Shown here: positions 1 to 64,000 of the stretch, one piece after another | Position numbering within the stretch: position 1 is the first letter of the stretch | How the letters are laid out: each line of letters opens with the position of its first letter | Source of the DNA: Acidimicrobiales bacterium | GTDB lineage: Bacteria; Actinomycetota; Acidimicrobiia; Acidimicrobiales; VFJN01 | Direction: 5' to 3' | Length of the DNA stretch: 64,000 nt | Assembly (NCBI GenBank): GCA_035649475.1 | Contig: DASRJM010000164.1 | Span: 20,521-84,520, forward strand | Made by a program: the position numbers and the translations under genes | Notes under the pieces: generated by a model | What the model saw: only the letters and a program-made list of their open reading frames with translations | The model's database searches: none | Told to the model about the DNA's origin: nothing

Positions 1-60
1 CGGCCACCCCGGCGGGGTGCGGGGCGTCGACGGGGGTCCGGTGCCGGTGGGGGTCGTCAT
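1..60 (-). CDS. 5' end of an unidentified CDS that runs off the window
   Basis: Reverse-strand ATG at 60-58 shares one base with the MBOAT stop (ATGA coupling). It reads MTTPTGTGPPSTPRTPPGWP... and is too short to classify. Confidence 0.25.
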   Translation of the reverse strand, partial: MTTPTGTGPPSTPRTPPGWP

Positions 61-1499
61 CAGAACTGGAAGTAGATGAAGGGGGCGACGCCGTCGGGAC
101 CGAGGACGCTGATCAGCGTCAGCCCTGCGGCGAGCACCACGGCCTGCAGTGCCGGGTCGAGGGCGCCGAACCGCGCCCGCAGCCCGTCGGCGGACCGCCG
201 GGGCAGGAGCTGGACGGCGAGGGCGGCGCCGATGGTGGCGAGGGCCAGCCCGGTGATCAGCGTGGCCGGTCCGGCCGAGGCGGTGGCGATGCGGCCGATG
301 ATCTCGAAGGCGGTGCCCGTCGAGTCGGCCCGGAAGAACACCCAGGCCAGGCACACCAGGTTGAACGTGAGCAGCCAGCGCCCCACGGCCGCCAGGGGAC
401 GGGCGGCGACCGGCGCCCCCGCCCGGTCACCCCACCAGGCATGGACCACCCGCTCGCCCACGAGGTACGTCCCGTGGAGCCCACCCCAGATCACGAACTT
501 CCAGTCGGCCCCGTGCCACAGCCCGCCCAGCAGCATCGTCGCCATGATGTTGCGGTACGTGGTCGAGGTGCCGTGGCGGTTGCCGCCGAGCGGGATGTAC
601 ACATAGTCCCGCAGCCACCGCGCCAGGGTCATGTGCCAGCGGTGCCAGAAGTCCCGCACCGACAGCGCCGCGTACGGGGCGTCGAAGTTGCGGGGGAAGC
701 GGATGCCGAGCAGCAGCGCGCAGCCGATGGCGATGTCGGTGTAGCCCGAGAAGTCGGCGTAGATCTGGATCGCGTACGCGTACGTGCTGACCAGCAGCTC
801 GGTCCCGCTGCGGGTGCCCGGGGCGCCGTAGGCCGGGTCCACCAGCTGGGTGGCCAGGTAGCTCGAAACCACGACCTTCTTGAACAGGCCGAGCCCGATC
901 AGCGTGAGCGCCTCGGTCGCCGCCACCCGGCGGGGGTCCGGCCGGGCGTGGAACTGCGGCACCAGCTCGTCGACCCGCACGATCGGGCCGGCGACCAGGT
1001 GGGGGAAGAAGCTCATGTAGAGCAGCAGGTCGGCGTAGCCGATCGGCTCGATGTCGCCCCGGCCCACGTCGACCACGTAGCTGATGGCGTGGAAGGTGAA
1101 GAACGAGATCCCGACCGGCAACAGGATGCCGAGCACCGGAGTTGTCGGGTGGAGGCCGATGCCGGCCAGCGCGTCGGCCGCCGACTCGACGAAGAACCCG
1201 TGGTACCTGAACACGCCCAGCACCACCACGTTGGCGACGACCGCCACGCGCACGAGGCGCCGGCTCTCGGTCGTGGGCCGGCCCTCGGGCATGGCCCGGC
1301 GGGCGGCGACCGCCAGCGCCCAGTTCACCGTGGCCGAGCCGACCAGCACGAACACGAACCGCAGGTCGACCCAGCCGTAGAAGTAGAGGCTGAAGGCGAT
1401 CATCGTCGCCCGCCAGACCAGGAAGTGGGGGCGCAGCAGCCAGTTCACCGTGAAGGCGGCGAGGAAGAAGACCGCGAAGGCGACGGTGGGGAACAGCAT
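60..1499 (-). CDS. MBOAT family O-acyltransferase (AlgI/DltB-like)
   Basis: ORF 60..1649 trimmed to the ATG at 1499 (MLFPTVAFAVFF...). Polytopic membrane protein with an MBOAT His region: FWHRWHMTLARWLRDYVYIPLGGNRHG and GGLWHGA. Confidence 0.9.
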   Translation of the reverse strand: MLFPTVAFAVFFLAAFTVNWLLRPHFLVWRATMIAFSLYFYGWVDLRFVFVLVGSATVNWALAVAARRAMPEGRPTTESRRLVRVAVVANVVVLGVFRYHGFFVESAADALAGIGLHPTTPVLGILLPVGISFFTFHAISYVVDVGRGDIEPIGYADLLLYMSFFPHLVAGPIVRVDELVPQFHARPDPRRVAATEALTLIGLGLFKKVVVSSYLATQLVDPAYGAPGTRSGTELLVSTYAYAIQIYADFSGYTDIAIGCALLLGIRFPRNFDAPYAALSVRDFWHRWHMTLARWLRDYVYIPLGGNRHGTSTTYRNIMATMLLGGLWHGADWKFVIWGGLHGTYLVGERVVHAWWGDRAGAPVAARPLAAVGRWLLTFNLVCLAWVFFRADSTGTAFEIIGRIATASAGPATLITGLALATIGAALAVQLLPRRSADGLRARFGALDPALQAVVLAAGLTLISVLGPDGVAPFIYFQF

Positions 1500-1629
1500 G
1501 TTCGTCCCCAGGGGAGGCTGGCAGCTGACGTTCCGGCCGATCGTAGCGAGGCCCGTCGACGCCGCCGGGGATGCTTCGGGCCGTCCGGGACGACCGGCGT
1601 TCGGGGTCGACCAACTAGCGTGACCGGCC

Positions 1630-2055
1630 GTGGCACGAGCGGTCGTCATCTACGAGAGCCTCACCGGCAACACGGCCCGCGCGGCCCGGCTGATCGCCGA
1701 CGAGGTGGCGGCCCGGGGGGTCGAGGTGGTGGTCTACCCGATCACCGACATCGGCCTGAAGGACCTGGCCGAGGCGGACGTCGTGTTCGTCGGGACCTGG
1801 GTCGACGGCCTCGTGCTGTTCGGCCACCGACCCGGCCGGGCCGGGCGGATCAAGCACATGCCGGTCATCGACGGCAAGCGGGTTGCGGCCTTCATGACCT
1901 ACGCCATCCACGCCGGCAAGGCCCTCGACCGCTTCTCCCGCGTGCTGTCCGAGCGGGGGGCCGTCGTCGTGGCCCGGGGCCTGCTCAGGCGGGACCACCT
2001 GAGCCGGGGCATCGACGAGCTGGTGACCGAGGCGCTCGCCGCCGTCCCGGCCTGA
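1630..2055 (+). CDS. flavodoxin-domain protein
   Basis: 141 aa. N-terminal VVIYESLTGNTARAARLIA is a typical flavodoxin FMN-phosphate loop. Size fits a short-chain flavodoxin-like protein. Confidence 0.8.
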   Translation: MARAVVIYESLTGNTARAARLIADEVAARGVEVVVYPITDIGLKDLAEADVVFVGTWVDGLVLFGHRPGRAGRIKHMPVIDGKRVAAFMTYAIHAGKALDRFSRVLSERGAVVVARGLLRRDHLSRGIDELVTEALAAVPA

Positions 2056-2068
2056 GCGAGCGCGAGCT

Positions 2069-3250
2069 GTGCGCACGACCACCCGCCGCAACGTGCTGTG
2101 GGGCGTGGCGCTGATCGTCGCCCTCGCGGCGGTCGGGCTCGCCTACGTGCAGGAGGGCGACGACGTCGAGGCCGAACTGGTGCCGGTGCCCGGACCGAGC
2201 GCGCCGCCGTCCGGCGACGTCGGCGACGGCTGTGGCGACGCCGCGCTCACCGACCCCACCGACCTCGACATCGGGCGGGAGGTCGCCCGGTGCGCGTCGG
2301 GGTCGCCCGAGGCGGTGCCGCTGGCCCAGCCGGCCACCGTGCGGGTCGCGCTGGCCGACGGGACCCAGGCCGCGGCCCCGCTGCTGGTGGCCGAGGCCGA
2401 GGGCGAGTTCGAGGCCGAGAACCTGACCGTCGAGATCGTGGAGATGCTCCAGCCCGACGCCTACGCGGCCATGGCCCGGGGCGAGATCGACGCGGTCGTC
2501 GGCACCATCGACGCCCCGTTCCTCGAGGGCGTGCACGACGGCAGCGCCGCCCGCCTGGTGCTCGGTGGCCCGCTGGCCCGGGCGCCCGGCGACCTGGACG
2601 TGCCCCAGGCCGGGCTGTGGGCCCGGACCGAGGTGCTGCCGGACCCGGACGAGTGGCGGAGCGTGGAGGGCCAGGCCGTGGCGGTCAGCGGGGGCCGGGG
2701 CAGCGGCGCCCTGTACCCGATCGGGCTGGCGCTCGACCAGGAGTCGCTCGACCTGAACGTGGTCGACTTCGTGCCCTCGTCGTCCGCGGACGCCGTACAG
2801 CGCCTCCGCGACGCCAGCGTCAGCATGGCCTGGCTGCCCGAGCCCGAGGCCGCGGCGGTGGCCGGCGACGAGGGACTGATGCAGCTGGCCACGTTCCCGG
2901 CCAGCGAGGCCATCGACGGCACGGTCTTCGGCGCTCGCCTGCTGGGCGCCGACCGGGCGGTGGGGGTCGCCTACGTGCGGGCCGTCGTCCGGTCGATCAA
3001 CACCTGGCTGGCCGACGGCTGGAGCGACGAGGCGGTGGCCGCCGTGGCCGACGCCAGTGGCGACGACGAGGCCCGCGTCCGGGCCGGGCCGGGCCCGCTG
3101 TTCGACTGGGAGGTCCGCGCGGGCACGACCACCCGCATCCAGGACGCGCTGGCCGTGGTGGGCGGCATCCGCTACGAGGAGGCGCTGCCCGACGAGGCGC
3201 TCGTCGACCGCAGCCTCTACCGGGAGGCGGTCGGGGCGCCGGCCGTTTGA
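2069..3250 (+). CDS. membrane-anchored or secreted solute-binding protein (NMT1/SsuA-like, putative)
   Basis: 393 aa. N-terminal TM or signal segment (VLWGVALIVALAAVGLA), Pro/Gly linker, then a periplasmic-binding-protein-like body. No permease or ATPase gene lies adjacent. Confidence 0.5.
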   Translation: MRTTTRRNVLWGVALIVALAAVGLAYVQEGDDVEAELVPVPGPSAPPSGDVGDGCGDAALTDPTDLDIGREVARCASGSPEAVPLAQPATVRVALADGTQAAAPLLVAEAEGEFEAENLTVEIVEMLQPDAYAAMARGEIDAVVGTIDAPFLEGVHDGSAARLVLGGPLARAPGDLDVPQAGLWARTEVLPDPDEWRSVEGQAVAVSGGRGSGALYPIGLALDQESLDLNVVDFVPSSSADAVQRLRDASVSMAWLPEPEAAAVAGDEGLMQLATFPASEAIDGTVFGARLLGADRAVGVAYVRAVVRSINTWLADGWSDEAVAAVADASGDDEARVRAGPGPLFDWEVRAGTTTRIQDALAVVGGIRYEEALPDEALVDRSLYREAVGAPAV

Positions 3251-3251
3251 G

Positions 3252-4424
3252 TCAGGCCTGGCGGGCCCACGACCACGGGTAGTCCGCGTCCTCGCAGTCC
3301 CGGGCCGCGTCCGCCAGCAGGAGCGGGCGGAACGTGTCGATCATCACGGCCAGCTCGCTCGTCCTCTCCTGGCCGAGCGACCGCTCCACGGAGCCCGGCT
3401 GGGGGCCGTGGGTGAAGCCGGCGGGGTGCAGGCTGATCGACCCGGCGCCGATGCCCGAGCCCTGCCGGCTCGTGAAGTCGCCGTCGCAGTAGTAGAGGAC
3501 CTCGTCGCTGTCGACGTTGGCGTGGTTGTACGGCGACGGCACCGCCAGGGGGTGGTAGTCGAGCTTGCGAGGCACGAAGCTGCAGACCACGAAGTGCGGG
3601 CCGGCGAAGGTCTGGTGGACCGGCGGCGGCTGGTGGACCCGGCCGGTGATCGGCTCGAAGTCGTGGATCGACAGCCGGTACGGGTAGAGGCAGCCGTCCC
3701 AACCGATGACGTCGAAGGGGTGGTGGGCGTAGTGGTAGCGCGTGAGCCCGGCCCGCTGGCGCACGAGGACGTCCACCGGCTCGCCCGGGTCGTCGGAGAT
3801 CAGGGGCTCGGTCGGGGCATGGAGGTCGCGCTCGCAGTAGGGGCTGTGCTCGAGGAACTGGCCCGTGGCCGACATGTACCTGGCCGGCGCGCCCACGTGG
3901 CCGCGGGCCTCGATGACGAGGGCCTGGACAGGATCGTCCCCGGTCGGCACCCAGCGGTGGGTCGTGCCGGTGGGAACGACGACGTAGTCGCCGGCCCCGG
4001 CGTCGAGGGCGCCGAACGACGATTCCAGCCGGGCGAACCCGGTGCGGAGGTAGACGACCTCGTCGCCGGTGGCGTTGCGGTACAGGCCGCTGGGCCCGGT
4101 GGGCCGGGCGACGGACAGGCGCACGTCGTCGTTGGCCAGCAGCAGGTGGCGGCCGATCACCAGGTCGGCGCTCTCGGGCAGGTCGCTCGTGCGCAGGTGG
4201 CGGGGGAGGAGTGGCTCGTTGGGCCGCAGGTCGGCGCCGGCCGCACCGTTCACGGACTCCGCCCCGACGATCGCGGTGGGCGGGCGCCGGTGGTACAGCA
4301 GCGACGAGGACGACGAGAACCCCTCCGAGCCCATCAGCTCCTCGGCGTAGAGGTCGCCGTCGGGCGAGCGGAACTGGGTGTGACGCTTGGGCGGGATGTC
4401 ACCGACCCGCTGGTAGTGGGGCAT
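3252..4424 (-). CDS. hmgA: homogentisate 1,2-dioxygenase (short Bacillus/actinobacterial type)
   Basis: 390 aa. The N-terminus MPHYQRVGDIPPKRHTQFRSPDGDLYAEELMGSEGFSS matches the conserved HGD N-terminus. Neighbours are an IclR regulator and fahA. Confidence 0.9.
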   Translation of the reverse strand: MPHYQRVGDIPPKRHTQFRSPDGDLYAEELMGSEGFSSSSSLLYHRRPPTAIVGAESVNGAAGADLRPNEPLLPRHLRTSDLPESADLVIGRHLLLANDDVRLSVARPTGPSGLYRNATGDEVVYLRTGFARLESSFGALDAGAGDYVVVPTGTTHRWVPTGDDPVQALVIEARGHVGAPARYMSATGQFLEHSPYCERDLHAPTEPLISDDPGEPVDVLVRQRAGLTRYHYAHHPFDVIGWDGCLYPYRLSIHDFEPITGRVHQPPPVHQTFAGPHFVVCSFVPRKLDYHPLAVPSPYNHANVDSDEVLYYCDGDFTSRQGSGIGAGSISLHPAGFTHGPQPGSVERSLGQERTSELAVMIDTFRPLLLADAARDCEDADYPWSWARQA

Positions 4425-5106
4425 CGCGTCCTCCTCGGTGGGATGGGGGAGACGGCGCCGGCCGCCGGGCCGGCGCGTCGCGGGCGAGGGCCAGGCTGAT
4501 CCGGCGGGCGGCCTCGGTGACCGCGGCCGCGGCCACGTCGTCGTCGGGAAACCGGTGCTCGGGCGTGACCAGGGCGACGCTGGCCTGGGGCCGGCCGTCG
4601 ACGCCCACCACGGTGGCGGCGACTCCCCGGACCCCGGCCTCCAGCTCGCCCCGGGAGAACACCGCGCCCGTGCCGTCGGCCCGCAGGGCCCGCCCGCCGG
4701 CGCCGAGATCCACCGGGTGGCGGGTGCCGGTCCGGTAGTGGACCTGGACGACGCCGGCGGCGCCCATCACCTGGTCGACGACGACGGCCTCGTCGCCGTC
4801 GCGGACGGTGAGCACGGCGGTCTCCCCGAACCGGGCTGCCAGCGCCTCGAGCTCGGTGCGGGCCAGGGCGCGGAGCTGGGGCTCGATCCCGGCGGCCAGC
4901 GCCAGCAGGCCGAGCCCCGGCCGCCAGCCCTGGTCGGTCCGGCGGGCGAGCCCGTGGGCCTCGAGCGTGGCGAGCATCCGGGCCACGGCCGTGCGCGACA
5001 TGCCGAGCACCCGGGACAGCGAGGCGGCCGTCGGCTCGCCGTCCTGGTCGGCGAGCAGCGTCAGCAACGTCAACGCGGCATCGACGGTCTTGGACTGCTC
5101 GGCCAC
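4399..5106 (-). CDS. IclR family transcriptional regulator (HmgR-like)
   Basis: 235 aa. N-terminal winged HTH (TAASLSRVLGMSRTAVARMLATLEAHGLARR) plus an IclR effector domain. Its 3' end overlaps the hmgA start by 26 nt. Confidence 0.85.
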   Translation of the reverse strand: MAEQSKTVDAALTLLTLLADQDGEPTAASLSRVLGMSRTAVARMLATLEAHGLARRTDQGWRPGLGLLALAAGIEPQLRALARTELEALAARFGETAVLTVRDGDEAVVVDQVMGAAGVVQVHYRTGTRHPVDLGAGGRALRADGTGAVFSRGELEAGVRGVAATVVGVDGRPQASVALVTPEHRFPDDDVAAAAVTEAARRISLALARDAPARRPAPSPPSHRGGRDAPLPAGR

Positions 5107-5142
5107 CGGCGGCTCCGGAGCGGGGCGGGACGGGACGAGGCC

Positions 5143-5225
5143 GGTCCGACAGAGCGGACCGTCACGCCCTGCTTCCCCTCGGTAATGTCTTGTTCCAATT
5201 CCGTGACGGGAGGCGCTGACGCCTC
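5143..5225. promoter_or_regulatory. cluster of inverted repeats in the iclR-hmgA / unknown-fahA divergent intergenic region (candidate IclR operator or promoters)
   Basis: GGTCCG-N6-CGGACC (5143-5160), GTCACG...CGTGAC (5161-5166 / 5202-5207) flanking an AT-richer core GGTAATGTCTTGTTCCAATTCC, and GAGGCG-CTGA-CGCCTC (5210-5225). Confidence 0.3.
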
Positions 5226-5248
5226 GGTCACCGATGGGCGGACACTAA

Positions 5249-5265
5249 CCTCCGCTTTCCGGAGG
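5249..5265 (+). promoter_or_regulatory. hairpin able to sequester the GGAGG ribosome-binding site of the gene upstream of fahA
   Basis: CCTCCG (5249-5254), loop CTTTC, CGGAGG (5260-5265). The 3' arm contains the only Shine-Dalgarno-like element before the TTG at 5274 and the GTG at 5265. Confidence 0.3.
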
Positions 5266-6041
5266 TGCAAAGGTTGCCAAGCCCCCTCTACGCGGTTCTC
5301 GAGCGCCTTTTCGACGACGGATCCCTGTTCCCCCCGGCCAGCCGGACGATGGCGGAGGCCCTGCACGCCTACGCGGACGTGGCGTCGGGGCCGCATCGCC
5401 GCGTGGCCGGACCGTTCCTGTGCCCGGCCACCCGCCTGCCCGAGCTGGCAGCGTGCGTGGCCGGCGGCGTCCCGGCGCCCGAGGCGATCGGGGTCGTCGG
5501 CTACAACGGCTCGTCGGGATGGCGCCAGGTGTTCACGACCCCCGGCCTGGTCCACGTCGAGACCCCGGCCGGCGCCCAGTTGCCGCTGTCGCCCGGGCGG
5601 GTCCGCCGCTACGTCGACGTCGGCCCGCAGGACGACCTCGCCTCCGCCCTCGACGCCATCGCCGAGGCCGGCCACCGGGTGAAGGTGCGCGCCAGTGGCC
5701 CGAGCCGCTACGCCGTGCCGACGAGCGAGTGGCTGGCGGCGGTGCTGGTGGGCTGCCACGAGCGCAAGCTCGTGCTCAAGGCCGCCGGCGACATCCACCG
5801 GCCCTTTCGGGAGTCCGGCGACACCGGGCCCCGCCACGGGTTCGTCAACCTGCTGGCCGCAGCGGCTGCCACCCGCAGCGGCGCATCGCCCCCCGCGGTG
5901 GCCGAGGTGCTGTCCGCGGAGGGCGCGGACGCCGCGCCCCTCGTGGACCGCGTCGGCGGCTCCCGGGAGTTGGTGGCGTCGGTGACCACGCCCTCGGTCG
6001 ACGACCCGGTGCGGGAGCTGACGGCGCGGGGCCTGCTGTGA
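5265..6041 (+). CDS. hypothetical protein, translationally coupled to fahA
   Basis: 258-aa ORF with coding-like composition and no motif I recognise. Its stop overlaps the fahA GTG (GTGA at 6038-6041). A TTG at 5274, 8 nt after GGAGG (5261-5265), is a more likely start than the GTG at 5265. Confidence 0.6.
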   Translation: MQRLPSPLYAVLERLFDDGSLFPPASRTMAEALHAYADVASGPHRRVAGPFLCPATRLPELAACVAGGVPAPEAIGVVGYNGSSGWRQVFTTPGLVHVETPAGAQLPLSPGRVRRYVDVGPQDDLASALDAIAEAGHRVKVRASGPSRYAVPTSEWLAAVLVGCHERKLVLKAAGDIHRPFRESGDTGPRHGFVNLLAAAAATRSGASPPAVAEVLSAEGADAAPLVDRVGGSRELVASVTTPSVDDPVRELTARGLL

Positions 6042-7273
6042 CGCCGGGGTCCTGGGTCCCGGGCGCCGACGGCTCCGGGTTCGGGGCCGGACACCTGCCC
6101 TACGGCGTGTTCTCGACCGGCGGCGGGGCCCGGGGGCCGGGCGTGCGCATCGGCGACCGGGTCCTCGACCTGGCCCGGTTGGCCGCGGCCGACGCGGGCG
6201 GGCTCGGCGCGTGGGCCGAACCGCTGGGCGCCCCGTCGCTCACCCCGCTGCTGGCGGCCGGGCCCGCGGCGTGGGCCGACGTGCGGGCGCTGCTCACCGA
6301 GCTGGTGACGTCTCCGGGCGACCGGCCCGCCGTCGAGCCGGCGCTGGTGCCGCTGGCGGACGCGACGCTGCACCTGCCGTTCGAGGTGGCCGACTACGTC
6401 GACTTCTACAGCTCGATCGAGCACGCCACGAACCTCGGCCGGCTGTTCCGCCCCGACGCCGAGCCGCTGCTCCCCAACTGGCGGCACCTGCCGGTCGCCT
6501 ACCACGGCCGGGCTGGCTCGGTCGTCGTGTCGGGGACGCCGATCGCCCGGCCCGCCGGCCAGCGCCGGGTGGGCGACGAGGTGGCGTTCGGCCCCAGCGC
6601 CCGGCTCGACATCGAGCTGGAGGTGGGCTTCGTGGTGGGCGTGCCCTCCGAGCTCGGCCGGCCGGTGCCGGTGGCGGACGCGCCGGCCCACGTGTTCGGG
6701 CTGGCGCTGGTCAACGACTGGTCGGCCCGGGACATCCAGGCCTGGGAGTACCAGCCGCTCGGTCCCTTCCTGGGCAAGTCGTTCGCCACCACGCTCGCCG
6801 CCTGGATCACGCCGCTGGACGCGGTCGCGGCCTGCCGCGTGCCCGGCCCGGTCCAGGACCCGGCGCCGCTGCCCTACCTGCGCCGGGTCGAGAACTGGGG
6901 CCTGGCGCTCGACCTGTCGGTCGCCCTGGCCCCGGCCGGGGGCGAGGGCGAGGAGGTGGTGAGCCGCACGTCGTTCGCCGGCCTCTACTGGCAGATGCCC
7001 CAGCAGGTCGCTCACATGACCGTCAACGGTGCGCCGCTGCGGACGGGCGACCTGTTCGCGTCGGGCACGGTGTCGGGCGCCGACCCGGGCAGCCAGGGCA
7101 GCCTGATCGAGCTGACCCGCAACGGCGCCGAGCCGCTGGCGGTGGCCGGGGTCGAGCGCACCTTCCTGGAGGACGGCGACGAGGTCGTGCTGCGGGCCTC
7201 GGCGACGCTGCCGGGCGGCGAGGTGCTCGCCCTGGGCGAGGCGCGGGGCCGGATCGTTCCGGCGCCCGCCTGA
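6038..7273 (+). CDS. fahA: fumarylacetoacetase
   Basis: In-frame part of ORF 5420..7273, starting at the GTG at 6038 (VTPGSWVPGADGSGFGAGHLPYGVFS). Contains the FAH motif DYVDFYSSIEHATNLG. Length is about 411 aa. Confidence 0.9.
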   Translation: MTPGSWVPGADGSGFGAGHLPYGVFSTGGGARGPGVRIGDRVLDLARLAAADAGGLGAWAEPLGAPSLTPLLAAGPAAWADVRALLTELVTSPGDRPAVEPALVPLADATLHLPFEVADYVDFYSSIEHATNLGRLFRPDAEPLLPNWRHLPVAYHGRAGSVVVSGTPIARPAGQRRVGDEVAFGPSARLDIELEVGFVVGVPSELGRPVPVADAPAHVFGLALVNDWSARDIQAWEYQPLGPFLGKSFATTLAAWITPLDAVAACRVPGPVQDPAPLPYLRRVENWGLALDLSVALAPAGGEGEEVVSRTSFAGLYWQMPQQVAHMTVNGAPLRTGDLFASGTVSGADPGSQGSLIELTRNGAEPLAVAGVERTFLEDGDEVVLRASATLPGGEVLALGEARGRIVPAPA

Positions 7274-7291
7274 GCGCGCCCCGCCCGTAGC

Positions 7292-8668
7292 GTGGCGGGC
7301 GTGCGTCCCCCGCCCGCCGCCGCGTTCGTGTCCGGTTGCCGTGAGGCGCTCGGTGACGACCACGTCCTCACGGATCCCGACGTCACCGCCGGCTACGCCG
7401 TGGACTGGACCGGGCGGTTCCGGGGCCAGGCGCCGGCCGTCCTCCGGCCCGGGACCACCGCCGAGGTCGCGGCGGTAGTGGGCCTGGCCCGCCGGCACCG
7501 GGTGGCGCTCGTGCCCCAGGGCGGCAACACCGGCCTGGTGGGCGGTGGGGTCCCGTTGGTCGGCGAGGTCGTGGTCAGCCTCGGGCGCTTCGGTGATGTC
7601 GAGGTCGACGGGCTGGCGTCCCAGGCCACCGCGGGCGCCGGCGTGACCCTGGCGGCGCTCCAGGCCGCGGCGGGGGACGCGGGGCTGGCGTTCGGCGTCG
7701 ACCTCGGCGCCCGGGACTCGGCCACGGTCGGCGGGATGGTGGCCACCAACGCCGGGGGCGTGCGGGTCCTGCGCTATGGCGCCATGCGTGCCCAGGTGGT
7801 CGGGCTGGAGGCCGTGCTCGGCACCGGCGAGGTCGTCAGCCGGCTGTCGGGGCTCGTGAAGGACAACACGGGCTACGACCTGGCGCAGCTGCTGTGCGGC
7901 AGCGAGGGCACCCTCGGCGTCGTCACGGCCGCCCGGCTGCGCCTGGTCCCGCCGCCGGCCCGGGTGGTCACCGCGCTGGTCGGGATGGAGACCGTCGCCG
8001 GCGCGGTCGAGGCCGCCGCCGGCCTGCGTCGGGACGTGGCCGGGGTGTCGGCCCTCGAGCTGATGACCGGCCCGAGCCTGCGCCTCGTCGCCGACCACCT
8101 GGGCGCGCCGCCGCCGGTGGCGCCCGAGGCCGGGGCCTACCTGCTCGTGGAGGCCGACGGCCCGGGCGACCCGGTGCCGGCGCTGGCCGCCGCCCTCGAC
8201 GGACGGGACGGCGTGATCGACGCCGCGGTCGCGACCGAGCGGGCCGACCGGGCCAGGCTGTGGCGATGGCGCGAGGCCCACTCCGAGGCCGGCGGGGCGC
8301 TGGGCGTGGTCCACAAGCTGGACGTCACGCTGCCGACCGCGGGGCTGGCGGCCTTCTGCGCCGACGTGGTCGAGCGTCTCACGGCCGCCCGGCCCGGGGC
8401 GCGCACGCTGCTGTTCGGCCACGTCGGCGACGGCAACGTCCACGTCAACGTCGTGGGGCCGCCGGCCGACGACCACGGGGTCGACGACCTGGTGCTCGGC
8501 CTGGTGGTCGAGTCCGGCGGCTCGATCAGCGCCGAGCACGGCATCGGCACGGTCAAGAAGGCCTGGCTGGACCGCGACCGCTCGCCCGAGGAGGTCCACG
8601 CCATGCGGGCCGTGAAGCGGGCCCTGGACCCCGACGGGATCCTCAACCCGAACGTGCTGTTCCTCTAG
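7292..8668 (+). CDS. FAD-linked oxidase (GlcD / D-2-hydroxyacid dehydrogenase family)
   Basis: 458 aa with the FAD_binding_4 motif VALVPQGGNTGLVGG and a C-terminal FAD-oxidase_C-like region (SAEHGIG). Confidence 0.85.
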   Translation: MAGVRPPPAAAFVSGCREALGDDHVLTDPDVTAGYAVDWTGRFRGQAPAVLRPGTTAEVAAVVGLARRHRVALVPQGGNTGLVGGGVPLVGEVVVSLGRFGDVEVDGLASQATAGAGVTLAALQAAAGDAGLAFGVDLGARDSATVGGMVATNAGGVRVLRYGAMRAQVVGLEAVLGTGEVVSRLSGLVKDNTGYDLAQLLCGSEGTLGVVTAARLRLVPPPARVVTALVGMETVAGAVEAAAGLRRDVAGVSALELMTGPSLRLVADHLGAPPPVAPEAGAYLLVEADGPGDPVPALAAALDGRDGVIDAAVATERADRARLWRWREAHSEAGGALGVVHKLDVTLPTAGLAAFCADVVERLTAARPGARTLLFGHVGDGNVHVNVVGPPADDHGVDDLVLGLVVESGGSISAEHGIGTVKKAWLDRDRSPEEVHAMRAVKRALDPDGILNPNVLFL

Positions 8669-8671
8669 GCG

Positions 8672-9883
8672 TCAGCGCACCTCGTCGAGGATGGGCTGGG
8701 CCTCGTCGTCGCGCAGGATCAGCACCGCGCCCGACTCGTTGCGATCGTTGTCGACCGGCAGCGGCGGCAGGGCCTCGGGCGTGATGCCCCGCATGCCCCA
8801 GCCCAGCTTCAGCGCGTCGGTGAACGTCATCTCGTCGTCGATGCGCAGGCCGCCGGCCATGCCGCTGGCCGCCCGGGCCAGGGCGAAGGGGTTGCGGGTG
8901 TCGCTCAGCTTGCCGAACACCACCGTGAGGAACTTCTGCTGGCGCTGGATGCGGCCGAGGTCGGCGGTCGGGTCCTCGACCCACTCGCCGTCCTTGAGCT
9001 CCTGGTAGTGGCGGGAGCGGACGTAGGCCAGGGCCTGGTCGCCGTTCAGCTCGACCGGTCCCGTCTCCATCACGAACAGGCCCGACTCGGTGTCCTGGGC
9101 CGGGAAGGGGAAGTCGATCGTGATGCCGCCCAGGCCGTCGACCAGGCCGGCGAAGCTGACGAAGTCGACCTCCATGTAGCGGTCGATCGGGATGTCGAAG
9201 TTCTGGGTGACCGTGTCGACCAGCCGGGTGGGGCCGCCGTTGTAGGCCGCGTTGATCTTCTGGCTGCCGTCGGTGCCGGCGATCGGCACGTAGAGGTCGC
9301 GGGGGATCGACAGCATCTTCGCCTTGCCGCCCTCGAGGTGAAGCACGAGGATCGTGTCGGACCGCTGGCCGCTCGGCGCCTCGGAACCGTTGAAGCCGGC
9401 GTCGCCCTCCTCGGTGACGTTCTCGCGGGTGTCGGAGCCGACGATGAGGTAGTTGGTGCCGCTGGAGGACGACGTCAGCGACGAGCTGACCTCGACCCGC
9501 TCGATGCGGTTGAAGATGCTGCGGGCGTACAGAAAGCTCGCCACGAGCGCCAGCACGATCAGCACCGACAGGATGAGCAGCACCCGCTTCCAGCGCAGGC
9601 GCCGCCACCACGGCCGGCCGCCATCGGTACGGGGCGGTGCCCCGGCGGGGGGAACGCCGCGGGGCTCGCGGGATCGGTGGTCGCGTGGCGGGCGGGGCGG
9701 CGCGCTGCCGCCGCCACCCGGTGACGGCGCCGGGCGCGGGGGCGCGCTCGACCGGCCTGCGCTCCGGGCCGGGGCGGAGGGGGCGGGGATGAAGACCCGC
9801 CGGGGATCGCTCGCCGGCGACCGTTCGGGCTCGTGGAACCGGTCGCTCACAAGAAAACCAGGGTAGCGCCGCGGGCTGGGCAC
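8672..9883 (-). CDS. LCP (LytR-CpsA-Psr) family cell-wall glycopolymer ligase
   Basis: Disordered cytoplasmic N-terminus, one TM (VLLILSVLIVLALVASFLY), then LCP core motifs NYLIVGSDTRE, RSDTILVLHL and SIPRDLYV. The exact start is uncertain. Confidence 0.85.
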   Translation of the reverse strand: MPSPRRYPGFLVSDRFHEPERSPASDPRRVFIPAPSAPARSAGRSSAPPRPAPSPGGGGSAPPRPPRDHRSREPRGVPPAGAPPRTDGGRPWWRRLRWKRVLLILSVLIVLALVASFLYARSIFNRIERVEVSSSLTSSSSGTNYLIVGSDTRENVTEEGDAGFNGSEAPSGQRSDTILVLHLEGGKAKMLSIPRDLYVPIAGTDGSQKINAAYNGGPTRLVDTVTQNFDIPIDRYMEVDFVSFAGLVDGLGGITIDFPFPAQDTESGLFVMETGPVELNGDQALAYVRSRHYQELKDGEWVEDPTADLGRIQRQQKFLTVVFGKLSDTRNPFALARAASGMAGGLRIDDEMTFTDALKLGWGMRGITPEALPPLPVDNDRNESGAVLILRDDEAQPILDEVR

Positions 9884-9910
9884 ACCTTGGCACCCCGGTG
9901 GCGCCGCGTC

Positions 9911-11383
9911 TCAGCGCTTGTCGCTGACACCGGCCTCGTCGAACGTGGCCATCTCCCGCAGGACCCGGACGGCGGCCTCGACCACGGGCAGGGCCAGCGC
10001 CGCCCCGGTGCCCTCGCCCAGGCGCAGGTCCAGATCGATGACCGGGTCGAGGCCGAGGGCGTCGAGCACGGCGGACGACCCGGGCTCGACCGAGCGGTGG
10101 CCCGCGATCACGCACGCCTCGACGCCGGGGACGAGGCGGCTGGCGACGAGGAGCGCGGCGGCGGCGATGACGCCGTCGACGATCACGGGCACCTGGAGCG
10201 CGGCCGCGGCCACCACGAGCCCGGCGAGCGCGGCGTGCTCCAGCCCGCCGACCTCGGCCAGGACCGCGAGGGCGTCGTCGCCGTGGGCGTAGCGGGCTCG
10301 GGCGGCGGCCGCCGCCACCAGCGCGGTCTTGCGGGTGAGCAGGTCGTCGTCGATGCCGGTGCCCCGGCCGGTGACCTCGGTGGCGGGCAGGTCGGTGAGG
10401 CTGGCCACCAGCGCGGCCGATGGCGTGGTGTTGGCGATGCCCATGTCGCCGGTCACGAGGCAGGCCGCGCCGCCCGCCACCAGGCGCAGGGCGGCGGCGG
10501 CCCCGGCATCGAGTGCCCGGCCGGCCTCGTCGCGTGTCATGGCCGGCCCGACCGTGAGGTCGGCGGTGCCGCGGCGGACGTTGGCGTCGACCAGCCCCCG
10601 GCGGGGGTCGAGCGGGGTGGCCACGCCCACGTCGACGACGGCCACGTCGGCCCCGGCCTGGCGGGCCAGCACGTTGATGGCGGCCCCGCCGTCCAGCAGG
10701 TTGCCGACCATCTGGGCGGTGACCTCCTGGGGCCAGGGCGAGACGCCCTGGGCATGGACCCCGTGGTCGCCGGCGAACACGGCCACCGCCGCGGGCCGGG
10801 GCAGCGGCGGCGGGGACGTCCCGGCGATGCCGGCCAGCAGCGCGCCGATGTCCTCCAGCCGGCCGAGGGAGCCCGGCGGCTTGGTCAGGCGGAGATGGTG
10901 GTCGCGGGCGGCGGCCGCGGCCCGCGCGTCGGGCGGTCCGGCCAGCAGCGCGGCCGCGGCGAACGGGCCGGCCTCGTCCGCCAGCCAGCCGAACACGGCC
11001 CGGTGCACCGGGCGGTCGCCGCACACCAGCACCGGCGCCCCGACCAGCGCCGCGGGCGGGTCGGGGTCGGGGCGGCGGGTGACGACCAGGGTCCGGCGTG
11101 CGGTGCCGCCGTCGGCGGGCGTGGCGACCGTGAGCGCCCCGGCCGGGAACCCGGCGTCGGACAGGTGGCGGGCCAGCGCGTCCGCCGCGTCCGGGCGGTC
11201 AATGGCGGGCGGGACGTGGACCGCGACGCCCCGGGAGGCCAGCGCCGCCACCAGGCGGCGGGCGCCCTGGCGGGGCCAGGCCACGCCGTCGGGGCCCGGC
11301 TCCGTCGGATTGACGAGCGTGGCGGCGTCGAAGACGACCACGTCGAGCGGGCGGTCGGCGAGTGCAGCGGGCGAGGTCGTCAT
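9911..11383 (-). CDS. cobT: nicotinate-nucleotide--dimethylbenzimidazole phosphoribosyltransferase with an extra N-terminal domain of about 150 aa
   Basis: ORF 9911..11485 trimmed to the ATG at 11383 (MTTSPAAL). CobT motifs LTKPPGSLGRLE, GDMGIANTT and GEGTGA lie in the C-terminal ~340 aa. The N-terminal domain looks like a degenerate HAD fold (VVVFDAAT ... VCGDRP). Confidence 0.85.
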   Translation of the reverse strand: MTTSPAALADRPLDVVVFDAATLVNPTEPGPDGVAWPRQGARRLVAALASRGVAVHVPPAIDRPDAADALARHLSDAGFPAGALTVATPADGGTARRTLVVTRRPDPDPPAALVGAPVLVCGDRPVHRAVFGWLADEAGPFAAAALLAGPPDARAAAAARDHHLRLTKPPGSLGRLEDIGALLAGIAGTSPPPLPRPAAVAVFAGDHGVHAQGVSPWPQEVTAQMVGNLLDGGAAINVLARQAGADVAVVDVGVATPLDPRRGLVDANVRRGTADLTVGPAMTRDEAGRALDAGAAAALRLVAGGAACLVTGDMGIANTTPSAALVASLTDLPATEVTGRGTGIDDDLLTRKTALVAAAAARARYAHGDDALAVLAEVGGLEHAALAGLVVAAAALQVPVIVDGVIAAAALLVASRLVPGVEACVIAGHRSVEPGSSAVLDALGLDPVIDLDLRLGEGTGAALALPVVEAAVRVLREMATFDEAGVSDKR

Positions 11384-11393
11384 GGGCGCACCA

Positions 11394-12329
11394 TCATGGC
11401 CCAGCCAGCGCGTGGTCCAGGCGCTCCAGGTCCCCGGGGCCGGGGACGGCGACGCGCACGTGGTCGACCAGCCCGAACGACGCACAGTCCCGCACCACGA
11501 CCCCCCGGCGGGCCAGCCGGTCGCGCAGGCCCGCGGCCCCCGGCACCAGCACCCACGGCGCGTCCGACGGTCGGGGGGCGAAGCCGTGGGACCGGAGCAC
11601 TGCCACCAGGTCGGCCCGGGCTCCGGCCAGGGCCGCGGTCCACCCAGGCAGGTCGGCCCGGGGCATGAGCTCGAGGACGAGGGCGGCGGCCAGGCCGCTG
11701 ACGGCCCAGGCCGGGCGGCGCGCCCGCACGGCGCCGGCGGCGGCGCCGTCGGGCGCGATGGCGTAGCCCAGCCGCAGCCCCGGGCAGGCGAAGGCCTTGG
11801 TCAGCGAGCCCAGCGCCCAGCCTCCGCGGCCCCGTGTCCAGGTGCCGGCGGCCAGCGGCAGGAACGCCTCGTCCCAGACGCCCGCCACCTCGTCGGGTCC
11901 GGCCAGGCAGCCGGTCGGGTTGTGGGGGTCCGACCGCCACCGCGCCGCGGCGGGGTCCAGCCGGGGCAGGTGGCGGCGGTACAGGCCGAAGTCGGGCTCC
12001 TCGACCCAGCCCGCCCCCATGTGCTCGGCCACGAGGGCGATGGCGGCGGCCCCGCCGGCGGTGAGCACGACCCGCTCGCGGTCGACGCCCAGGCCGGCGG
12101 CGAGGACGGACTCGGCCGCGTCGACGTCGGGGTAGCGGCGCAGCTCGCCCAGGTGGCGGCGGGCCAGCGCGACGACGTCGGGGGCGAACGGGTTGAGGCT
12201 GGCGGAGAGGTCGAGCACGTCGTCGGGGTCGACTCCGAGCGCCGCCGCCACCCGGGCCCCGTCGCCCCCGTGCGCCCCCGGCGGCGGGATCGGCGCGCCG
12301 GTCACCCCCGCCTCCGGCCCGCGGCCCAT
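11394..12329 (-). CDS. cobD: threonine-phosphate decarboxylase / class I-II aminotransferase (CobD in Salmonella nomenclature, CobC in others)
   Basis: C-terminal 311 aa of ORF 11394..13142, from the ATG at 12329 (or the GTG at 12305). Contains HGGD near the N-terminus and DPHNPTG. Sits inside the cob operon. Confidence 0.75.
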   Translation of the reverse strand: MGRGPEAGVTGAPIPPPGAHGGDGARVAAALGVDPDDVLDLSASLNPFAPDVVALARRHLGELRRYPDVDAAESVLAAGLGVDRERVVLTAGGAAAIALVAEHMGAGWVEEPDFGLYRRHLPRLDPAAARWRSDPHNPTGCLAGPDEVAGVWDEAFLPLAAGTWTRGRGGWALGSLTKAFACPGLRLGYAIAPDGAAAGAVRARRPAWAVSGLAAALVLELMPRADLPGWTAALAGARADLVAVLRSHGFAPRPSDAPWVLVPGAAGLRDRLARRGVVVRDCASFGLVDHVRVAVPGPGDLERLDHALAGP

Positions 12330-13234
12330 CCGGCCGCGCCCGCCGCCGCCAGGAGCCCGGCCAGCACCCAGGTCACGTCCCGGGACAGGGCGACGGCCGC
12401 GGCGACGTCGGCCGCCGCCGGGTCCCGGCCCCGGCCGAGGGCCGGCCGGCGCTCGACGAGGTCGCCGTAGCGGTTCTCGCCCCCGCCCAGCCGGAGCCCG
12501 AGGGCGCCGGCGAAGGCGGCCTCGGCCACGCCGGCGTTGGGGGAGGGATGGCGGCCGGCGTCGGCCCGGACCGTGCGCAGCACCTCGGCCGCCCGGCCCG
12601 GTCGGGCCAGGGCCACCAGGCCGGCAGTGGCCCGGGCCGGCACCCAGGCCAGGACGTCGTCCAGCCGGGCGGCGGCGGTCCCGAACCGCCGGTAGATGTC
12701 GTCGCGGTAGCCGACCATCGAGTCGAGCGTGTCGCCCGCGCGGTGGACGAACGCGCCGACGGACCCCGCGGCCAGCGTCCACAGTGCTGGCGCCACCACG
12801 GCGTCGCTCGTGTTCTCGGCCACGGACTCGACGACCGCCCGGGCGATCGCCGCCTCGTCGAGCCGGCTCGGGTCCCGCCCGACCAGGGACGGGAGCCGCT
12901 CCCGGGCAAGGTCGAGGTCCCCGGCCGCCAGCGCGTCGCCCACGTCGGTGGCGGCGTCGTGGAGCCCCCGTCCCGCCGTCGCCAGGTACCCGGCCGCGGC
13001 GGGCGACCCGACCACGGCGCCCGCCAGCGCCGCCGCCCCGACCCCGGCGGCCGCCAGCACGACCCCGGGCGCGCGGCGGTCGTCGTAGATCCGGTCCTCC
13101 AGGGCCGCGACCCCGGACCCGAACAGCGCCACGGGGTGCCACCGGTCCGGCACCGGCGGCTCGCCCACCACCCGGTCCACGACCAGACCCGCCGCGGCTC
13201 CCAGCGCCCGCCGCGACCAGCGCGGGGTCACCAT
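12302..13234 (-). CDS. cbiB: adenosylcobinamide-phosphate synthase
   Basis: ORF 12302..13816 trimmed to the ATG at 13234 (MVTPRWSRRALGAAAGLVVD). Membrane protein with the CbiB motif HPSPNAGVAEAAFAGALG. Overlaps the cobS stop by 7 nt. Confidence 0.85.
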   Translation of the reverse strand: MVTPRWSRRALGAAAGLVVDRVVGEPPVPDRWHPVALFGSGVAALEDRIYDDRRAPGVVLAAAGVGAAALAGAVVGSPAAAGYLATAGRGLHDAATDVGDALAAGDLDLARERLPSLVGRDPSRLDEAAIARAVVESVAENTSDAVVAPALWTLAAGSVGAFVHRAGDTLDSMVGYRDDIYRRFGTAAARLDDVLAWVPARATAGLVALARPGRAAEVLRTVRADAGRHPSPNAGVAEAAFAGALGLRLGGGENRYGDLVERRPALGRGRDPAAADVAAAVALSRDVTWVLAGLLAAAGAAGWAAGRRRG

Positions 13235-13932
13235 CGGGCGGCCGCCACCAGCAGGCCGACGGTCTCGGCGACGACTCCCGCCGCGCCCAGGACGTCGCCC
13301 GTGTAGCCGCCCAGCCGCCGCACCCCCAGCGCCACCACGGCCGCGAAGGCGGCGGTCGCGGCCAGGGCCGTCACGACGCCGGCCACGCCCCCCGCCGCCG
13401 CCACGACGGCCGCCACGGCGACGACCAGCGTGACCAGCGCGCCCGCCGGCGAGGCTCCAGGCCCGAAGCCCGACGCCGCGCCCGTGGCCCGGGCGTAGCG
13501 GACCGTCCCCAGGGTCACGGCCATGGCCGCCCGGGCGCCGGCCCAGAGGCCGGCCACCAGCAGCAGGTCCGGCGCCAGCGATGCGAAGCCCGCGACCCGG
13601 GCGGCCAGCACCACCACCAGGGCGACGACGCCGAAGGCGCCGACGTCGGGTGCGGCCATGACGGCCAGGCGCCGCTCCCGGGGCAGCGGCGGCAGCAGGC
13701 CGTCGGCGCTGTCGGCCAGGCCGTCGAGGTGCAGCATCCCGGTCAGCCCGGCGTCCACCGCCACCGCCAGCACCGCCGCCACCAGGGGCGGCCACAGCTC
13801 GCCCGCGCCCCACCACGCGGCGCCCACGGCCAGCCCGACCAGTGCGCCGACCACACCGAACCAGGCGGGTGCCCGCCCCGAGGGCGGCGACGCCCCGCCC
13901 ACCACGGTGAGGAACCCGAGCGCCGAGCGCAT
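13228..13932 (-). CDS. cobS: adenosylcobinamide-GDP ribazoletransferase (cobalamin synthase)
   Basis: ORF 13228..14268 trimmed to the ATG at 13932 (MRSALGFLTVVGG). Polytopic, with C-terminal GGYTGDVLGA typical of CobS. The ATG overlaps the cobU stop. Confidence 0.85.
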   Translation of the reverse strand: MRSALGFLTVVGGASPPSGRAPAWFGVVGALVGLAVGAAWWGAGELWPPLVAAVLAVAVDAGLTGMLHLDGLADSADGLLPPLPRERRLAVMAAPDVGAFGVVALVVVLAARVAGFASLAPDLLLVAGLWAGARAAMAVTLGTVRYARATGAASGFGPGASPAGALVTLVVAVAAVVAAAGGVAGVVTALAATAAFAAVVALGVRRLGGYTGDVLGAAGVVAETVGLLVAAARW

Positions 13933-14438
13933 CACGGCGCCTCCGGGGGCCGGTCGAGCGGCAGGACCCGCCCGGCCACCACCAGCAGGGCCCGGTCGGC
14001 GACCTCGGCCACGGCGCGGTTCAGCGAGCCGAGCGCGTCGGCGAAGCGCCGCCCCACCTCGGTCGGCGGGTGGACCCCCAGCCCGACCTCCTCCGACACG
14101 ACCACCGTGTCGCCGTTCCGTCCGGTCAGCGCCGCGCCCAGGGCGGCCGCGTCGGGGTCGAGACCCTCGTGGGACGCCACCCACGTGCCCAGCGAGTCGA
14201 CCAGCGCCGGCCCCGCCAGGGACCGGAGGCGGTCCGGCAGGTCCGGTCCCACCTCCAGCGTCGCCCACGCCGCCGGGCGCCGGGCCCGGTGGGCGGCGAT
14301 GCGGGCCCGCATGTCGGCGTCGACCGCCCGGCCGGTGGCCATGTAGGTGACCGCTTCACCGCCGGCGGCCGCCGCGGCCAGCCGTTCGGCGACCTCCGAC
14401 TTGCCCGAGCGCGTGCCTCCAAGCACGAGGGTGATCAC
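13932..14438 (-). CDS. cobU: bifunctional adenosylcobinamide kinase / adenosylcobinamide-phosphate guanylyltransferase
   Basis: 168 aa with the N-terminal P-loop MITLVLGGTRSGKSEVAE. First gene of the cob nucleotide-loop operon. Confidence 0.9.
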   Translation of the reverse strand: MITLVLGGTRSGKSEVAERLAAAAAGGEAVTYMATGRAVDADMRARIAAHRARRPAAWATLEVGPDLPDRLRSLAGPALVDSLGTWVASHEGLDPDAAALGAALTGRNGDTVVVSEEVGLGVHPPTEVGRRFADALGSLNRAVAEVADRALLVVAGRVLPLDRPPEAP

Positions 14439-14464
14439 GGCGACTGCCTACACTTCCGCCCGCC

Positions 14465-14971
14465 ATGGATGCCACCCCCGCGCCCACCCGGCTGCTGTTC
14501 GTGTGCTGGGGCAACATCTGCCGCTCGCCCACGGCCGAGGCGCTCATGCGGCGCATGGCCGACGACGCCGGCGTCGGCGACCTGGTGGTGGTGGACAGCG
14601 CCGGCACCAGCTCCGAGCACGACGGCGGCCCGCCCGACCGCCGGGCGATCGCCGAGGCCGACCGTCGGGGGCTCGACCTGCGCGGCCTGCGGGCGCGCCG
14701 GGTCCGCCCCGCCGACTGGGACGACTACGACCTGCTGCTGGTGGCCGACGACGTGGTCGAGGCCTCCCTGCTGCGCCAGGCACCGCCGGGCGCCGACCTG
14801 TCCAAGGTCCGGCGCATCACCGCCTTCGGCCCCGACGCCGGGACCATCGACGAGGTGCCCGACCCCTACTACGGCGGCCCCGACGGGTTCGAGCTCGTCT
14901 ACGAGGTCGTGTCCCGCGCCTGCGACGGCCTGCTCGACCACGTCCGCGCCACCCACGGGCTCGCGGGCTGA
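14465..14971 (+). CDS. low-molecular-weight protein-tyrosine phosphatase family protein
   Basis: 168 aa with the active-site CX5R(S/T) loop LLFVCWGNICRSPTAEA and DPYYG near the C-terminus. Confidence 0.9.
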   Translation: MDATPAPTRLLFVCWGNICRSPTAEALMRRMADDAGVGDLVVVDSAGTSSEHDGGPPDRRAIAEADRRGLDLRGLRARRVRPADWDDYDLLLVADDVVEASLLRQAPPGADLSKVRRITAFGPDAGTIDEVPDPYYGGPDGFELVYEVVSRACDGLLDHVRATHGLAG

Positions 14972-14976
14972 GGCTG

Positions 14977-15834
14977 GTGGTCTCGCCCGCCCTCGGCGCC
15001 GCGGTCGCCGCGGCCCTGGGGGTGGCCGTGCGATCGGTCGCCGCCGTCGGGGGCGGCTGCATCAGCGACGCCGGGCGCGTCGAGCTGGCCGACGGCCGGA
15101 CGGTGTTCGCCAAGTCGGGCGCCGGCCTGCCGACCGGCCTGCTGGAGGTCGAGGCCGCCGGCCTGGCCTGGCTGGGAGAGGTGGCGGGCGTGCGGGTTCC
15201 CGGCGTCGTGGCCGGGACCGCCGGCGTCCTCGTGATCGACTGGATCGACCCGGGCCCCGCCACCGCCGCCACCGGCGAGGACCTGGGCCGCGAGCTTGCC
15301 GCCCTGCACCGGGCGGGGGCGCCCGGCTTCGGCTGGCACCGCGACGGCTACATCGGCATCCTGCCGCAGCGCAACACCCCCGGGGCGGCGGACTGGGCGA
15401 CGTTCTGGGCCACCCACCGGATCGCCCCGCTGGTCGAGCGGGCCGTCGCCGCCGGCACGCTCGCCCCCGACGCCCGGGGGCTGGCCGACCGCCTGGCCTC
15501 CCGGCTCCCCGACGTGGGCGGCCCGCCCGAGCGGCCGGCCCGGCTCCACGGCGACCTGTGGGCCGGCAACGTCCACGTCGACCGGGAGGGCGGGCCGTGG
15601 CTGGTGGACCCGGCCGCCTACGGGGGCCACCGGGAGGTGGACCTGGCCATGCTGTCGCTGTTCGGCACCCCGGCCCCGGGCGCGCTCGAGGCCTACGACG
15701 AGGCCTTCCCCCTGGCCGACGGCTGGCGGGACCGCCTCGCCCTGTGGCAGCTCGAGCCGCTGCTGACCCACACCGTGATGTTCGGCGGCGGCTACGGCGC
15801 CCGGGCCCTGGCGGTGCTGCGCCGGTTCGCCTAG
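14977..15834 (+). CDS. fructosamine / ketosamine-3-kinase family protein
   Basis: In-frame part of ORF 14347..15834, from the GTG at 14977 (VVSPALGAAV). Kinase motif LHGDLWAGN. Begins 6 nt after the PTP stop. Confidence 0.85.
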   Translation: MVSPALGAAVAAALGVAVRSVAAVGGGCISDAGRVELADGRTVFAKSGAGLPTGLLEVEAAGLAWLGEVAGVRVPGVVAGTAGVLVIDWIDPGPATAATGEDLGRELAALHRAGAPGFGWHRDGYIGILPQRNTPGAADWATFWATHRIAPLVERAVAAGTLAPDARGLADRLASRLPDVGGPPERPARLHGDLWAGNVHVDREGGPWLVDPAAYGGHREVDLAMLSLFGTPAPGALEAYDEAFPLADGWRDRLALWQLEPLLTHTVMFGGGYGARALAVLRRFA

Positions 15835-15843
15835 CCGGCCTGC

Positions 15844-16665
15844 CTAGTCGTCCATCGCCTCGCGGGCGACCCGGGCCATCTCCCGGCCGAAGCGCCGGGC
15901 GCCCGGCGAGGGGACCGGGCACACCAGGTAGGCCCCGTCGGCCGGGCAGAAGTGGGCGCGGTCGGGGCTGCGGACCTTCACCTCGCCACGGTCGCAACCC
16001 TGGCCCGGGCCCTCGTCGTCGGCGCACGGCAGCCGCTCGGCGTAGGCGTGACCGGGGGCGGTGACCGTCGCGGCCGCGTCCGCGTAGCGGACCATGCCGT
16101 AGGCCCGGCCGTCCCACTCCGCGACGATCTGCCGGTAGGCGGCGGCGATGTCGTCCTCGGCTCCGCCCGGCAACCCCGGCGCCACCGGCCCGCCTACCAG
16201 CACGACCCGGGTGCCGTCGCCGGCGAAGATGTCGGCCGCGGCGCGGACGTCGGCCCCGTAGCGGTCGGCGAGGGCCTGGCCGGTCTGGCGGTCGCCGTCG
16301 CCGGTCCGGGTGCAGTCGGTCCCGTTGTTGCCGACGTACTGGATCACGACCACGCTCGGCTGGAGCGTGGCATCCGCCCGCATCGTCTCGAGCGCATCGC
16401 ACGGCGCGCTCCCCGGGACCGGCTTGGTGATCACCAGTGCGGAGCTGATGCGGGCCATCTCCTCGGTGAAGTACGGCGACGACTCCATGGACAGCGAGTC
16501 GCCGTAGAGAACGACCATGCCGCCGGGCCGGTCGGGGTCGGGCCGGGCGGCCGAGAAGGCCAGCGCGGCCACCACCAGGCCGCCGATGGCGAGCAGCGGG
16601 AGCGCACCTCCCGAGCGTGGCGCCGGCTTCCGGCGACTGGACCCCCAGGGCATGCCGACGAGCAT
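15844..16665 (-). CDS. SGNH/GDSL-like hydrolase, membrane-anchored or secreted
   Basis: 273 aa. N-terminal anchor (LPLLAIGGLVVAALAF), then block I VVLYGDSLS and later VIQYVGNN. The start could be either of two ATGs, MLVGMPWG or MPWG. Confidence 0.65.
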   Translation of the reverse strand: MLVGMPWGSSRRKPAPRSGGALPLLAIGGLVVAALAFSAARPDPDRPGGMVVLYGDSLSMESSPYFTEEMARISSALVITKPVPGSAPCDALETMRADATLQPSVVVIQYVGNNGTDCTRTGDGDRQTGQALADRYGADVRAAADIFAGDGTRVVLVGGPVAPGLPGGAEDDIAAAYRQIVAEWDGRAYGMVRYADAAATVTAPGHAYAERLPCADDEGPGQGCDRGEVKVRSPDRAHFCPADGAYLVCPVPSPGARRFGREMARVAREAMDD

Positions 16666-16682
16666 GGCAGACTCGCGCCGCG

Positions 16683-18245
16683 ATGCCGCTCGACGTCACG
16701 GTCCACTCGTACGCCCTGCCCGACGGGGTCGACCCGCCGGCCCTCCTGTCGTTCCTCGGAGACCGCTTCGACGTCGAGGCCGCACCGACCGCGCCGGTCA
16801 CCTTCGTGGTCGTCGACACCGCCGACCGCCGGGTCCGCGACGCCGGCCTCGACCTGGCGCTGGAGGGTGGCCGGGACACCGCGCTGGTGCTGCGGGCGCA
16901 CCCGGGCGGCCCGCCGGTCACCGCGCCGGCGCGCAGGGCCAAGCGGTGGACGGCCCGCGACCTGCCGGCCCCGCTCCGGGACCACCTGGGACCGGTGATC
17001 GAGATGCGGGCGCTGCTGCCGCTGGCCCGGGTCCGGGCCGACGTGCGCACGCTCAACGTCCGCAACGCCGACCTCAAGACAGTGGTGCGACTGCGGGTCG
17101 CCACCCACGCCGCTCTCGACGCGGAGGGCACGCCGGCACCGCTGACGTCGCGGGTCGAGGTCAGCGGCGTCCTCGGCTACCCCAAGCCCCTGGCCCGGGT
17201 CGTCGAGGCGCTCACGGGCGAGGCCGGCCTGGTGACCGCGCCCGGCAGCATGGCCGACGAGGCCATCGCCGCGTCCGGGGGCGATCCGCGGGGCATCCGG
17301 TCCAAGCCGGACGTGGTGCTGGAGCCGGGCACGCGCACGGACGAGGCCGCCCTGGCCGTCCTGCGGGAGCTGGCCGGGTTCGTGGAGGACAACGTGCCGG
17401 GCACGCTGGCCGACCTCGACAGCGAGTTCCTCCACGACCTGCGGGTCGCGGTGCGCCGCAGCCGGTCGGTCCTGCGGGAGCTGAAGGGCGCCTTCGCCCC
17501 CGAGCCGCTCCAGGTCCAGCGGGACGCGCTCAAGTGGATCCAGTCCATCACGGGCGACACCCGCGACCTCGACGTCCAGCTGCTCGACTGGGGCGACCTG
17601 CTCGCCGGCGTCCCGGCCGAGCGCCACGCCGCGCTGCTGCCGGTGCGCAACCTGCTCGTCCGGCACCGCGCCGCCGCGCTCCGCAAGCTCAAGGCCGAGC
17701 TGCGGGGCCGGGCCTTCCGCGAGGCGTGGGCCGGCTACCGCACGTTCCTCGCCGGCGACCAGGGCCCGGCCCGCGAGCGGCCCGACGCCAAGCGCCCGAT
17801 CGGCGACGTGGCCGGCGAGCGGATCCGCAAGGTCTACAAGAAGATGGTCACGATGGGCTCGGCCATCGACGGCGCCAGCCCGGCCGAGGACCTTCACGAG
17901 CTGCGCAAGCGCGGCAAGGAGCTGCGGTACTTGCTCGAGTTCTTCGGAGGGCTGTGGCCGTCGTCCGTGGTCAAACCGATGGTCAAGACGCTGAAGGCCC
18001 TCCAGGACGTCCTCGGCACCCACCAGGACCGCGAGGTACAGGCGGACCACCTGCGAGCACTCGCCGACGAGCTGGCCGGGGTGGTGGGCGGGCCCGAGGC
18101 CCTGCTGGTGCTGGGCGTGCTGGTCGACCGCCTCGGCGCCGCCCAGCAGGCGGCCCGGGACGACTTCGCCGCCCGGTTCGCGGCGTTCGCCGCTCCGGGC
18201 CAGCGCAAGGTCGTGGCCTCGACCTTCCGGGGCCCGAGCGGATGA
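16683..18245 (+). CDS. CYTH and CHAD domain-containing protein (triphosphate tunnel metalloenzyme plus polyP-associated CHAD)
   Basis: ORF 16617..18245 trimmed to the ATG at 16683 (MPLDVTVHSYAL). CHAD signature FLHDLRVAVRRSRSVLRELK and a second helix pair ELRKRGKELRYLLEFF. Confidence 0.8.
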   Translation: MPLDVTVHSYALPDGVDPPALLSFLGDRFDVEAAPTAPVTFVVVDTADRRVRDAGLDLALEGGRDTALVLRAHPGGPPVTAPARRAKRWTARDLPAPLRDHLGPVIEMRALLPLARVRADVRTLNVRNADLKTVVRLRVATHAALDAEGTPAPLTSRVEVSGVLGYPKPLARVVEALTGEAGLVTAPGSMADEAIAASGGDPRGIRSKPDVVLEPGTRTDEAALAVLRELAGFVEDNVPGTLADLDSEFLHDLRVAVRRSRSVLRELKGAFAPEPLQVQRDALKWIQSITGDTRDLDVQLLDWGDLLAGVPAERHAALLPVRNLLVRHRAAALRKLKAELRGRAFREAWAGYRTFLAGDQGPARERPDAKRPIGDVAGERIRKVYKKMVTMGSAIDGASPAEDLHELRKRGKELRYLLEFFGGLWPSSVVKPMVKTLKALQDVLGTHQDREVQADHLRALADELAGVVGGPEALLVLGVLVDRLGAAQQAARDDFAARFAAFAAPGQRKVVASTFRGPSG

Positions 18246-18988
18246 AGGTCCTCGCCACCTACAACATCAAGGGCGGGGTGGGGAAGACCTCGGCCGCGGT
18301 CAACGTGGCGGCCCTGGCGGCGGCGGACGGGTTGCGCACGCTGCTGTGGGACCTGGACCCGCAGGGGGCGGCCTCGTTCCTGTTCCGGGTGCGGCCCAAG
18401 GTCCGGGGAGGCGGGCGCAAGCTGGTGCGGGGCCGCAGCGACGTGACCGACGTGCTGCGGGGGACCGACGTCGAGGGCCTTGACCTCCTACCCGCCGACT
18501 TCTCCTATCGGCACATGGACCTGGTCCTCGACGAGTCCGGCAAGCCGACCCGACGGCTCCGCAAGGTGCTCGCCCCGCTGGAGGACCACTACGACCTGGC
18601 GGTGCTCGACTGCCCGCCGTCGATCTCGCTCGTGTCCGAGGCCGTGTTCGACGCCGCCGACGCGCTGCTGGTGCCGCTGATCCCGTCGACCCTGACGCTG
18701 CGCACGTTCGCCCAGCTCAGCGACTTCGTCGACGCGGAGGTCGACCACCGCCCCGACATCATCGCCTTCTTCTCGATGGTCGACTGGCGCAAGCGGCTGC
18801 ACCGCGAGGTGGTCGAGACCCTGCCGGACGGCCGCACCGACGTGGTCCGCAGCGTGATCCCCGCGGCCACCGAGGTCGAGCTGATGGGCGTCGCGCGGGC
18901 GCCCGTGGTGACGCAGGCCCCCCGCAGCCGGGCGGCCCGGGCGTACGCCGAGCTGTGGGCCGAGGTCCGTGAGCGCCTCCGCGTCTGA
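18242..18988 (+). CDS. ParA/MinD-family ATPase (orphan, no ParB nearby)
   Basis: In-frame C-terminal part of ORF 16517..18988. The ATG at 18242 overlaps the CHAD stop (ATGA). Deviant Walker A: MKVLATYNIKGGVGKTSAAVN. Walker B: LAVLDCPP. Confidence 0.85.
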   Translation: MKVLATYNIKGGVGKTSAAVNVAALAAADGLRTLLWDLDPQGAASFLFRVRPKVRGGGRKLVRGRSDVTDVLRGTDVEGLDLLPADFSYRHMDLVLDESGKPTRRLRKVLAPLEDHYDLAVLDCPPSISLVSEAVFDAADALLVPLIPSTLTLRTFAQLSDFVDAEVDHRPDIIAFFSMVDWRKRLHREVVETLPDGRTDVVRSVIPAATEVELMGVARAPVVTQAPRSRAARAYAELWAEVRERLRV

Positions 18989-18995
18989 TGGCCGG

Positions 18996-19439
18996 CTACG
19001 AGGCCGGCGCCTCGTCGCGGTCGAGATCGAGGCTGGCGGAGTTCATGCAGTAGCGCAGGCCGGTGGGCTGGGGGCCGTCCTCGAACACGTGGCCCAGGTG
19101 CGAGTCGCAGCGGGAGCAGCGGACCTCGGTGCGGACCATGCCGTGGCTCGAGTCGGTGATGAGCCGCACCGCACCCTGCTTGAGCGGCTCCCAGAAGCTG
19201 GGCCAGCCACTCCCCGAGTCGTACTTGGTCTTCGACGAGAACAGCGCCTGGCCGCACGCCACGCAGCGGTAGGTGCCGTCGTCCTTGGTGTCCCAGTAGA
19301 TGCCGGTGAAGGCCCGCTCGGTGCCGCCGTGGCGGGCAACCTCGAACTGCAGCGGCTCGAGCCGCTCCCGCCAGCCCTCCTCGGTGGTCGGCAGCTCGGC
19401 CTCGGGGATCTCCTTGGGGTCACTCATGGCCCCTAGCAT
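18996..19439 (-). CDS. msrB: peptide-methionine (R)-S-oxide reductase
   Basis: 147 aa with two CxxC pairs (CVACGQ, CSRCDS), GWPSFWEP and [10 protein letters not shown]. Confidence 0.95.
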
Positions 19440-19456
19440 GCCGGGCCGGCGCCGAT

Positions 19457-19999
19457 TCAGCGCAGGGCGGCGGCCATACGGCGGACAACCCGGGATGGGT
19501 CGAGGGTGGCGGGCCGCTCGATCGCCTCCAGGGTCAGGAAGGCCTCGGTGCCGTGCGCCCGGCCCTGGATGGTGACGACCAGCGAGCAGGTCTCGCCGTC
19601 CTGGCGCAGCACGACCTCGAAGATGGCGCAGTTGCGGTCGACGTAGGTGACCTCGCCGACCCGGTGCCCCGCCTCCATGAGTAGGGCGAACGCTTCGGGC
19701 GGCGGGGCGGCCAGCAGCAGCGTGTCGCCGCCCAACACGGCCACGCCCACCGGCGGCGGCGCCGGGGGCGGGGGCGGCGGCGGGGCGGGCGCCCCCGGGG
19801 TGGCGGCGAGCACGCCGGCCCGCTTGGCCCGGCTGAGCACGGCGTAGGCCTCGTTGAGCCGGGCGGCGGCAGCCGTGACCGCGGCACCGTGGTGGTCGGG
19901 GTGCGCGGCCCGGATCCGGCGCCGGTACTCGGCCCGCACGACGTCCCAGCCGTCGCCGGGCTCCACCCCCAGCACGATCCGGGCCTCGTGCACGTCCAT
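19457..19999 (-). CDS. J-domain protein with a poly-Pro linker and an uncharacterised C-terminal domain
   Basis: C-terminal 180 aa of ORF 19457..21856, from the ATG at 19999 ([12 protein letters not shown]). HPD motif in [11 protein letters not shown]. Linker [14 protein letters not shown]. No motif recognised in the C-terminal ~95 aa. Confidence 0.7.
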
Positions 20000-20051
20000 G
20001 GCGCCGATCCTGTCACGTACCCTCGGTGCGTGGCCGATCGAGGCGACCTCC

Positions 20052-20067
20052 GGGAGCCCGGGCTCCC
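20052..20067. promoter_or_regulatory. perfect 16-bp palindrome in the divergent intergenic region
   Basis: GGGAGCCCGGGCTCCC lies between the J-domain gene (minus strand) and the Tat-amidohydrolase gene (plus strand). Confidence 0.25.
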
Positions 20068-20185
20068 GATCAAGCTGGGTCCCTGCTCCAACGGCGAGTA
20101 CCCGCCCCGGGCCGCGACGCCGCTTACCCGGGAAGCCGCCCGCCGGGCCCGGCGCTGGAGCGAGGAGCGGGCCCGCCGGCTGGGG

Positions 20186-21472
20186 ATGAGCCGGCGCGAG
20201 TTCCTGCTGTCGACGATGGGAGCCGCCACCGGGCTGCTGGCGCTGGCGGCGTGCTCCAAGGAAGAGTCCGGCGGGCGGTCCGGGGGCACGTTCGAGGTCC
20301 CCGAGGAGGCGACGACCGAGCCCGACGTGGCCACGACCGTGCTGGGCGGTGACGGGCCGGTCATCGACGTGCAGACCCACTTCCTCGAGTATCCGGTGGG
20401 GAGCGAGGCCGGCTTCGGCATGGGGTTCCCGCAGGCGAACTGCGGCGAGGCCGACCCGGCCGGGTGCTTCGGCATCGACAACTGGATCGCCGAGGTGTTC
20501 GGCCGCAGCGACACGACGGTGGCGGTGCTGTCCGCGGTGCCGGTGCTCGGCGAGCCCGACCCGCTGTCGGCCGAGCTGATGGCGCAGGCCCGCGATCAGC
20601 TTGCCGAGCTGTGCGGCGAGGGCCGGGTGCTGGTCCAGGGCCACGGCGTCCCCAACGTCGGCGACCCGGGCGCGGCGCTGGCCGCGATGGAGGACGAGGC
20701 CGCCCGCCACCCGCTCGTCGCCTGGAAGGCGTACACGCATGCCGGGCCGCCCTGGCGGCTCGACGACGGGGACCCGGCCGGCAAGCCGGTGGGCGAGGCG
20801 TTCCTGTCCAAGGTCGAGGAGCTGGGCGTCGACGTCGTCTGCGTCCACAAGGGCCTGTCCGGGGGCGACCCCTTCGCCTCGCCGGCCGACATCGGCCCGG
20901 CCGCCGCGGCCCGCCCGCACCTGCGGTTCTGCGTCTACCACTCGGGGTTCGAGTCGAACGTGACAGAGGGGCCGTACGACCCGGCCGCCCCGAACGCCGG
21001 CGTCGACCGCCTGGTGGCGAGCCTGGAGGGCGCGGGCATCGGCCCCGGCGCGAACGTCTACGCGGAGCTGGGCTCGACCTGGCGCACCGTCATGTCCTCG
21101 CCCGACGAGGCGGCCCACCTGCTGGGCAAGCTGCTCGTGGCGGTGGGCGACGACCGGATCCTGTGGGGCACGGACTCCATCTGGTACGGCTCGCCCCAGG
21201 ACCAGATCGACGCGTTCCGCTCGTTCCAGATCAGCCCCGAGCTGCAGGAGGCCCACGGCTATCCGGCGCTCACCGACGAGGTACGCGCCAAGATCCTGTG
21301 GCGCAACGCCGCCGCCCTCCACGACCTGGACCCGGCCACGATGCCGTGTGCCCTCGACCCGGCCGAGGTCCAGTCCGCCCGGGCCTCGTCGCCCCGCGCC
21401 AACCGCACCTACGGGCCCCGCACGTGGTCGGCGGCCCGCCGCCTCTTCGCAGCCGAGCACCCCTGGGCCTAG
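20186..21472 (+). CDS. amidohydrolase-family metal hydrolase, predicted Tat-exported lipoprotein
   Basis: ORF 19889..21472 trimmed to the ATG at 20186. Twin-arginine signal MSRREFLL plus lipobox LLALAAC. Amidohydrolase_2-like VIDVQTHF. Confidence 0.8.
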   Translation: MSRREFLLSTMGAATGLLALAACSKEESGGRSGGTFEVPEEATTEPDVATTVLGGDGPVIDVQTHFLEYPVGSEAGFGMGFPQANCGEADPAGCFGIDNWIAEVFGRSDTTVAVLSAVPVLGEPDPLSAELMAQARDQLAELCGEGRVLVQGHGVPNVGDPGAALAAMEDEAARHPLVAWKAYTHAGPPWRLDDGDPAGKPVGEAFLSKVEELGVDVVCVHKGLSGGDPFASPADIGPAAAARPHLRFCVYHSGFESNVTEGPYDPAAPNAGVDRLVASLEGAGIGPGANVYAELGSTWRTVMSSPDEAAHLLGKLLVAVGDDRILWGTDSIWYGSPQDQIDAFRSFQISPELQEAHGYPALTDEVRAKILWRNAAALHDLDPATMPCALDPAEVQSARASSPRANRTYGPRTWSAARRLFAAEHPWA

Positions 21473-21557
21473 CGGGTCGACGCCGGGCTGGCCGCGGCGG
21501 CGGGCGAGCAGCGCGGACGATGGTGGACAGGTCCCTCCACCTGTGTTACGGGGTCTC

Positions 21558-22178
21558 ATGCCCATCGATGGCGGGCTCGTCGTCGGGTACCTCACGGCGG
21601 CGCTACTCCGCGCCGGCAAGCGCTGGGGCGACCGGGCGCTCGACCAACTGCTGGATCGCCTGACCAGCCTGGTCGCCCACCGGATGGGCCGCGCTCCCCT
21701 CGACAGGCTCGCCGGCAACCCGCGCAGCCCCGAGGTGCAGCGCGACGTGGGTCTCACGCTCGACGGCGCCATCAGCGTCGACCGCGGCTTCGCACGCGAG
21801 CTGGCCGAGGTGATCAACGCGCTCGACCAGCGCGGCGGGCGCCAAATGGTGAACAACGTCTACGCGCAGATGAACGTGCAGGCGTTCGACCACGGCATCG
21901 CGGTCGGCGGGGACTTCAACTACTTCCACGCCCCGGATCCGACGGACAACTCCGATGCGCCCGGGTGGGTGAAGTTCTGCGTCGTCCTCGGGTCCGTGCT
22001 CGCCGTCGCGGGACTGTTCATCTTCGGCTACACGCTGTTCACCGGCATGCCCGACGTGGGCGACCCCGACTTCAACGAGATCCCGGCAGGAATCCCCATC
22101 GCCTTCGGCGTGTTCTTCGCCGGCTTCGTCGTCCTCGGCATCGGATCGCTCGGCCGCGCCATGAGCAAGCGGCCCTGA
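21558..22178 (+). CDS. hypothetical membrane protein (soluble N-terminal domain plus 2 TM); possibly truncated by a frameshift
   Basis: ORF 21348..22178 trimmed to the ATG at 21558 (MPIDGGLVVGYL). TM segments are WVKFCVVLGSVLAVAGLFIFGY and IPIAFGVFFAGFVVLGIGSL. GC content is locally lower. Confidence 0.55.
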   Translation: MPIDGGLVVGYLTAALLRAGKRWGDRALDQLLDRLTSLVAHRMGRAPLDRLAGNPRSPEVQRDVGLTLDGAISVDRGFARELAEVINALDQRGGRQMVNNVYAQMNVQAFDHGIAVGGDFNYFHAPDPTDNSDAPGWVKFCVVLGSVLAVAGLFIFGYTLFTGMPDVGDPDFNEIPAGIPIAFGVFFAGFVVLGIGSLGRAMSKRP

Positions 22179-22345
22179 TCGCTGCCGCCCTCGCCCTCGC
22201 AGGCGTCGGCCTCGCCACCCACGCCGCAACGTCGAACGCCCCCGCCGACGCCGGCTTCACTCGCACCCGCGGTCGAGCGGGCGGCATCGCGCATCACATC
22301 CCGCCGTCTATCGAGCAGGACAACGTGGACAGGATCCTCTGAGCG

Positions 22346-22786
22346 TCAGTTGCTCTGCGCTCGCCGCTCGCGGAGGACTCGCACGGCGTCGGTCGACGCG
22401 AGGGCCCACGCCACGAGGGCGGGTTGGAACACCAGCCGGATGGCGCGCTTCGCGTCCGTGTCCAGGCCGAAGGCGTCCACGTGATCGGTGTATTGCGCGA
22501 TGTTGCCGGGGAAGACGGCGACGAAGAAGGCGGCTGCGGTGCCGCCGACCACCGCGCGGGCAGGCTGCTTCCACGTCCCGAGCAGAGCAGCGCCGAGGGC
22601 GAGTTCGACGACGCCGGAGACCACAACGACCGTGTCCGGATCGGCCGGGAACCACGACGGTACCTGTGCGCGGAACTCTTGGCGCTGCTTGGTGAGATGC
22701 CCGGTACCTGCTGTGAGCAGCGCGGCGCCGAGCGCGAGCTGGCCTATGGCACCCAGCGCCCGGCGCGTCGTCGAATGTGCGGTCAT
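22346..22786 (-). CDS. DoxX-like family membrane protein
   Basis: 146 aa with four predicted TM helices and DoxX-like organisation (LGAIGQLALGAALLTAG ... VVELALGAALL). Confidence 0.6.
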   Translation of the reverse strand: MTAHSTTRRALGAIGQLALGAALLTAGTGHLTKQRQEFRAQVPSWFPADPDTVVVVSGVVELALGAALLGTWKQPARAVVGGTAAAFFVAVFPGNIAQYTDHVDAFGLDTDAKRAIRLVFQPALVAWALASTDAVRVLRERRAQSN

Positions 22787-22828
22787 CGATGGTCCTCCGT
22801 GCCGGCACGACAGGCGGCCGGCCGCCGG

Positions 22829-23353
22829 CTAGTCCGTTAGCGTGTTCTCGGGCAGAACCGGGGCGACGTGTGGCTCGCCCAGCCCGAGCCGGGGGCGAGC
22901 GCTGAACATCGGCCCCCGGGCTCGCTCTGGTGGTGCGAACGCCAGCAGGCCGATCGGCTTGGGGATGTCGTCGTAGATCGCCTCCATCCCGCCCCGCATG
23001 GAGTAGGTCTCGTGCCAGAACCCGGTGCCGGCCGAGTCCCGAAGGAAGTCCCTCCACCACTGCTGGTGCGGCAGCTCACGGGTCCATCGCTCGAGCGAGT
23101 CCAGGTCGCGCCAGTACTGCCGCATCCCGGCATGGGGCGGCACCAGCGAGAACAGCATGTTCTCGTGGAGCAGCAGGCCGTCAGGGTCCTCAGCGACCCC
23201 GGCCTGGATCTGGCGGCCTGTCCGGGCGAGCTTGGCCAGCCCGCGCACGCTCCGGACGCGCATCCCCAGGTAGATCACGACCAGATCGGGGAACCCCGAC
23301 AGGTCCACCGTCTGGCGGTCGACACCCGATCGTCGCTGTGCCATCGCTGCCAC
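22829..23353 (-). CDS. DUF4188 domain-containing (monooxygenase-like) protein
   Basis: 174 aa. DLVVIYLGMRVRSVRGLAKLARTG and LLLHENMLFS...QYWRDLDSLERW resemble the DUF4188 family pattern. Confidence 0.65.
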   Translation of the reverse strand: MAAMAQRRSGVDRQTVDLSGFPDLVVIYLGMRVRSVRGLAKLARTGRQIQAGVAEDPDGLLLHENMLFSLVPPHAGMRQYWRDLDSLERWTRELPHQQWWRDFLRDSAGTGFWHETYSMRGGMEAIYDDIPKPIGLLAFAPPERARGPMFSARPRLGLGEPHVAPVLPENTLTD

Positions 23354-23452
23354 CTTTCCGTGCCGCAGTCGGGCACGACCTCACCCGGGTGACCGTACCG
23401 CCCGGCACCGAGCCGATCGCCTGGGCCGCCGTCCGTCACCCCCCGGCGAGGA

Positions 23453-24757
23453 TCAGGCCGGGGCCAGGAACGCGGCCAGGAGGGCCTGGTAGCTGGCGGG
23501 GTCCTGGCTGCCCGCGTACTCGCGGGCTGCGTGCATGGCGAGCTGGGGCATGCCGACGTCAACCGTGGTGATGCCGAGGCGGGCGGCCGTGACGGGCCCG
23601 ATCGTCGAGCCGCACGGCATGTCGCTGCGCATGGCGAAGCGCTGGAGCGGGACGCGGGCCTGCTCGGCGGCCAGGGCCACGAGGGCAGCGCCGGGGGCGT
23701 CGGTGGCGTAGCGGACGTTGGCGTTGACCTTGACCACCGGCCCGCCGTTGAGCGCCACCGTGTGCTCGGGGTCGTGGCGGTCCGCGTAGTTGGGGTGGGT
23801 GGCGTGCGCCATGTCGGCCGACAGGCAGGCCGACCGGGCCAGGGCCCGGTGGAACGACTCGGCGCTGCCTCCCCGGGACAGCACCGAGCGCTCGAGCACC
23901 GTGGGCAGCAGCGACGAGCCGGCCCCCCGGTCGGACGTCGAGCCGACCTCCTCGTGGTCGAACAGGCACACCACTGGGATCGGCGCCTTGGCGGCGGGGG
24001 CGGTGCCGGCCAGCGCATCGACCGCCGCCCAGCACGACGCCAGGTTGTCGAGCCGCGCGGATCCCAGCAGCTCGTCGTCCCGGCCCACCAGCGCCCCCGG
24101 CTCCAGGTCGTGGAGCATCAGATCCCAGCCCAGGACGTCGTCGGGCGTGACCCCCAGCTCCTTGGCCACGAACCCGGCGAAGCCGTCGCCGTCGTCGACG
24201 GTGGCGATGCCCCACAGCGGGGTCAGGTGGTTCTGGGCGTCGATGACCAGGCCCTTGGTCGCCACCTCGCGGTCGAGGTGGATGGCCAGCTGGGGGATGG
24301 CGCACACCGCCCGGTCGACCCGCAGCAGCCGCACCGCGGCCCCCGCGCCGTTGCGGCGCACGGCCACCCGGCCCGAGATGCCGAGGTCGCGGTCGAGCCA
24401 GCTGTTGAGCAGCACCCCGCCGTAGCTCTCGACCCCGATCTGGCGGACCCCCGCCCGGACGACGTCGGGCTGGGGCTTGATCCTCAGGTTGGGGCTGTCG
24501 GTGTGGGCGCCGACGATGCGGAACCCGTCGTGGGGATCGTGCCCCGACGCCGTCGCCCAGGCGATCAGCGACCCGCCCCGCACGACGTACCACCGGCCGG
24601 GCTCGCCCGACCAGGCGGCATCCTCCGCCAGGCGCGTGTAGCCGGCCTCGCCCAGCACCGCGGCGGCGGTGGCGCAGGCGTGGTACGGCGAGGGCGAGGC
24701 GTCGCAGAACCCCAGCAGTTGGCGGGCGGCGTCGAGGTCGGGAGCGGAGCCGGTCAC
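23453..24757 (-). CDS. M18 family aminopeptidase (aspartyl aminopeptidase-like)
   Basis: 434 aa. N-terminal FCDASPSPYHA, then IVGAHTDSPNL and DHEEVGS metal-ligand regions typical of M18. Confidence 0.9.
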   Translation of the reverse strand: MTGSAPDLDAARQLLGFCDASPSPYHACATAAAVLGEAGYTRLAEDAAWSGEPGRWYVVRGGSLIAWATASGHDPHDGFRIVGAHTDSPNLRIKPQPDVVRAGVRQIGVESYGGVLLNSWLDRDLGISGRVAVRRNGAGAAVRLLRVDRAVCAIPQLAIHLDREVATKGLVIDAQNHLTPLWGIATVDDGDGFAGFVAKELGVTPDDVLGWDLMLHDLEPGALVGRDDELLGSARLDNLASCWAAVDALAGTAPAAKAPIPVVCLFDHEEVGSTSDRGAGSSLLPTVLERSVLSRGGSAESFHRALARSACLSADMAHATHPNYADRHDPEHTVALNGGPVVKVNANVRYATDAPGAALVALAAEQARVPLQRFAMRSDMPCGSTIGPVTAARLGITTVDVGMPQLAMHAAREYAGSQDPASYQALLAAFLAPA

Positions 24758-24832
24758 GAAGGACTGATCCTAACGGCCCTTGGCATCCGAGCCGTCTGGA
24801 CCCGCCCCCGGGCGGGAGACCAAGATGCGCGC

Positions 24833-25738
24833 GTGGCCGCCGGCGCTGTCGACCTCGTCATCGTGCACCGCGACCAGGGTCGTGCCGTGCGCGACACGGT
24901 CGCCCGCTTCCTGGCCCAGGTCCCCGCGCCGCGGATCGTGGTCGTCGACAACGGCTCGGGCCCGGACGGCCTGGCCGCCGTCCGCAGCCTGCCGGCCGAG
25001 GTCCACGTGATAGAGCTGGGCGCGAACGCCGGCTTCGGCCCGGGCGCCAACTCCGGCTTCCGCTGGTTCCTGGCCCACGACCCGGCCGACTGGCTGGCCG
25101 TGTGCCCCCACGACGCCCGGCCCCTTCCCGGCTGCCTCGCCCGGCTGGTGGCGACCTGCGAGGCACAGGCCCGGGCCGGGCTGGCCTCGGCCGACGTCGG
25201 CGACGGCCTCACCCCCGTCGTCGACCGCTACTTCGGCGCCATCCCCGCCCCCGCCACCGTCACCGAGGGCTGGGAGGCGGCCGGCTACCCACACGGGACG
25301 CTCATGCTGGCCAGGCGGCGCTGCCTGGAGGACGTCGGCTTGTTCGACGAGCGCTACTTCGCCTATTGCGAGGAGGCCGAGCTGGCCATCCGGGCCAAGG
25401 CCGCCGGCTGGCAGGTCGGCGTCGTTCGGGGGGCCGACATCCGCAACATGCACGTGGGGACCCGGGCCGCGGTGGTCGACTACCTGCAGCTGCGCAACAC
25501 CCTGCTCATGGTGCGCGAGCACTCGGGCCGCTACCACGCCGGCATCCGCCTCGCGATCGCCCTGTGGCAGCTCGCGGCGGGCACGCTGGACCCGGCCCGC
25601 CGCGGCCCGTACTGGGCGCCCCGGGCCCGGGCGTTGGCCATCGCCCACCACCTGCGCCACCGCTACGGGCCGCCGCCGGAGCACCTGTTCGGGCCGGAGG
25701 CCGATTCGGCAGCGCCGGTAGCCGCCCGCGTCGCCTAG
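24833..25738 (+). CDS. glycosyltransferase family 2
   Basis: In-frame C-terminal part of ORF 23531..25738, from the GTG at 24833. GT-A motifs DLVIVHRDQG...IVVVDNGSGPDG and a DxD-like EEAEL region. Confidence 0.8.
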   Translation: MAAGAVDLVIVHRDQGRAVRDTVARFLAQVPAPRIVVVDNGSGPDGLAAVRSLPAEVHVIELGANAGFGPGANSGFRWFLAHDPADWLAVCPHDARPLPGCLARLVATCEAQARAGLASADVGDGLTPVVDRYFGAIPAPATVTEGWEAAGYPHGTLMLARRRCLEDVGLFDERYFAYCEEAELAIRAKAAGWQVGVVRGADIRNMHVGTRAAVVDYLQLRNTLLMVREHSGRYHAGIRLAIALWQLAAGTLDPARRGPYWAPRARALAIAHHLRHRYGPPPEHLFGPEADSAAPVAARVA

Positions 25739-25959
25739 ATCCGCCCACTCTCGACCGCGGCCAGCTCCGGGCGGATCCGCACCAGGTAGACGGTCGACAC
25801 CACGAGGCCCACGACCACGACCAGGGCCCCGAACAGGATCGCGGCCAGCCACGCCACTCGCCGCCGGCCGGCCAGCGCCCAGACCCACTCTGGCCGGCGG
25901 GCGGCGTCGAGCAGCGCCCAGGCGGTCAGCGCCAGGGGCACCGAGAACACGGCCACCAC
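25735..25959 (-). CDS. small membrane protein (PLDc_N-like, cardiolipin-synthase N-terminal-type domain)
   Basis: 74 aa with two TM helices flanking ALLDAARRPEWVW...RRRVAWL. Its stop overlaps the GT2 stop in CTAG. Confidence 0.5.
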   Translation of the reverse strand: MVAVFSVPLALTAWALLDAARRPEWVWALAGRRRVAWLAAILFGALVVVVGLVVSTVYLVRIRPELAAVESGRI

Positions 25960-26004
25960 GGCGACGGCCCCGGCGAGGTCCGACCAGTCGATGACCGCCG
26001 CCCC

Positions 26005-26685
26005 TCAGCCGCCGCCGGCGTCGCCGGCCCCGGGCTCGCCCGGACGGACCCGCCGCAACCGGCTGGGCACGTCCTCGAAACCGGGCAGCGGGGCCTGGAG
26101 CGACAGGCCCTTCTCGGCCACCCGGTCGCCGACGAGCGTCTCGACCTCGGACCAGTCGCGGGCCCGGGGACCGGGCACCCCCCGGTTGTAGGGCTGGTCG
26201 AACACGATGACGTGCGAGCCCGTGTCCCGCAGCGCCTCGACGTTGTGGGGCGCGTCCTCGACGTAGCAGTCCGCGCCCAGCTGGGGCTTGGCCCCGAGGA
26301 AGCACAGGTCCCGGTAGGGGATGCCGGTGGCGTCGAGCCACTCGACCGTGTCGGCCACGGCCATGGCGTGGCCCCAGTTCACGTACAGGCGGTGGGTGAT
26401 GATGCGGATCCACACGCCGGCATCGGACAGCCGCCAGAGCGTCTCCGCCGCCCCGGGGATGGCCGGCATCGTGCGGAAGATGCGGTGCTCCAGCACCGCG
26501 GCCCGGTGCAGCTCCTCGAACTCGGCGGGGGACAGGCCCCACTCGCGGAAGTCCCACGACCGCTCGAGCGGCAGCGAGGCCGGGTCGGTCCCGGTGCGCT
26601 CGACCACGACATTCCGCAGCGCGGTGGTGTAGTCGCCACACACGCCGTCCAGGTCGACCCCGAAGATGAAGCCGCGCTCGCTCAC
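26005..26685 (-). CDS. HAD-superfamily 5'(3')-nucleotidase-like phosphatase
   Basis: ORF 26005..26856 trimmed to the GTG at 26685 (VSERGFIFGVDLDGVCGDY, HAD motif I DxDGV). The start overlaps the AftD-like stop by 4 nt. Confidence 0.75.
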   Translation of the reverse strand: MSERGFIFGVDLDGVCGDYTTALRNVVVERTGTDPASLPLERSWDFREWGLSPAEFEELHRAAVLEHRIFRTMPAIPGAAETLWRLSDAGVWIRIITHRLYVNWGHAMAVADTVEWLDATGIPYRDLCFLGAKPQLGADCYVEDAPHNVEALRDTGSHVIVFDQPYNRGVPGPRARDWSEVETLVGDRVAEKGLSLQAPLPGFEDVPSRLRRVRPGEPGAGDAGGG

Positions 26686-29600
26686 CGGTCCCGGTCGCTC
26701 CTGCGGGACTGCCACACCCGGTCGACGACCGCGTCGGCCACCAGCGCCAGCACCGCCACCCAGCCGATCGGGTGGGGGCGCCGCATCTCGATCGGCCAGT
26801 CGAAGCTGGGCACCGGGTTCCAGCGGGCCTGGATGTAGAGGACGTAGAGCCCGCACAGGCCGAGGGCGATGGGGCTGGCCAGCAGCAGGTAGCGCCGGAA
26901 GGTCTCGTGGCGGGCGCCGATGCCGGCGGCCACGCCGACCGCCAGGCCGACGACGGGCCCGGCCAGCACCCAGCCGAGGAGGAACACGCCCAGGCCGGTC
27001 AGGAACGCGGTGCTGCGGCTAGGCAGGGCGCCGTCGTAGCGGAAGGCCAGCACGGACGAGTACGGCTCGGCCTCGGCCGCCGGGGCGTTGACGACCTGGC
27101 GGGGCTTGCGCACGAGCAGCAACAGGCACACGGCCGCCGCCGCCACCGAGACCCAGATGGCGAGGTCGACCCGCCGCTGGGGCGCGAACGCGAGCTCGAC
27201 CGTGAACGACCCGGCGTCCGGGTCGACCCGCCAGCCGTTGGCGAACCCGTCCACCAGCGCCGGCCCGCCGAGGGACTCGCCGTCGACGGAGGCGGCCCAG
27301 CCCGGGTTGAAGCTCTGGCCCTGCACCAGCCAGAACGGCTCCCCCGGGGTCGCGCCGCTCACCTCGACCGTGGCCCGGTCGTGGTCGTCGCCCACCACCT
27401 CGACGGCCGGGCCGGCAGGCACCGCGCCGCCGGCCGCCTCGGCCACGAGCGTCCCCGCGCCCGCCGGCGTGGCGGCGCCCCCCGCGCCGGACCGCAGGAC
27501 CAGCGCGTCGATCTCCAGCCCGGCGTCCCGCCCCGCCGCGGTCTCAAGGTCGTGCTCGCCGGCGTCGAGCGTCAACGACGTGGGACCGCACGGCGCCACG
27601 GCCAGGCCCCTGCCGGCGAGGGCGTCCGCCAGGGGGCCGCTGACCCGCACCGGGAACGGCTGGCCGTCGACCGTCACCAGGTCATTGCGGCACCCGGAGT
27701 CGTACGTGGCGGGCAGGGCAGGGACGGTGGGGGCGGGCAGGCCGATCTCGGCGATGGCCGCCGGCTGGTCGACCGCGCGGTTGCTGTTCCAGTCCTGCGT
27801 GGTGACCGGGCGGACGGCGGTGACGAAGACGCGGAACGACGAGCCGGTCACCGCCTGGGGGAGATGCACGTCGACGGGGGTCGTGGCGTTCTGGTTCGCG
27901 CCGTCCACGACCGGGGGCAGGTCGATGCGGCCCTGGGAGACGCCGTCGACGGTCAGCTCGACCTGGGTCGGCACCGAATGGCGGCCGTCCGCCACGATCG
28001 TGAGCGGTAGCGAGCTGATCGTCACCGGGTCGACCAGGTTGACCTCGACCCACGCCCGATCCGGGCCGTCGCGGACGGTCGTCCAGGCGGTGGTGGGATC
28101 GCCGTCGAAGACGGCCGACGCCGTCTGCAGGCTGCCGTTGAGCACCGAGCTCGCCCGAGCCCAGGTCACGCTGCCGTCGTGGGGCCGGCCGAGCGACTCG
28201 TCGATGACCGAGGTGGGCGTGCGCCGGTAGAGGCGGGCCTCGCCCTCCAGCGAGAACGACCGGGCCCCGGGCAGTTCCAACAGGCGGATCAGCCGGAGCT
28301 CCTCGTCGGCCCGGGTGGTGTCGGTGGGATCCTGGCGCTGGCGGGTGAACGAGATGGCGAGCGGGTGGTCCGCGGCGGCGTCGCCGGCGGCGGCGAGCAG
28401 GTCGGTGGGCAGCCGGATGGCATCCTCGTGGTCGGTCGGCTGGTCACCGACCTCGATCTCGGCGAAGCCGACGCTGCTCTGGCCGCCGTAGCGGGGGACG
28501 AAGCCGACCGAGTCCTCGAGGATCTCGATCGACAGGGTCCGGAACGTCCGCTCGGGGAACGTGACGACCTGGCCGGGGGCGTCCCGCGACTGGCGGGCCA
28601 GCGGGGTGTCGATGGGGTCCTCGCCGTCGAAGCGCAGCCGCACCGCGGTGATGTAGCGGTTGCGGGTCCCGTTGGTGACCTGGGTGAGGTTCACCCGGTC
28701 GGCGGTGATCGGCTCGGGGAACGTCAGCTCGATCCGCTCGCCCCGGGCGTCGAAGAAGGCCCCGGTTCGCCAGGCCGTCTCCAGGTCGCCGTCGACCGCC
28801 AGTGCCGGCCGCTCCTCGGAGGTGTAGGTGATCGTGTTGCCGTAGGACGTGGCGGTGGCGGACACACCGCCCCGGTCCTCGGCGACCGTCATCACGTCGG
28901 TGTCCCGCTCGGGGAACAGCGGCAGGCGGTTGTCCCGTGCGTCCTCGACCATGGCGTCGCCCGACGCGGTCTCGGTGAAGCCCCGGGTGTGGCGGATCGT
29001 GGTCCACCGCTCGCCCCGCTTGCGGTTGGAGTCGGTCAGGAGCAGGGCGGCGCCGTCGTCCAGGGCGTCGCGGACCTCGTCGTCGTCGAGCGAGCCCGAG
29101 TAGTGGACCAGCTCGGTGCCGTCGATGAGCCCCGCCCCCGCCGCGTCGACCAGCCCGGCGCCGTCGCCGGCCACCACCAGCGGGTTGGCCCCCGAGTGGG
29201 TGGACACGATCGGCACGGCGCCCTCGACCGGCAGGACGGCGAGCTCGTGGGGATCGGGCAGCGACGGGTCGGTCTGGAACATCAGCTCGTCGTCGAGCTG
29301 GACGTCGCTGACGGTGACGTTGGGCTCGCCCGGCCCGAACTCGGTCGGGGTGCCCAGGCCGGCCGCGTGGGAGATGAAGTCCCAGAAGTTGCGCGGCCGG
29401 GGCGTGTTGTACCGCTCGTACTGGAGGTCGCTCTGGACGAGCACGTCGCCGGCCCGCATGAGCCGGGCGATGGGGGCGACGCTGTCGGGGTCGGCGGTGC
29501 GCTCCTGGAGCCGCAGGTCGAAGGCGTTGAGCAGGTTCGCCGAGGCGGCCGAGCCGTAGGGGATCAGCTCCCGCTGAACCGACGGACGGTCCATGAGGCC

Positions 29601-31142
29601 CGGCAGCACGGGGTCGACCGTGTTGCCCCAGCGGTAGCTGGCGAAGTCGGAGCCCGGCACGACCAGCACCCGGGTATCCTCGCCGGCCGCCTCGAGGTGG
29701 TCGGCGGCCTCCTGCCAGTAGCCGGGGATGGTCTCGGGCCGGCGCAGGTTCTGGGGGACGAAGTCGCCCAGCCACAGCGGCGGGATGGCGAGGAGCGCCA
29801 CCGCCACCACGAAGATCGTGAGCGGCCGCCCGGTGCGGGGCCAGCGCCGGGCCAGGCTGGTGACGCCGGAGCCGGCCAGCACCGCCATGGCCAGCGCCAC
29901 CAGCGGCACGGCCCGGGGCAGGCTGCGCATCGACAGGCCGACGTCGGACAGCACGAACGCCTTCACGCCCCGGGCCCAGGGCGACCCGCCGTCCCACGGG
30001 TAGGCGCCGACCGCGAGCGCGACCCCCAGGGCGAGCAGGGCGATGAAGTACGCCCGGTGGCGCCAGCGGGCCACGATCGCCCCCGTGAGGCCGGCGATCG
30101 GCACCAGGTACGTGAAGGCGAGCAGCGGCAGGAACTGGGTGTACTCGACGCTCGGCTCGATCCACGGGCCGAGCCGGTCGCCGCCGTAGAAGAACCAGTA
30201 GCCGAGGCCCCGCAGCACCTCGTGGCTCACGGACACGGCCGCCACGGTCTGGGCGGTCTCGGTGTAGCGGAGGATCTCGATGCCGTTGGTGCCCTGCACC
30301 GAGAGGCCGAGGATCCACCAGGCCGACACCGGGATGGTCAGCACCCCGAGCCGCAGCGCGGCCCGGACCGCCGCCCGCAACGGGATCTCCCTGGCCACCC
30401 AGACGGCGTGCGCCAGCCACGCCACCGGCGCCAGGCCCACCAGCAGGAGCGCGGTGGCGTTGACGCTGCCACAGGTGGCCACGGTCAGGGCGAACAGGGC
30501 CGGGTAGCGCCAGCCCCTGGTCCGGGCGGTGCGGATCGTGAACGCCACCAGCCACGGCAGCGCGACGAACGGCAGCAGGATGGCCGACAGCCGGGCCACC
30601 AGCGTGAGCAGGTAAGGCGTGAGCGCGTAGCCGAACGTGGCGGCCACGACGCCCGGGCCGGTCCAGCCGAGCGTGCGCAGCAGGTAAGCGACGCCGGCGC
30701 CGGCCGCGAAGATGATCGTGCCCCACCAGAGCCGCTGGGCGGCCCAGTCCGGCACCCCGATCGTGTCGAGCAGCCAGTAGAACGGGCCCATCGGCCATAG
30801 GAAGCCGATGTTCTGGTGGGTGACGGTGCCGAGGCCGATCGAGGGGTCCCACATCGACCAGGCCCGGCTCATCAGCTTGGACGGGTCGAGGTAGAGGTAG
30901 GTCTTGGTGTCGGCGCTGACCCAGCCCCGCTGGGTGAGCAGCAGCGGGACGTACGCGACCCCCGCCAGGATCAGGAGGAGGCGGACCGTGGCGCCCGACG
31001 GCCCCCGGTGCCGGGCCCGCGCCGCCACCAGGGCTGCCCGGGTCGGGCGCGCCGCGGCCGGCGCCGGTGCGGCCGCCACGGCGGCGAGGGCCGGCCGGCG
31101 CTGGCGGACGCCGTTGCCCAGCCGCCCGAGCGGGTTCCTCAT
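26682..31142 (-). CDS. alpha-(1->3)-arabinofuranosyltransferase-like giant GT-C membrane glycosyltransferase (AftD/DUF3367 family)
   Basis: 1486 aa. N-terminal GT-C module (SADTKTYLYLDPSKLMSRAWSMWDP...GFLWPMGPFYW) with about 10 or more TM helices, a large extracytoplasmic carbohydrate-binding-like middle region, and C-terminal TM helices. Confidence 0.8.
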   Translation of the reverse strand: MRNPLGRLGNGVRQRRPALAAVAAAPAPAAARPTRAALVAARARHRGPSGATVRLLLILAGVAYVPLLLTQRGWVSADTKTYLYLDPSKLMSRAWSMWDPSIGLGTVTHQNIGFLWPMGPFYWLLDTIGVPDWAAQRLWWGTIIFAAGAGVAYLLRTLGWTGPGVVAATFGYALTPYLLTLVARLSAILLPFVALPWLVAFTIRTARTRGWRYPALFALTVATCGSVNATALLLVGLAPVAWLAHAVWVAREIPLRAAVRAALRLGVLTIPVSAWWILGLSVQGTNGIEILRYTETAQTVAAVSVSHEVLRGLGYWFFYGGDRLGPWIEPSVEYTQFLPLLAFTYLVPIAGLTGAIVARWRHRAYFIALLALGVALAVGAYPWDGGSPWARGVKAFVLSDVGLSMRSLPRAVPLVALAMAVLAGSGVTSLARRWPRTGRPLTIFVVAVALLAIPPLWLGDFVPQNLRRPETIPGYWQEAADHLEAAGEDTRVLVVPGSDFASYRWGNTVDPVLPGLMDRPSVQRELIPYGSAASANLLNAFDLRLQERTADPDSVAPIARLMRAGDVLVQSDLQYERYNTPRPRNFWDFISHAAGLGTPTEFGPGEPNVTVSDVQLDDELMFQTDPSLPDPHELAVLPVEGAVPIVSTHSGANPLVVAGDGAGLVDAAGAGLIDGTELVHYSGSLDDDEVRDALDDGAALLLTDSNRKRGERWTTIRHTRGFTETASGDAMVEDARDNRLPLFPERDTDVMTVAEDRGGVSATATSYGNTITYTSEERPALAVDGDLETAWRTGAFFDARGERIELTFPEPITADRVNLTQVTNGTRNRYITAVRLRFDGEDPIDTPLARQSRDAPGQVVTFPERTFRTLSIEILEDSVGFVPRYGGQSSVGFAEIEVGDQPTDHEDAIRLPTDLLAAAGDAAADHPLAISFTRQRQDPTDTTRADEELRLIRLLELPGARSFSLEGEARLYRRTPTSVIDESLGRPHDGSVTWARASSVLNGSLQTASAVFDGDPTTAWTTVRDGPDRAWVEVNLVDPVTISSLPLTIVADGRHSVPTQVELTVDGVSQGRIDLPPVVDGANQNATTPVDVHLPQAVTGSSFRVFVTAVRPVTTQDWNSNRAVDQPAAIAEIGLPAPTVPALPATYDSGCRNDLVTVDGQPFPVRVSGPLADALAGRGLAVAPCGPTSLTLDAGEHDLETAAGRDAGLEIDALVLRSGAGGAATPAGAGTLVAEAAGGAVPAGPAVEVVGDDHDRATVEVSGATPGEPFWLVQGQSFNPGWAASVDGESLGGPALVDGFANGWRVDPDAGSFTVELAFAPQRRVDLAIWVSVAAAAVCLLLLVRKPRQVVNAPAAEAEPYSSVLAFRYDGALPSRSTAFLTGLGVFLLGWVLAGPVVGLAVGVAAGIGARHETFRRYLLLASPIALGLCGLYVLYIQARWNPVPSFDWPIEMRRPHPIGWVAVLALVADAVVDRVWQSRRSDRDR

Positions 31143-32326
31143 CGACGGGATCGCCGTCGTGACACCTCGTCGGCGACCACCCGCATCAGCCGGGTGGCCG
31201 TGTTGCTCCAGGTCAGCTCACCCGCCCAGGCGAGCGCACCCGCGCCGAGGCGCTCCCGCAGCTCCCCGTCCGACAGGATGCGGGCCAGAGCGTCGCCCAG
31301 GGCCGCGGGGTCACCCTCGGCCAGCAGGCCGGAGCGCCCGTCCTGCACCGAGTCGGAGTGGCCGGCGATCCGGGTGGCGACCGCGGGGGTCCCGCAGGCC
31401 GCGGCCTCGGTCAGCGTCATGCCCCAGCCCTCGCGGGCCGACGCCGAGGCGACGACCCAGGCCTGGCGCATGAGGTCGATCTTCTCCGCGTCGCTGATCG
31501 ACCCCCGTAGCGTGACCCAGTCGCCGGCGTCGAGCTCGCGGATCGCGGCCTCGACGGTGGGCCGGTCGTAGCCGTCGCCCACCAGGTGGAGGCGCAGGTC
31601 TGGGACCGTGCGACGGGCGTGGTGGGCGGCCCGGACCAGCATGTCGTAGCGCTTGACCGGGGCGATGCGGCCGATGGCGATGACCAGCGGGTCGGGGGAG
31701 CGCTCGCCGCTCGGCGAGTAGCGGGTGTCGATCCCGGGGTGGACGACGGTGATCCGGGCGGGGTCGAAGCCCAGGTCGTCGACCAGCTCGTCCTTGGACG
31801 ACTCGGACAGCGTGGCGATGGTGGACCGGCGGTACAGCGGCGGCGCGACGCGGCTCTCGAACACCGCGCCGATCGGGCCCAGCGTGGGGCCCAGCGTCAT
31901 GTTCCACATGTCGGCGTGGACGTGGTGGAGCAGGATCACCCGCGGCCCCGGGTTCCACAGCGGGGACAGGAACGGCATGCCGTTCCAGATCTCGATCAGC
32001 ACGTCGCGGGGGCCGGTGCGCCGGGTGATCTCGGCGAACGCCGCACGCGGGAAGACCTGGTAGCGACCGGCGCGGCGGATGACCCGGTAGCCGTCGCGCA
32101 TGGCCTCCACCGGCTGGCCCTGGGCCCAGGACGTGCGCATCGTGACCTCGACGCCGGCCGCGGCCCACAGCCTGGCCACCTCGGCGATGTGGAGCTCCGA
32201 GCCGCCGGCCTCGACGTCGTCGAGGTCGCGCCACGCCAGGACGTGGACCCGCCGGACCCCCGCCGACGCGGCCAGGTCGCCGATCTTGGCGACCGGATCG
32301 GCGTCGTCGGGCACAGCGTTGCTCAC
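31139..32326 (-). CDS. glycosyltransferase family 4 (GT-B, retaining)
   Basis: ORF 31139..32476 trimmed to the GTG giving VSNAVPDD. EX7E region EGWGMTLTEAAACGTPAVATR. Its stop overlaps the AftD-like ATG by 4 nt. Start position is approximate. Confidence 0.8.
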   Translation of the reverse strand: MSNAVPDDADPVAKIGDLAASAGVRRVHVLAWRDLDDVEAGGSELHIAEVARLWAAAGVEVTMRTSWAQGQPVEAMRDGYRVIRRAGRYQVFPRAAFAEITRRTGPRDVLIEIWNGMPFLSPLWNPGPRVILLHHVHADMWNMTLGPTLGPIGAVFESRVAPPLYRRSTIATLSESSKDELVDDLGFDPARITVVHPGIDTRYSPSGERSPDPLVIAIGRIAPVKRYDMLVRAAHHARRTVPDLRLHLVGDGYDRPTVEAAIRELDAGDWVTLRGSISDAEKIDLMRQAWVVASASAREGWGMTLTEAAACGTPAVATRIAGHSDSVQDGRSGLLAEGDPAALGDALARILSDGELRERLGAGALAWAGELTWSNTATRLMRVVADEVSRRRSRR

Positions 32327-32487
32327 AGGTGGTCGTCCTTCCCCAGGCCGGTGACCCGGGCGCTCGACATTAACCGCGCGGGTGCGGCTCGGGACCGGGG
32401 TCGGCCGTATGCTACGAACTTCCGCGCCAGCGCACCAAGGAGCGGGATGGGGCGCGGCGACCAGGCGCGCCACCAACGGAGCCGCAC

Positions 32488-33267
32488 GTGGGAAGCACCG
32501 ACGACAGCCTCGACGAGACGGCCACGACCGCCGCCGACACGTCGCTCGAGAAGGCGCTCGACGGGGTCGAGGGCTGGTTCAGCCCCGAGCAGGTGGCCCG
32601 CGTCGTGGCCCGGGCTGTCGAGGTGCCGGCCACCGGCCGCATCGTCGAGATCGGCAGCTTCCGGGGGCGGTCGATGATCGCCATTGCACGCGCGGCGCCC
32701 GCCGGCGCCGAGGTCGTGGCCATCGACCCCCATGCCGGCAACGACCGGGGCCCACAGGAGATCGAGGGCTTCGCCGACGAGGCCGCGGTCGACTCCAAGG
32801 TGTTCCTCGACAACCTCGAGCGGGCCGGCGTGCGGGACCGGGTGACCTACGTCCGCAAGTTCAGCCACGACGCCCTGGGGGACGTGGACCAGCCCATCGA
32901 CCTGCTGCACATCGACGGCGCCCACCGCTACGCCCCGGCCAGCGACGACATCCGCAGCTGGGGCGCCCGGGTCAGCCCCGGCGGCACGATGCTGGTCCAC
33001 GACTCGTTCTCGTCGGTCGGCGTGACCCTGGCGCTGGCCACGACCGTCATGTTCTCGGGCGACTGGCGCTATGCGGGCCGCAGCCGATCCCTGGCCGAGT
33101 ACCGACGCGAGCCGGTCCGGGGGCTGGCCCGCGTCGCCGACGCCGGCCGCCAGCTCGCCCAGCTCCCGTGGTTCGCCCGCAACCTGGGCATCAAGGCTCT
33201 GATCGTGGCCAGGGTTCCCCGCGCCGCCCGCGCCCTCGGCCACGACGGCGAGACCTGGCCGTACTAG
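32488..33267 (+). CDS. class I SAM-dependent methyltransferase (Methyltransf_24-like)
   Basis: 259 aa. SAM motif RIVEIGSFRGRSMIAIA, then DPHAGN and HIDGAHRY, typical of glycan-cluster methyltransferases. Confidence 0.75.
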   Translation: MGSTDDSLDETATTAADTSLEKALDGVEGWFSPEQVARVVARAVEVPATGRIVEIGSFRGRSMIAIARAAPAGAEVVAIDPHAGNDRGPQEIEGFADEAAVDSKVFLDNLERAGVRDRVTYVRKFSHDALGDVDQPIDLLHIDGAHRYAPASDDIRSWGARVSPGGTMLVHDSFSSVGVTLALATTVMFSGDWRYAGRSRSLAEYRREPVRGLARVADAGRQLAQLPWFARNLGIKALIVARVPRAARALGHDGETWPY

Positions 33268-34091
33268 GACGCCGTCGCCTCGGCCTCGGCGTCCGGCCCG
33301 GTCAGCGCGACGGTTGTGTCCGGCCCGGCCGAGGCGGGGTCGGGGCAGCGGACGCGCCGGACCTCCTCCTGGCGGCCTCGGAGCAGGACGCGGTCCCGGA
33401 AGCCCCACCAGGTTACGAGCGACATCGCCTCGCCGATGATGTGCCACGACATCTTGGAGACGCCCCGGAACCGGTCGCTGAAGGTGATCGGCACCTCGAC
33501 GATGCGGGCGCCGAGGCGGTGGGCCCGATAGGAGAGCTCGAGCTGGAAGCCGTAGCCGGTGGCCTTGGTGGCGCTGGCCTCGACCGTCTGCAGGATGTCG
33601 GCGCGGTAGGCCCGGAACCCGGCCGTGGCGTCCCGCACGCCGAGGCCCAGCACGTTGGAGGCGTAGAAGTTGCCGGCGCGCGACAGCAGGATGCGCACGA
33701 GCGGCCAGTTGGCGGTGGCGCCCCCCGCCACGTAGCGCGAGCCGATGGCGATGTCGGCGCCGCGCTCGACCTCGGCCAGCAGCACCGGCAGCCGGTCGGG
33801 TGGGTGGGACAGGTCGGCGTCCATCTGGACGACCACCTCGTAGCCCTCGGCGAAGGCCTTCTGGAACCCCGCCCGGTAGGCACCGCCGAGCCCGCCCTTG
33901 CCGGCACGGCTCAGCACCTCGACCCGGCCGAGCTTCTCGCCCGCCTCGCGGGCCAGGTCGGCCGTCCCGTCGGGGCTGGCGTCGTCCACCACCAGGATGT
34001 CGGCCTCGGGGGCGGCCTCCCGCACCTGGCCCAGCACGTCCGCGATGTTCTCGGCCTCCAGGAACGTGGGGATGATGACGACGGTCTTCAT
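33264..34091 (-). CDS. polyprenol monophosphomannose synthase (Ppm1 / dolichyl-phosphate mannosyltransferase-like GT2)
   Basis: 275 aa. MKTVVIIPTFLEAENI...ILVVDDASPDGT...VVQMDADLSHPP is the classic Dpm1/Ppm1 pattern. Confidence 0.9.
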   Translation of the reverse strand: MKTVVIIPTFLEAENIADVLGQVREAAPEADILVVDDASPDGTADLAREAGEKLGRVEVLSRAGKGGLGGAYRAGFQKAFAEGYEVVVQMDADLSHPPDRLPVLLAEVERGADIAIGSRYVAGGATANWPLVRILLSRAGNFYASNVLGLGVRDATAGFRAYRADILQTVEASATKATGYGFQLELSYRAHRLGARIVEVPITFSDRFRGVSKMSWHIIGEAMSLVTWWGFRDRVLLRGRQEEVRRVRCPDPASAGPDTTVALTGPDAEAEATAS

Positions 34092-35893
34092 GCGCTGCTC
34101 TCCCCCTCGTCACAGCGGACGTAGAGCTCGTAGATCGGGCGCCCGTCGCCGGCCGCAGGGTTGTCCCCGTAGCGGTCGTGGAAGCAGTACAGGTCGTCGA
34201 GGACACGGTTCGGCTCCTCCGAGCCCGGGTCCATGGACGTGTTGGGCTCGATCCAGTTGTCGTACATCGTCGACAGGATCACGACATCGGACTCCCGCAG
34301 CTCGTCGGCCAGGGCGGAGTCCTCGGCGTTGGCCACGCCCGGGTCCATCTCGATGTAGCGCGTGCCGGGCTCGAGGTCGGGGAGCAGGTAGTAGAGGTAG
34401 GCCTCGCTGTACGGGGTGCGCCGCAGGTCGCCCGTGCCGACGATGACCTTGTCGCCCGGCTCCGTCAGCTCCTCCACGTCGGCCAGCATGGCCTCGGCCG
34501 CCACGGGGACGTCCTGGCGGCCGTAGTAGAAGCTGCGGCCCTCGTGGTCGACCGAGTACACGACCCGGTCGTAGTTGACGCTCTGCGCGACGTAGTCGGC
34601 GTACCAGCGGTACGTGAAGTGGGGGAACAGGAACAGGAGCGCCAGCGGGGCCAGCATGGCCGTGCGGGCCAGCACGACCCGCGTCCCCCGCAGGCGGGCG
34701 GCCTCGGCCAGGAAGGCCGGCAGCAGGCCGAACGGCACGCAGCTGACCCACGAGAGGTGGGCGGTGTCGGCCCGCTGCACGACCTGGGGCAACAGGCCGG
34801 CGGCGAACAGCGCCAGGGCGAGCAGCCGCCAGCCGTGGGGGCTGCCCGACCGCCGGGACCACACGGCGATGGCGACGAGCAGTGCGCACACCGCCACCAG
34901 CACCCAGAACCAGACGGCGATCTGCATCGGCTGGCGCGGCGTCGGGAACGGCCACGGGAACTCCCGGAAGGCGAAGGCCCGGTTGAGGAAGCTCGTGTAC
35001 TCGTCGTGCGGGGGCGGGAACGGCAGCCGGCGCCCGGGCCGCAGCTCGAACACCGGCTCGAGGAACATGCCCCGGACGACGTTGCCGGGCCCCGCCAGTG
35101 CCAGGTGGACGAGGTAGGGGCTGAGGCCGAGCACCACGCCCAGCGCGAGCCGTCCGCGGCCATCGCCGTCGAGCGCCCACACGAACAGGACGCCGAGCGC
35201 CAGGCCCAGGCACACCACGAGGTCGGGCCGGAACAGCAGCGCCACCCCCGCGAGCAGGCCCGCGAACAACAGCGTGCGGCGCCGGTTGGCACCCGGGTCG
35301 AGCGCCCGGGCGGCGATGGCGACGGCCCACAGCGCCAGGGCGAGGCCGCCCACCCAGGCGAGGGCGGTCGCGCCGATGGGCGGGATGATGATGATGGCCG
35401 TGGCCACCCCGCACAGGGCGGCGGCGTAGCGACCCCAGCGGTAGCCGACGTAGGTCGTGGCGGCGATCAGCCCGACCAGCTGGAGCACGCCCACGGCCCG
35501 CTCGGTCCACATGGACACGCCGAACGCCTTGAAGAACGCGGCGATCGTCCAGATGCTGCCGGGGCCGTAGAGGTGCAGGTAGTCGCGGTTGGGGATGTCG
35601 CCCCGGAGCAGGCGCTCCGGGAACACGATCATGAACCCCTCCTCCATGGGCGCGCCCGGGGCCCGGAGCACGCCCCGCAGGGGGAGCGCGACGGCCAGGC
35701 CGACCACGACGGTGGGGACCACCCAGCCGTGACGGTCGAGCCAGGCCCGCACGCCGCGGCTGCCGCCGTCGCCGTCGCCGGCCTCGCCGGGGGCCGCGCC
35801 CGCCGTGGCATCGGCGCCCTCGGCGGCGTCCGGTGCCGCCGTGGCGGCGGGCGGCGCCTTCCGCTCGGTGCCCGCCCCCGTGTCGGTGCTCAC
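34088..35893 (-). CDS. polytopic membrane protein with a C-terminal soluble domain (putative GT-C-like glycosyltransferase)
   Basis: ORF 34088..36703 trimmed to the GTG at 35893 (VSTDTGAG). About 12 TM helices followed by a soluble domain of about 170 aa. There are 4-nt overlaps with the genes on both sides. Confidence 0.6.
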   Translation of the reverse strand: MSTDTGAGTERKAPPAATAAPDAAEGADATAGAAPGEAGDGDGGSRGVRAWLDRHGWVVPTVVVGLAVALPLRGVLRAPGAPMEEGFMIVFPERLLRGDIPNRDYLHLYGPGSIWTIAAFFKAFGVSMWTERAVGVLQLVGLIAATTYVGYRWGRYAAALCGVATAIIIIPPIGATALAWVGGLALALWAVAIAARALDPGANRRRTLLFAGLLAGVALLFRPDLVVCLGLALGVLFVWALDGDGRGRLALGVVLGLSPYLVHLALAGPGNVVRGMFLEPVFELRPGRRLPFPPPHDEYTSFLNRAFAFREFPWPFPTPRQPMQIAVWFWVLVAVCALLVAIAVWSRRSGSPHGWRLLALALFAAGLLPQVVQRADTAHLSWVSCVPFGLLPAFLAEAARLRGTRVVLARTAMLAPLALLFLFPHFTYRWYADYVAQSVNYDRVVYSVDHEGRSFYYGRQDVPVAAEAMLADVEELTEPGDKVIVGTGDLRRTPYSEAYLYYLLPDLEPGTRYIEMDPGVANAEDSALADELRESDVVILSTMYDNWIEPNTSMDPGSEEPNRVLDDLYCFHDRYGDNPAAGDGRPIYELYVRCDEGESSA

Positions 35894-38682
35894 GCCGCGG
35901 CCCCCGCGGGCGAGGCGTCTGCCGGGAGCCCGACCGGCCGCCAGCCGCCGAACAGCTTGTGGTGGCCGTCCTTGAGGGCCAGCGCCGGCCGCTCGATCAC
36001 GACGTACGACACGGCCGCGGCCGCCACGCTGCCGGCCAGGGTGACCGCCAGCGCTGCCGGGAACGAGCCCGTGAAGATGGGCACGTCGAAGACGTCGCGG
36101 TAGATATCCGTCACCCCCTCGTGCCAGAGGTAGATGCCGTACGACACCACCCCCAGTGCCACCATCGGTCGGCTGCCCAGCCAGCGCAGGGACCGGGGCA
36201 GCGTGGCACCTGCCAGGGCCACCGGCAAGATGAGCAGGAAGCCGACGCCGCCGTAGAGCAGCTCCTTGACCACGCCCTGGGTCGCCTCGGTGGCGCCCAC
36301 CTCGAAGCCCAGCCCGAGCTGGGTCGAGACCGCCCAGAAGCAGGCACCCGCGCCCAGCCAGCACGCCAGCGGGTGGCGGCGGGGCCACTCCAGGATGCGC
36401 AGCGGGGCGTCGCGGCGGCGGGACCACTCGAGCGCCACCGCCAGTGCCATTCCCGGGACGAACAGGTGGAAGTTGGCGGGCAGCCAGTGGAGGCGGGGGT
36501 CGAAGGTGCCGAGCGAGACATCGTCGCCCGAGAGGCCGTGGAGCCAGTAGCGGAAGGCCAGGGCCCCCGCCGCCGCCAGCCCGAGGATGCCCAGCTCGGC
36601 GACCACGGCCCGGCGCGGGGCGAGCTTGCGCCACAGCCAGGCCCCGCCCGCCGCCCACAGCGGCAGGAGGATGTAGAAGGCCACCTCGTTGGTCAGCGTC
36701 CACGCCTGCTGGAGCCCGCCGAGGGCGGTCTCGGCCGAGTAGCTCTGCAGCAGGCCGTAGTAGGTGACGAAGTCGCCGAGGCTCTGGAAGTCGTTGCGGT
36801 CGCGCACGTCCAGGACCACGGCGAGCACGGTCAGGGCCAGCCAGTAGGCGGGGAAGATGCGCAGGAACCGGTTGCGCAGGTAGTCGCGGGTGCGGCCGGG
36901 CGACCGACCGTCCATCCGCCGGGCCACGAACGGGCGGTACAGCAGGAACCCCGACAGCACGAAGAACACCGCCACGCCCACGTCGAGGCGGGACAGGTAG
37001 TGGCCCCGGGGGTCACGCACGACGAACCCAACGTGCAGGGCGACGTGGGTGACCAGCACGCCGAGGGCGGCCAGGGCCCGCAGCCCGTCGAACCCGGCGA
37101 ACCGGCCCGAGGACGAGCCCAGGCCGCCGGGGACCTCGGACAGCGAGTCGCCGGCCGCGGGCGCCCCGGGCCCGGCGCCGCCACCGGCCGGGTCCTCGGC
37201 GGGTGACGCCGGGTGGCCGGGCTCCCCGGCCGCCCCCGGCTCGGGCGGGGGAGCGGGCTCCGGCTCGGGCGGGGGCTCGCCCCGGCGGTTGCGCCGCCAG
37301 GTGAGGACGGCCGCGTCGAGCGATACCGCGGCCGGGACCATCAGCGCCAGCTCGCCGGGCAGCCGGAACCGGGTGGTGCCGTACACGACCGCCACGGTCA
37401 CCACCACCGTGGCCACGATCACCACCAGCGGGAAGATGGGGCGGCGGGCGCGGCGCAGGCCGATCAGGCCGATGGCGCCCGCTACCGCCGTCGCGTACCA
37501 GACGAACAGGCCGGCCTGGCCGAGCACCGGCTCCTTCGACTCGACCTGGTGGTCGACGAAGATCTGCTCCTGGGGCTCGTAGAGGCCGAAGGTGCGGCCC
37601 ACCCGGGCCGCCACCACGTAGGGGACCCGCTCGGCGTGGTCGCGCGCGTACTGGCGGGCGATGCGGGCGAACCCCCGGCCCTGCGCGGAGGCATCGCCGT
37701 CGCCGACCAGGGGCTCGGCCTCCTGGATGCAGGACAGCGCCCAGTAGCCGACCCGGTCGTCGTAGTAGACCTCGTCGCAGTTGGCGGTTCCCAGCGTCTG
37801 GTCGAACTGGGCCGAGAGCGTGGTCGGCTCCTGGAACCGGGACATGTTGTACGCCACCCACGGCCCGATCACCACGGCGGCCACTAGGCCCGCCGCCCCG
37901 AGCTGCACGAGCCACCCGCGGGCGGGGGCGCGCTCCCCGGCCGCGTCGCGCCGGTAGCGCCACCACACCAGCGGGATCGCGATGGCCGGCCCCAGCAGGA
38001 TCGCCTCCGACCGCACCAGCGCGGCCACGCCGATCGTCGCCCCGAACAGCGCGGCGGCGGCCGCGCCCGGCCGGTCCCACCACCGGTAGGCCGCCAGCAG
38101 CACGAGCGCGGTGGTCGACACGACCAGCGTCTCGGACACCACCTGGGCGTCGAAGATGAACACGTTGGGGCTGAGCGCGGTCATCCCGGCCACGATCAGC
38201 CCGACCCGCTCGCCGGCGATGCGGCGGCCGGCCAGACCCATGGCCACGATGCCGAGCCCGCCGAGCACGCAGGTCACGACCTGGTGGGTCAGGAACGAGC
38301 GGAGGCCCAGCCACGAGAACCCGGCCAGGACCGTGAGGTAGCCGGGCGGGTGGTCGGCGCCCGGCATGCGCCGGCCCTCGAGCAGCCAGCGGAACGGGTG
38401 GATGTAGCCCTCGCCGTCGGCCAGCAGGTTGGCGCCGTGGTGGTAGTAGTACGGGTCGCCCAGCACCGTCCACGGGTTGCGCCACCCGAACAGGTACAGG
38501 AACCGCACCCCGAGCCCGGCGGCCACGATGACCCCCAGCCACAGGGCGAAGCGCCGGGGCCGGGACGGTCCGCCCGCGGGTGCGGCCTCCGGGCGCTCCT
38601 CGATGCGCCCGGCGACGTCCCCGGCGGCGGGCACGCCGTCGTCGGTGACGGTCGCGGTCGGCGGTGTCTCAGTGGATGTCAT
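35890..38682 (-). CDS. fusion protein: GT-C glycosyltransferase (ArnT/PMT_2, family 39-like) plus acyltransferase family 3 (AT3) domain
   Basis: ORF 35890..38919 trimmed to the ATG at 38682 (MTSTETPP). N-terminal GT-C motif (DPYYYHHGANLLADGEGY...HPPGYLTVLAG). Pro-rich linker EPPPEPEPAPPPEP. AT3 motifs FDGLRALAALGVLVTHV and RIFPAYW. No stop codon between the two modules. Confidence 0.75.
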   Translation of the reverse strand: MTSTETPPTATVTDDGVPAAGDVAGRIEERPEAAPAGGPSRPRRFALWLGVIVAAGLGVRFLYLFGWRNPWTVLGDPYYYHHGANLLADGEGYIHPFRWLLEGRRMPGADHPPGYLTVLAGFSWLGLRSFLTHQVVTCVLGGLGIVAMGLAGRRIAGERVGLIVAGMTALSPNVFIFDAQVVSETLVVSTTALVLLAAYRWWDRPGAAAAALFGATIGVAALVRSEAILLGPAIAIPLVWWRYRRDAAGERAPARGWLVQLGAAGLVAAVVIGPWVAYNMSRFQEPTTLSAQFDQTLGTANCDEVYYDDRVGYWALSCIQEAEPLVGDGDASAQGRGFARIARQYARDHAERVPYVVAARVGRTFGLYEPQEQIFVDHQVESKEPVLGQAGLFVWYATAVAGAIGLIGLRRARRPIFPLVVIVATVVVTVAVVYGTTRFRLPGELALMVPAAVSLDAAVLTWRRNRRGEPPPEPEPAPPPEPGAAGEPGHPASPAEDPAGGGAGPGAPAAGDSLSEVPGGLGSSSGRFAGFDGLRALAALGVLVTHVALHVGFVVRDPRGHYLSRLDVGVAVFFVLSGFLLYRPFVARRMDGRSPGRTRDYLRNRFLRIFPAYWLALTVLAVVLDVRDRNDFQSLGDFVTYYGLLQSYSAETALGGLQQAWTLTNEVAFYILLPLWAAGGAWLWRKLAPRRAVVAELGILGLAAAGALAFRYWLHGLSGDDVSLGTFDPRLHWLPANFHLFVPGMALAVALEWSRRRDAPLRILEWPRRHPLACWLGAGACFWAVSTQLGLGFEVGATEATQGVVKELLYGGVGFLLILPVALAGATLPRSLRWLGSRPMVALGVVSYGIYLWHEGVTDIYRDVFDVPIFTGSFPAALAVTLAGSVAAAAVSYVVIERPALALKDGHHKLFGGWRPVGLPADASPAGAAA

Positions 38683-38848
38683 CGGCGGTCGTCGACCGGC
38701 CCGCCCCCGCGACGGTCCGTCGTCGCGGCCGTCAGCCCCGGGCGGTCGGCCATCGCACGACACTAGTGGCGCGGGCCGCGGCCCCGAGGATTCCAGCCAC
38801 GGGGTGGTCAGGCGGCTCAGGGCGCTCGCCCCACTAGGGTGACCCGCC

Positions 38849-40240
38849 GTGCCCGACGCACTCCGTGACTGGGGGAGGCGAGTGCTGCCGCCGGTCCCGC
38901 CGCTGTCCCGCCGCGCCATGTGGTGGCTGGTGGCGATCGTGGCCGCCGGCGCGGTGCTGCGCCTGGCGTGGGCGACCCAGGCCGAGGAGCCCGTGGCGCT
39001 CCGCGACCCGTCGCTCTACCTCGTGCTCGCCGACCACGTGGCGGCCGGCGACGGCTACACCTACGGCGACGGCCCCGACCAGGGCCAGACCGCCTACTAC
39101 CCGCCCGGCTACCCGGTGGCCCTGGGCGCGGTGATCTGGCTGGTCCGACTCGTGCCCGGCGACTGGTCCGCCTTCGGCGTCGCGGTCGGGATGAACGTGG
39201 TGCTGTCGGTGGCGACGATCGGCCTGGTGTTCGCGCTCGCCCGCCGGCTGGCCGGCAACGCGGTGGGGCTGGTGGCCGCAGGCATCTGGGCCTTGTGGCC
39301 CAACCTCGTCTTCCACAGTGCGATCGTGCTGACCGAGACGCTCTTCCTGTTCCTGTTCGTGCTCCTGTTGCTGGTGGCGCTGGCGGACCCGGCGGTGGCG
39401 CGGGCGCCCGGCACGCGCCGGCTGGTGGCGATCGGCGTGTTGTTCGGCGCGTGCGCGCTCGTGCGCCCTGTGTCGCTGGTGGCCGCGCCGGCGTTCCTCG
39501 TCCTGTGGTGGGGGCCCGCGGTGCGGACCGTCCTGTGGCGGGGCGCGTTGGCGGGGCTGGCGGCCGTGGCCGTGATGGTGCCGTGGGCGGTGCGGTCGAC
39601 GCTGGTGATGGACGAGCCGGTGGCCCTGTCGCTCAACCTGGGAGACAACCTGTGCCTCGGCCACAACCCCGGCGCGTCCGGCGGCTTCGGCGACCTGGGC
39701 GAGCACTGCTTCACGGCGGAGGGCCTGCAGCGGCCCGAGTCCGAGACCCGGCGCCAGTCCGAGAACGTCGACCGGGCCCTGCGCTACATCCGCGACGAGC
39801 CGGGCACCACCCTGCGCCGCACCGTCACCAAGGCCCGCATCACGCTGGAGGACGACGCCGACGGCCTCGACGTGGCCGAGGACTTCGGCGCCCGGCGCAT
39901 CGTGTCCGGTGGCACCCGGGACACGCTGGAGCTGGCGGCCAACGCGTTCTACGCCGTCGTCGCCGTGGCGGGCATCGCCGGCGCGGTCATCCTCGTCCGC
40001 CGGACCGACCCCGGCCGCCGGGGCCTGTTCCTCGTCGTGGTGGGCCTCGCCCAGCTGGCGACGCCCCTGGCCACGTTCGGCGACCCGCGGTTCAAGATGC
40101 CGCTCTACCCGACGCTGGCCGTGGGCGCGGCCGTGGCGCTGGTGGCTGCCGCCGACCGCCTGCGGAGCCGACGTGCCGCCGGGGACGGCGGCTCAGCGCC
40201 GGGGGAGGATCGGGGCGTCCCGGCCCGTGCCGCGACCTGA
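38849..40240 (+). CDS. GT-C glycosyltransferase (ArnT/PMT_2, family 39-like)
   Basis: 463 aa. Paralogous to the N-terminal module of 35890..38682 (DPSLYLVLADHVAAGDGYTY...YYPPGYPVALG). Polytopic. An alternative start is at MWWLVAIV. Confidence 0.75.
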   Translation: MPDALRDWGRRVLPPVPPLSRRAMWWLVAIVAAGAVLRLAWATQAEEPVALRDPSLYLVLADHVAAGDGYTYGDGPDQGQTAYYPPGYPVALGAVIWLVRLVPGDWSAFGVAVGMNVVLSVATIGLVFALARRLAGNAVGLVAAGIWALWPNLVFHSAIVLTETLFLFLFVLLLLVALADPAVARAPGTRRLVAIGVLFGACALVRPVSLVAAPAFLVLWWGPAVRTVLWRGALAGLAAVAVMVPWAVRSTLVMDEPVALSLNLGDNLCLGHNPGASGGFGDLGEHCFTAEGLQRPESETRRQSENVDRALRYIRDEPGTTLRRTVTKARITLEDDADGLDVAEDFGARRIVSGGTRDTLELAANAFYAVVAVAGIAGAVILVRRTDPGRRGLFLVVVGLAQLATPLATFGDPRFKMPLYPTLAVGAAVALVAAADRLRSRRAAGDGGSAPGEDRGVPARAAT

Positions 40241-41731
40241 GGGTGTGGCCCCGGGGGCCGCCTCCTCGTGGTACTCCTCCTCGACGTTCACCGACCAGAT
40301 GTCGTGGTCGGCGCCGCTGATGATGTTCTCCACGGTCAGCATGGCGGTGTACATCGAGTGGTCCTGGTTGTTGTACCGGTGCATGCCGTTGCGCCCGATC
40401 GGGTGGATGTTGGGGACGTTGGCCTCCAGCCACTCCCGCAGCACGGCGACCCGCTCGGCGTAGCCCTCGTCGTAGACGGGGTAGGCCTTCGGCATCCGGA
40501 CCACGTAGCCGGCCTCGACGTCGGAGGCTTTGACCAGGCCCATCACCTCGAGCTCGGCCTTACCCTTCTCGACGAGCTCCTCGTCGGTGGCCGTCCACCA
40601 CTCGTCGCCTTCGACGACCGTGTACTCGAGCCCGAGCACGTTGCGGCCGTCGTGGACCATGTACGGCGACCACGAGCCGAAGTTCTGCACCCGCATGGTT
40701 TTCACCTCGGGCGCGTGGATGTAGATCCAGTTGTCGGTCCACGGCACCTTCTCGGCCGGCACGACGAGGGCCACCGACAGGAAGTCCCGGAAGTAGAGGT
40801 CGTCGGCCGCAGCCCGCACCTCGGGCGGGGGCGGCGGGTCCATGGCCTTGACCAGCAGCGGGTACGGCATCGAGGAGATCACGTGGTCGGCCGGGTACTC
40901 GGTGGTGAGGCCGTCGGACTCGACCACGACAGACACCGCCTTGCCGCCCTCACGGCGGATGCGGGTCACCGGGGCCTCCAAGATGACCTTGGTGCCGGCG
41001 GCCTCGACGAGCTCGCGGCAGCGCTCCCACATCATGCCGGGGCCGTACTTGGGGTACTGGAAGCGCTCGATGAGGCTGGTGACCTGCTTGGACTTGTCGC
41101 GGCGCCGCCCGGCCAGCCGGGCACGCACGGGTTCCCACACGGCGTCCCACAGCGACATGCCCTTGATGCGCTGGGCACCCCAGTCGGCGGAGATCTCGGA
41201 GGTGGGGACCGCCCACACCTTCTCGCTGTAGGTCTTGAAGAAGTGGCTGTAGAGCCGCCAGCCGTAGTTGGCGACCACGTAGTCCTCGAGGGACCTGATC
41301 TCCCGCGGCGGCCGCACCCGGATCCACAGGAACGACAGGCCGCAGCGCACCGCCTCGACCGGCCCGAGCGCGAGGACCGCCTTGAGCGGCTTGAGCGGGT
41401 AGTCGAAGAACCGGCCCTGGTAGTAGATGTGGCTCTCCCGGGGCCGGAGCATGAACTCGTCGTCGTCGAGGACCTCGTGCCAGAACTCCTCGACCCGCGG
41501 CACCTTGGTGAAGAACCGGTGGCCGCCGATGTCGAAGCGCCAGCCGTCCCGCTCGACCGTGCGGCTGATGCCGCCGACGACCGAGTCGCTCTCGAGCACC
41601 GTGCTGGTGACGCTCGCCTTGCCGAGCTCGTGGGCCGCGGTCAGCCCTGCGGGCCCGGCGCCGATGATCACGATGCTTCCGGGGCCCGCGTCCGGCGACG
41701 GTGACGGCGCGGTGATGTCGGACTCACTCAC
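40193..41731 (-). CDS. NAD(P)/FAD-dependent oxidoreductase (amine-oxidase / UDP-galactopyranose-mutase-like fold)
   Basis: 512 aa with the dinucleotide motif IVIIGAGPAGLTAAHEL and GGISRT...GGHRFF. Its 3' end overlaps the convergent GT-C gene by 48 nt. Confidence 0.8.
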   Translation of the reverse strand: MSESDITAPSPSPDAGPGSIVIIGAGPAGLTAAHELGKASVTSTVLESDSVVGGISRTVERDGWRFDIGGHRFFTKVPRVEEFWHEVLDDDEFMLRPRESHIYYQGRFFDYPLKPLKAVLALGPVEAVRCGLSFLWIRVRPPREIRSLEDYVVANYGWRLYSHFFKTYSEKVWAVPTSEISADWGAQRIKGMSLWDAVWEPVRARLAGRRRDKSKQVTSLIERFQYPKYGPGMMWERCRELVEAAGTKVILEAPVTRIRREGGKAVSVVVESDGLTTEYPADHVISSMPYPLLVKAMDPPPPPEVRAAADDLYFRDFLSVALVVPAEKVPWTDNWIYIHAPEVKTMRVQNFGSWSPYMVHDGRNVLGLEYTVVEGDEWWTATDEELVEKGKAELEVMGLVKASDVEAGYVVRMPKAYPVYDEGYAERVAVLREWLEANVPNIHPIGRNGMHRYNNQDHSMYTAMLTVENIISGADHDIWSVNVEEEYHEEAAPGATPSGRGTGRDAPILPRR

Positions 41732-41894
41732 GAGAGTCGCTCTCTCCCTCAGCGGTGCGGACGTGGAGGAGCCACTTTACCGACCGGGTGGCCGCGGGCT
41801 GCCACTTCGGGCGGCCGGGGGGCACGATCCGCCCGGGTCACCTTGCGCCGGGATGAAGGCCGCACGGCAGGGCCGTTGCTAGCATCGCCGCTTC

Positions 41895-43454
41895 ATGCGC
41901 ACCCTGGTCGACGGAGCCGTCGAGGACGACGCCGTAGTCGCCGAGGCCGGGCGGGCGCGGCGCCTCCCCGGCGGGGTGGCGCCCGTCGTGCTGGGCGGCA
42001 TCGTCGCGCTCGGGGTTGTGTTGCGGTTCGTCCAGCGTTCGCCGCTGTGGCTGGACGAGGCGCTCAGCGTCAACATCGCCGTGCTGCCGCCGGGGGATCT
42101 GCTCGACGCTCTCCGCCACGACGGCCACCCGCCTCTCTACTACCTGATCCTCCACTACTGGATGAAGGTGGTCGGCGAGGGCGACGTCGCCGTCCGGGCC
42201 CTGTCGGGGCTGTTCGCCGTGGCCGCGCTGCCGCTCGCGTGGGTGGCGGGGCGCCGGCTGGCCGGCGGTTCGGGCGCGCGCTGGGCCCTGATCGTGGTGG
42301 CGCTGTCCCCGTTCTGGGTCCGCTACGCCACCGAGACCCGCATGTACTCGCTGGTCATGCTGCTGGTGCTCGCGGGCTACCTGCTGATCGTCGACGCCCT
42401 CGAGCAGCCCCGGGCCTGGCGGCTCGTGGCGGCCGGGCTGATCAGCGGCGTGCTGTTGCTGACCCACTACTGGTCCATCTATCTGCTGGCCGCGGTGCTC
42501 GCGCTGCTGGCCGTGCGGTGGTGGCGCCAGCCCGCCGACCGGCCCTCGACGCTGCGGGTGGGCCTCGCGCTGATCGCGGGCTCGGTGCTGTTCCTGCCGT
42601 GGCTCGGTGGGTTCCTCTACCAGGCGGGCCACACCGGCACGCCCTGGGGCGAGCCGTTCCGGCCCACGGCCGTGTTGCAGACGACGCTGGGCGAGTTCGG
42701 CGGCGGCGAGGTGAGCGAGGCCGTGCTGTACGGGTCGGTGGCGCTGATCCTGGTCCTGGTCGCGCTGTTCACCATCTCCTCCGCCGACCACCAGTTGACC
42801 CTCGACCTGCGGACCGCGCCGGTCGTGCGGTGGGAACTGGCCGCCGTCGGCCTGGCCCTGCTGATCGGCTCGGCCGCCGGCTTCCTCACCAGCACCACCT
42901 ACCAGAGCCGCTATGCGGCGGTGGTGGCGCCGCTCGTGCTCCTGGCCGTGGCGGTCGGCATCACCCGGGTGCCGGGCGTGGGGCGCCTGCTGGTCGGCCT
43001 GGTGTACGTCGGCTTCTCGCTGGGCGGGATCATCTGGGTCAACTACTACCAGCGCACCCAGTCCGAGCTGGTGGGCGGCGCCGTCGCCGCCCGGGCCCAG
43101 CCGGGCGACGTGGTGGTGTACTGCCCGGACCAGCTCGGCCCCGCCTACTCCCGGGAGATGCCCGACGGGCTGGTCGAGCTGTCCTACCCCGCGCTGGCCT
43201 CGCCCGAGCGGGTCGACTGGGCCGACTACGCCGAGCGGAACGCAGCCGCCGACCCGGCCGCGATCGCCGAGGAGATCCTGGCGGAGGCCGACGGCCACGC
43301 CGTGTTCCTGGTGTGGGCGTCGGAGTACCGCACGTTCGGCAACCAGTGCGAGTCGCTGGTGGGGGCGCTCGGCCTGTCCGACACGCTGGTCGTCCAGGAC
43401 AAGAGCCGGTTCTTCGAGCCCGCCTTCGTGCACTGGCGGCCCGCGACGCCCTGA
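41895..43454 (+). CDS. GT-C mannosyltransferase-like protein (PMT_2 / family 39-like)
   Basis: 519 aa. WLDEALSVNIA...DGHPPLYYLILHYWMKV is the typical first-loop acidic motif of polyprenyl-phosphate-sugar-dependent GT-C enzymes. About 10 TM helices plus a C-terminal soluble domain. Confidence 0.8.
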   Translation: MRTLVDGAVEDDAVVAEAGRARRLPGGVAPVVLGGIVALGVVLRFVQRSPLWLDEALSVNIAVLPPGDLLDALRHDGHPPLYYLILHYWMKVVGEGDVAVRALSGLFAVAALPLAWVAGRRLAGGSGARWALIVVALSPFWVRYATETRMYSLVMLLVLAGYLLIVDALEQPRAWRLVAAGLISGVLLLTHYWSIYLLAAVLALLAVRWWRQPADRPSTLRVGLALIAGSVLFLPWLGGFLYQAGHTGTPWGEPFRPTAVLQTTLGEFGGGEVSEAVLYGSVALILVLVALFTISSADHQLTLDLRTAPVVRWELAAVGLALLIGSAAGFLTSTTYQSRYAAVVAPLVLLAVAVGITRVPGVGRLLVGLVYVGFSLGGIIWVNYYQRTQSELVGGAVAARAQPGDVVVYCPDQLGPAYSREMPDGLVELSYPALASPERVDWADYAERNAAADPAAIAEEILAEADGHAVFLVWASEYRTFGNQCESLVGALGLSDTLVVQDKSRFFEPAFVHWRPATP

Positions 43455-43466
43455 CCAGGCGCGATC

Positions 43467-43534
43467 CACAGGGCGTCGACAGGAAAGACACAGGGTTGCC
43501 CCCCTCGTTGCGCACAGGGTGGGCGCCGTAGGGT
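43467..43534 (+). repeat. three direct CACAGGG repeats followed by a -10-like TAGGGT
   Basis: CACAGGG at 43467, 43489 and 43513, spaced 22 and 24 nt. TAGGGT at 43529-43534, then 7 nt to the ATG at 43542. Confidence 0.4.
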
Positions 43535-43541
43535 CCCCCGC

Positions 43542-43766
43542 ATGCCGACGTTCGAGGTGATCCTGCGAGACCGGACCGTCGAGTCCGTCGACGGCGCCGA
43601 CGCCTACCAGCAAGAGGGCCCCATGACCACGTTCTTCCGCCGGGGCGACGGCCGCGACGTGATCGACTCGTGGAGCACACGCATGGCCAGCTTCCGCACG
43701 GCCGACCTCCTTGTCGTGCGCCGGGTCGACCCCGCGGTCCCCGCGCTGCGGGCGGTCGCCAACTGA
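43542..43766 (+). CDS. small hypothetical protein (74 aa)
   Basis: ATG 7 nt after the -10-like TAGGGT, so possibly leaderless. Non-repetitive, balanced composition (MPTFEVILRDRTVESVDGADAYQQEGPMTTFF...). No recognised motif. Confidence 0.4.
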   Translation: MPTFEVILRDRTVESVDGADAYQQEGPMTTFFRRGDGRDVIDSWSTRMASFRTADLLVVRRVDPAVPALRAVAN

Positions 43767-43794
43767 GCGCGTCGGCTGTGCCATCCTCGGGCCC

Positions 43795-43986
43795 GTGGCC
43801 GACCCCCTCACCTTCGCGTGCCCGCGGTGCGGGGCCGACGTGGCCGAGCGATACTACGGGCCCTGTGGGGCGTGCCGGGACCGGCTCCGGGCCGACCAGG
43901 CCCGGGAGGCACGCGCCGCCGAGGCGCAGGACTACGAGCCGAAGATGAACGTCACGCCCAACGCCGTGGCGTTGAAGGACGATTGA
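43795..43986 (+). CDS. small zinc-ribbon protein (63 aa)
   Basis: ORF 43711..43986 trimmed to the GTG at 43795 (VADPLTFACPRCGADVAERYYGPCGACRDRL). CxxC...CxxC, then a charged tail. Confidence 0.45.
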   Translation: MADPLTFACPRCGADVAERYYGPCGACRDRLRADQAREARAAEAQDYEPKMNVTPNAVALKDD

Positions 43987-44002
43987 CAAGGCCCGCGCCG
44001 CG

Positions 44003-44029
44003 TGTGACGGAACGGTGACGAACGTCACC
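44003..44029. promoter_or_regulatory. GTGACG half-site cluster including a perfect palindrome upstream of the CvnA-like gene
   Basis: GGTGACGAACGTCACC (44014-44029) is a 7+2+7 palindrome. A third GTGACG lies at 44004-44009. A -10-like TATGGT follows at 44041-44046. Confidence 0.3.
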
Positions 44030-44209
44030 TGGCCGCGAGCTATGGTCCGTGCTGAAATCTGCAATCCGTAACGGCCTGCGTTCGGGCGGCGAGAGTCAAT
44101 AAGGAAGGCAGCGCGAGGCCTTCCGCTCGACGCCCTCGATGTGGCCGTGGGAATGCTGGGGTCGGGGGCCGGGGCTGGGCTCCGACGTGGAGAGAAAACG
44201 GAGCCGCAG

Positions 44210-46627
44210 GTGGTCCGCCGCATACCGATCCGCGCCAAGGTCGCTGGCGCGCTCACCGTTCCGTTGCTCGCGCTGGGGGTCATCGCCGGCATCGGCGCGT
44301 CGACCAACGCCCGCACCGCCTCCCGGGTCATGCGGCAGTCCGACATGGCCACCGCCTCGATCGGCCACGCCGGGCTCATCAGCGCCCTCCAGACCGAGCG
44401 CAACCTGGCCGTCCTCGACATGTTCGCGCTCAGCGGCCGCCTCGAGCTGGAGGCGCCCGACGCGGCCACCGCCCGCACCCAGACCGACGCCGCGGTCACC
44501 GCCCTGCACCACGAGATCGGCGGGCAGGACGACACGCTGCGCGACGACTACGCCCGGGCGCTCGACGGCCTGCGCCGGCTCGACGACGTCCGGGACGCCA
44601 TCGACGGGGTGCAGGGCGTGGGACCGGCGGCCGCCCGCCAGACCGGCCACGACGCGTTCCGCGCCTACACGGAGATGATCCAGATGCTGTTCGCGTCCCA
44701 CGACCGGTTCTCCCTGGTCGTGGACAACGCCGCGCTGCGCCAGGGCGACGACCTCGTGCACTACTCGTCGCACGCCTCGGACTCGAGCGCCCAGCTGGTC
44801 GAGATGCTGCTGTTCCTCGGCAGCAGCCCCGGCGGCATCGACGAGCCGACCGAGGCGGCCCGGGTCGCCGAGCTGGCCCGGGACGTCGAGCGCCACGACG
44901 GCGTGATCCGCACCAAGGGCACCGGCATCTACGCCGACGCCGCGGCCGGGCTGTTCGCCAACCCCCGGCTCGCCGGGCTGGCCGACTACACCGGCCGGGC
45001 CATCCGCACCGGCCAGGTCGACCCCGACACGCTGCTGTCCACCGCCCCGCTCGGTCCCGAGGGCGGCTACCCGGCGTTCCGGGACCGGGTCGTCGATGTG
45101 CTCGACGCCGAGGCCGCCCAGCTCGGCGCGGCGGCGGACCGGCGCCGGCAGTGGTACGTGGCCGCCGCGCTCGGCGCCCTGGGGACGGCCGTGATGATCG
45201 CCTGGCTGGTCAGCCGGTCCATCACCCGGCCGCTGCGCCGCCTCAGCGAGGACGCCGGGGCCATGGCCAGCTACCGCCTGCCCGCCGCCGTGCAGGACAT
45301 TCTCGACGCACCCGAGGGCCAGGACATCCAGGTCCCGGAGTCCCGGCCCATCCCGACGCGGGCGCGGGACGAAGTCGGCGACGTCGCCCGGTCCCTCAAC
45401 GAGGTGCACAGCTCCGCGCTGCGGCTGGCCGTCGAGCAGGCGGCGCTGCGCCGCAATGTCGCCGAGTCCTACGTCCACCTGGGGCGCCGCAACCAGAACC
45501 TGCTGAGCCGGCTGCTCGACTCGGTCGGCGAGCTGGAGGCGACCGAGCACGACCCCGACCGGCTGGACCAGCTGTTCAAGCTGGAGCACCTGGCCACCCG
45601 CATCCGCCGCAACGCCGAGTCGCTGCTGGTGCTGTCCGAGCCGGTGCCGCCGGCCCGCTGGCAGCCGCCCGTGCAGGTGGCGGACGTGCTCCGGGCCGCC
45701 CTCGGCGAGATCGAGAACTACGAGCGGGTCGTGGTCCGCACGCTGGAGCCGTCGATGGTGCGGGGCGGCTCGTCGGCCGACCTCGCCCACCTGCTGGCCG
45801 AGCTGATCGAGAACGGGCTGCGCCACTCGCCACCCCGGGAGCTGGTCGAGGTCAGCGGCCGGGTCGGTGCCGCCGGCTACACGCTCTCGATCGTCGACCA
45901 CGGCCTGGGCATGACGCCCGACGACCTGGCGCGGGCCAACCAGCGCCTGGCCGGCGCCGAGTCGTTCACGGTCACGCCGGCCCGCTACCTCGGCCACTAC
46001 GTGTCCGCGGTGCTGGCCGCCCGCCACGGCATCGACGTGAAGCTGACCGGGTCGGTGGTGGTCGGCATCACCGCCCGGGTGGTACTCCCGGTGTCGATCC
46101 TGACCGACCACGCCGAGCACCCCGCGGCGGCGCCGCGCATCCCCGACCCGCGCCGGGTGCCGGAGGACAGCGTGTGGGCCGACGACGACCCGGGCGGCGA
46201 GCGGCCGTCGGCCGAGGACGTGCGGGCCGCCGTCGTGCTCCTCCGCACCCGCAGCAGCACCCCGCCCAAGCCGCCGGTGCTGGTGCCGGCCCTTCCCGGC
46301 GCGGCGGTGACCCGGTCCACCACGGTCGTGCCCCGCCACTGGCCGGCCCGCTCCGAGCGCGACCGCCACGCCGCGGCACCGTCCTCCGCCGCCGTGGCCG
46401 CGCCCGGCAGCCACCGTCCCGCCGAGCCCCGGCCCCGCGACGCGGCCGACCCGGCCGGGCGGACCGCCAGCGGCCTGATCCGCCGGGTGCCCCGCCCGCG
46501 TCCCCCGGGCGCGGATCGCAGCGCCGAGCCGCGGCCCGAGGTGGAGCAGTTCCTCGCCAGCCTGGCCGGGCGCAAGCCACCCGGGCGCGACGGCACGGAC
46601 GGGGGGTCCGCCCGGCGGAGGAGATGA
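44210..46627 (+). CDS. CvnA-like sensor histidine-kinase-like membrane protein (NIT sensor, HAMP, HATPase_c, Pro/Arg-rich tail)
   Basis: ORF 44141..46627. Preferred start is the GTG at 44210, 7 nt after GGAG. N-terminal TM plus NIT-like region (GLISALQTERNLAV). Second TM plus HAMP (ITRPLRRLSEDA). ATPase motifs ELIENGLRHSPP and IVDHGLGM. A Roadblock gene follows immediately. Confidence 0.8.
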   Translation: MVRRIPIRAKVAGALTVPLLALGVIAGIGASTNARTASRVMRQSDMATASIGHAGLISALQTERNLAVLDMFALSGRLELEAPDAATARTQTDAAVTALHHEIGGQDDTLRDDYARALDGLRRLDDVRDAIDGVQGVGPAAARQTGHDAFRAYTEMIQMLFASHDRFSLVVDNAALRQGDDLVHYSSHASDSSAQLVEMLLFLGSSPGGIDEPTEAARVAELARDVERHDGVIRTKGTGIYADAAAGLFANPRLAGLADYTGRAIRTGQVDPDTLLSTAPLGPEGGYPAFRDRVVDVLDAEAAQLGAAADRRRQWYVAAALGALGTAVMIAWLVSRSITRPLRRLSEDAGAMASYRLPAAVQDILDAPEGQDIQVPESRPIPTRARDEVGDVARSLNEVHSSALRLAVEQAALRRNVAESYVHLGRRNQNLLSRLLDSVGELEATEHDPDRLDQLFKLEHLATRIRRNAESLLVLSEPVPPARWQPPVQVADVLRAALGEIENYERVVVRTLEPSMVRGGSSADLAHLLAELIENGLRHSPPRELVEVSGRVGAAGYTLSIVDHGLGMTPDDLARANQRLAGAESFTVTPARYLGHYVSAVLAARHGIDVKLTGSVVVGITARVVLPVSILTDHAEHPAAAPRIPDPRRVPEDSVWADDDPGGERPSAEDVRAAVVLLRTRSSTPPKPPVLVPALPGAAVTRSTTVVPRHWPARSERDRHAAAPSSAAVAAPGSHRPAEPRPRDAADPAGRTASGLIRRVPRPRPPGADRSAEPRPEVEQFLASLAGRKPPGRDGTDGGSARRRR

Positions 46628-46630
46628 CCG

Positions 46631-47050
46631 ATGCCGACGGACGAGGCCCGGAACTTCAACTGGCTGCTGAGCAGCTTCGTCGACGAGACGGCCGGCGTGA
46701 CCGACGCCATGGCGGTCTCGTCGGACGGGCTGCTGATCGCCGCTTCGACCACCCCCGGCGGCCCTGGGAGCGACGAGCTGTGCGCCATCATCGCCGGGTC
46801 GACCAGCCTGGCCGCCGCGGCCAGCGCGGCGGTCGACGGCGGCGGCGTCGACCGGGTCGTCGTGGCCATGGCCCGGGGCTTCCTGTTCGTCAGCGCCATC
46901 GCCGACGGCAGCTGCCTTGGCGTCGTCGCCAGCCGGGACTGCGACGTCAGCTCGGTCGGCTACCAGACCACCGATCTCGTCGACCGGGCGGGGGCGCTGC
47001 TCACGCCCGCGCTGCGCGAGGAATTGAAGCAGAGCGCCGCGGGCAGTTGA
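46631..47050 (+). CDS. Roadblock/LC7 (MglB/CvnB-like) domain protein
   Basis: 139 aa. NFNWLLSSFVDETAGVTDAMAVSSDGLLIA...GFLFVSAI matches the CvnB-type Roadblock pattern. Starts 3 nt after the sensor stop. Confidence 0.85.
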   Translation: MPTDEARNFNWLLSSFVDETAGVTDAMAVSSDGLLIAASTTPGGPGSDELCAIIAGSTSLAAAASAAVDGGGVDRVVVAMARGFLFVSAIADGSCLGVVASRDCDVSSVGYQTTDLVDRAGALLTPALREELKQSAAGS

Positions 47051-47075
47051 GCCGTGCAGGGTCTACCGTGAGGGC

Positions 47076-48185
47076 GTGACCGACGTCGCACCGGCGACGT
47101 ATCCCACGCGCTACTGGCACCACCTGGACGACGGCCGAGTCCAGTGCGACGTGTGCCCGCGGGCCTGCAAGATGCGGCCGGGCCAGCGGGGGCTGTGCTT
47201 CGTCCGCGGACGCCCCGAGGAGGGGACCGCGGAGGACGGCGTGGCGCTGCTCACCTATGGGCGGTCCTCGGGCTACTGCATCGATCCGGTGGAGAAGAAG
47301 CCGCTCAACCACTTCCTTCCGGGAACGTCGGTGCTGTCGTTCGGGACGGCGGGCTGCAACCTGGCCTGCCGGTTCTGCCAGAACTGGGACATCTCCAAGT
47401 CCAAGGAGATGGACACCCTGGCCGACGCCGCCTCCCCCGAGGGGATCGCGGCCGCGGCCCGGCGGCTCGGCTGCGCCAGCGTGGCCTTCACCTACAACGA
47501 CCCGACGATCTTCCTGGAGTACGCGGCCGACGTGGCCGACGCCTGCCACGAGGTGGGGGTGAAGGCCATCGCGGTCACGGCCGGCTACATCTGCCCGGAG
47601 CCCCGGGCAGACTTCTACGCCCACCTCGACGCCCTGAACGTCGACCTCAAGGGGTTCACCGAGGAGTTCTACAAGCGGGTCTGCATCGGGCACCTCGAGC
47701 CGGTACTGGAGACGCTGGAGTACCTGCGCCACGAGACGGACCTGTGGTTCGAGATCACCACGCTGCTGATCCCCGGGCACAACGACGGCGACGCCGAGCT
47801 CGACGAGCTGACCGCGTGGATCGCCGAGCACCTGGGCCCGGACGTGCCTCTGCATTTCACCGCGTTCCACCCGGACTTCAAGATGATGGACGTCGAGCGG
47901 ACACCGCCGGCCACGCTGACCCGGGCCCGGGAGTGGGGGCTGCGCAACGGGCTGCGCTACGTCTACACCGGCAACGTCCACGACCGGGCCGGGTCCAGCA
48001 CCTGGTGCCCGGGGTGCGGGGCGCTGCTGATGGAGCGGGACTGGTACGAGCTGGGCGCGTGGGGGCTCACGGACGACGGGCGCTGCACCGGCTGCGGCTG
48101 GCAGGTGCCCGGGCGGTTCGCGGGCCCGCCGGGCCGATGGGGGCGGCGGCGGGCGCCGGTGCGGCTGGCGGTCCAGAGCCGGTGA
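47076..48185 (+). CDS. amrS: AmmeMemoRadiSam system radical SAM enzyme
   Basis: 369 aa. N-terminal Cys cluster CDVCPRAC. Radical-SAM motif GCNLACRFCQNWD. C-terminal zinc-ribbon-like CPGCG...CTGCG. An AmrB/AmrA gene follows. Confidence 0.9.
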   Translation: MTDVAPATYPTRYWHHLDDGRVQCDVCPRACKMRPGQRGLCFVRGRPEEGTAEDGVALLTYGRSSGYCIDPVEKKPLNHFLPGTSVLSFGTAGCNLACRFCQNWDISKSKEMDTLADAASPEGIAAAARRLGCASVAFTYNDPTIFLEYAADVADACHEVGVKAIAVTAGYICPEPRADFYAHLDALNVDLKGFTEEFYKRVCIGHLEPVLETLEYLRHETDLWFEITTLLIPGHNDGDAELDELTAWIAEHLGPDVPLHFTAFHPDFKMMDVERTPPATLTRAREWGLRNGLRYVYTGNVHDRAGSSTWCPGCGALLMERDWYELGAWGLTDDGRCTGCGWQVPGRFAGPPGRWGRRRAPVRLAVQSR

Positions 48186-48212
48186 CGGGACCGGACGGGC
48201 AGGCGGGGTGAG

Positions 48213-49592
48213 GTGGACGGCGCCCGCGGGTTCGGGACCTGGGTGCGTAGCCCGGCCGTGGCCGGGGTGTTCTACCCGGGCGACGCGGGCGCGTTGCGGG
48301 ACACGGTGGCCGGCCACGTGGCCGCCGCACCCGAGCCGCCTGACGGCGACGCCCCCAAGGCGGTGATCGCGCCCCACGCCGGTTACCGCTACTCGGGCCC
48401 GACTGCCGGGGCGGCGTACCGGGCGGTGGCGGCCCGGCGGGGCGAGGTGACCCGGGTCGTGGTGGCGGGCCCGGCCCACCGGGTGGCGCTGCCGGCGGTG
48501 GGCGTGAGCACGGCCCGCGCCTGGGAGACCCCGGCCGGCGAGTTCGCGGTGGACGTCGACGCCTGCCAGGCGCTGGTCGACGAGGGTCTGGCGGTGCCGG
48601 CCGACGACGCCCACCGGCCGGAGCACAGCATCGAGGTCCACCTGCCGTTCGTGGCCTCCGTCCTCGGGGACGTGGCGCTGGTGCCCCTGATCGTCGGCCG
48701 CTGCCCGCCGGCCGCGGCGGCCGAGGCGCTGGGCCGGATGTGGGGCGGCAACGAGACGCTGGTGGTGGTGTCGTCGGACATGAGCCACTACCTCGACGAC
48801 GCCGCGGCCCGGGCCCGGGACGGGCGGACCCGCAGGGCGATCCTGGAGGGCCGGGCGGCGGACATCGGGCCGTACGACGCCTGCGGTTGCGTCCCGGTGG
48901 CCGCGCTGATGCTGGCGGCCCGGGAGCGTGCCGTGGTCCCATCGACCCTGGCGGTGGCGACCTCGGCGGACGCGTCGGGCGACGCGAGCCGGGTGGTCGG
49001 CTACGCCAGCTTCGGCTTCGCCGCCCCCGGGCCGCTCGGCCCCGCCGACCGGGCGTGGCTGCTCGCCCGGGCCCGCGCTGCGGTGGCCTACGAGCTGGAG
49101 TCGGGCCAGGCCGACCCGCTGGACGACGAGGACGTCCCGGAGCGGGTGCTGCTCCCGGGCGCGTCGTTCGTCACCCTGGAGGTGGACGGCGAGCTGGTCG
49201 GCTGCATCGGCTCCCTCGAGGCCCAGCGCCCGCTGTGGCGGGACGTCGCCCGCAACGCCCGAGGCGCCGCGTTCGCGGACCCGCGCTTCCCCCCGCTGAC
49301 GGGCGACGACCTGGCCCGCACGACGATCAAGGTCTCGGTCCTCTCGGCCCTGGCCCCGCTCCCACCCGGCCACGACGACCTGGTCGACGAGCTCCGCCCG
49401 GGGGTGGACGGCGTCCTCCTGGAGGCCAGCGGCCACCGCGGCACGTTCCTCCCTGCGGTCTGGGACAAGCTCCCGACCCCGGAGGACTTCGTCGACCGCC
49501 TGGTCGGCAAAGCCGGCCTCCCTCCGGAGTCCTGGCCCCGGGACGCCCAGGTCTGGCGCTACACCACCGACGAGTTCGCCGACCTCACGTGA
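48213..49592 (+). CDS. fused AmmeMemoRadiSam system protein B (MEMO1-like) and protein A (AMMECR1-like)
   Basis: 459 aa. N-terminal Memo motifs AGVFYPGD, VIAPHAGYRYSG and SSDMSHY. C-terminal AMMECR1 motifs GASFVTL, LVGCIGS and HRGTFLPAVW. Confidence 0.85.
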   Translation: MDGARGFGTWVRSPAVAGVFYPGDAGALRDTVAGHVAAAPEPPDGDAPKAVIAPHAGYRYSGPTAGAAYRAVAARRGEVTRVVVAGPAHRVALPAVGVSTARAWETPAGEFAVDVDACQALVDEGLAVPADDAHRPEHSIEVHLPFVASVLGDVALVPLIVGRCPPAAAAEALGRMWGGNETLVVVSSDMSHYLDDAAARARDGRTRRAILEGRAADIGPYDACGCVPVAALMLAARERAVVPSTLAVATSADASGDASRVVGYASFGFAAPGPLGPADRAWLLARARAAVAYELESGQADPLDDEDVPERVLLPGASFVTLEVDGELVGCIGSLEAQRPLWRDVARNARGAAFADPRFPPLTGDDLARTTIKVSVLSALAPLPPGHDDLVDELRPGVDGVLLEASGHRGTFLPAVWDKLPTPEDFVDRLVGKAGLPPESWPRDAQVWRYTTDEFADLT

Positions 49593-51195
49593 CGACCGCG
49601 CGGGCCCACGTGTAGTCGGGCTTGCCGGCGGGGGAGCGGACGACCTCGGCGACCCAGTGGAAGGACTTGGGGACCTTGTAGCCGGCCAGCGCCTCACGGC
49701 AGTGGAGGCGAAGCTCGTCGTCCGTCGGGCGGGCGACGCCCCCGCGGGCCGAGAGGACGGCGACCACCTCGTTGCCCCAGCGGTCGCTCGGGCGGCCGAC
49801 CACGACCGCATCGGCGACGGACGGGTGCGAGGTCAGGGCCTGCTCGACCTCCTCCGCGAAGACCTTCTCGCCGCCGGTGTTGATCGTGGCCGAGTCGCGG
49901 CCCAGCAGGTCGAGGGCGCCGTCGGGGCGCAGCTTCACCCGGTCGCCCGCGACCGAGTGGCGGATACCGTCGATGACCGGGAACGTAGCGGCCGTCTTGA
50001 CCTGGTCGCCGAGGTAGCCCAGGGGGACCCGGCCGGCCTGGGCCAGCCAGCCGACCTCCGTCTCGCCCGGGGTCAGGACCCTCGTGCGGTCGTCCGACAG
50101 GACCACCGTCGTGCGCTCCGGGCGGAACGCCCCGTCGCCGCCGGCCACCGCCTGGCGGCCGGCCTCGGACGAGCCCAGCACGTCCACGATGCGGATCTCC
50201 GGCAGCGCGTCCCGCAGGCGCTGCTTCACCGGCGGCGACAGGACCGCCCCGCCCGAGAGCAGGAACCGCAGCGACGAGACGTCGTAGGCGCCCGGTTGGG
50301 CGTCGAGCTCGTCGAGCAACGGGCGGGCGAACGGGTCGCCGACGATCTGGAGCGACGTCACCCGCTCTCGCGCGCACACCGCCAGCACGTCCGCCGCGTC
50401 GAAGCGGGTCGGGTCGTCCTGCACCACCACCGTGCCGCCCGACGTCCACGCCGACAGGGCGTTCCAGTGGGCGGCGCCGTGCATGAACGGGGCCGACGGC
50501 AGGACCCGCAGCGCGGAACGGTCGACGGCCGCCTCGACGAGCGCGGACACCGGCCCGGCCACGCCGAGGGCCGTCGCGAGGAAGTCGCCCTGGCGCCACA
50601 GCGTGCCCTTGGGCATCCCCGTCGTCCCGCCCGTGTACAGCACGTAGCGGTCGTCTGGCGACAGCCCCACCGGCGGGACGGGGGCCGCCGACGCGAGCGC
50701 GTTCTCGTAGGGCACGGCGCCCGGGAGCAGCGCGGCTCCGGAGCCGTCGTCGACCTGGAGCAGCAGGACCACCTCGGGCAGGTCGCCCAGCACCGAGGCG
50801 AGTGTGGGCGCGAACGCGCCGTGGTAGATCACCGCCCGGGCGCCGCTGTCGGCCAAGACGTAGCGCAGCTCTGCGGCGACGTACCGGTAGTTGACGTTGA
50901 CCGATGCCGCCCGGGCCTTCCAGGCGCCGATCATGCCCTCCAGGTACTCGTGCCCGTTGTGGAGGTACAGGGCGACGTGGTCGTGCGGCGACTCCCACGG
51001 CGCCGCCGCCGCCGGGTCGCGGCGCAGGCCCAGCCCGGCCCGGGCCAGGACGGCGGCGAGCCGGCGGGTGCGGTCGGTGGTCTCGGCCCAGGTCCTGGTC
51101 ACGTCCCCGGCGACGAGGCAGGGCCGGTCGGGGACGGCGGCGGCGACCGCCTCGTGGAGGGCGGCGGCGTTGTGGTCGCCCGGATCGCCGGTCAC
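49585..51195 (-). CDS. acyl-CoA synthetase (AMP-dependent ligase, FadD3-like)
   Basis: 536 aa with the AMP-binding motif YTGGTTGMPKG and C-terminal GEKV...LAGYKVPK. Confidence 0.85.
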   Translation of the reverse strand: MTGDPGDHNAAALHEAVAAAVPDRPCLVAGDVTRTWAETTDRTRRLAAVLARAGLGLRRDPAAAAPWESPHDHVALYLHNGHEYLEGMIGAWKARAASVNVNYRYVAAELRYVLADSGARAVIYHGAFAPTLASVLGDLPEVVLLLQVDDGSGAALLPGAVPYENALASAAPVPPVGLSPDDRYVLYTGGTTGMPKGTLWRQGDFLATALGVAGPVSALVEAAVDRSALRVLPSAPFMHGAAHWNALSAWTSGGTVVVQDDPTRFDAADVLAVCARERVTSLQIVGDPFARPLLDELDAQPGAYDVSSLRFLLSGGAVLSPPVKQRLRDALPEIRIVDVLGSSEAGRQAVAGGDGAFRPERTTVVLSDDRTRVLTPGETEVGWLAQAGRVPLGYLGDQVKTAATFPVIDGIRHSVAGDRVKLRPDGALDLLGRDSATINTGGEKVFAEEVEQALTSHPSVADAVVVGRPSDRWGNEVVAVLSARGGVARPTDDELRLHCREALAGYKVPKSFHWVAEVVRSPAGKPDYTWARAVVT

Positions 51196-51219
51196 GGTGC
51201 CGTCACCGTCACGGCCGGG

Positions 51220-52047
51220 TCACCGGTCGCGACGCTGGAGCAGCAGGCTCTGCGCCGCCCGGCCCAGCCGCCCCCGCTCGTCGTAGAGCACGCTCTCGGC
51301 CAGGCCCATGCCCTGGTCGCTCGGCAGCGTCATCGCCTCCAGCCCGATCCACTCGCCGGCCGGCGGCCGGGCCAGGTGCATGGTCAGGTCGGGGTTGAGG
51401 AAGATCCAGTCCTCGAACGGCAGGACCCACGAGATGCCGTTGCCGAAGTCGGCGGTGGCGGCCGCCCGCTGCACGCCGGTCGGCTCCTCGTCGCCGACCA
51501 CCGGACGCTGCAGCCGGAACCACGCCGTCGCCGGCCCCGGCCGGTCGCCGCCGTCGACGTAGCGGATCTCCATGCCGGTGCGGTGGAACGCGGGCTGGTC
51601 GCCTTCGTCGCCGAGCCCGATGGGCGACACCACCCCGCCCTCGGGCCCCGACGACAGGAAGCTCTCGTGCCCCTCGCCGGTCGGCAGGTCGATGCGGCGG
51701 ATGGCCACGGCGTGGGCCCGCACCACCTCGACCTCCAGGTCGCCGGCGCTGACCGACACCGTGATGCCGAGCACCCGCCGCCCCGGCCGGGGGACGACGA
51801 TGTCGACCGCCAGCCGCTCGAGCGGGACGGGACGCATCAGCTCGAGCGTGAGACGGGTGAGGGCGAACTGATCGCCCGCGCGCCGCTCCACGGCACGGGC
51901 GATCAGCGCCGCGACCGCGCCGCCGTGCTGATGGCGCGGGTCCCATGGACCGCGGGTGTGCTCGGAAGGAACGAAGTCGGCGCCGCGGGGCTCGAACAGG
52001 GGCGCTGCGGACACCCGGGCGAGCCTACCGGCCCGCGGTTCGGGCAC
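51220..52047 (-). CDS. acyl-CoA thioesterase II-like (double hot-dog) family protein
   Basis: 275 aa. TRGPWDPRHQHGGAVAALIARA is typical of the N-terminal hot-dog of this family. Start is a GTG at 52047 (an alternative GTG lies further downstream). Confidence 0.7.
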   Translation of the reverse strand: MPEPRAGRLARVSAAPLFEPRGADFVPSEHTRGPWDPRHQHGGAVAALIARAVERRAGDQFALTRLTLELMRPVPLERLAVDIVVPRPGRRVLGITVSVSAGDLEVEVVRAHAVAIRRIDLPTGEGHESFLSSGPEGGVVSPIGLGDEGDQPAFHRTGMEIRYVDGGDRPGPATAWFRLQRPVVGDEEPTGVQRAAATADFGNGISWVLPFEDWIFLNPDLTMHLARPPAGEWIGLEAMTLPSDQGMGLAESVLYDERGRLGRAAQSLLLQRRDR

Positions 52048-52524
52048 TTACGCGGCGGGCTTCTCCATCACGGTCACCGAGCGCATCACGTCGCCCTGGC
52101 GGATGTTCTGGGTGACGTCGCTGCCGGACGTGACGTAGCCGAACAGGTTGTAGGCCTTGTCGAGCTTGCGGGTGCAGTCGTCGATGCAGATGAAGAACTG
52201 CGAGCCGTTCGTGTTCGGCCCGGCGTTGGCCATGGCCACCGCGCCCAGCGTGTACTCGCCCTGCACCGGCTCGTCGTCGAAGCGGTAGCCGGGGCCGCCC
52301 CGGCCGGACCCCTCGGGATCGCCGCCCTGGATCACGAAGCCCGGCACGACACGGTGGAAGGTCACGTTGTCGTAGAAGCCCTGCCGGGCCAGCCCCACGA
52401 AGTTGTTGACCGTGTTCGGCGCCAGCCGGGGGTCCAGCTCCATCACGATGTCGCCCTTGTCGGTGGCGATCGTGACCTCGTACGTGGCGTTGTCGTCGAT
52501 CTCGTAGGCGGGAGGAGATGCCAT
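52048..52524 (-). CDS. peptidylprolyl isomerase (cyclophilin type)
   Basis: 158 aa with FHRVVPGFVIQGGDP, GGPGYRFDDE and NTNGSQFFI. Confidence 0.95.
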   Translation of the reverse strand: MASPPAYEIDDNATYEVTIATDKGDIVMELDPRLAPNTVNNFVGLARQGFYDNVTFHRVVPGFVIQGGDPEGSGRGGPGYRFDDEPVQGEYTLGAVAMANAGPNTNGSQFFICIDDCTRKLDKAYNLFGYVTSGSDVTQNIRQGDVMRSVTVMEKPAA

Positions 52525-52544
52525 GGCCGCGTACCCTAGCGGCG

Positions 52545-53183
52545 ATGCCTGACCAACCCCTCGACGCCCGCGAGCGGGCGGAGCTGTGCGACCTGTTCGT
52601 GGCCAAGGGCCCTGACGCCCCCACCCTGTGCGAGGGCTGGACCACCCTCGACCTCGCCGCCCACCTGCTCTTCCGGGAGACCGACCCCCGAGCGGGCCTC
52701 GCCATCGTGGGCGGCCATCGCTTCGCCTCGCTGGAGACCAAGCTCATGGACCGGGTGCGGGCCCAGGGCTACGAGAGGATCGTGGACCGCCTGCGGACCG
52801 GCCCGCCGCTCGTGCCGTGGCGGGTCCCCGGCCTGCGCCCGGTGCTGAACCTGAACGAGTGGTTCGTCCACCACGAGGACGTCCGCCGGCCCAACGGGCT
52901 CGGCCCCCGCACCGACCGGCCCGACCTCGACGCCGTCCTGTGGGCCAACCTGGGGCGCATGGGCCGGTTCATGCTGCGCCGGGTCAAGGGCACGAGCGTG
53001 GCGCTCGAGGCGCCCGGGTTCGGCGAGGTCCCCGCCCGGGGCGACGGCCCGGAGGTCCGCCTGGTCGGCGGCCCCCAGGAGCTGGTGCTCTACCTCAACG
53101 GCCGCCGCACCGGCGCCGAGGTGGAGATCAGCGGCCCCGAGGACGCCCGGGAGGCCCTGGCGGCGGCGCCCCTCGGGTTCTGA
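52545..53183 (+). CDS. TIGR03085-like / mycothiol maleylpyruvate isomerase N-terminal (DinB-like) metal-binding protein
   Basis: ORF 52518..53183 trimmed to the ATG at 52545 (MPDQPLDARERAELCDLFVAKGPDAPTLCEGWTTLDLAAHL). Confidence 0.7.
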   Translation: MPDQPLDARERAELCDLFVAKGPDAPTLCEGWTTLDLAAHLLFRETDPRAGLAIVGGHRFASLETKLMDRVRAQGYERIVDRLRTGPPLVPWRVPGLRPVLNLNEWFVHHEDVRRPNGLGPRTDRPDLDAVLWANLGRMGRFMLRRVKGTSVALEAPGFGEVPARGDGPEVRLVGGPQELVLYLNGRRTGAEVEISGPEDAREALAAAPLGF

Positions 53184-53214
53184 TCGGCCGCGTGCCAACC
53201 ACGCTCCGGAGAGG

Positions 53215-53574
53215 TCACCCGAGCAGGTCGAGCAGCTTCTCCGGGGGCCGGGCCACCACGGCACGGTCGCCGCGGATGACGATGGGCCGCTCGATGAGGA
53301 TCGGATGGGCGACCATGGCGTCGAACAGCGCGTCGTCGTCCGCGTCCTTCAGGTTCAGGTCGCGGTACGGGGCCTCGCCGGTGCGCATCATCTGGCGGGG
53401 GTCGTCGATGCCGAGCAGGCCGTAGATCCGCACGAGCTCGTCCCGCGACGGCGTGTCCTCCAGGTAGTGGACGTAGTCGGCGTCCACCCCCTGCTCGGAC
53501 AGCAGGTCGCGGGCCTGGCGGCACTTGGAGCACCGGGCGTTGAACAGGACGGTGCAGGTCTCGTCGCCGGTCAT
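53215..53574 (-). CDS. ArsC/Spx family thioredoxin-fold protein
   Basis: 119 aa with N-terminal FNARCSKCRQARDLL and C-terminal ILIERPIV typical of the ArsC/Spx/YffB family. Confidence 0.75.
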   Translation of the reverse strand: MTGDETCTVLFNARCSKCRQARDLLSEQGVDADYVHYLEDTPSRDELVRIYGLLGIDDPRQMMRTGEAPYRDLNLKDADDDALFDAMVAHPILIERPIVIRGDRAVVARPPEKLLDLLG

Positions 53575-53586
53575 GGCTCCAACCTC

Positions 53587-54249
53587 TCAGCCCTTGCGGG
53601 CGATGGTCAGCCCGTCGAAGGCGGGCAGGACGGCGGCCTCGACCCGGTCGTCGGCCGCCACCCGGTCGTTGAAGGCCCGCAGCGCCTCGGTGTTCTCGTC
53701 GGTCCGCTCGGGGTTGGCGATCTCTCCGGACCACAGCACGTTGTCGGCCAGCAGCAGCCCGCCCGGCCGGACCCGGGGGACCAGCTCCTCCCAGTAGCCC
53801 ACGTAGCCGGGCTTGTCGGCGTCGATGAACGCGAGGTCGATCGGCTCGTCGGCCGGGAGCGCCCGCAGCGTCTCGATGGCCGGGGCGATGCGCAGCTCGA
53901 TGCGGTCGGCGACGCCGGCCCGCTCCCAGGCCCGGCGGCCGAGCGCCGTCCACTCCTCGCTGACGTCGCAGCACAGCAGCGACCCGCCCGGCGCCAGGCC
54001 CCGGGCGATGCACAGCGACGAGTAGCCGGTGAACGTGCCGACCTCGACGGCGCGGCGGGCGTCGACCAGGCGGGTGAGCAGGGTGAGCAGCTGGCCCTCG
54101 TCGGGGCCGACCTGCATGCCGGCCACGCGGCCGAGGGCCGCGGTCTCGGCCTGGAGGTCCGCCAGCACGTCGTCGACCGGCCACGACCCGTGCGCCACCG
54201 CGTAGTCGATGAGCTCGGCCGTGACGGGGAGGGTGCGGATGTCGGGCAC
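53587..54249 (-). CDS. class I SAM-dependent O-methyltransferase (caffeoyl-CoA OMT-like)
   Basis: 220 aa with the SAM motif VEVGTFTGYSS, then FIDADKPGY and ADNVLWSG. Confidence 0.85.
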   Translation of the reverse strand: MPDIRTLPVTAELIDYAVAHGSWPVDDVLADLQAETAALGRVAGMQVGPDEGQLLTLLTRLVDARRAVEVGTFTGYSSLCIARGLAPGGSLLCCDVSEEWTALGRRAWERAGVADRIELRIAPAIETLRALPADEPIDLAFIDADKPGYVGYWEELVPRVRPGGLLLADNVLWSGEIANPERTDENTEALRAFNDRVAADDRVEAAVLPAFDGLTIARKG

Positions 54250-54305
54250 GCCGTGACGCTACCCGGACGGGCGCCGGCCCCCGGGAGTGGGGCAATCTGG
54301 GGTCC

Positions 54306-55139
54306 ATGTCCGACCGCGTGACCGTCCGCATCGACCGGGGCGTCGCCGACGTCCGGCTCAACAGGCCCGACAAGCTCAACGCCCTCGACGCCGACGTGAT
54401 CCTCGGCCTGGTCGAGGCCGGGGACCGCCTGGCCCGGGACACCTCGATCCGGGCCGTCGTGCTGTCGGGCGAGGGCAAGGCGTTCTCGGCCGGTCTCGAC
54501 TTCTCCGGGTTCATGGCCATGGCCGGCGGCGGCAGCACGGCCGACCGGGACAGCGAGCCCGCCGGCGACGTGGGGATCATCGGCCGGGTGGACGACGGGC
54601 GGATCACCCACGGCGCCCAGCAGTCCGCCCATACCTGGGCCGAGCTGCCCGTGCCGGTCATCGCCGCCATCCAGGGGCACTGCCTGGGCGGCGGCCTGCA
54701 GATCGCCCTCGGCGCCGACATCCGCATCGTGCACCCCGAGGCGAAGCTGTCGGTCCTGGAGATCCGCTGGGGCCTGTCGCCGGACATGACCGGGACCGCC
54801 ACGCTGCCCCGACTCGTCGGCATCGACGTCGCCAAGGAGCTGACCTGGACCGGCCGGATGGTGAGCGGCGAGGAGGCCGTGCGCCTCGGCCTGTGCACCC
54901 GCCTGAGCGAGAGCCCCCGGGAGGACGCGCTGGCGCTGGGGGCCGAGCTGGCGGCCCGCAGCCCGCACGCCGTCCGGGGCGCCAAGCGGCTGCTCGACCA
55001 GGCCGGCACGGTGCCGCTGGCCCGCCAGTACGCGGACGAGCGCACCACCATCGGCTCGCTCATCGGCACGCCCAACCAGGTCGAGGCGGTGGCGGCCTAC
55101 TTCGAGAAGCGCGATCCGTCCTTCGCCGACCCCGACTGA
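54306..55139 (+). CDS. enoyl-CoA hydratase/isomerase (crotonase) family protein
   Basis: 277 aa with LNRPDKLNAL, GEGKAFSAGLDF and GHCLGGGLQIAL. Confidence 0.9.
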   Translation: MSDRVTVRIDRGVADVRLNRPDKLNALDADVILGLVEAGDRLARDTSIRAVVLSGEGKAFSAGLDFSGFMAMAGGGSTADRDSEPAGDVGIIGRVDDGRITHGAQQSAHTWAELPVPVIAAIQGHCLGGGLQIALGADIRIVHPEAKLSVLEIRWGLSPDMTGTATLPRLVGIDVAKELTWTGRMVSGEEAVRLGLCTRLSESPREDALALGAELAARSPHAVRGAKRLLDQAGTVPLARQYADERTTIGSLIGTPNQVEAVAAYFEKRDPSFADPD

Positions 55140-55181
55140 GGCTGCGCCGATCGGCGCACGTCTTCGCGCGCTCCGTGAGGC

Positions 55182-56777
55182 TCAGTAGCCGGACGCGGCG
55201 CCGTCGAGGGTCCGGGGGTCGGCCACGCCGGCCAGCACGCCGTCGATCGCCTCGATCACCATGGCGTGGCCGATGGGGTAGTAGGCCCGGTCCGGCGCTC
55301 GCCGCACGTCGTGGCCCCGGGCGGTCAGGCCCGCGTCCCACCCCTCGGGGGCGTGCTCCTCGAGCGCGATGTGCCCGGGGCCGTCGCCCTCCCAGATCTC
55401 GAACCCGCCCGCCCCGAGGGACCACCGGCCGGCCGACACCGCCCTGGCGGGGGACTCGCCGTGGACCAGCAACCGCACGAGCACCTGGAGGAGGATCTGG
55501 GGCTGGGAGTCGCCGCCCATCGTGCCGAGCACCGCCCGCAGCGACCCGTCGGGCCTGGTGACAAGCGCCGGCGACAGCGTGTGCGGCGGCCGGCGGCCGG
55601 GCGCGAGCTCGGCCGCATGGCCGGGCTCCAGGCGGAAGCCCATGCCGCGATCGTGCAGGAAGATCCCGGTCGCCGGCTCGACCAGGTGGGCACCCCAGCC
55701 CGACGCGTTCGACTGGATCAGCGTGACGCCCATGCGGGCCCGGTCCACCGCGCAGCACACGGTCGTCCCGCCCGCGCGGGTGAGCGCCCTGGTGTCGGCC
55801 CGACGCTCCGGATCGATGGCGGCCCGGCGGTCGGCCAGGCGCTCCGGGTCGAGCAGTGCGGTGCCGTCGGCTCCCTCGTGCAGCCGCGCGTCGCGGTCGA
55901 TGCCCACCGCCCGCGCTGACTCGGCCAGCAGGTGCGGCCAGCGGGGGTCGTCGGGGTCGTCGGGGAGCGGCAGGCCCTCGGCCACGACCGCGCCGGCCAG
56001 CAGCAGGTAGGCCTGCGACGGCGGCGGGGGCACGAGCACGTCGTGGCCCCACACCGTGACCCGGAGCGGCTCGACCCACTCGGCCTGCGACCGGTCCAGG
56101 TCCTCGGCGGTGAACAGGCCGGCCCCGAGGTCGAGCAGCCCGTCGCCGAAGGGGCCGCGGTAGAACCCGGTGCGGCCCTCGGCGACGATCGCGTCCAGCG
56201 CGGCGGCCACCCCGGGCCGGCGGATCAGCGTGCCGACCGGCAGCCGGCCCCCGGCGGCCATGGCCGGATCCACGTAGTCCGCGGCCCCCTCGACCTCGAG
56301 GATCCGGGCCACCATGAGGGCCAGCAGCCGGGAGGCGGGGAAGCCGGTGGCGGCGTATGTGATCGCCGCCTCCAGGACCTGGTCGATCGGCAGGCGGCCG
56401 TAGCGCCGGTGGAGCGCCAGCCAGCCGTCGACGCACCCGGGGATCGTGACCGCCCGCACGTCGTCGGTGTAGGGCAGCCGGTCGAGTCCCTCTGCCCGGA
56501 CCTGGACGGCGTCGGCCCCCGAGCCGGCCCGGCCGGCCGCGCACAGCGCAGCCGGGGGCTCGCCGGGCACGTGGACCATGGCGAACAGGTCGCCGCCCAT
56601 GCCGCACATGTGCTGAGTCGTGACCGCCAGCACGGCCCCCGCCGCCACCGCGGCGTCGGCCGCGTTGCCGCCGGCCCGCAGCGCCGCGACCCCGGCCGAG
56701 GAGGCCAGGTGGTCCGCGGACGCCACCATGCCCGAGGGGGCGTGGACCGTCGTCGCTCCGATGCTGCCCGTCGCCAT
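55182..56777 (-). CDS. ggt: gamma-glutamyltransferase family protein
   Basis: 531 aa with GGNAADAAVAAGAVL, GMGGDLFAMV and the autoprocessing-site-like AGGTTVCCAVD. Confidence 0.85.
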   Translation of the reverse strand: MATGSIGATTVHAPSGMVASADHLASSAGVAALRAGGNAADAAVAAGAVLAVTTQHMCGMGGDLFAMVHVPGEPPAALCAAGRAGSGADAVQVRAEGLDRLPYTDDVRAVTIPGCVDGWLALHRRYGRLPIDQVLEAAITYAATGFPASRLLALMVARILEVEGAADYVDPAMAAGGRLPVGTLIRRPGVAAALDAIVAEGRTGFYRGPFGDGLLDLGAGLFTAEDLDRSQAEWVEPLRVTVWGHDVLVPPPPSQAYLLLAGAVVAEGLPLPDDPDDPRWPHLLAESARAVGIDRDARLHEGADGTALLDPERLADRRAAIDPERRADTRALTRAGGTTVCCAVDRARMGVTLIQSNASGWGAHLVEPATGIFLHDRGMGFRLEPGHAAELAPGRRPPHTLSPALVTRPDGSLRAVLGTMGGDSQPQILLQVLVRLLVHGESPARAVSAGRWSLGAGGFEIWEGDGPGHIALEEHAPEGWDAGLTARGHDVRRAPDRAYYPIGHAMVIEAIDGVLAGVADPRTLDGAASGY

Positions 56778-56819
56778 CGCCGGGAGGCTAACCGTCGCCC
56801 GGCCGCTGCCGGGTTCGCC

Positions 56820-57668
56820 TCAGCGCCCGTCGACGAGCGCGCCCGCCTCCCGCCAGGCCGCCTCGACCGCGTCCAGGCGGCGCGTGGCGGTGCGGCGGAG
56901 CCGGGCGGCGGTGCCGGTGACAAGCGCGTTGGCCAGCGCCAGCGTGCCCACGTGGCTGTCGAACACGCCGGCGCCCTCGGCCGCCACGGTGAACGCCACG
57001 GCGGCCTCCGCGGCCAGCGGCGAGAGGGGGCTGTCGGTGACGGCGATCGCGGTGGCGCCGGCCGCCACCGCCCGGGTCACGTGGTCGACCACCCAGCGCT
57101 CGTAGCGGCGCAGGTCGATCGCCACGACCACGGTGTCCTCGCCGCAGCCGGCCATCTGCCGGGCGACCGCGACATCGGACCCGCCGACCTGGCTCACGCC
57201 CTCCCGCACCAGGGTCAGCGCCGCGGCCAGCATCGCCCCGACGCCCGTCTCGGCGTCCCCCGCCACGACCAGGACCTCGCGGCGTCGGTCCGCCAGCAGG
57301 GCGACGGCCCGGCCGAACGCCTCGGGCGCCACGCCGGCCAGGGTGCGCTCGACGTTGGCGACCTCGGCCCCCAGCGTGCGGCTCACGACGTCGGACCCGT
57401 GCTCGCCCCGGATTCGCTCGACCGCCGGCCGCAGCTGCTGGCCGATGGCCGACTGGACCGCGGCCTGGAGGCCGCTGAAGCCGGGGTAGCCGAGCCGGGT
57501 CGCCAGTCGCACCACGGACGCGCCGGACGTGTCGGCCGCCTCGGCCACACGGGCCACGGTCCCGAACGCCACCGACTCGGGGTCGCGCAGCACGACCTCG
57601 GCGACCTGGCGCTCGGTGGGGGAGAGGTCGGCCCGGTGGGCCTCGATGCGCTCCGCGACCTCGGTCAT
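56820..57668 (-). CDS. MurR/RpiR family transcriptional regulator (HTH_6 plus SIS)
   Basis: C-terminal 282 aa of ORF 56820..59159, from the ATG at 57668 (MTEVAERIEAHRADLSPTERQVAEVVL). A SIS domain follows. Confidence 0.85.
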   Translation of the reverse strand: MTEVAERIEAHRADLSPTERQVAEVVLRDPESVAFGTVARVAEAADTSGASVVRLATRLGYPGFSGLQAAVQSAIGQQLRPAVERIRGEHGSDVVSRTLGAEVANVERTLAGVAPEAFGRAVALLADRRREVLVVAGDAETGVGAMLAAALTLVREGVSQVGGSDVAVARQMAGCGEDTVVVAIDLRRYERWVVDHVTRAVAAGATAIAVTDSPLSPLAAEAAVAFTVAAEGAGVFDSHVGTLALANALVTGTAARLRRTATRRLDAVEAAWREAGALVDGR

Positions 57669-57728
57669 GGAGCGAATGATACGGTCTGCAACAGTAGTGA
57701 AACGTTTGTTCCAACCTGCGGGAGCACC

Positions 57729-59186
57729 ATGACGACGTTCCGATCGGTCAACCCCGCCCGTCCCGACGACGTGGTGGGCGAGTATCCCCAGCACGGCGCG
57801 GGCGACGTCGACGATGCCGTCGCCCGCGCCGCGGCCGCCCAGCGCGACTGGGCCCGCCGCCCCGTCCCGGCCCGGGCCGACGTGATCGCGGGCGCCGGCG
57901 GCATCATCGCCCGCGACAAGGACCGCTTCGGTGACCTGGTGGCCCGGGAGGCGGGCAAGATCCTGGTCGAGGCCGGCGGCGACGTGCAGGAGGCCGTCGA
58001 CATGGCCTACTTCGTCGCCGGCCAGGGCCGGTCGGCCTGGGGCGAGACCGTGCCGTCCGAGCTGGGCGACAAGCTTTGCTGGACCACCCGCCAGCCGGTC
58101 GGCGTGGTCGGGATGATCACGCCCTGGAACTTCCCGATAGCGATCCCGTCGTGGAAGATCTTCCCCGCCCTGCTGGCGGGCAACGGCGTGGTCATCAAGC
58201 CGAGCGAGCACGCCCCGGCCTGCTGCGAGCTGTTCGCCGCCGCGTGCGTCGAGGCGGGCGTGCCGGCGGACCTGATCCAGGTCGTCCACGGCTTCGCCGA
58301 GCCGGCCGCCGCCCTGGCCGTGCACCCCGGCGTGGGGGCGGTCAGCTTCACCGGCTCGGTTCCCACCGGCCGCAAGGTGGCGGCCGCCGCCATGGAGACC
58401 GGCCCCCGCGTCGTGTCGCTGGAGCTGGGCGGCAAGAACGCCATGGTGGTGCGGCCCGACGCCGACCTCGACCTGGCGGTGGACGGCGCGGTGTTCGGCG
58501 CCTTCGGCACCTCGGGCCAGCGCTGCACCTCGACCTCCCGGCTGATCGTGCACCCCGACGTGGCCGGCGAGCTGGTCGACCGCATCGTCAAGCGGGCGTC
58601 CGAGCTGCGCCTCGGCGACCCCCGGGACCAGGGGACCGACGTCGGCCCGGTCATCACCGGTTCGTCGTCCGAGCGGATCGGTGCGATGGTGGCCGCCGCC
58701 GTCGACGAGGGCGCCACGGTCGCCACCGGCGGCGGGCCGGTCGAGGTCGAGGGGTGCGCGGGCGCCGCCTTCTTCGCCCCGACCGTGCTGACCGGCGTGC
58801 GGCCGGAGCACCGCATCGCCCGCGAGGAGGTGTTCGGCCCTGTGCTGGCGGTCCTGGAGGTGGCCGGCCTCGACGAGGCGCTCGAGGTGGTCAACAGCGT
58901 CGAGTACGGCCTGTCGGCCGCCGTCTACACCCGCGACATCAGCGCCGCGCTGCGGGCCGTCGACGCGATCGACACGGGCATCGTCTACGTCAACGCCCCG
59001 ACCATCGGCGCCGAGATCCCGCTGCCGTTCGGCGGCACCAAGCACACCGGCAACGGCTTCCGGGAGGCCGGCACCCGGGGCATCGAGCAGTTCAGCCAGC
59101 CCAAGACCGTCTACGTCGACTACTCCGGGCGCCTCCAGAAGGCCCAGATCGACACTCACCCGCTGCGAGAGGACGAATCCGCGTGA
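57729..59186 (+). CDS. NAD(P)-dependent aldehyde dehydrogenase
   Basis: In-frame part of ORF 55932..59186, from the ATG at 57729 (MTTFRSVNPARP). Catalytic motifs ELGGKNAMVV and FGTSGQRCTS. Confidence 0.9.
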   Translation: MTTFRSVNPARPDDVVGEYPQHGAGDVDDAVARAAAAQRDWARRPVPARADVIAGAGGIIARDKDRFGDLVAREAGKILVEAGGDVQEAVDMAYFVAGQGRSAWGETVPSELGDKLCWTTRQPVGVVGMITPWNFPIAIPSWKIFPALLAGNGVVIKPSEHAPACCELFAAACVEAGVPADLIQVVHGFAEPAAALAVHPGVGAVSFTGSVPTGRKVAAAAMETGPRVVSLELGGKNAMVVRPDADLDLAVDGAVFGAFGTSGQRCTSTSRLIVHPDVAGELVDRIVKRASELRLGDPRDQGTDVGPVITGSSSERIGAMVAAAVDEGATVATGGGPVEVEGCAGAAFFAPTVLTGVRPEHRIAREEVFGPVLAVLEVAGLDEALEVVNSVEYGLSAAVYTRDISAALRAVDAIDTGIVYVNAPTIGAEIPLPFGGTKHTGNGFREAGTRGIEQFSQPKTVYVDYSGRLQKAQIDTHPLREDESA

Positions 59187-60460
59187 GCACCGTCACCACC
59201 GGCGAGGCCACGGCCGCATGGTTGGCGCGCGACCACGAGGCGCTGGCCGGCGTCCTGCCCCGCTACTACGACGTGGTGGCGGAGCGGGGCGAGGGGTCGT
59301 GGCTGGTCGACGTCGACGGCCGCCGCTACCTCGACCTCGGGGCCGGCATCGCGGTCAACACGACCGGCCACGCCCACCCCCGCGTGGTGGCGGCGATCGC
59401 CGACCAGGCGGCCACGCTGGTCCACACCTCGGTGGTGGTCCACCACACCCGCAACATCGAGCTGGCCGAGCGGCTGGGCGCGCTGTGCCCGTTCCTCGAC
59501 GACCCGCAGGTGTTCTTCTGCAACTCGGGGGCCGAGGCGGTGGACGGGGCGCTCAAGATGGCCCGCAAGCTCACCGGCCGGCCCGGGATCGTGGCGTTCC
59601 GCCGGGCGTTCCACGGCCGGACCCTGGCCGCCACGTCGCTGACCACCGCCAAGGGCCGCTACCGCGAGGGCTACGAGCCGCTGCTGCCCTGCGTCTACCA
59701 CGCCCCCTACTGCGTGCCTCACGAGCACGCCACGCCGGACGCGGCGGTCGAGGCTGCGCTGGCCGAGCTCGACCGGCTGCTGACGCTCGAGGCCCCGCCC
59801 GCCAACGTCGGCGCCATGATCGTCGAGCCCGTGCTCGGCGAGGGCGGCTACGTGCCCCCGCCCCGCGACTGGCTGGCCGGCCTGCGGGAGCGGTGTGATG
59901 CGCACGGCATCCTGCTGATCTTCGACGAGGTCCAGTGCGGCATCGGCCGGACCGGCCGGCCGTTCGCGGCCGAGGCGTACGGCGTGCGGCCCGACGTCGT
60001 GCTGTTCGCCAAGGGCATCGCCTCCGGCCTGCCGCTGGGCGGGATCATCGCCGGCCGGGCGCTGATGGAGCGCTGGCCGACCGGCGCCCACGGGTCGACC
60101 TTCGGCGGCAACCCGGTGGCCTGCGCAGCGGCGCTGGCGACCCTCGACGTGCTGGAGGAGACACGCGGCTATGCCCGGGCCGCGTCCCTCGGCGCGACGG
60201 TGATCGACCGCCTCCGGCGGGACCTCGGCGGCCACCCGGCCGTGCGCGACATCCGGGGCATCGGCCTCATGGTCGGTGTCGAGCTGGCGGACAAGGCCGT
60301 GGCCGACGCCGTCTGCGCCGCCTGCCTCGACGCCGGCGTGATCGTCCTGTCCTGCGGTCCGGACGAGAACGTGCTGCGCCTGGTCCCGCCTTTGACGATC
60401 AGCGACGAGGACATCGACCTCGGCCTGGACGTCCTCTGCGGGGCGATCTCAGCGGCGTGA
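59183..60460 (+). CDS. class III aminotransferase (4-aminobutyrate/omega-amino acid type)
   Basis: In-frame part of ORF 58076..60460. The GTG at 59183 overlaps the ALDH stop (GTGA). Contains FDEVQCGIGRTG and a PLP-Lys region FAKGIASG. Confidence 0.9.
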   Translation: MSTVTTGEATAAWLARDHEALAGVLPRYYDVVAERGEGSWLVDVDGRRYLDLGAGIAVNTTGHAHPRVVAAIADQAATLVHTSVVVHHTRNIELAERLGALCPFLDDPQVFFCNSGAEAVDGALKMARKLTGRPGIVAFRRAFHGRTLAATSLTTAKGRYREGYEPLLPCVYHAPYCVPHEHATPDAAVEAALAELDRLLTLEAPPANVGAMIVEPVLGEGGYVPPPRDWLAGLRERCDAHGILLIFDEVQCGIGRTGRPFAAEAYGVRPDVVLFAKGIASGLPLGGIIAGRALMERWPTGAHGSTFGGNPVACAAALATLDVLEETRGYARAASLGATVIDRLRRDLGGHPAVRDIRGIGLMVGVELADKAVADAVCAACLDAGVIVLSCGPDENVLRLVPPLTISDEDIDLGLDVLCGAISAA

Positions 60461-60714
60461 TCGTTTGGGCCGGGCGGCGCGCCGCGTCGGCGTGAGGCCG
60501 CCTCCGGCGTGGGCCTCGGCGACGAGGCGGGACACCCGGTCCTCGTCCAGCTTGACGACCAGGTCGCCGGTGCGGCGGTCGACGCTGGCGAAGAACTGGC
60601 CCTGGAGCCGCAGGCAGGGGAAGCCCATCATCGTCGACCGGCTGACGCCCGCCTGGTCGAGCAGGGGAGCGGCCAGCTCCCAGAACCGCGCCTCACCTCG
60701 GTGCGCTCGCTCAC
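60449..60714 (-). pseudogene. possible frameshifted small gene (TfoX_N-like fold suggested, weak)
   Basis: 60-aa ORF 60449..60631 (MMGFPCLRLQGQFFASVDRRTGDLVVKLDEDRV). The same frame stays open upstream (..RFWELAAPLLDQAGVSRST) but has no start codon. A GTG at 60714 (VSERTEVRR) lies one frame off. Confidence 0.3.
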
Positions 60715-60822
60715 GGCCGGCCGACCCCAGCGGCGGGCACCAGCTCCAGGAACCGCCCTGCGCAGAAGTCGCCGTTGGCGTGGGTGGCGCTCACGGCATC
60801 AGCCCCGTCGCGCGAGCACCGT

Positions 60823-62837
<2,015 letters not shown>

Positions 62838-62841
<4 letters not shown>

Positions 62842-63602
62842 GAGACCCAGCTCCCGCGCTCGACGAGCACCTTCTTCAGGACGTCGGTGCGGTCGGTCAT
62901 GATCCCGTCGACCCCCATGTCGAGCAGGCGGTGCATGTCGGCGGCGTCGTTGATCGTCCACACGTGGACCGGCAGGTCCCGCGCGTGGGCGGCCGCCAGG
63001 AACCGGGGCGTGACCAGGGGGATCCGCCCCTGGCGGGTCGGGACCTGGACGCACGCGGCCGTGAAGCTCCCGGCCGGCAGCCGCCGGGCCGCGGCCACCA
63101 GCCGCGCGACCTGCCGCGGACCCATCGACGTGCACGCGCCCGGCCCGAGGCCCGCCTGTATGCGGCTGAGCCGCTTGTCCGAGAACGCCCCGAAGCACAC
63201 CCGGTCCAACGTGCCGGTCCGCCGGATCAGCTCCACCAGCGGGTCGACCGCGGCGTCGTGCTTGGGGTCGATGTTGATCCGCACGTCCGGCCAGGCCGTG
63301 AGCAGGTCCTCCAGCAGCGGGACGCCCTCGCCGCCCCGGACCCTGGCCGCCCCCACCTCCGCCCACGGCAGGTCGCCGATGACGCCGGCCCGGTCGGTCA
63401 GCCGGTCGAGGTGGTCGTCGTGGAACGCCACCAGCACTCCGTCGGCGGTGACGTGGGCGTCGGTCTCCAGGTAGCGGTAGCCCAGCGCCACCGCCGCCTC
63501 GAACGCCGCCATGGTGTTCTCGCCCGGGCCGCCCTCGGCGTGCGCCCCCTGGTGGGCGAACGCCAGGGGACCCGGCCAGTCGAGGAAGGGAAACGAAGCC
63601 AT
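62838..63602 (-). CDS. glycerophosphodiester phosphodiesterase family protein
   Basis: ORF 62838..63851 trimmed to the ATG at 63602 (MASFPFLDW). GDPD motifs ENTMAAFEAAVALGYRYLETDAHVTADGVLVAFHD. Its stop overlaps the E1 GTG by 4 nt. Confidence 0.85.
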
Positions 63603-63670
63603 GTCGGTGCCGGACGGTAGCCGCGACCGGGTAGAACCGACGGGGTGGACCGCGACCGGGAGGAGCCCGC

Positions 63671-64000
63671 CATGCCCGAGGTGACCGCCGTTCCCATCGG
63701 ATCCGACCGGGTCACGACCGCGGACGAGATCGTCGTGACCTCGCCCTACGACGGCAGCGAGGTGGGCCGGGTCCCGGCCTGCGACGCCGGCCACGTCGAC
63801 CGGGCGGTGGCCGCGGCGACCGCCGCGCTGGCCGAGCCGCTCCCGGCCCACGCCCGGGCCGCGGTGCTGGACCGGGCCGCGGTGCTGCTGGCGGAGCGCC
63901 AGGAGGACTTCGCCCGCACGATCGCGGCCGAGGCCGCCAAGCCGCTCAAGACCGCCCGGGTGGAGGCGGCCCGGGCCGTCGACACGTTCCGGTTCAGCGC
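63671..64000 (+). CDS. aldehyde dehydrogenase family protein (3'-truncated by the window edge)
   Basis: My own translation from the ATG at 63671 is open to the window end: MPEVTAVPIGSDRVTTADEIVVTSPYDGSEVGRVPACDAGHVDRAVAAA...AKPLKTARVEAARAVDTFRFS, a typical ALDH N-terminus. Absent from the ORF track because it has no stop in the window. Confidence 0.75.

Follow-up and report, generated by a model that had tools for sequence, protein, structure and literature searches.

A cvnA-cvnB pair lacking adjacent cvnC and cvnD neighbours a complete AmmeMemoRadiSam operon in one Acidimicrobiales clade

We analysed a 64,000-nt stretch of DNA from an Acidimicrobiales bacterium (hereafter, the window), in which four genes on one strand, encoding a CvnA-like membrane sensor, a Roadblock/LC7 protein, the radical SAM enzyme AmrS and a fused AmrB-AmrA protein, follow one another at gaps of 3, 25 and 27 nt (Table 1). 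These spacings, given in an earlier note on this DNA, were confirmed from the junction sequences, and the four genes are real, with GC3 values of 0.95-0.96 in the named frames and Pfam or TIGR matches. A convergent AMP-binding gene, which extends across the stop of amrBA with an overlap of 8 nt, closes the cluster; amrBA is therefore its last same-strand gene. The cvnA-like gene starts at the GTG at 44210, which has a GGAG upstream and is where the orthologue alignments start, and an independent gene call likewise yields 805 aa; the 806 aa previously given correspond to 805 aa plus the stop.

Table 1. Features of the locus and their positions in the window.
Feature	Position	Strand	Remarks
Small conserved ORF	43542..43766	+	74 aa; upstream of cvnA-cvnB in all relatives; no Pfam match
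Zinc-ribbon-like ORF	43795..43986	+	63 aa; four-cysteine (CPRCG...CGAC); no Pfam family
cvnA-like	44210..46627	+	membrane sensor, 805 aa; HAMP and HATPase_c Pfam matches
cvnB-like Roadblock/LC7	46631..47050	+	139 aa; Pfam Robl_LC7, E=5e-16
-10-like hexamer TACCGT (TANNNT)	47064..47069	+	6 nt 5' of the amrS GTG; predicted promoter, leaderless amrS-amrBA
amrS, AmmeMemoRadiSam radical SAM enzyme	47076..48185	+	369 aa; TIGR04337, Radical_SAM; CNLACRFC cluster motif
Fused amrB (MEMO-like)-amrA (AMMECR1-like)	48213..49592	+	459 aa; TIGR04336 and TIGR04335
AMP-binding (acyl-CoA synthetase-like) gene	49585..51195	-	convergent; closes the cluster

Conservons are actinobacterial G-protein systems organized as cvnA-cvnB-cvnC-cvnD, including cvn1-13 of Streptomyces and mfp of Mycobacterium. 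The first two genes of the cluster resemble them in having a CvnA-type sensor, composed of a TM segment, a NIT-like periplasmic domain, a second TM segment, HAMP, a histidine-kinase-like ATPase and a Pro/Ala-rich C-terminal extension of the LxRRVP type (GLIRRVP), with a tightly coupled CvnB gene next to it. The motifs EHLATR (H-box-like), N-box and DxGxG are visible in the translation of the sensor. From the NIT/HAMP/HATPase_c layout proposed earlier, HAMP and HATPase_c were recovered by Pfam; NIT was not detected by Pfam in the window protein, even at E<=1, and is listed in the precomputed matches for this product and found in its orthologues. The protein matches a profile iterated from the CvnA proteins of complete conservons along its entire length, with a score of 772 bits. 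A C-terminal CvnA extension with a conserved LPxR-type motif is a described conservon feature (PMC4316618); the motif reads RTxSGL[VI]RRV[PR] in the clade of the window and GLTRRVPG, LTQRVPG or LSRRVPG in outgroup complete conservons, the arginine and RVP being kept and the proline position varying in the outgroups too. When aligned with canonical CvnB proteins, the Roadblock protein agrees with them in all 17 invariant columns, and its gene appears to be translationally coupled to cvnA, given the GGAGGAG within the 3' end of cvnA and the 3-nt gap. Both genes are full length throughout the clade.

The other two genes are an ordinary complete AmmeMemoRadiSam operon. All three components exceed their curated cutoffs: AmrS (TIGR04337, 625 bits against 220), whose translation carries the CxxxCxxC motif as CNLACRFC in agreement with the earlier note, and, within one ORF as likewise proposed, the AmrB part (residues 12-267; TIGR04336, 236.5 bits against 26; Pfam Memo, E=1.4e-47) and the AmrA part (residues 283-455; TIGR04335, 174.9 bits against 99; Pfam AMMECR1, E=3.4e-40). 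The genes are adjacent and arranged, as in many genomes, with amrS preceding amrB/amrA; the locus departs from the known system in the AmrB-AmrA fusion, which occurs in several relatives as well, and in the upstream cvnA-cvnB pair, present only in this clade. An SD-like sequence, GGGGTGAGG, precedes amrBA; an SD is thus found at the cvnA-cvnB junction and ahead of amrBA, and none ahead of amrS.

Unlike conservons, the window pair is accompanied by two small conserved ORFs. The 74-aa ORF, with a predicted leaderless start (TAGGGT, 7 nt, ATG), is 84-97% identical to its counterparts in the homologous loci L001, L002, L003, L005, L007, L081 and L082 and 70% identical in L169, and its orientation flips among relatives. 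The 63-aa zinc-ribbon-like ORF lies directly 5' of cvnA in the window and directly 5' of amrS in L007.

A further difference to conservons is that neither CvnC nor CvnD is encoded next to the pair. Iterated profiles that started from a bona fide conservon gave no match to DUF742 (CvnC, PF05331) or to a CvnD-type GTPase (PF03029) in the 64-kb window, and none was present among the precomputed Pfam calls of the flanks (8.4 kb on the left and 9.6 kb on the right); overall, DUF742 and the CvnD GTPase (ATP_bind_1) are absent from ~82 kb around the locus. The window has a single small P-loop ORF, at 13932-14447, and this corresponds to CobU. For the 3.3-Mb contig of clade member L081, no GTPase or second Roadblock was among the matches listed, which were filled by closer sequences. 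The nearest outgroup Roadblocks (45-57% identical) sit in complete cvnABCD units, and of the 39 outgroup loci for which 1200 nt or more of downstream sequence is available, 35 have DUF742 and the GTPase. Together with the CvnA profile score, the C-terminal motif and the invariant CvnB columns, these findings uphold the earlier description of a truncated conservon, and support the pair as a probable conservon derivative that has lost, or been parted from, cvnC and cvnD. Other conservon remnants reduced to cvnA and cvnB (L115, L138-L140) are followed by unrelated genes.

A second, solo CvnA-like kinase is encoded ~18 kb from the locus, which shows conservon parts to be dispersed in this genome. 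Orphan MglB/CvnB genes of actinobacteria, which have conservon genes beside them and lack a Group 2 MglA GTPase, have already been described and read as cases of GTPase gene loss, none of them being characterized experimentally (Wuichet and Sogaard-Andersen, 2014; PMC4316618). The window Roadblock resembles these orphans in lying beside a conservon kinase without such a GTPase, and differs from them in that cvnC is absent too and that an entire Acidimicrobiales clade stably shows the A-B-only state. The relation to the Myxococcus MglA/MglB polarity module is a distant one, through the Roadblock fold family to which CvnB belongs; unlike that module, the locus has no MglA-type GTPase gene close by, and the Roadblock gene sits in a sensor-kinase context.

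Regarding transcription, a TANNNT hexamer is located 6-7 nt 5' of the amrS GTG in the window, L001-L005, L007 and L081-L084. This offset is constant in all linked loci, that is, those with cvnA-cvnB upstream of amrS, as well as in the unlinked L004 and L007, and it is kept even though the cvnB-amrS spacers range from 25 to ~140 nt and are divergent in sequence. The TANNNT pattern, with a chance frequency of ~9e-5 per position, occurs 11 times in the window (128 kb over both strands), at least seven of these at gene starts, and marks other gene starts in the source genome. Given this placement of the hexamer throughout the linked loci and also in L007, which is unlinked, amrS is predicted to have its own promoter and to give rise to a separate leaderless transcript. 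The earlier reading of the four genes as a single operon with no internal promoter is thus disfavoured, as far as can be judged from the conserved spacer element and its presence in L007. As for a terminator parting cvnB from amrS, which had also been considered, none was found on the + strand by a terminator scan, and the spacer folds no more stably than shuffled sequences, with no unusually stable hairpin; read-through co-transcription from cvnB into amrS is therefore possible.

The conservation of the adjacency was surveyed in 80 species-level AmrS loci, 68 of which were informative, having upstream sequence of 700 nt or more. CvnA and Roadblock genes lie upstream of amrS in four of these 68 (L001, L002, L003 and L005), and a clade-specific Roadblock HMM gave no match in the remaining AmrS loci. 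The four belong to the closest Acidimicrobiales relatives and form one clade, within which the adjacency is kept in at least nine distinct loci, with identities across linked loci of 52-73% for CvnA and 68-77% for the Roadblock. Their flanks are also conserved (PMT_2, amine oxidase and PMT_2 upstream; AMP-binding, thioesterase and MDMPI downstream), and because the wider neighbourhood is equally syntenic, the conserved adjacency carries little extra weight. L007, which the AmrS tree places as sister of the linked clade, displays the same flanks, both small ORFs and amrS-amrBA, without cvnA or cvnB; its two small ORFs are separated by a gene for an ATP-dependent DNA ligase, encoded on the opposite strand. 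In L169 and L170, convergent genes for a CopD-like protein and an amidohydrolase come next after the small ORF, the zinc-ribbon ORF, cvnA and the Roadblock gene, and amrS, cvnC and cvnD are missing from the locus; the CvnA and Roadblock trees both nest L169 within the linked clade. Given that L007 has amrS without the pair and L169 the pair without amrS, the cvnB/amrS junction has been broken twice, and the cvnA-cvnB and amrS-amrBA junctions never, among the clade loci and the sister L007. Conservation of the adjacency that exceeds the background synteny, or extends to other lineages, was accordingly not found, as it is confined to a single clade with syntenic flanks and is broken in L007 and L169. 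In sister genomes having both systems, a complete conservon lies 2.5 Mb (L011/L175) or 0.27 Mb (L019/L176) from amrS.

Taken together, these observations make it probable that cvnA-cvnB and amrS-amrBA are two autonomous units, neighbours through lineage history and not components of one new signalling pathway. A possible, still tentative refinement concerns how the first unit works: the genome may encode cvnC and cvnD at another site, or have a second conservon that is complete, the pair working with that distal GTPase as in a standard actinobacterial G-protein system. Consistent with this, CvnA retains the GL[IV]RRVP motif of complete conservons, the Roadblock has all the invariant CvnB columns, cvnA and cvnB remain full length across the clade, the solo kinase lies ~18 kb away, and Acidimicrobiales have been reported with single copies of conservon genes (PMC13015309); arguing against it are the ~82 kb free of DUF742 and ATP_bind_1 genes and, within the limits given above, the matches of the L081 contig. 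This alternative is compatible with the two-unit explanation of the amrS adjacency.

The earlier note had proposed that AmrS and AmrBA occupy the slots of CvnC and CvnD as output or target of the sensor, in one operon and with the Roadblock acting on either protein. We consider such rewiring improbable: 64 of the 68 informative AmrS loci lack the adjacency, L007 and L169 part the halves precisely at the cvnB/amrS junction, the -10-like element of amrS is also found in the unlinked L007, the spacer varies in length, the surroundings are equally syntenic, and the A-B-only remnants precede unrelated genes. These points outweigh the shared strand and short gaps, the lack of a detected terminator, the at least nine loci that keep the adjacency despite substantial divergence, and the lack of an adjacent GTPase on which CvnA/CvnB could act; the single strand, the 25-nt gap, the missing terminator and the persistence of the adjacency despite divergence count, in turn, against two separate units. 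That cvnA-cvnB has no function, being what a deleted conservon left behind on the way to pseudogenisation, as the loss of the presumed output GTPase and of the DUF742 gene and the absence of the pair from L007 might suggest, is highly improbable, as both ORFs are intact with high GC3, conserved at full length in every clade member and kept after translocation in L169, and preserve the kinase motifs and the SD coupling.

According to the two-unit reading, then, the locus would comprise cvnA-cvnB, with the two small conserved ORFs upstream, and amrS-amrBA, placed head to tail. The NIT-like domain of the CvnA-like protein presumably detects an extracytoplasmic signal, which would be relayed via HAMP to the kinase-like ATPase. 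In Streptomyces, CvnB9 binds CvnA, and by family resemblance the Roadblock presumably binds its CvnA-like neighbour here. Because the GLxRRVP motif and all invariant CvnB residues are kept, the most likely target of the pair is still a CvnD-type GTPase whose gene lies elsewhere, or else a different partner. For its part, amrS-amrBA most likely gives a leaderless mRNA driven by a -10 element of its own, on which the internal SD serves the translation of amrBA. The adjacency itself would have arisen once, in one Acidimicrobiales lineage and inside an otherwise syntenic block, and would persist largely by inheritance, rather than because the radical SAM system is the output of the sensor.

The GC content of the window is ~75%, and its genes are most closely related to those of Acidimicrobiales metagenome-assembled genomes. 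The coding signal over 44072-49592 corresponds to four consecutive plus-strand genes (third-position GC, GC3, 0.95-0.96) with intergenic gaps of 3, 25 and 27 nt, and together with the domain searches it bears out the same-strand arrangement read by an earlier note from the sequence alone; for the comparisons, genes were detected by profile searches on six-frame ORFs. A PMT_2 glycosyltransferase gene is the upstream neighbour of the locus, and a convergent AMP-binding enzyme gene lies downstream of the amrB-amrA fusion (amrBA). AmrS is a radical SAM enzyme related to glycyl-radical activases. The GTG start previously assigned to the cvnA-like gene was upheld by a GGAG located 6 nt before it, by orthologue alignments that start there, and by an independent gene call, which yields a product of 805 aa. 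From the proposed NIT/HAMP/HATPase_c architecture of this sensor, HAMP and HATPase_c were recovered with Pfam; the direct Pfam search gave no NIT match in the window's protein, NIT being listed in the precomputed domain matches for this product and also found in orthologues.

Features of the locus and its surroundings (window coordinates unless a comparison locus, L, is named)
Feature	Position	Strand	Content
High-GC segment	9900-13900		80-81% GC, window maximum; overlapping high-GC3 frames on both strands, no clean gene call
PMT_2/amine oxidase cluster	35890-43454		PMT_2-type glycosyltransferase genes (three, one of them an Acyl_transf_3 fusion) with a flavin amine oxidase gene among them
74-aa ORF	43542-43766	+	no Pfam family; leaderless-type start
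63-aa ORF	43795-43986	+	four-cysteine, zinc-ribbon-like; conserved C-terminal YEPKMNVTPNAVA motif
cvnA-like	44210-46627	+	HAMP/HATPase_c membrane protein (domain search)
Roadblock (cvnB)	46631-47050	+	Robl_LC7, E=5e-16
amrS	47076-48185	+	TIGR04337, 625 bits (cutoff 220); CNLACRFC present
amrB-amrA fusion	48213-49592	+	protein B, TIGR04336, 236.5 bits; protein A, TIGR04335, 174.9 bits
Second CvnA-like kinase, solo	~65.1-67.8 kb, right of the window (L167:5794-8505)	-	903 aa
ABATE/zf-CGNR and MOSC genes	L171:1699-2897 (contig of L001)		two extra genes, situated between PMT_2 and the small ORF

Judged from sequence comparison, the cvnA-cvnB pair is a truncated conservon, i.e., a cvnA-cvnB-cvnC-cvnD unit lacking the DUF742 (C) and Ras-like GTPase (D) genes, as the earlier note had proposed. 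Roadblock relatives at 45-51% identity, obtained in a representative search, align end to end with the window protein and have 17 invariant columns in common with it. In the outgroup set of 80 metagenome loci fetched with these relatives, DUF742 and ATP_bind_1 GTPase genes directly follow the Roadblock gene in 35 of the 39 loci whose downstream sequence reaches 1200 nt or more, and a NIT/HAMP/HATPase_c kinase gene precedes it in every locus with sufficient upstream sequence to show one. The GTPase is present too in the nearest outgroup loci (L160, L162 and L164; 57% identity), and two genomes of this type carry textbook cvnABCD units. The window's kinase matched a profile iterated from CvnA of complete conservons over its full length (772 bits) and keeps their C-terminal GL[IV]RRVP motif, which matches the C-terminal LPxR feature described for conservon kinases (PMC4316618).

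Profiles iterated from a complete conservon detected neither DUF742 nor a CvnD-type GTPase in the 64-kb window, and cvnC and cvnD were also absent from the 9.6 kb to its right and the 8.4 kb to its left. A P-loop motif scan of the window for a GTPase retrieved one small ORF, rejected as a CvnD-type candidate since it corresponds to CobU. On the large contigs of clade members, no GTPase or second conservon appeared among the matches listed, both lists being filled by closer sequences. The A-B-only state was also observed in outgroup loci L115 and L138-L140, with unrelated downstream genes, and orphan MglB genes flanked by a conservon have been reported and ascribed to GTPase gene loss (PMC4316618). 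Across its HAMP-kinase region, the solo kinase to the right of the window shares 57% identity with CvnA from the window, and the C-terminal tails of the two are alike; the neighbours of its gene encode DUF2203 and aldehyde dehydrogenase proteins, and neither Roadblock, DUF742 nor GTPase genes occur close to it.

The AmrS survey comprised 80 species-level loci, 68 of them with enough upstream sequence to be judged. CvnA and Roadblock genes were found upstream of amrS only in L001, L002, L003 and L005 (4/68), all among the five closest relatives; an HMM built from the clade Roadblocks found none in any other AmrS locus of the survey, and the Roadblock homologues of 67-91% identity all belong to Acidimicrobiales. 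The four-gene order is kept in the contexts of these homologues (L081-L084 and L171-L174), as are the upstream flank (PMT_2, amine oxidase, PMT_2) and the downstream flank (AMP-binding, thioesterase, peptidyl-prolyl isomerase and MDMPI-like genes), and therefore the adjacency within this linked clade is no stronger than background synteny. Thus, the neighbourhood survey suggested in the earlier note went against its proposal, and according to the comparative evidence the adjacency would be a lineage-restricted juxtaposition. The PMT_2/amine oxidase cluster precedes the locus in conserved synteny in the whole clade as well as in L007, and the insertion in L171 indicates local gene flux around an otherwise syntenic block. 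AmrS itself is 65-87% identical across Acidimicrobiales, Chloroflexota, Proteobacteria, Acidobacteriota (Thermoanaerobaculia), Nitrospirota and others (L001-L080), reflecting either very strong constraint or horizontal transfer.

Among the clade loci and their sister L007, the cvnB/amrS junction is broken twice, and the cvnA-cvnB and amrS-amrBA junctions never. Locus L007, sister to the linked clade in the AmrS tree (this and the CvnA and Roadblock trees were built by simple neighbour-joining), displays the same flanks, both small ORFs and amrS-amrBA, and lacks cvnA and cvnB; an ATP-dependent DNA ligase gene lies on the opposite strand between the two small ORFs. Conversely, L169 and L170 carry the small ORF, the zinc-ribbon ORF, cvnA and the Roadblock gene in a different neighbourhood, followed by convergent CopD-like and amidohydrolase genes, with no amrS, cvnC or cvnD beside the pair. 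Both the CvnA and the Roadblock tree place L169 inside the linked clade, so that the link to amrS was lost secondarily there and cvnA-cvnB retained. In sister genomes, the complete conservon is located 2.5 Mb (L175 vs L011) or 0.27 Mb (L176 vs L019) from amrS. Two AmrS copies occur in the MAG GCA_050744525.1 (JBOGHG01), one in the linked arrangement (L174) and one without cvnA/cvnB (L004), the latter followed by only a 26-aa AmrB-like fragment and still preceded by a TAGCGT -10 element; the L004 copy reflects either a recent duplication or contamination of the bin.

The 74-aa ORF stands out from its neighbours by much higher conservation (97% identity to its L001 and L002 counterparts, against ~65% for CvnA), its orientation is inverted in L003, L005, L007, L081 and L082, and it accompanies cvnA-cvnB in L169. 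The 63-aa ORF always lies directly before cvnA (clade, L169) or before amrS (L007). Both ORFs were rejected as general AmrS partners, being restricted to this lineage.

A GGAGGAG Shine-Dalgarno sequence (SD) inside the end of cvnA couples cvnB to cvnA, and an SD-like GGGGTGAGG precedes amrBA; no usable SD was found before amrS. No consensus sigma-70 promoter was detected in 43300-49900, and, since the TTGACA/TATAAT model is unsuited to an actinobacterium with 75% GC, TANNNT at leaderless spacing was examined instead. Leaderless mRNAs of Actinobacteria are recognized by a -10 TANNNT placed a few bases ahead of the start codon, at which transcription also begins. The amrS GTG is preceded at 6 nt by TACCGT, and TANNNT occurs 6-7 nt before it in the window, L001-L005, L007, L081-L084 and several more distant Actinomycetota and Chloroflexota loci; apart from this element, the cvnB-amrS spacers (25 to ~140 nt) are unalignable. 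The pattern TANNNT-N6/7-[AG]TG has only 11 occurrences in the window, both strands together, at least 7 of them at gene starts (7301, 43542, 47076, 52014, 52545, 54249 and 56777); judged by its rarity and location, it has the behaviour of a genuine signal in this genome, and its predominance at predicted gene starts suggests that a sizeable share of this organism's genes is leaderless. We thus infer that amrS-amrBA is made as an independent leaderless transcript, with a predicted promoter of its own that is also present in the unlinked L007. The earlier note had taken an independent promoter and terminator before amrS as evidence against its proposal; the predicted -10 element supplies the former, and the terminator scan of 43300-49900 found none on the plus strand. 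No unusually stable hairpin separates cvnB from amrS either (the folded spacers of six loci did not beat shuffles), so that additional read-through into amrS may occur.

Taken together, the evidence points to a conservon remnant next to an AmmeMemoRadiSam operon of the ordinary kind. The first unit is a conservon-derived sensor pair. Its domains, the coupling of cvnB to cvnA, the family motifs kept and the lack of C and D in the vicinity were all seen in the sequence; beyond these, the NIT-like domain of CvnA may sense an external cue, its kinase-like ATPase would change state, and the Roadblock protein would bind it. Tentatively, the pair may still work with a CvnD-type GTPase encoded elsewhere, the alternative being a GTPase-independent partner. 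The second unit is a standard AmmeMemoRadiSam operon, with AmrS presumably working alongside the MEMO-like and AMMECR1-like domains. The earlier note's suggestion, drawn from their position, that amrS and amrBA fill the C and D slots as output or target of the CvnA/CvnB sensor is very unlikely considering the 4/68 count, the syntenic flanks, the breaks in L007 and in L169/L170, and the predicted amrS promoter. It is likewise very unlikely that a GTPase-less CvnA/CvnB was co-opted in this clade to control the AmmeMemoRadiSam enzymes, for instance through docking of a Roadblock dimer on the MEMO-like domain or through read-through from a signal-regulated cvnA promoter raising amrS-amrBA expression; if true, it would be the first regulatory input for this orphan radical-SAM system. 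Any such coupling would offer the first physiological handle on the functionally orphan trio and, by extension, on MEMO1 and AMMECR1, and would imply that a Roadblock protein can act with no small GTPase.

Both components are members of known families, and GTPase-less conservon remnants are already described. In the literature searched, no paper was found linking AmmeMemoRadiSam, AMMECR1 or Memo to Roadblock proteins or conservons, and therefore the cvnAB-amrS adjacency is probably unreported. Burroughs et al., in JBC in 2019, reportedly treated AMMECR1 and radical-SAM contexts in relation to Memo, suggesting base or isoprenoid modification. Our results caution that tight same-strand spacing inside a syntenic block is weak evidence of a functional link. 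They also predict that amrS in Acidimicrobiia is leaderless with its own promoter, and document, throughout an Acidimicrobiales clade, a conservon derivative stably reduced to A and B, a case relevant to whether CvnA/CvnB can cooperate with a GTPase encoded at a distance or function in its absence.
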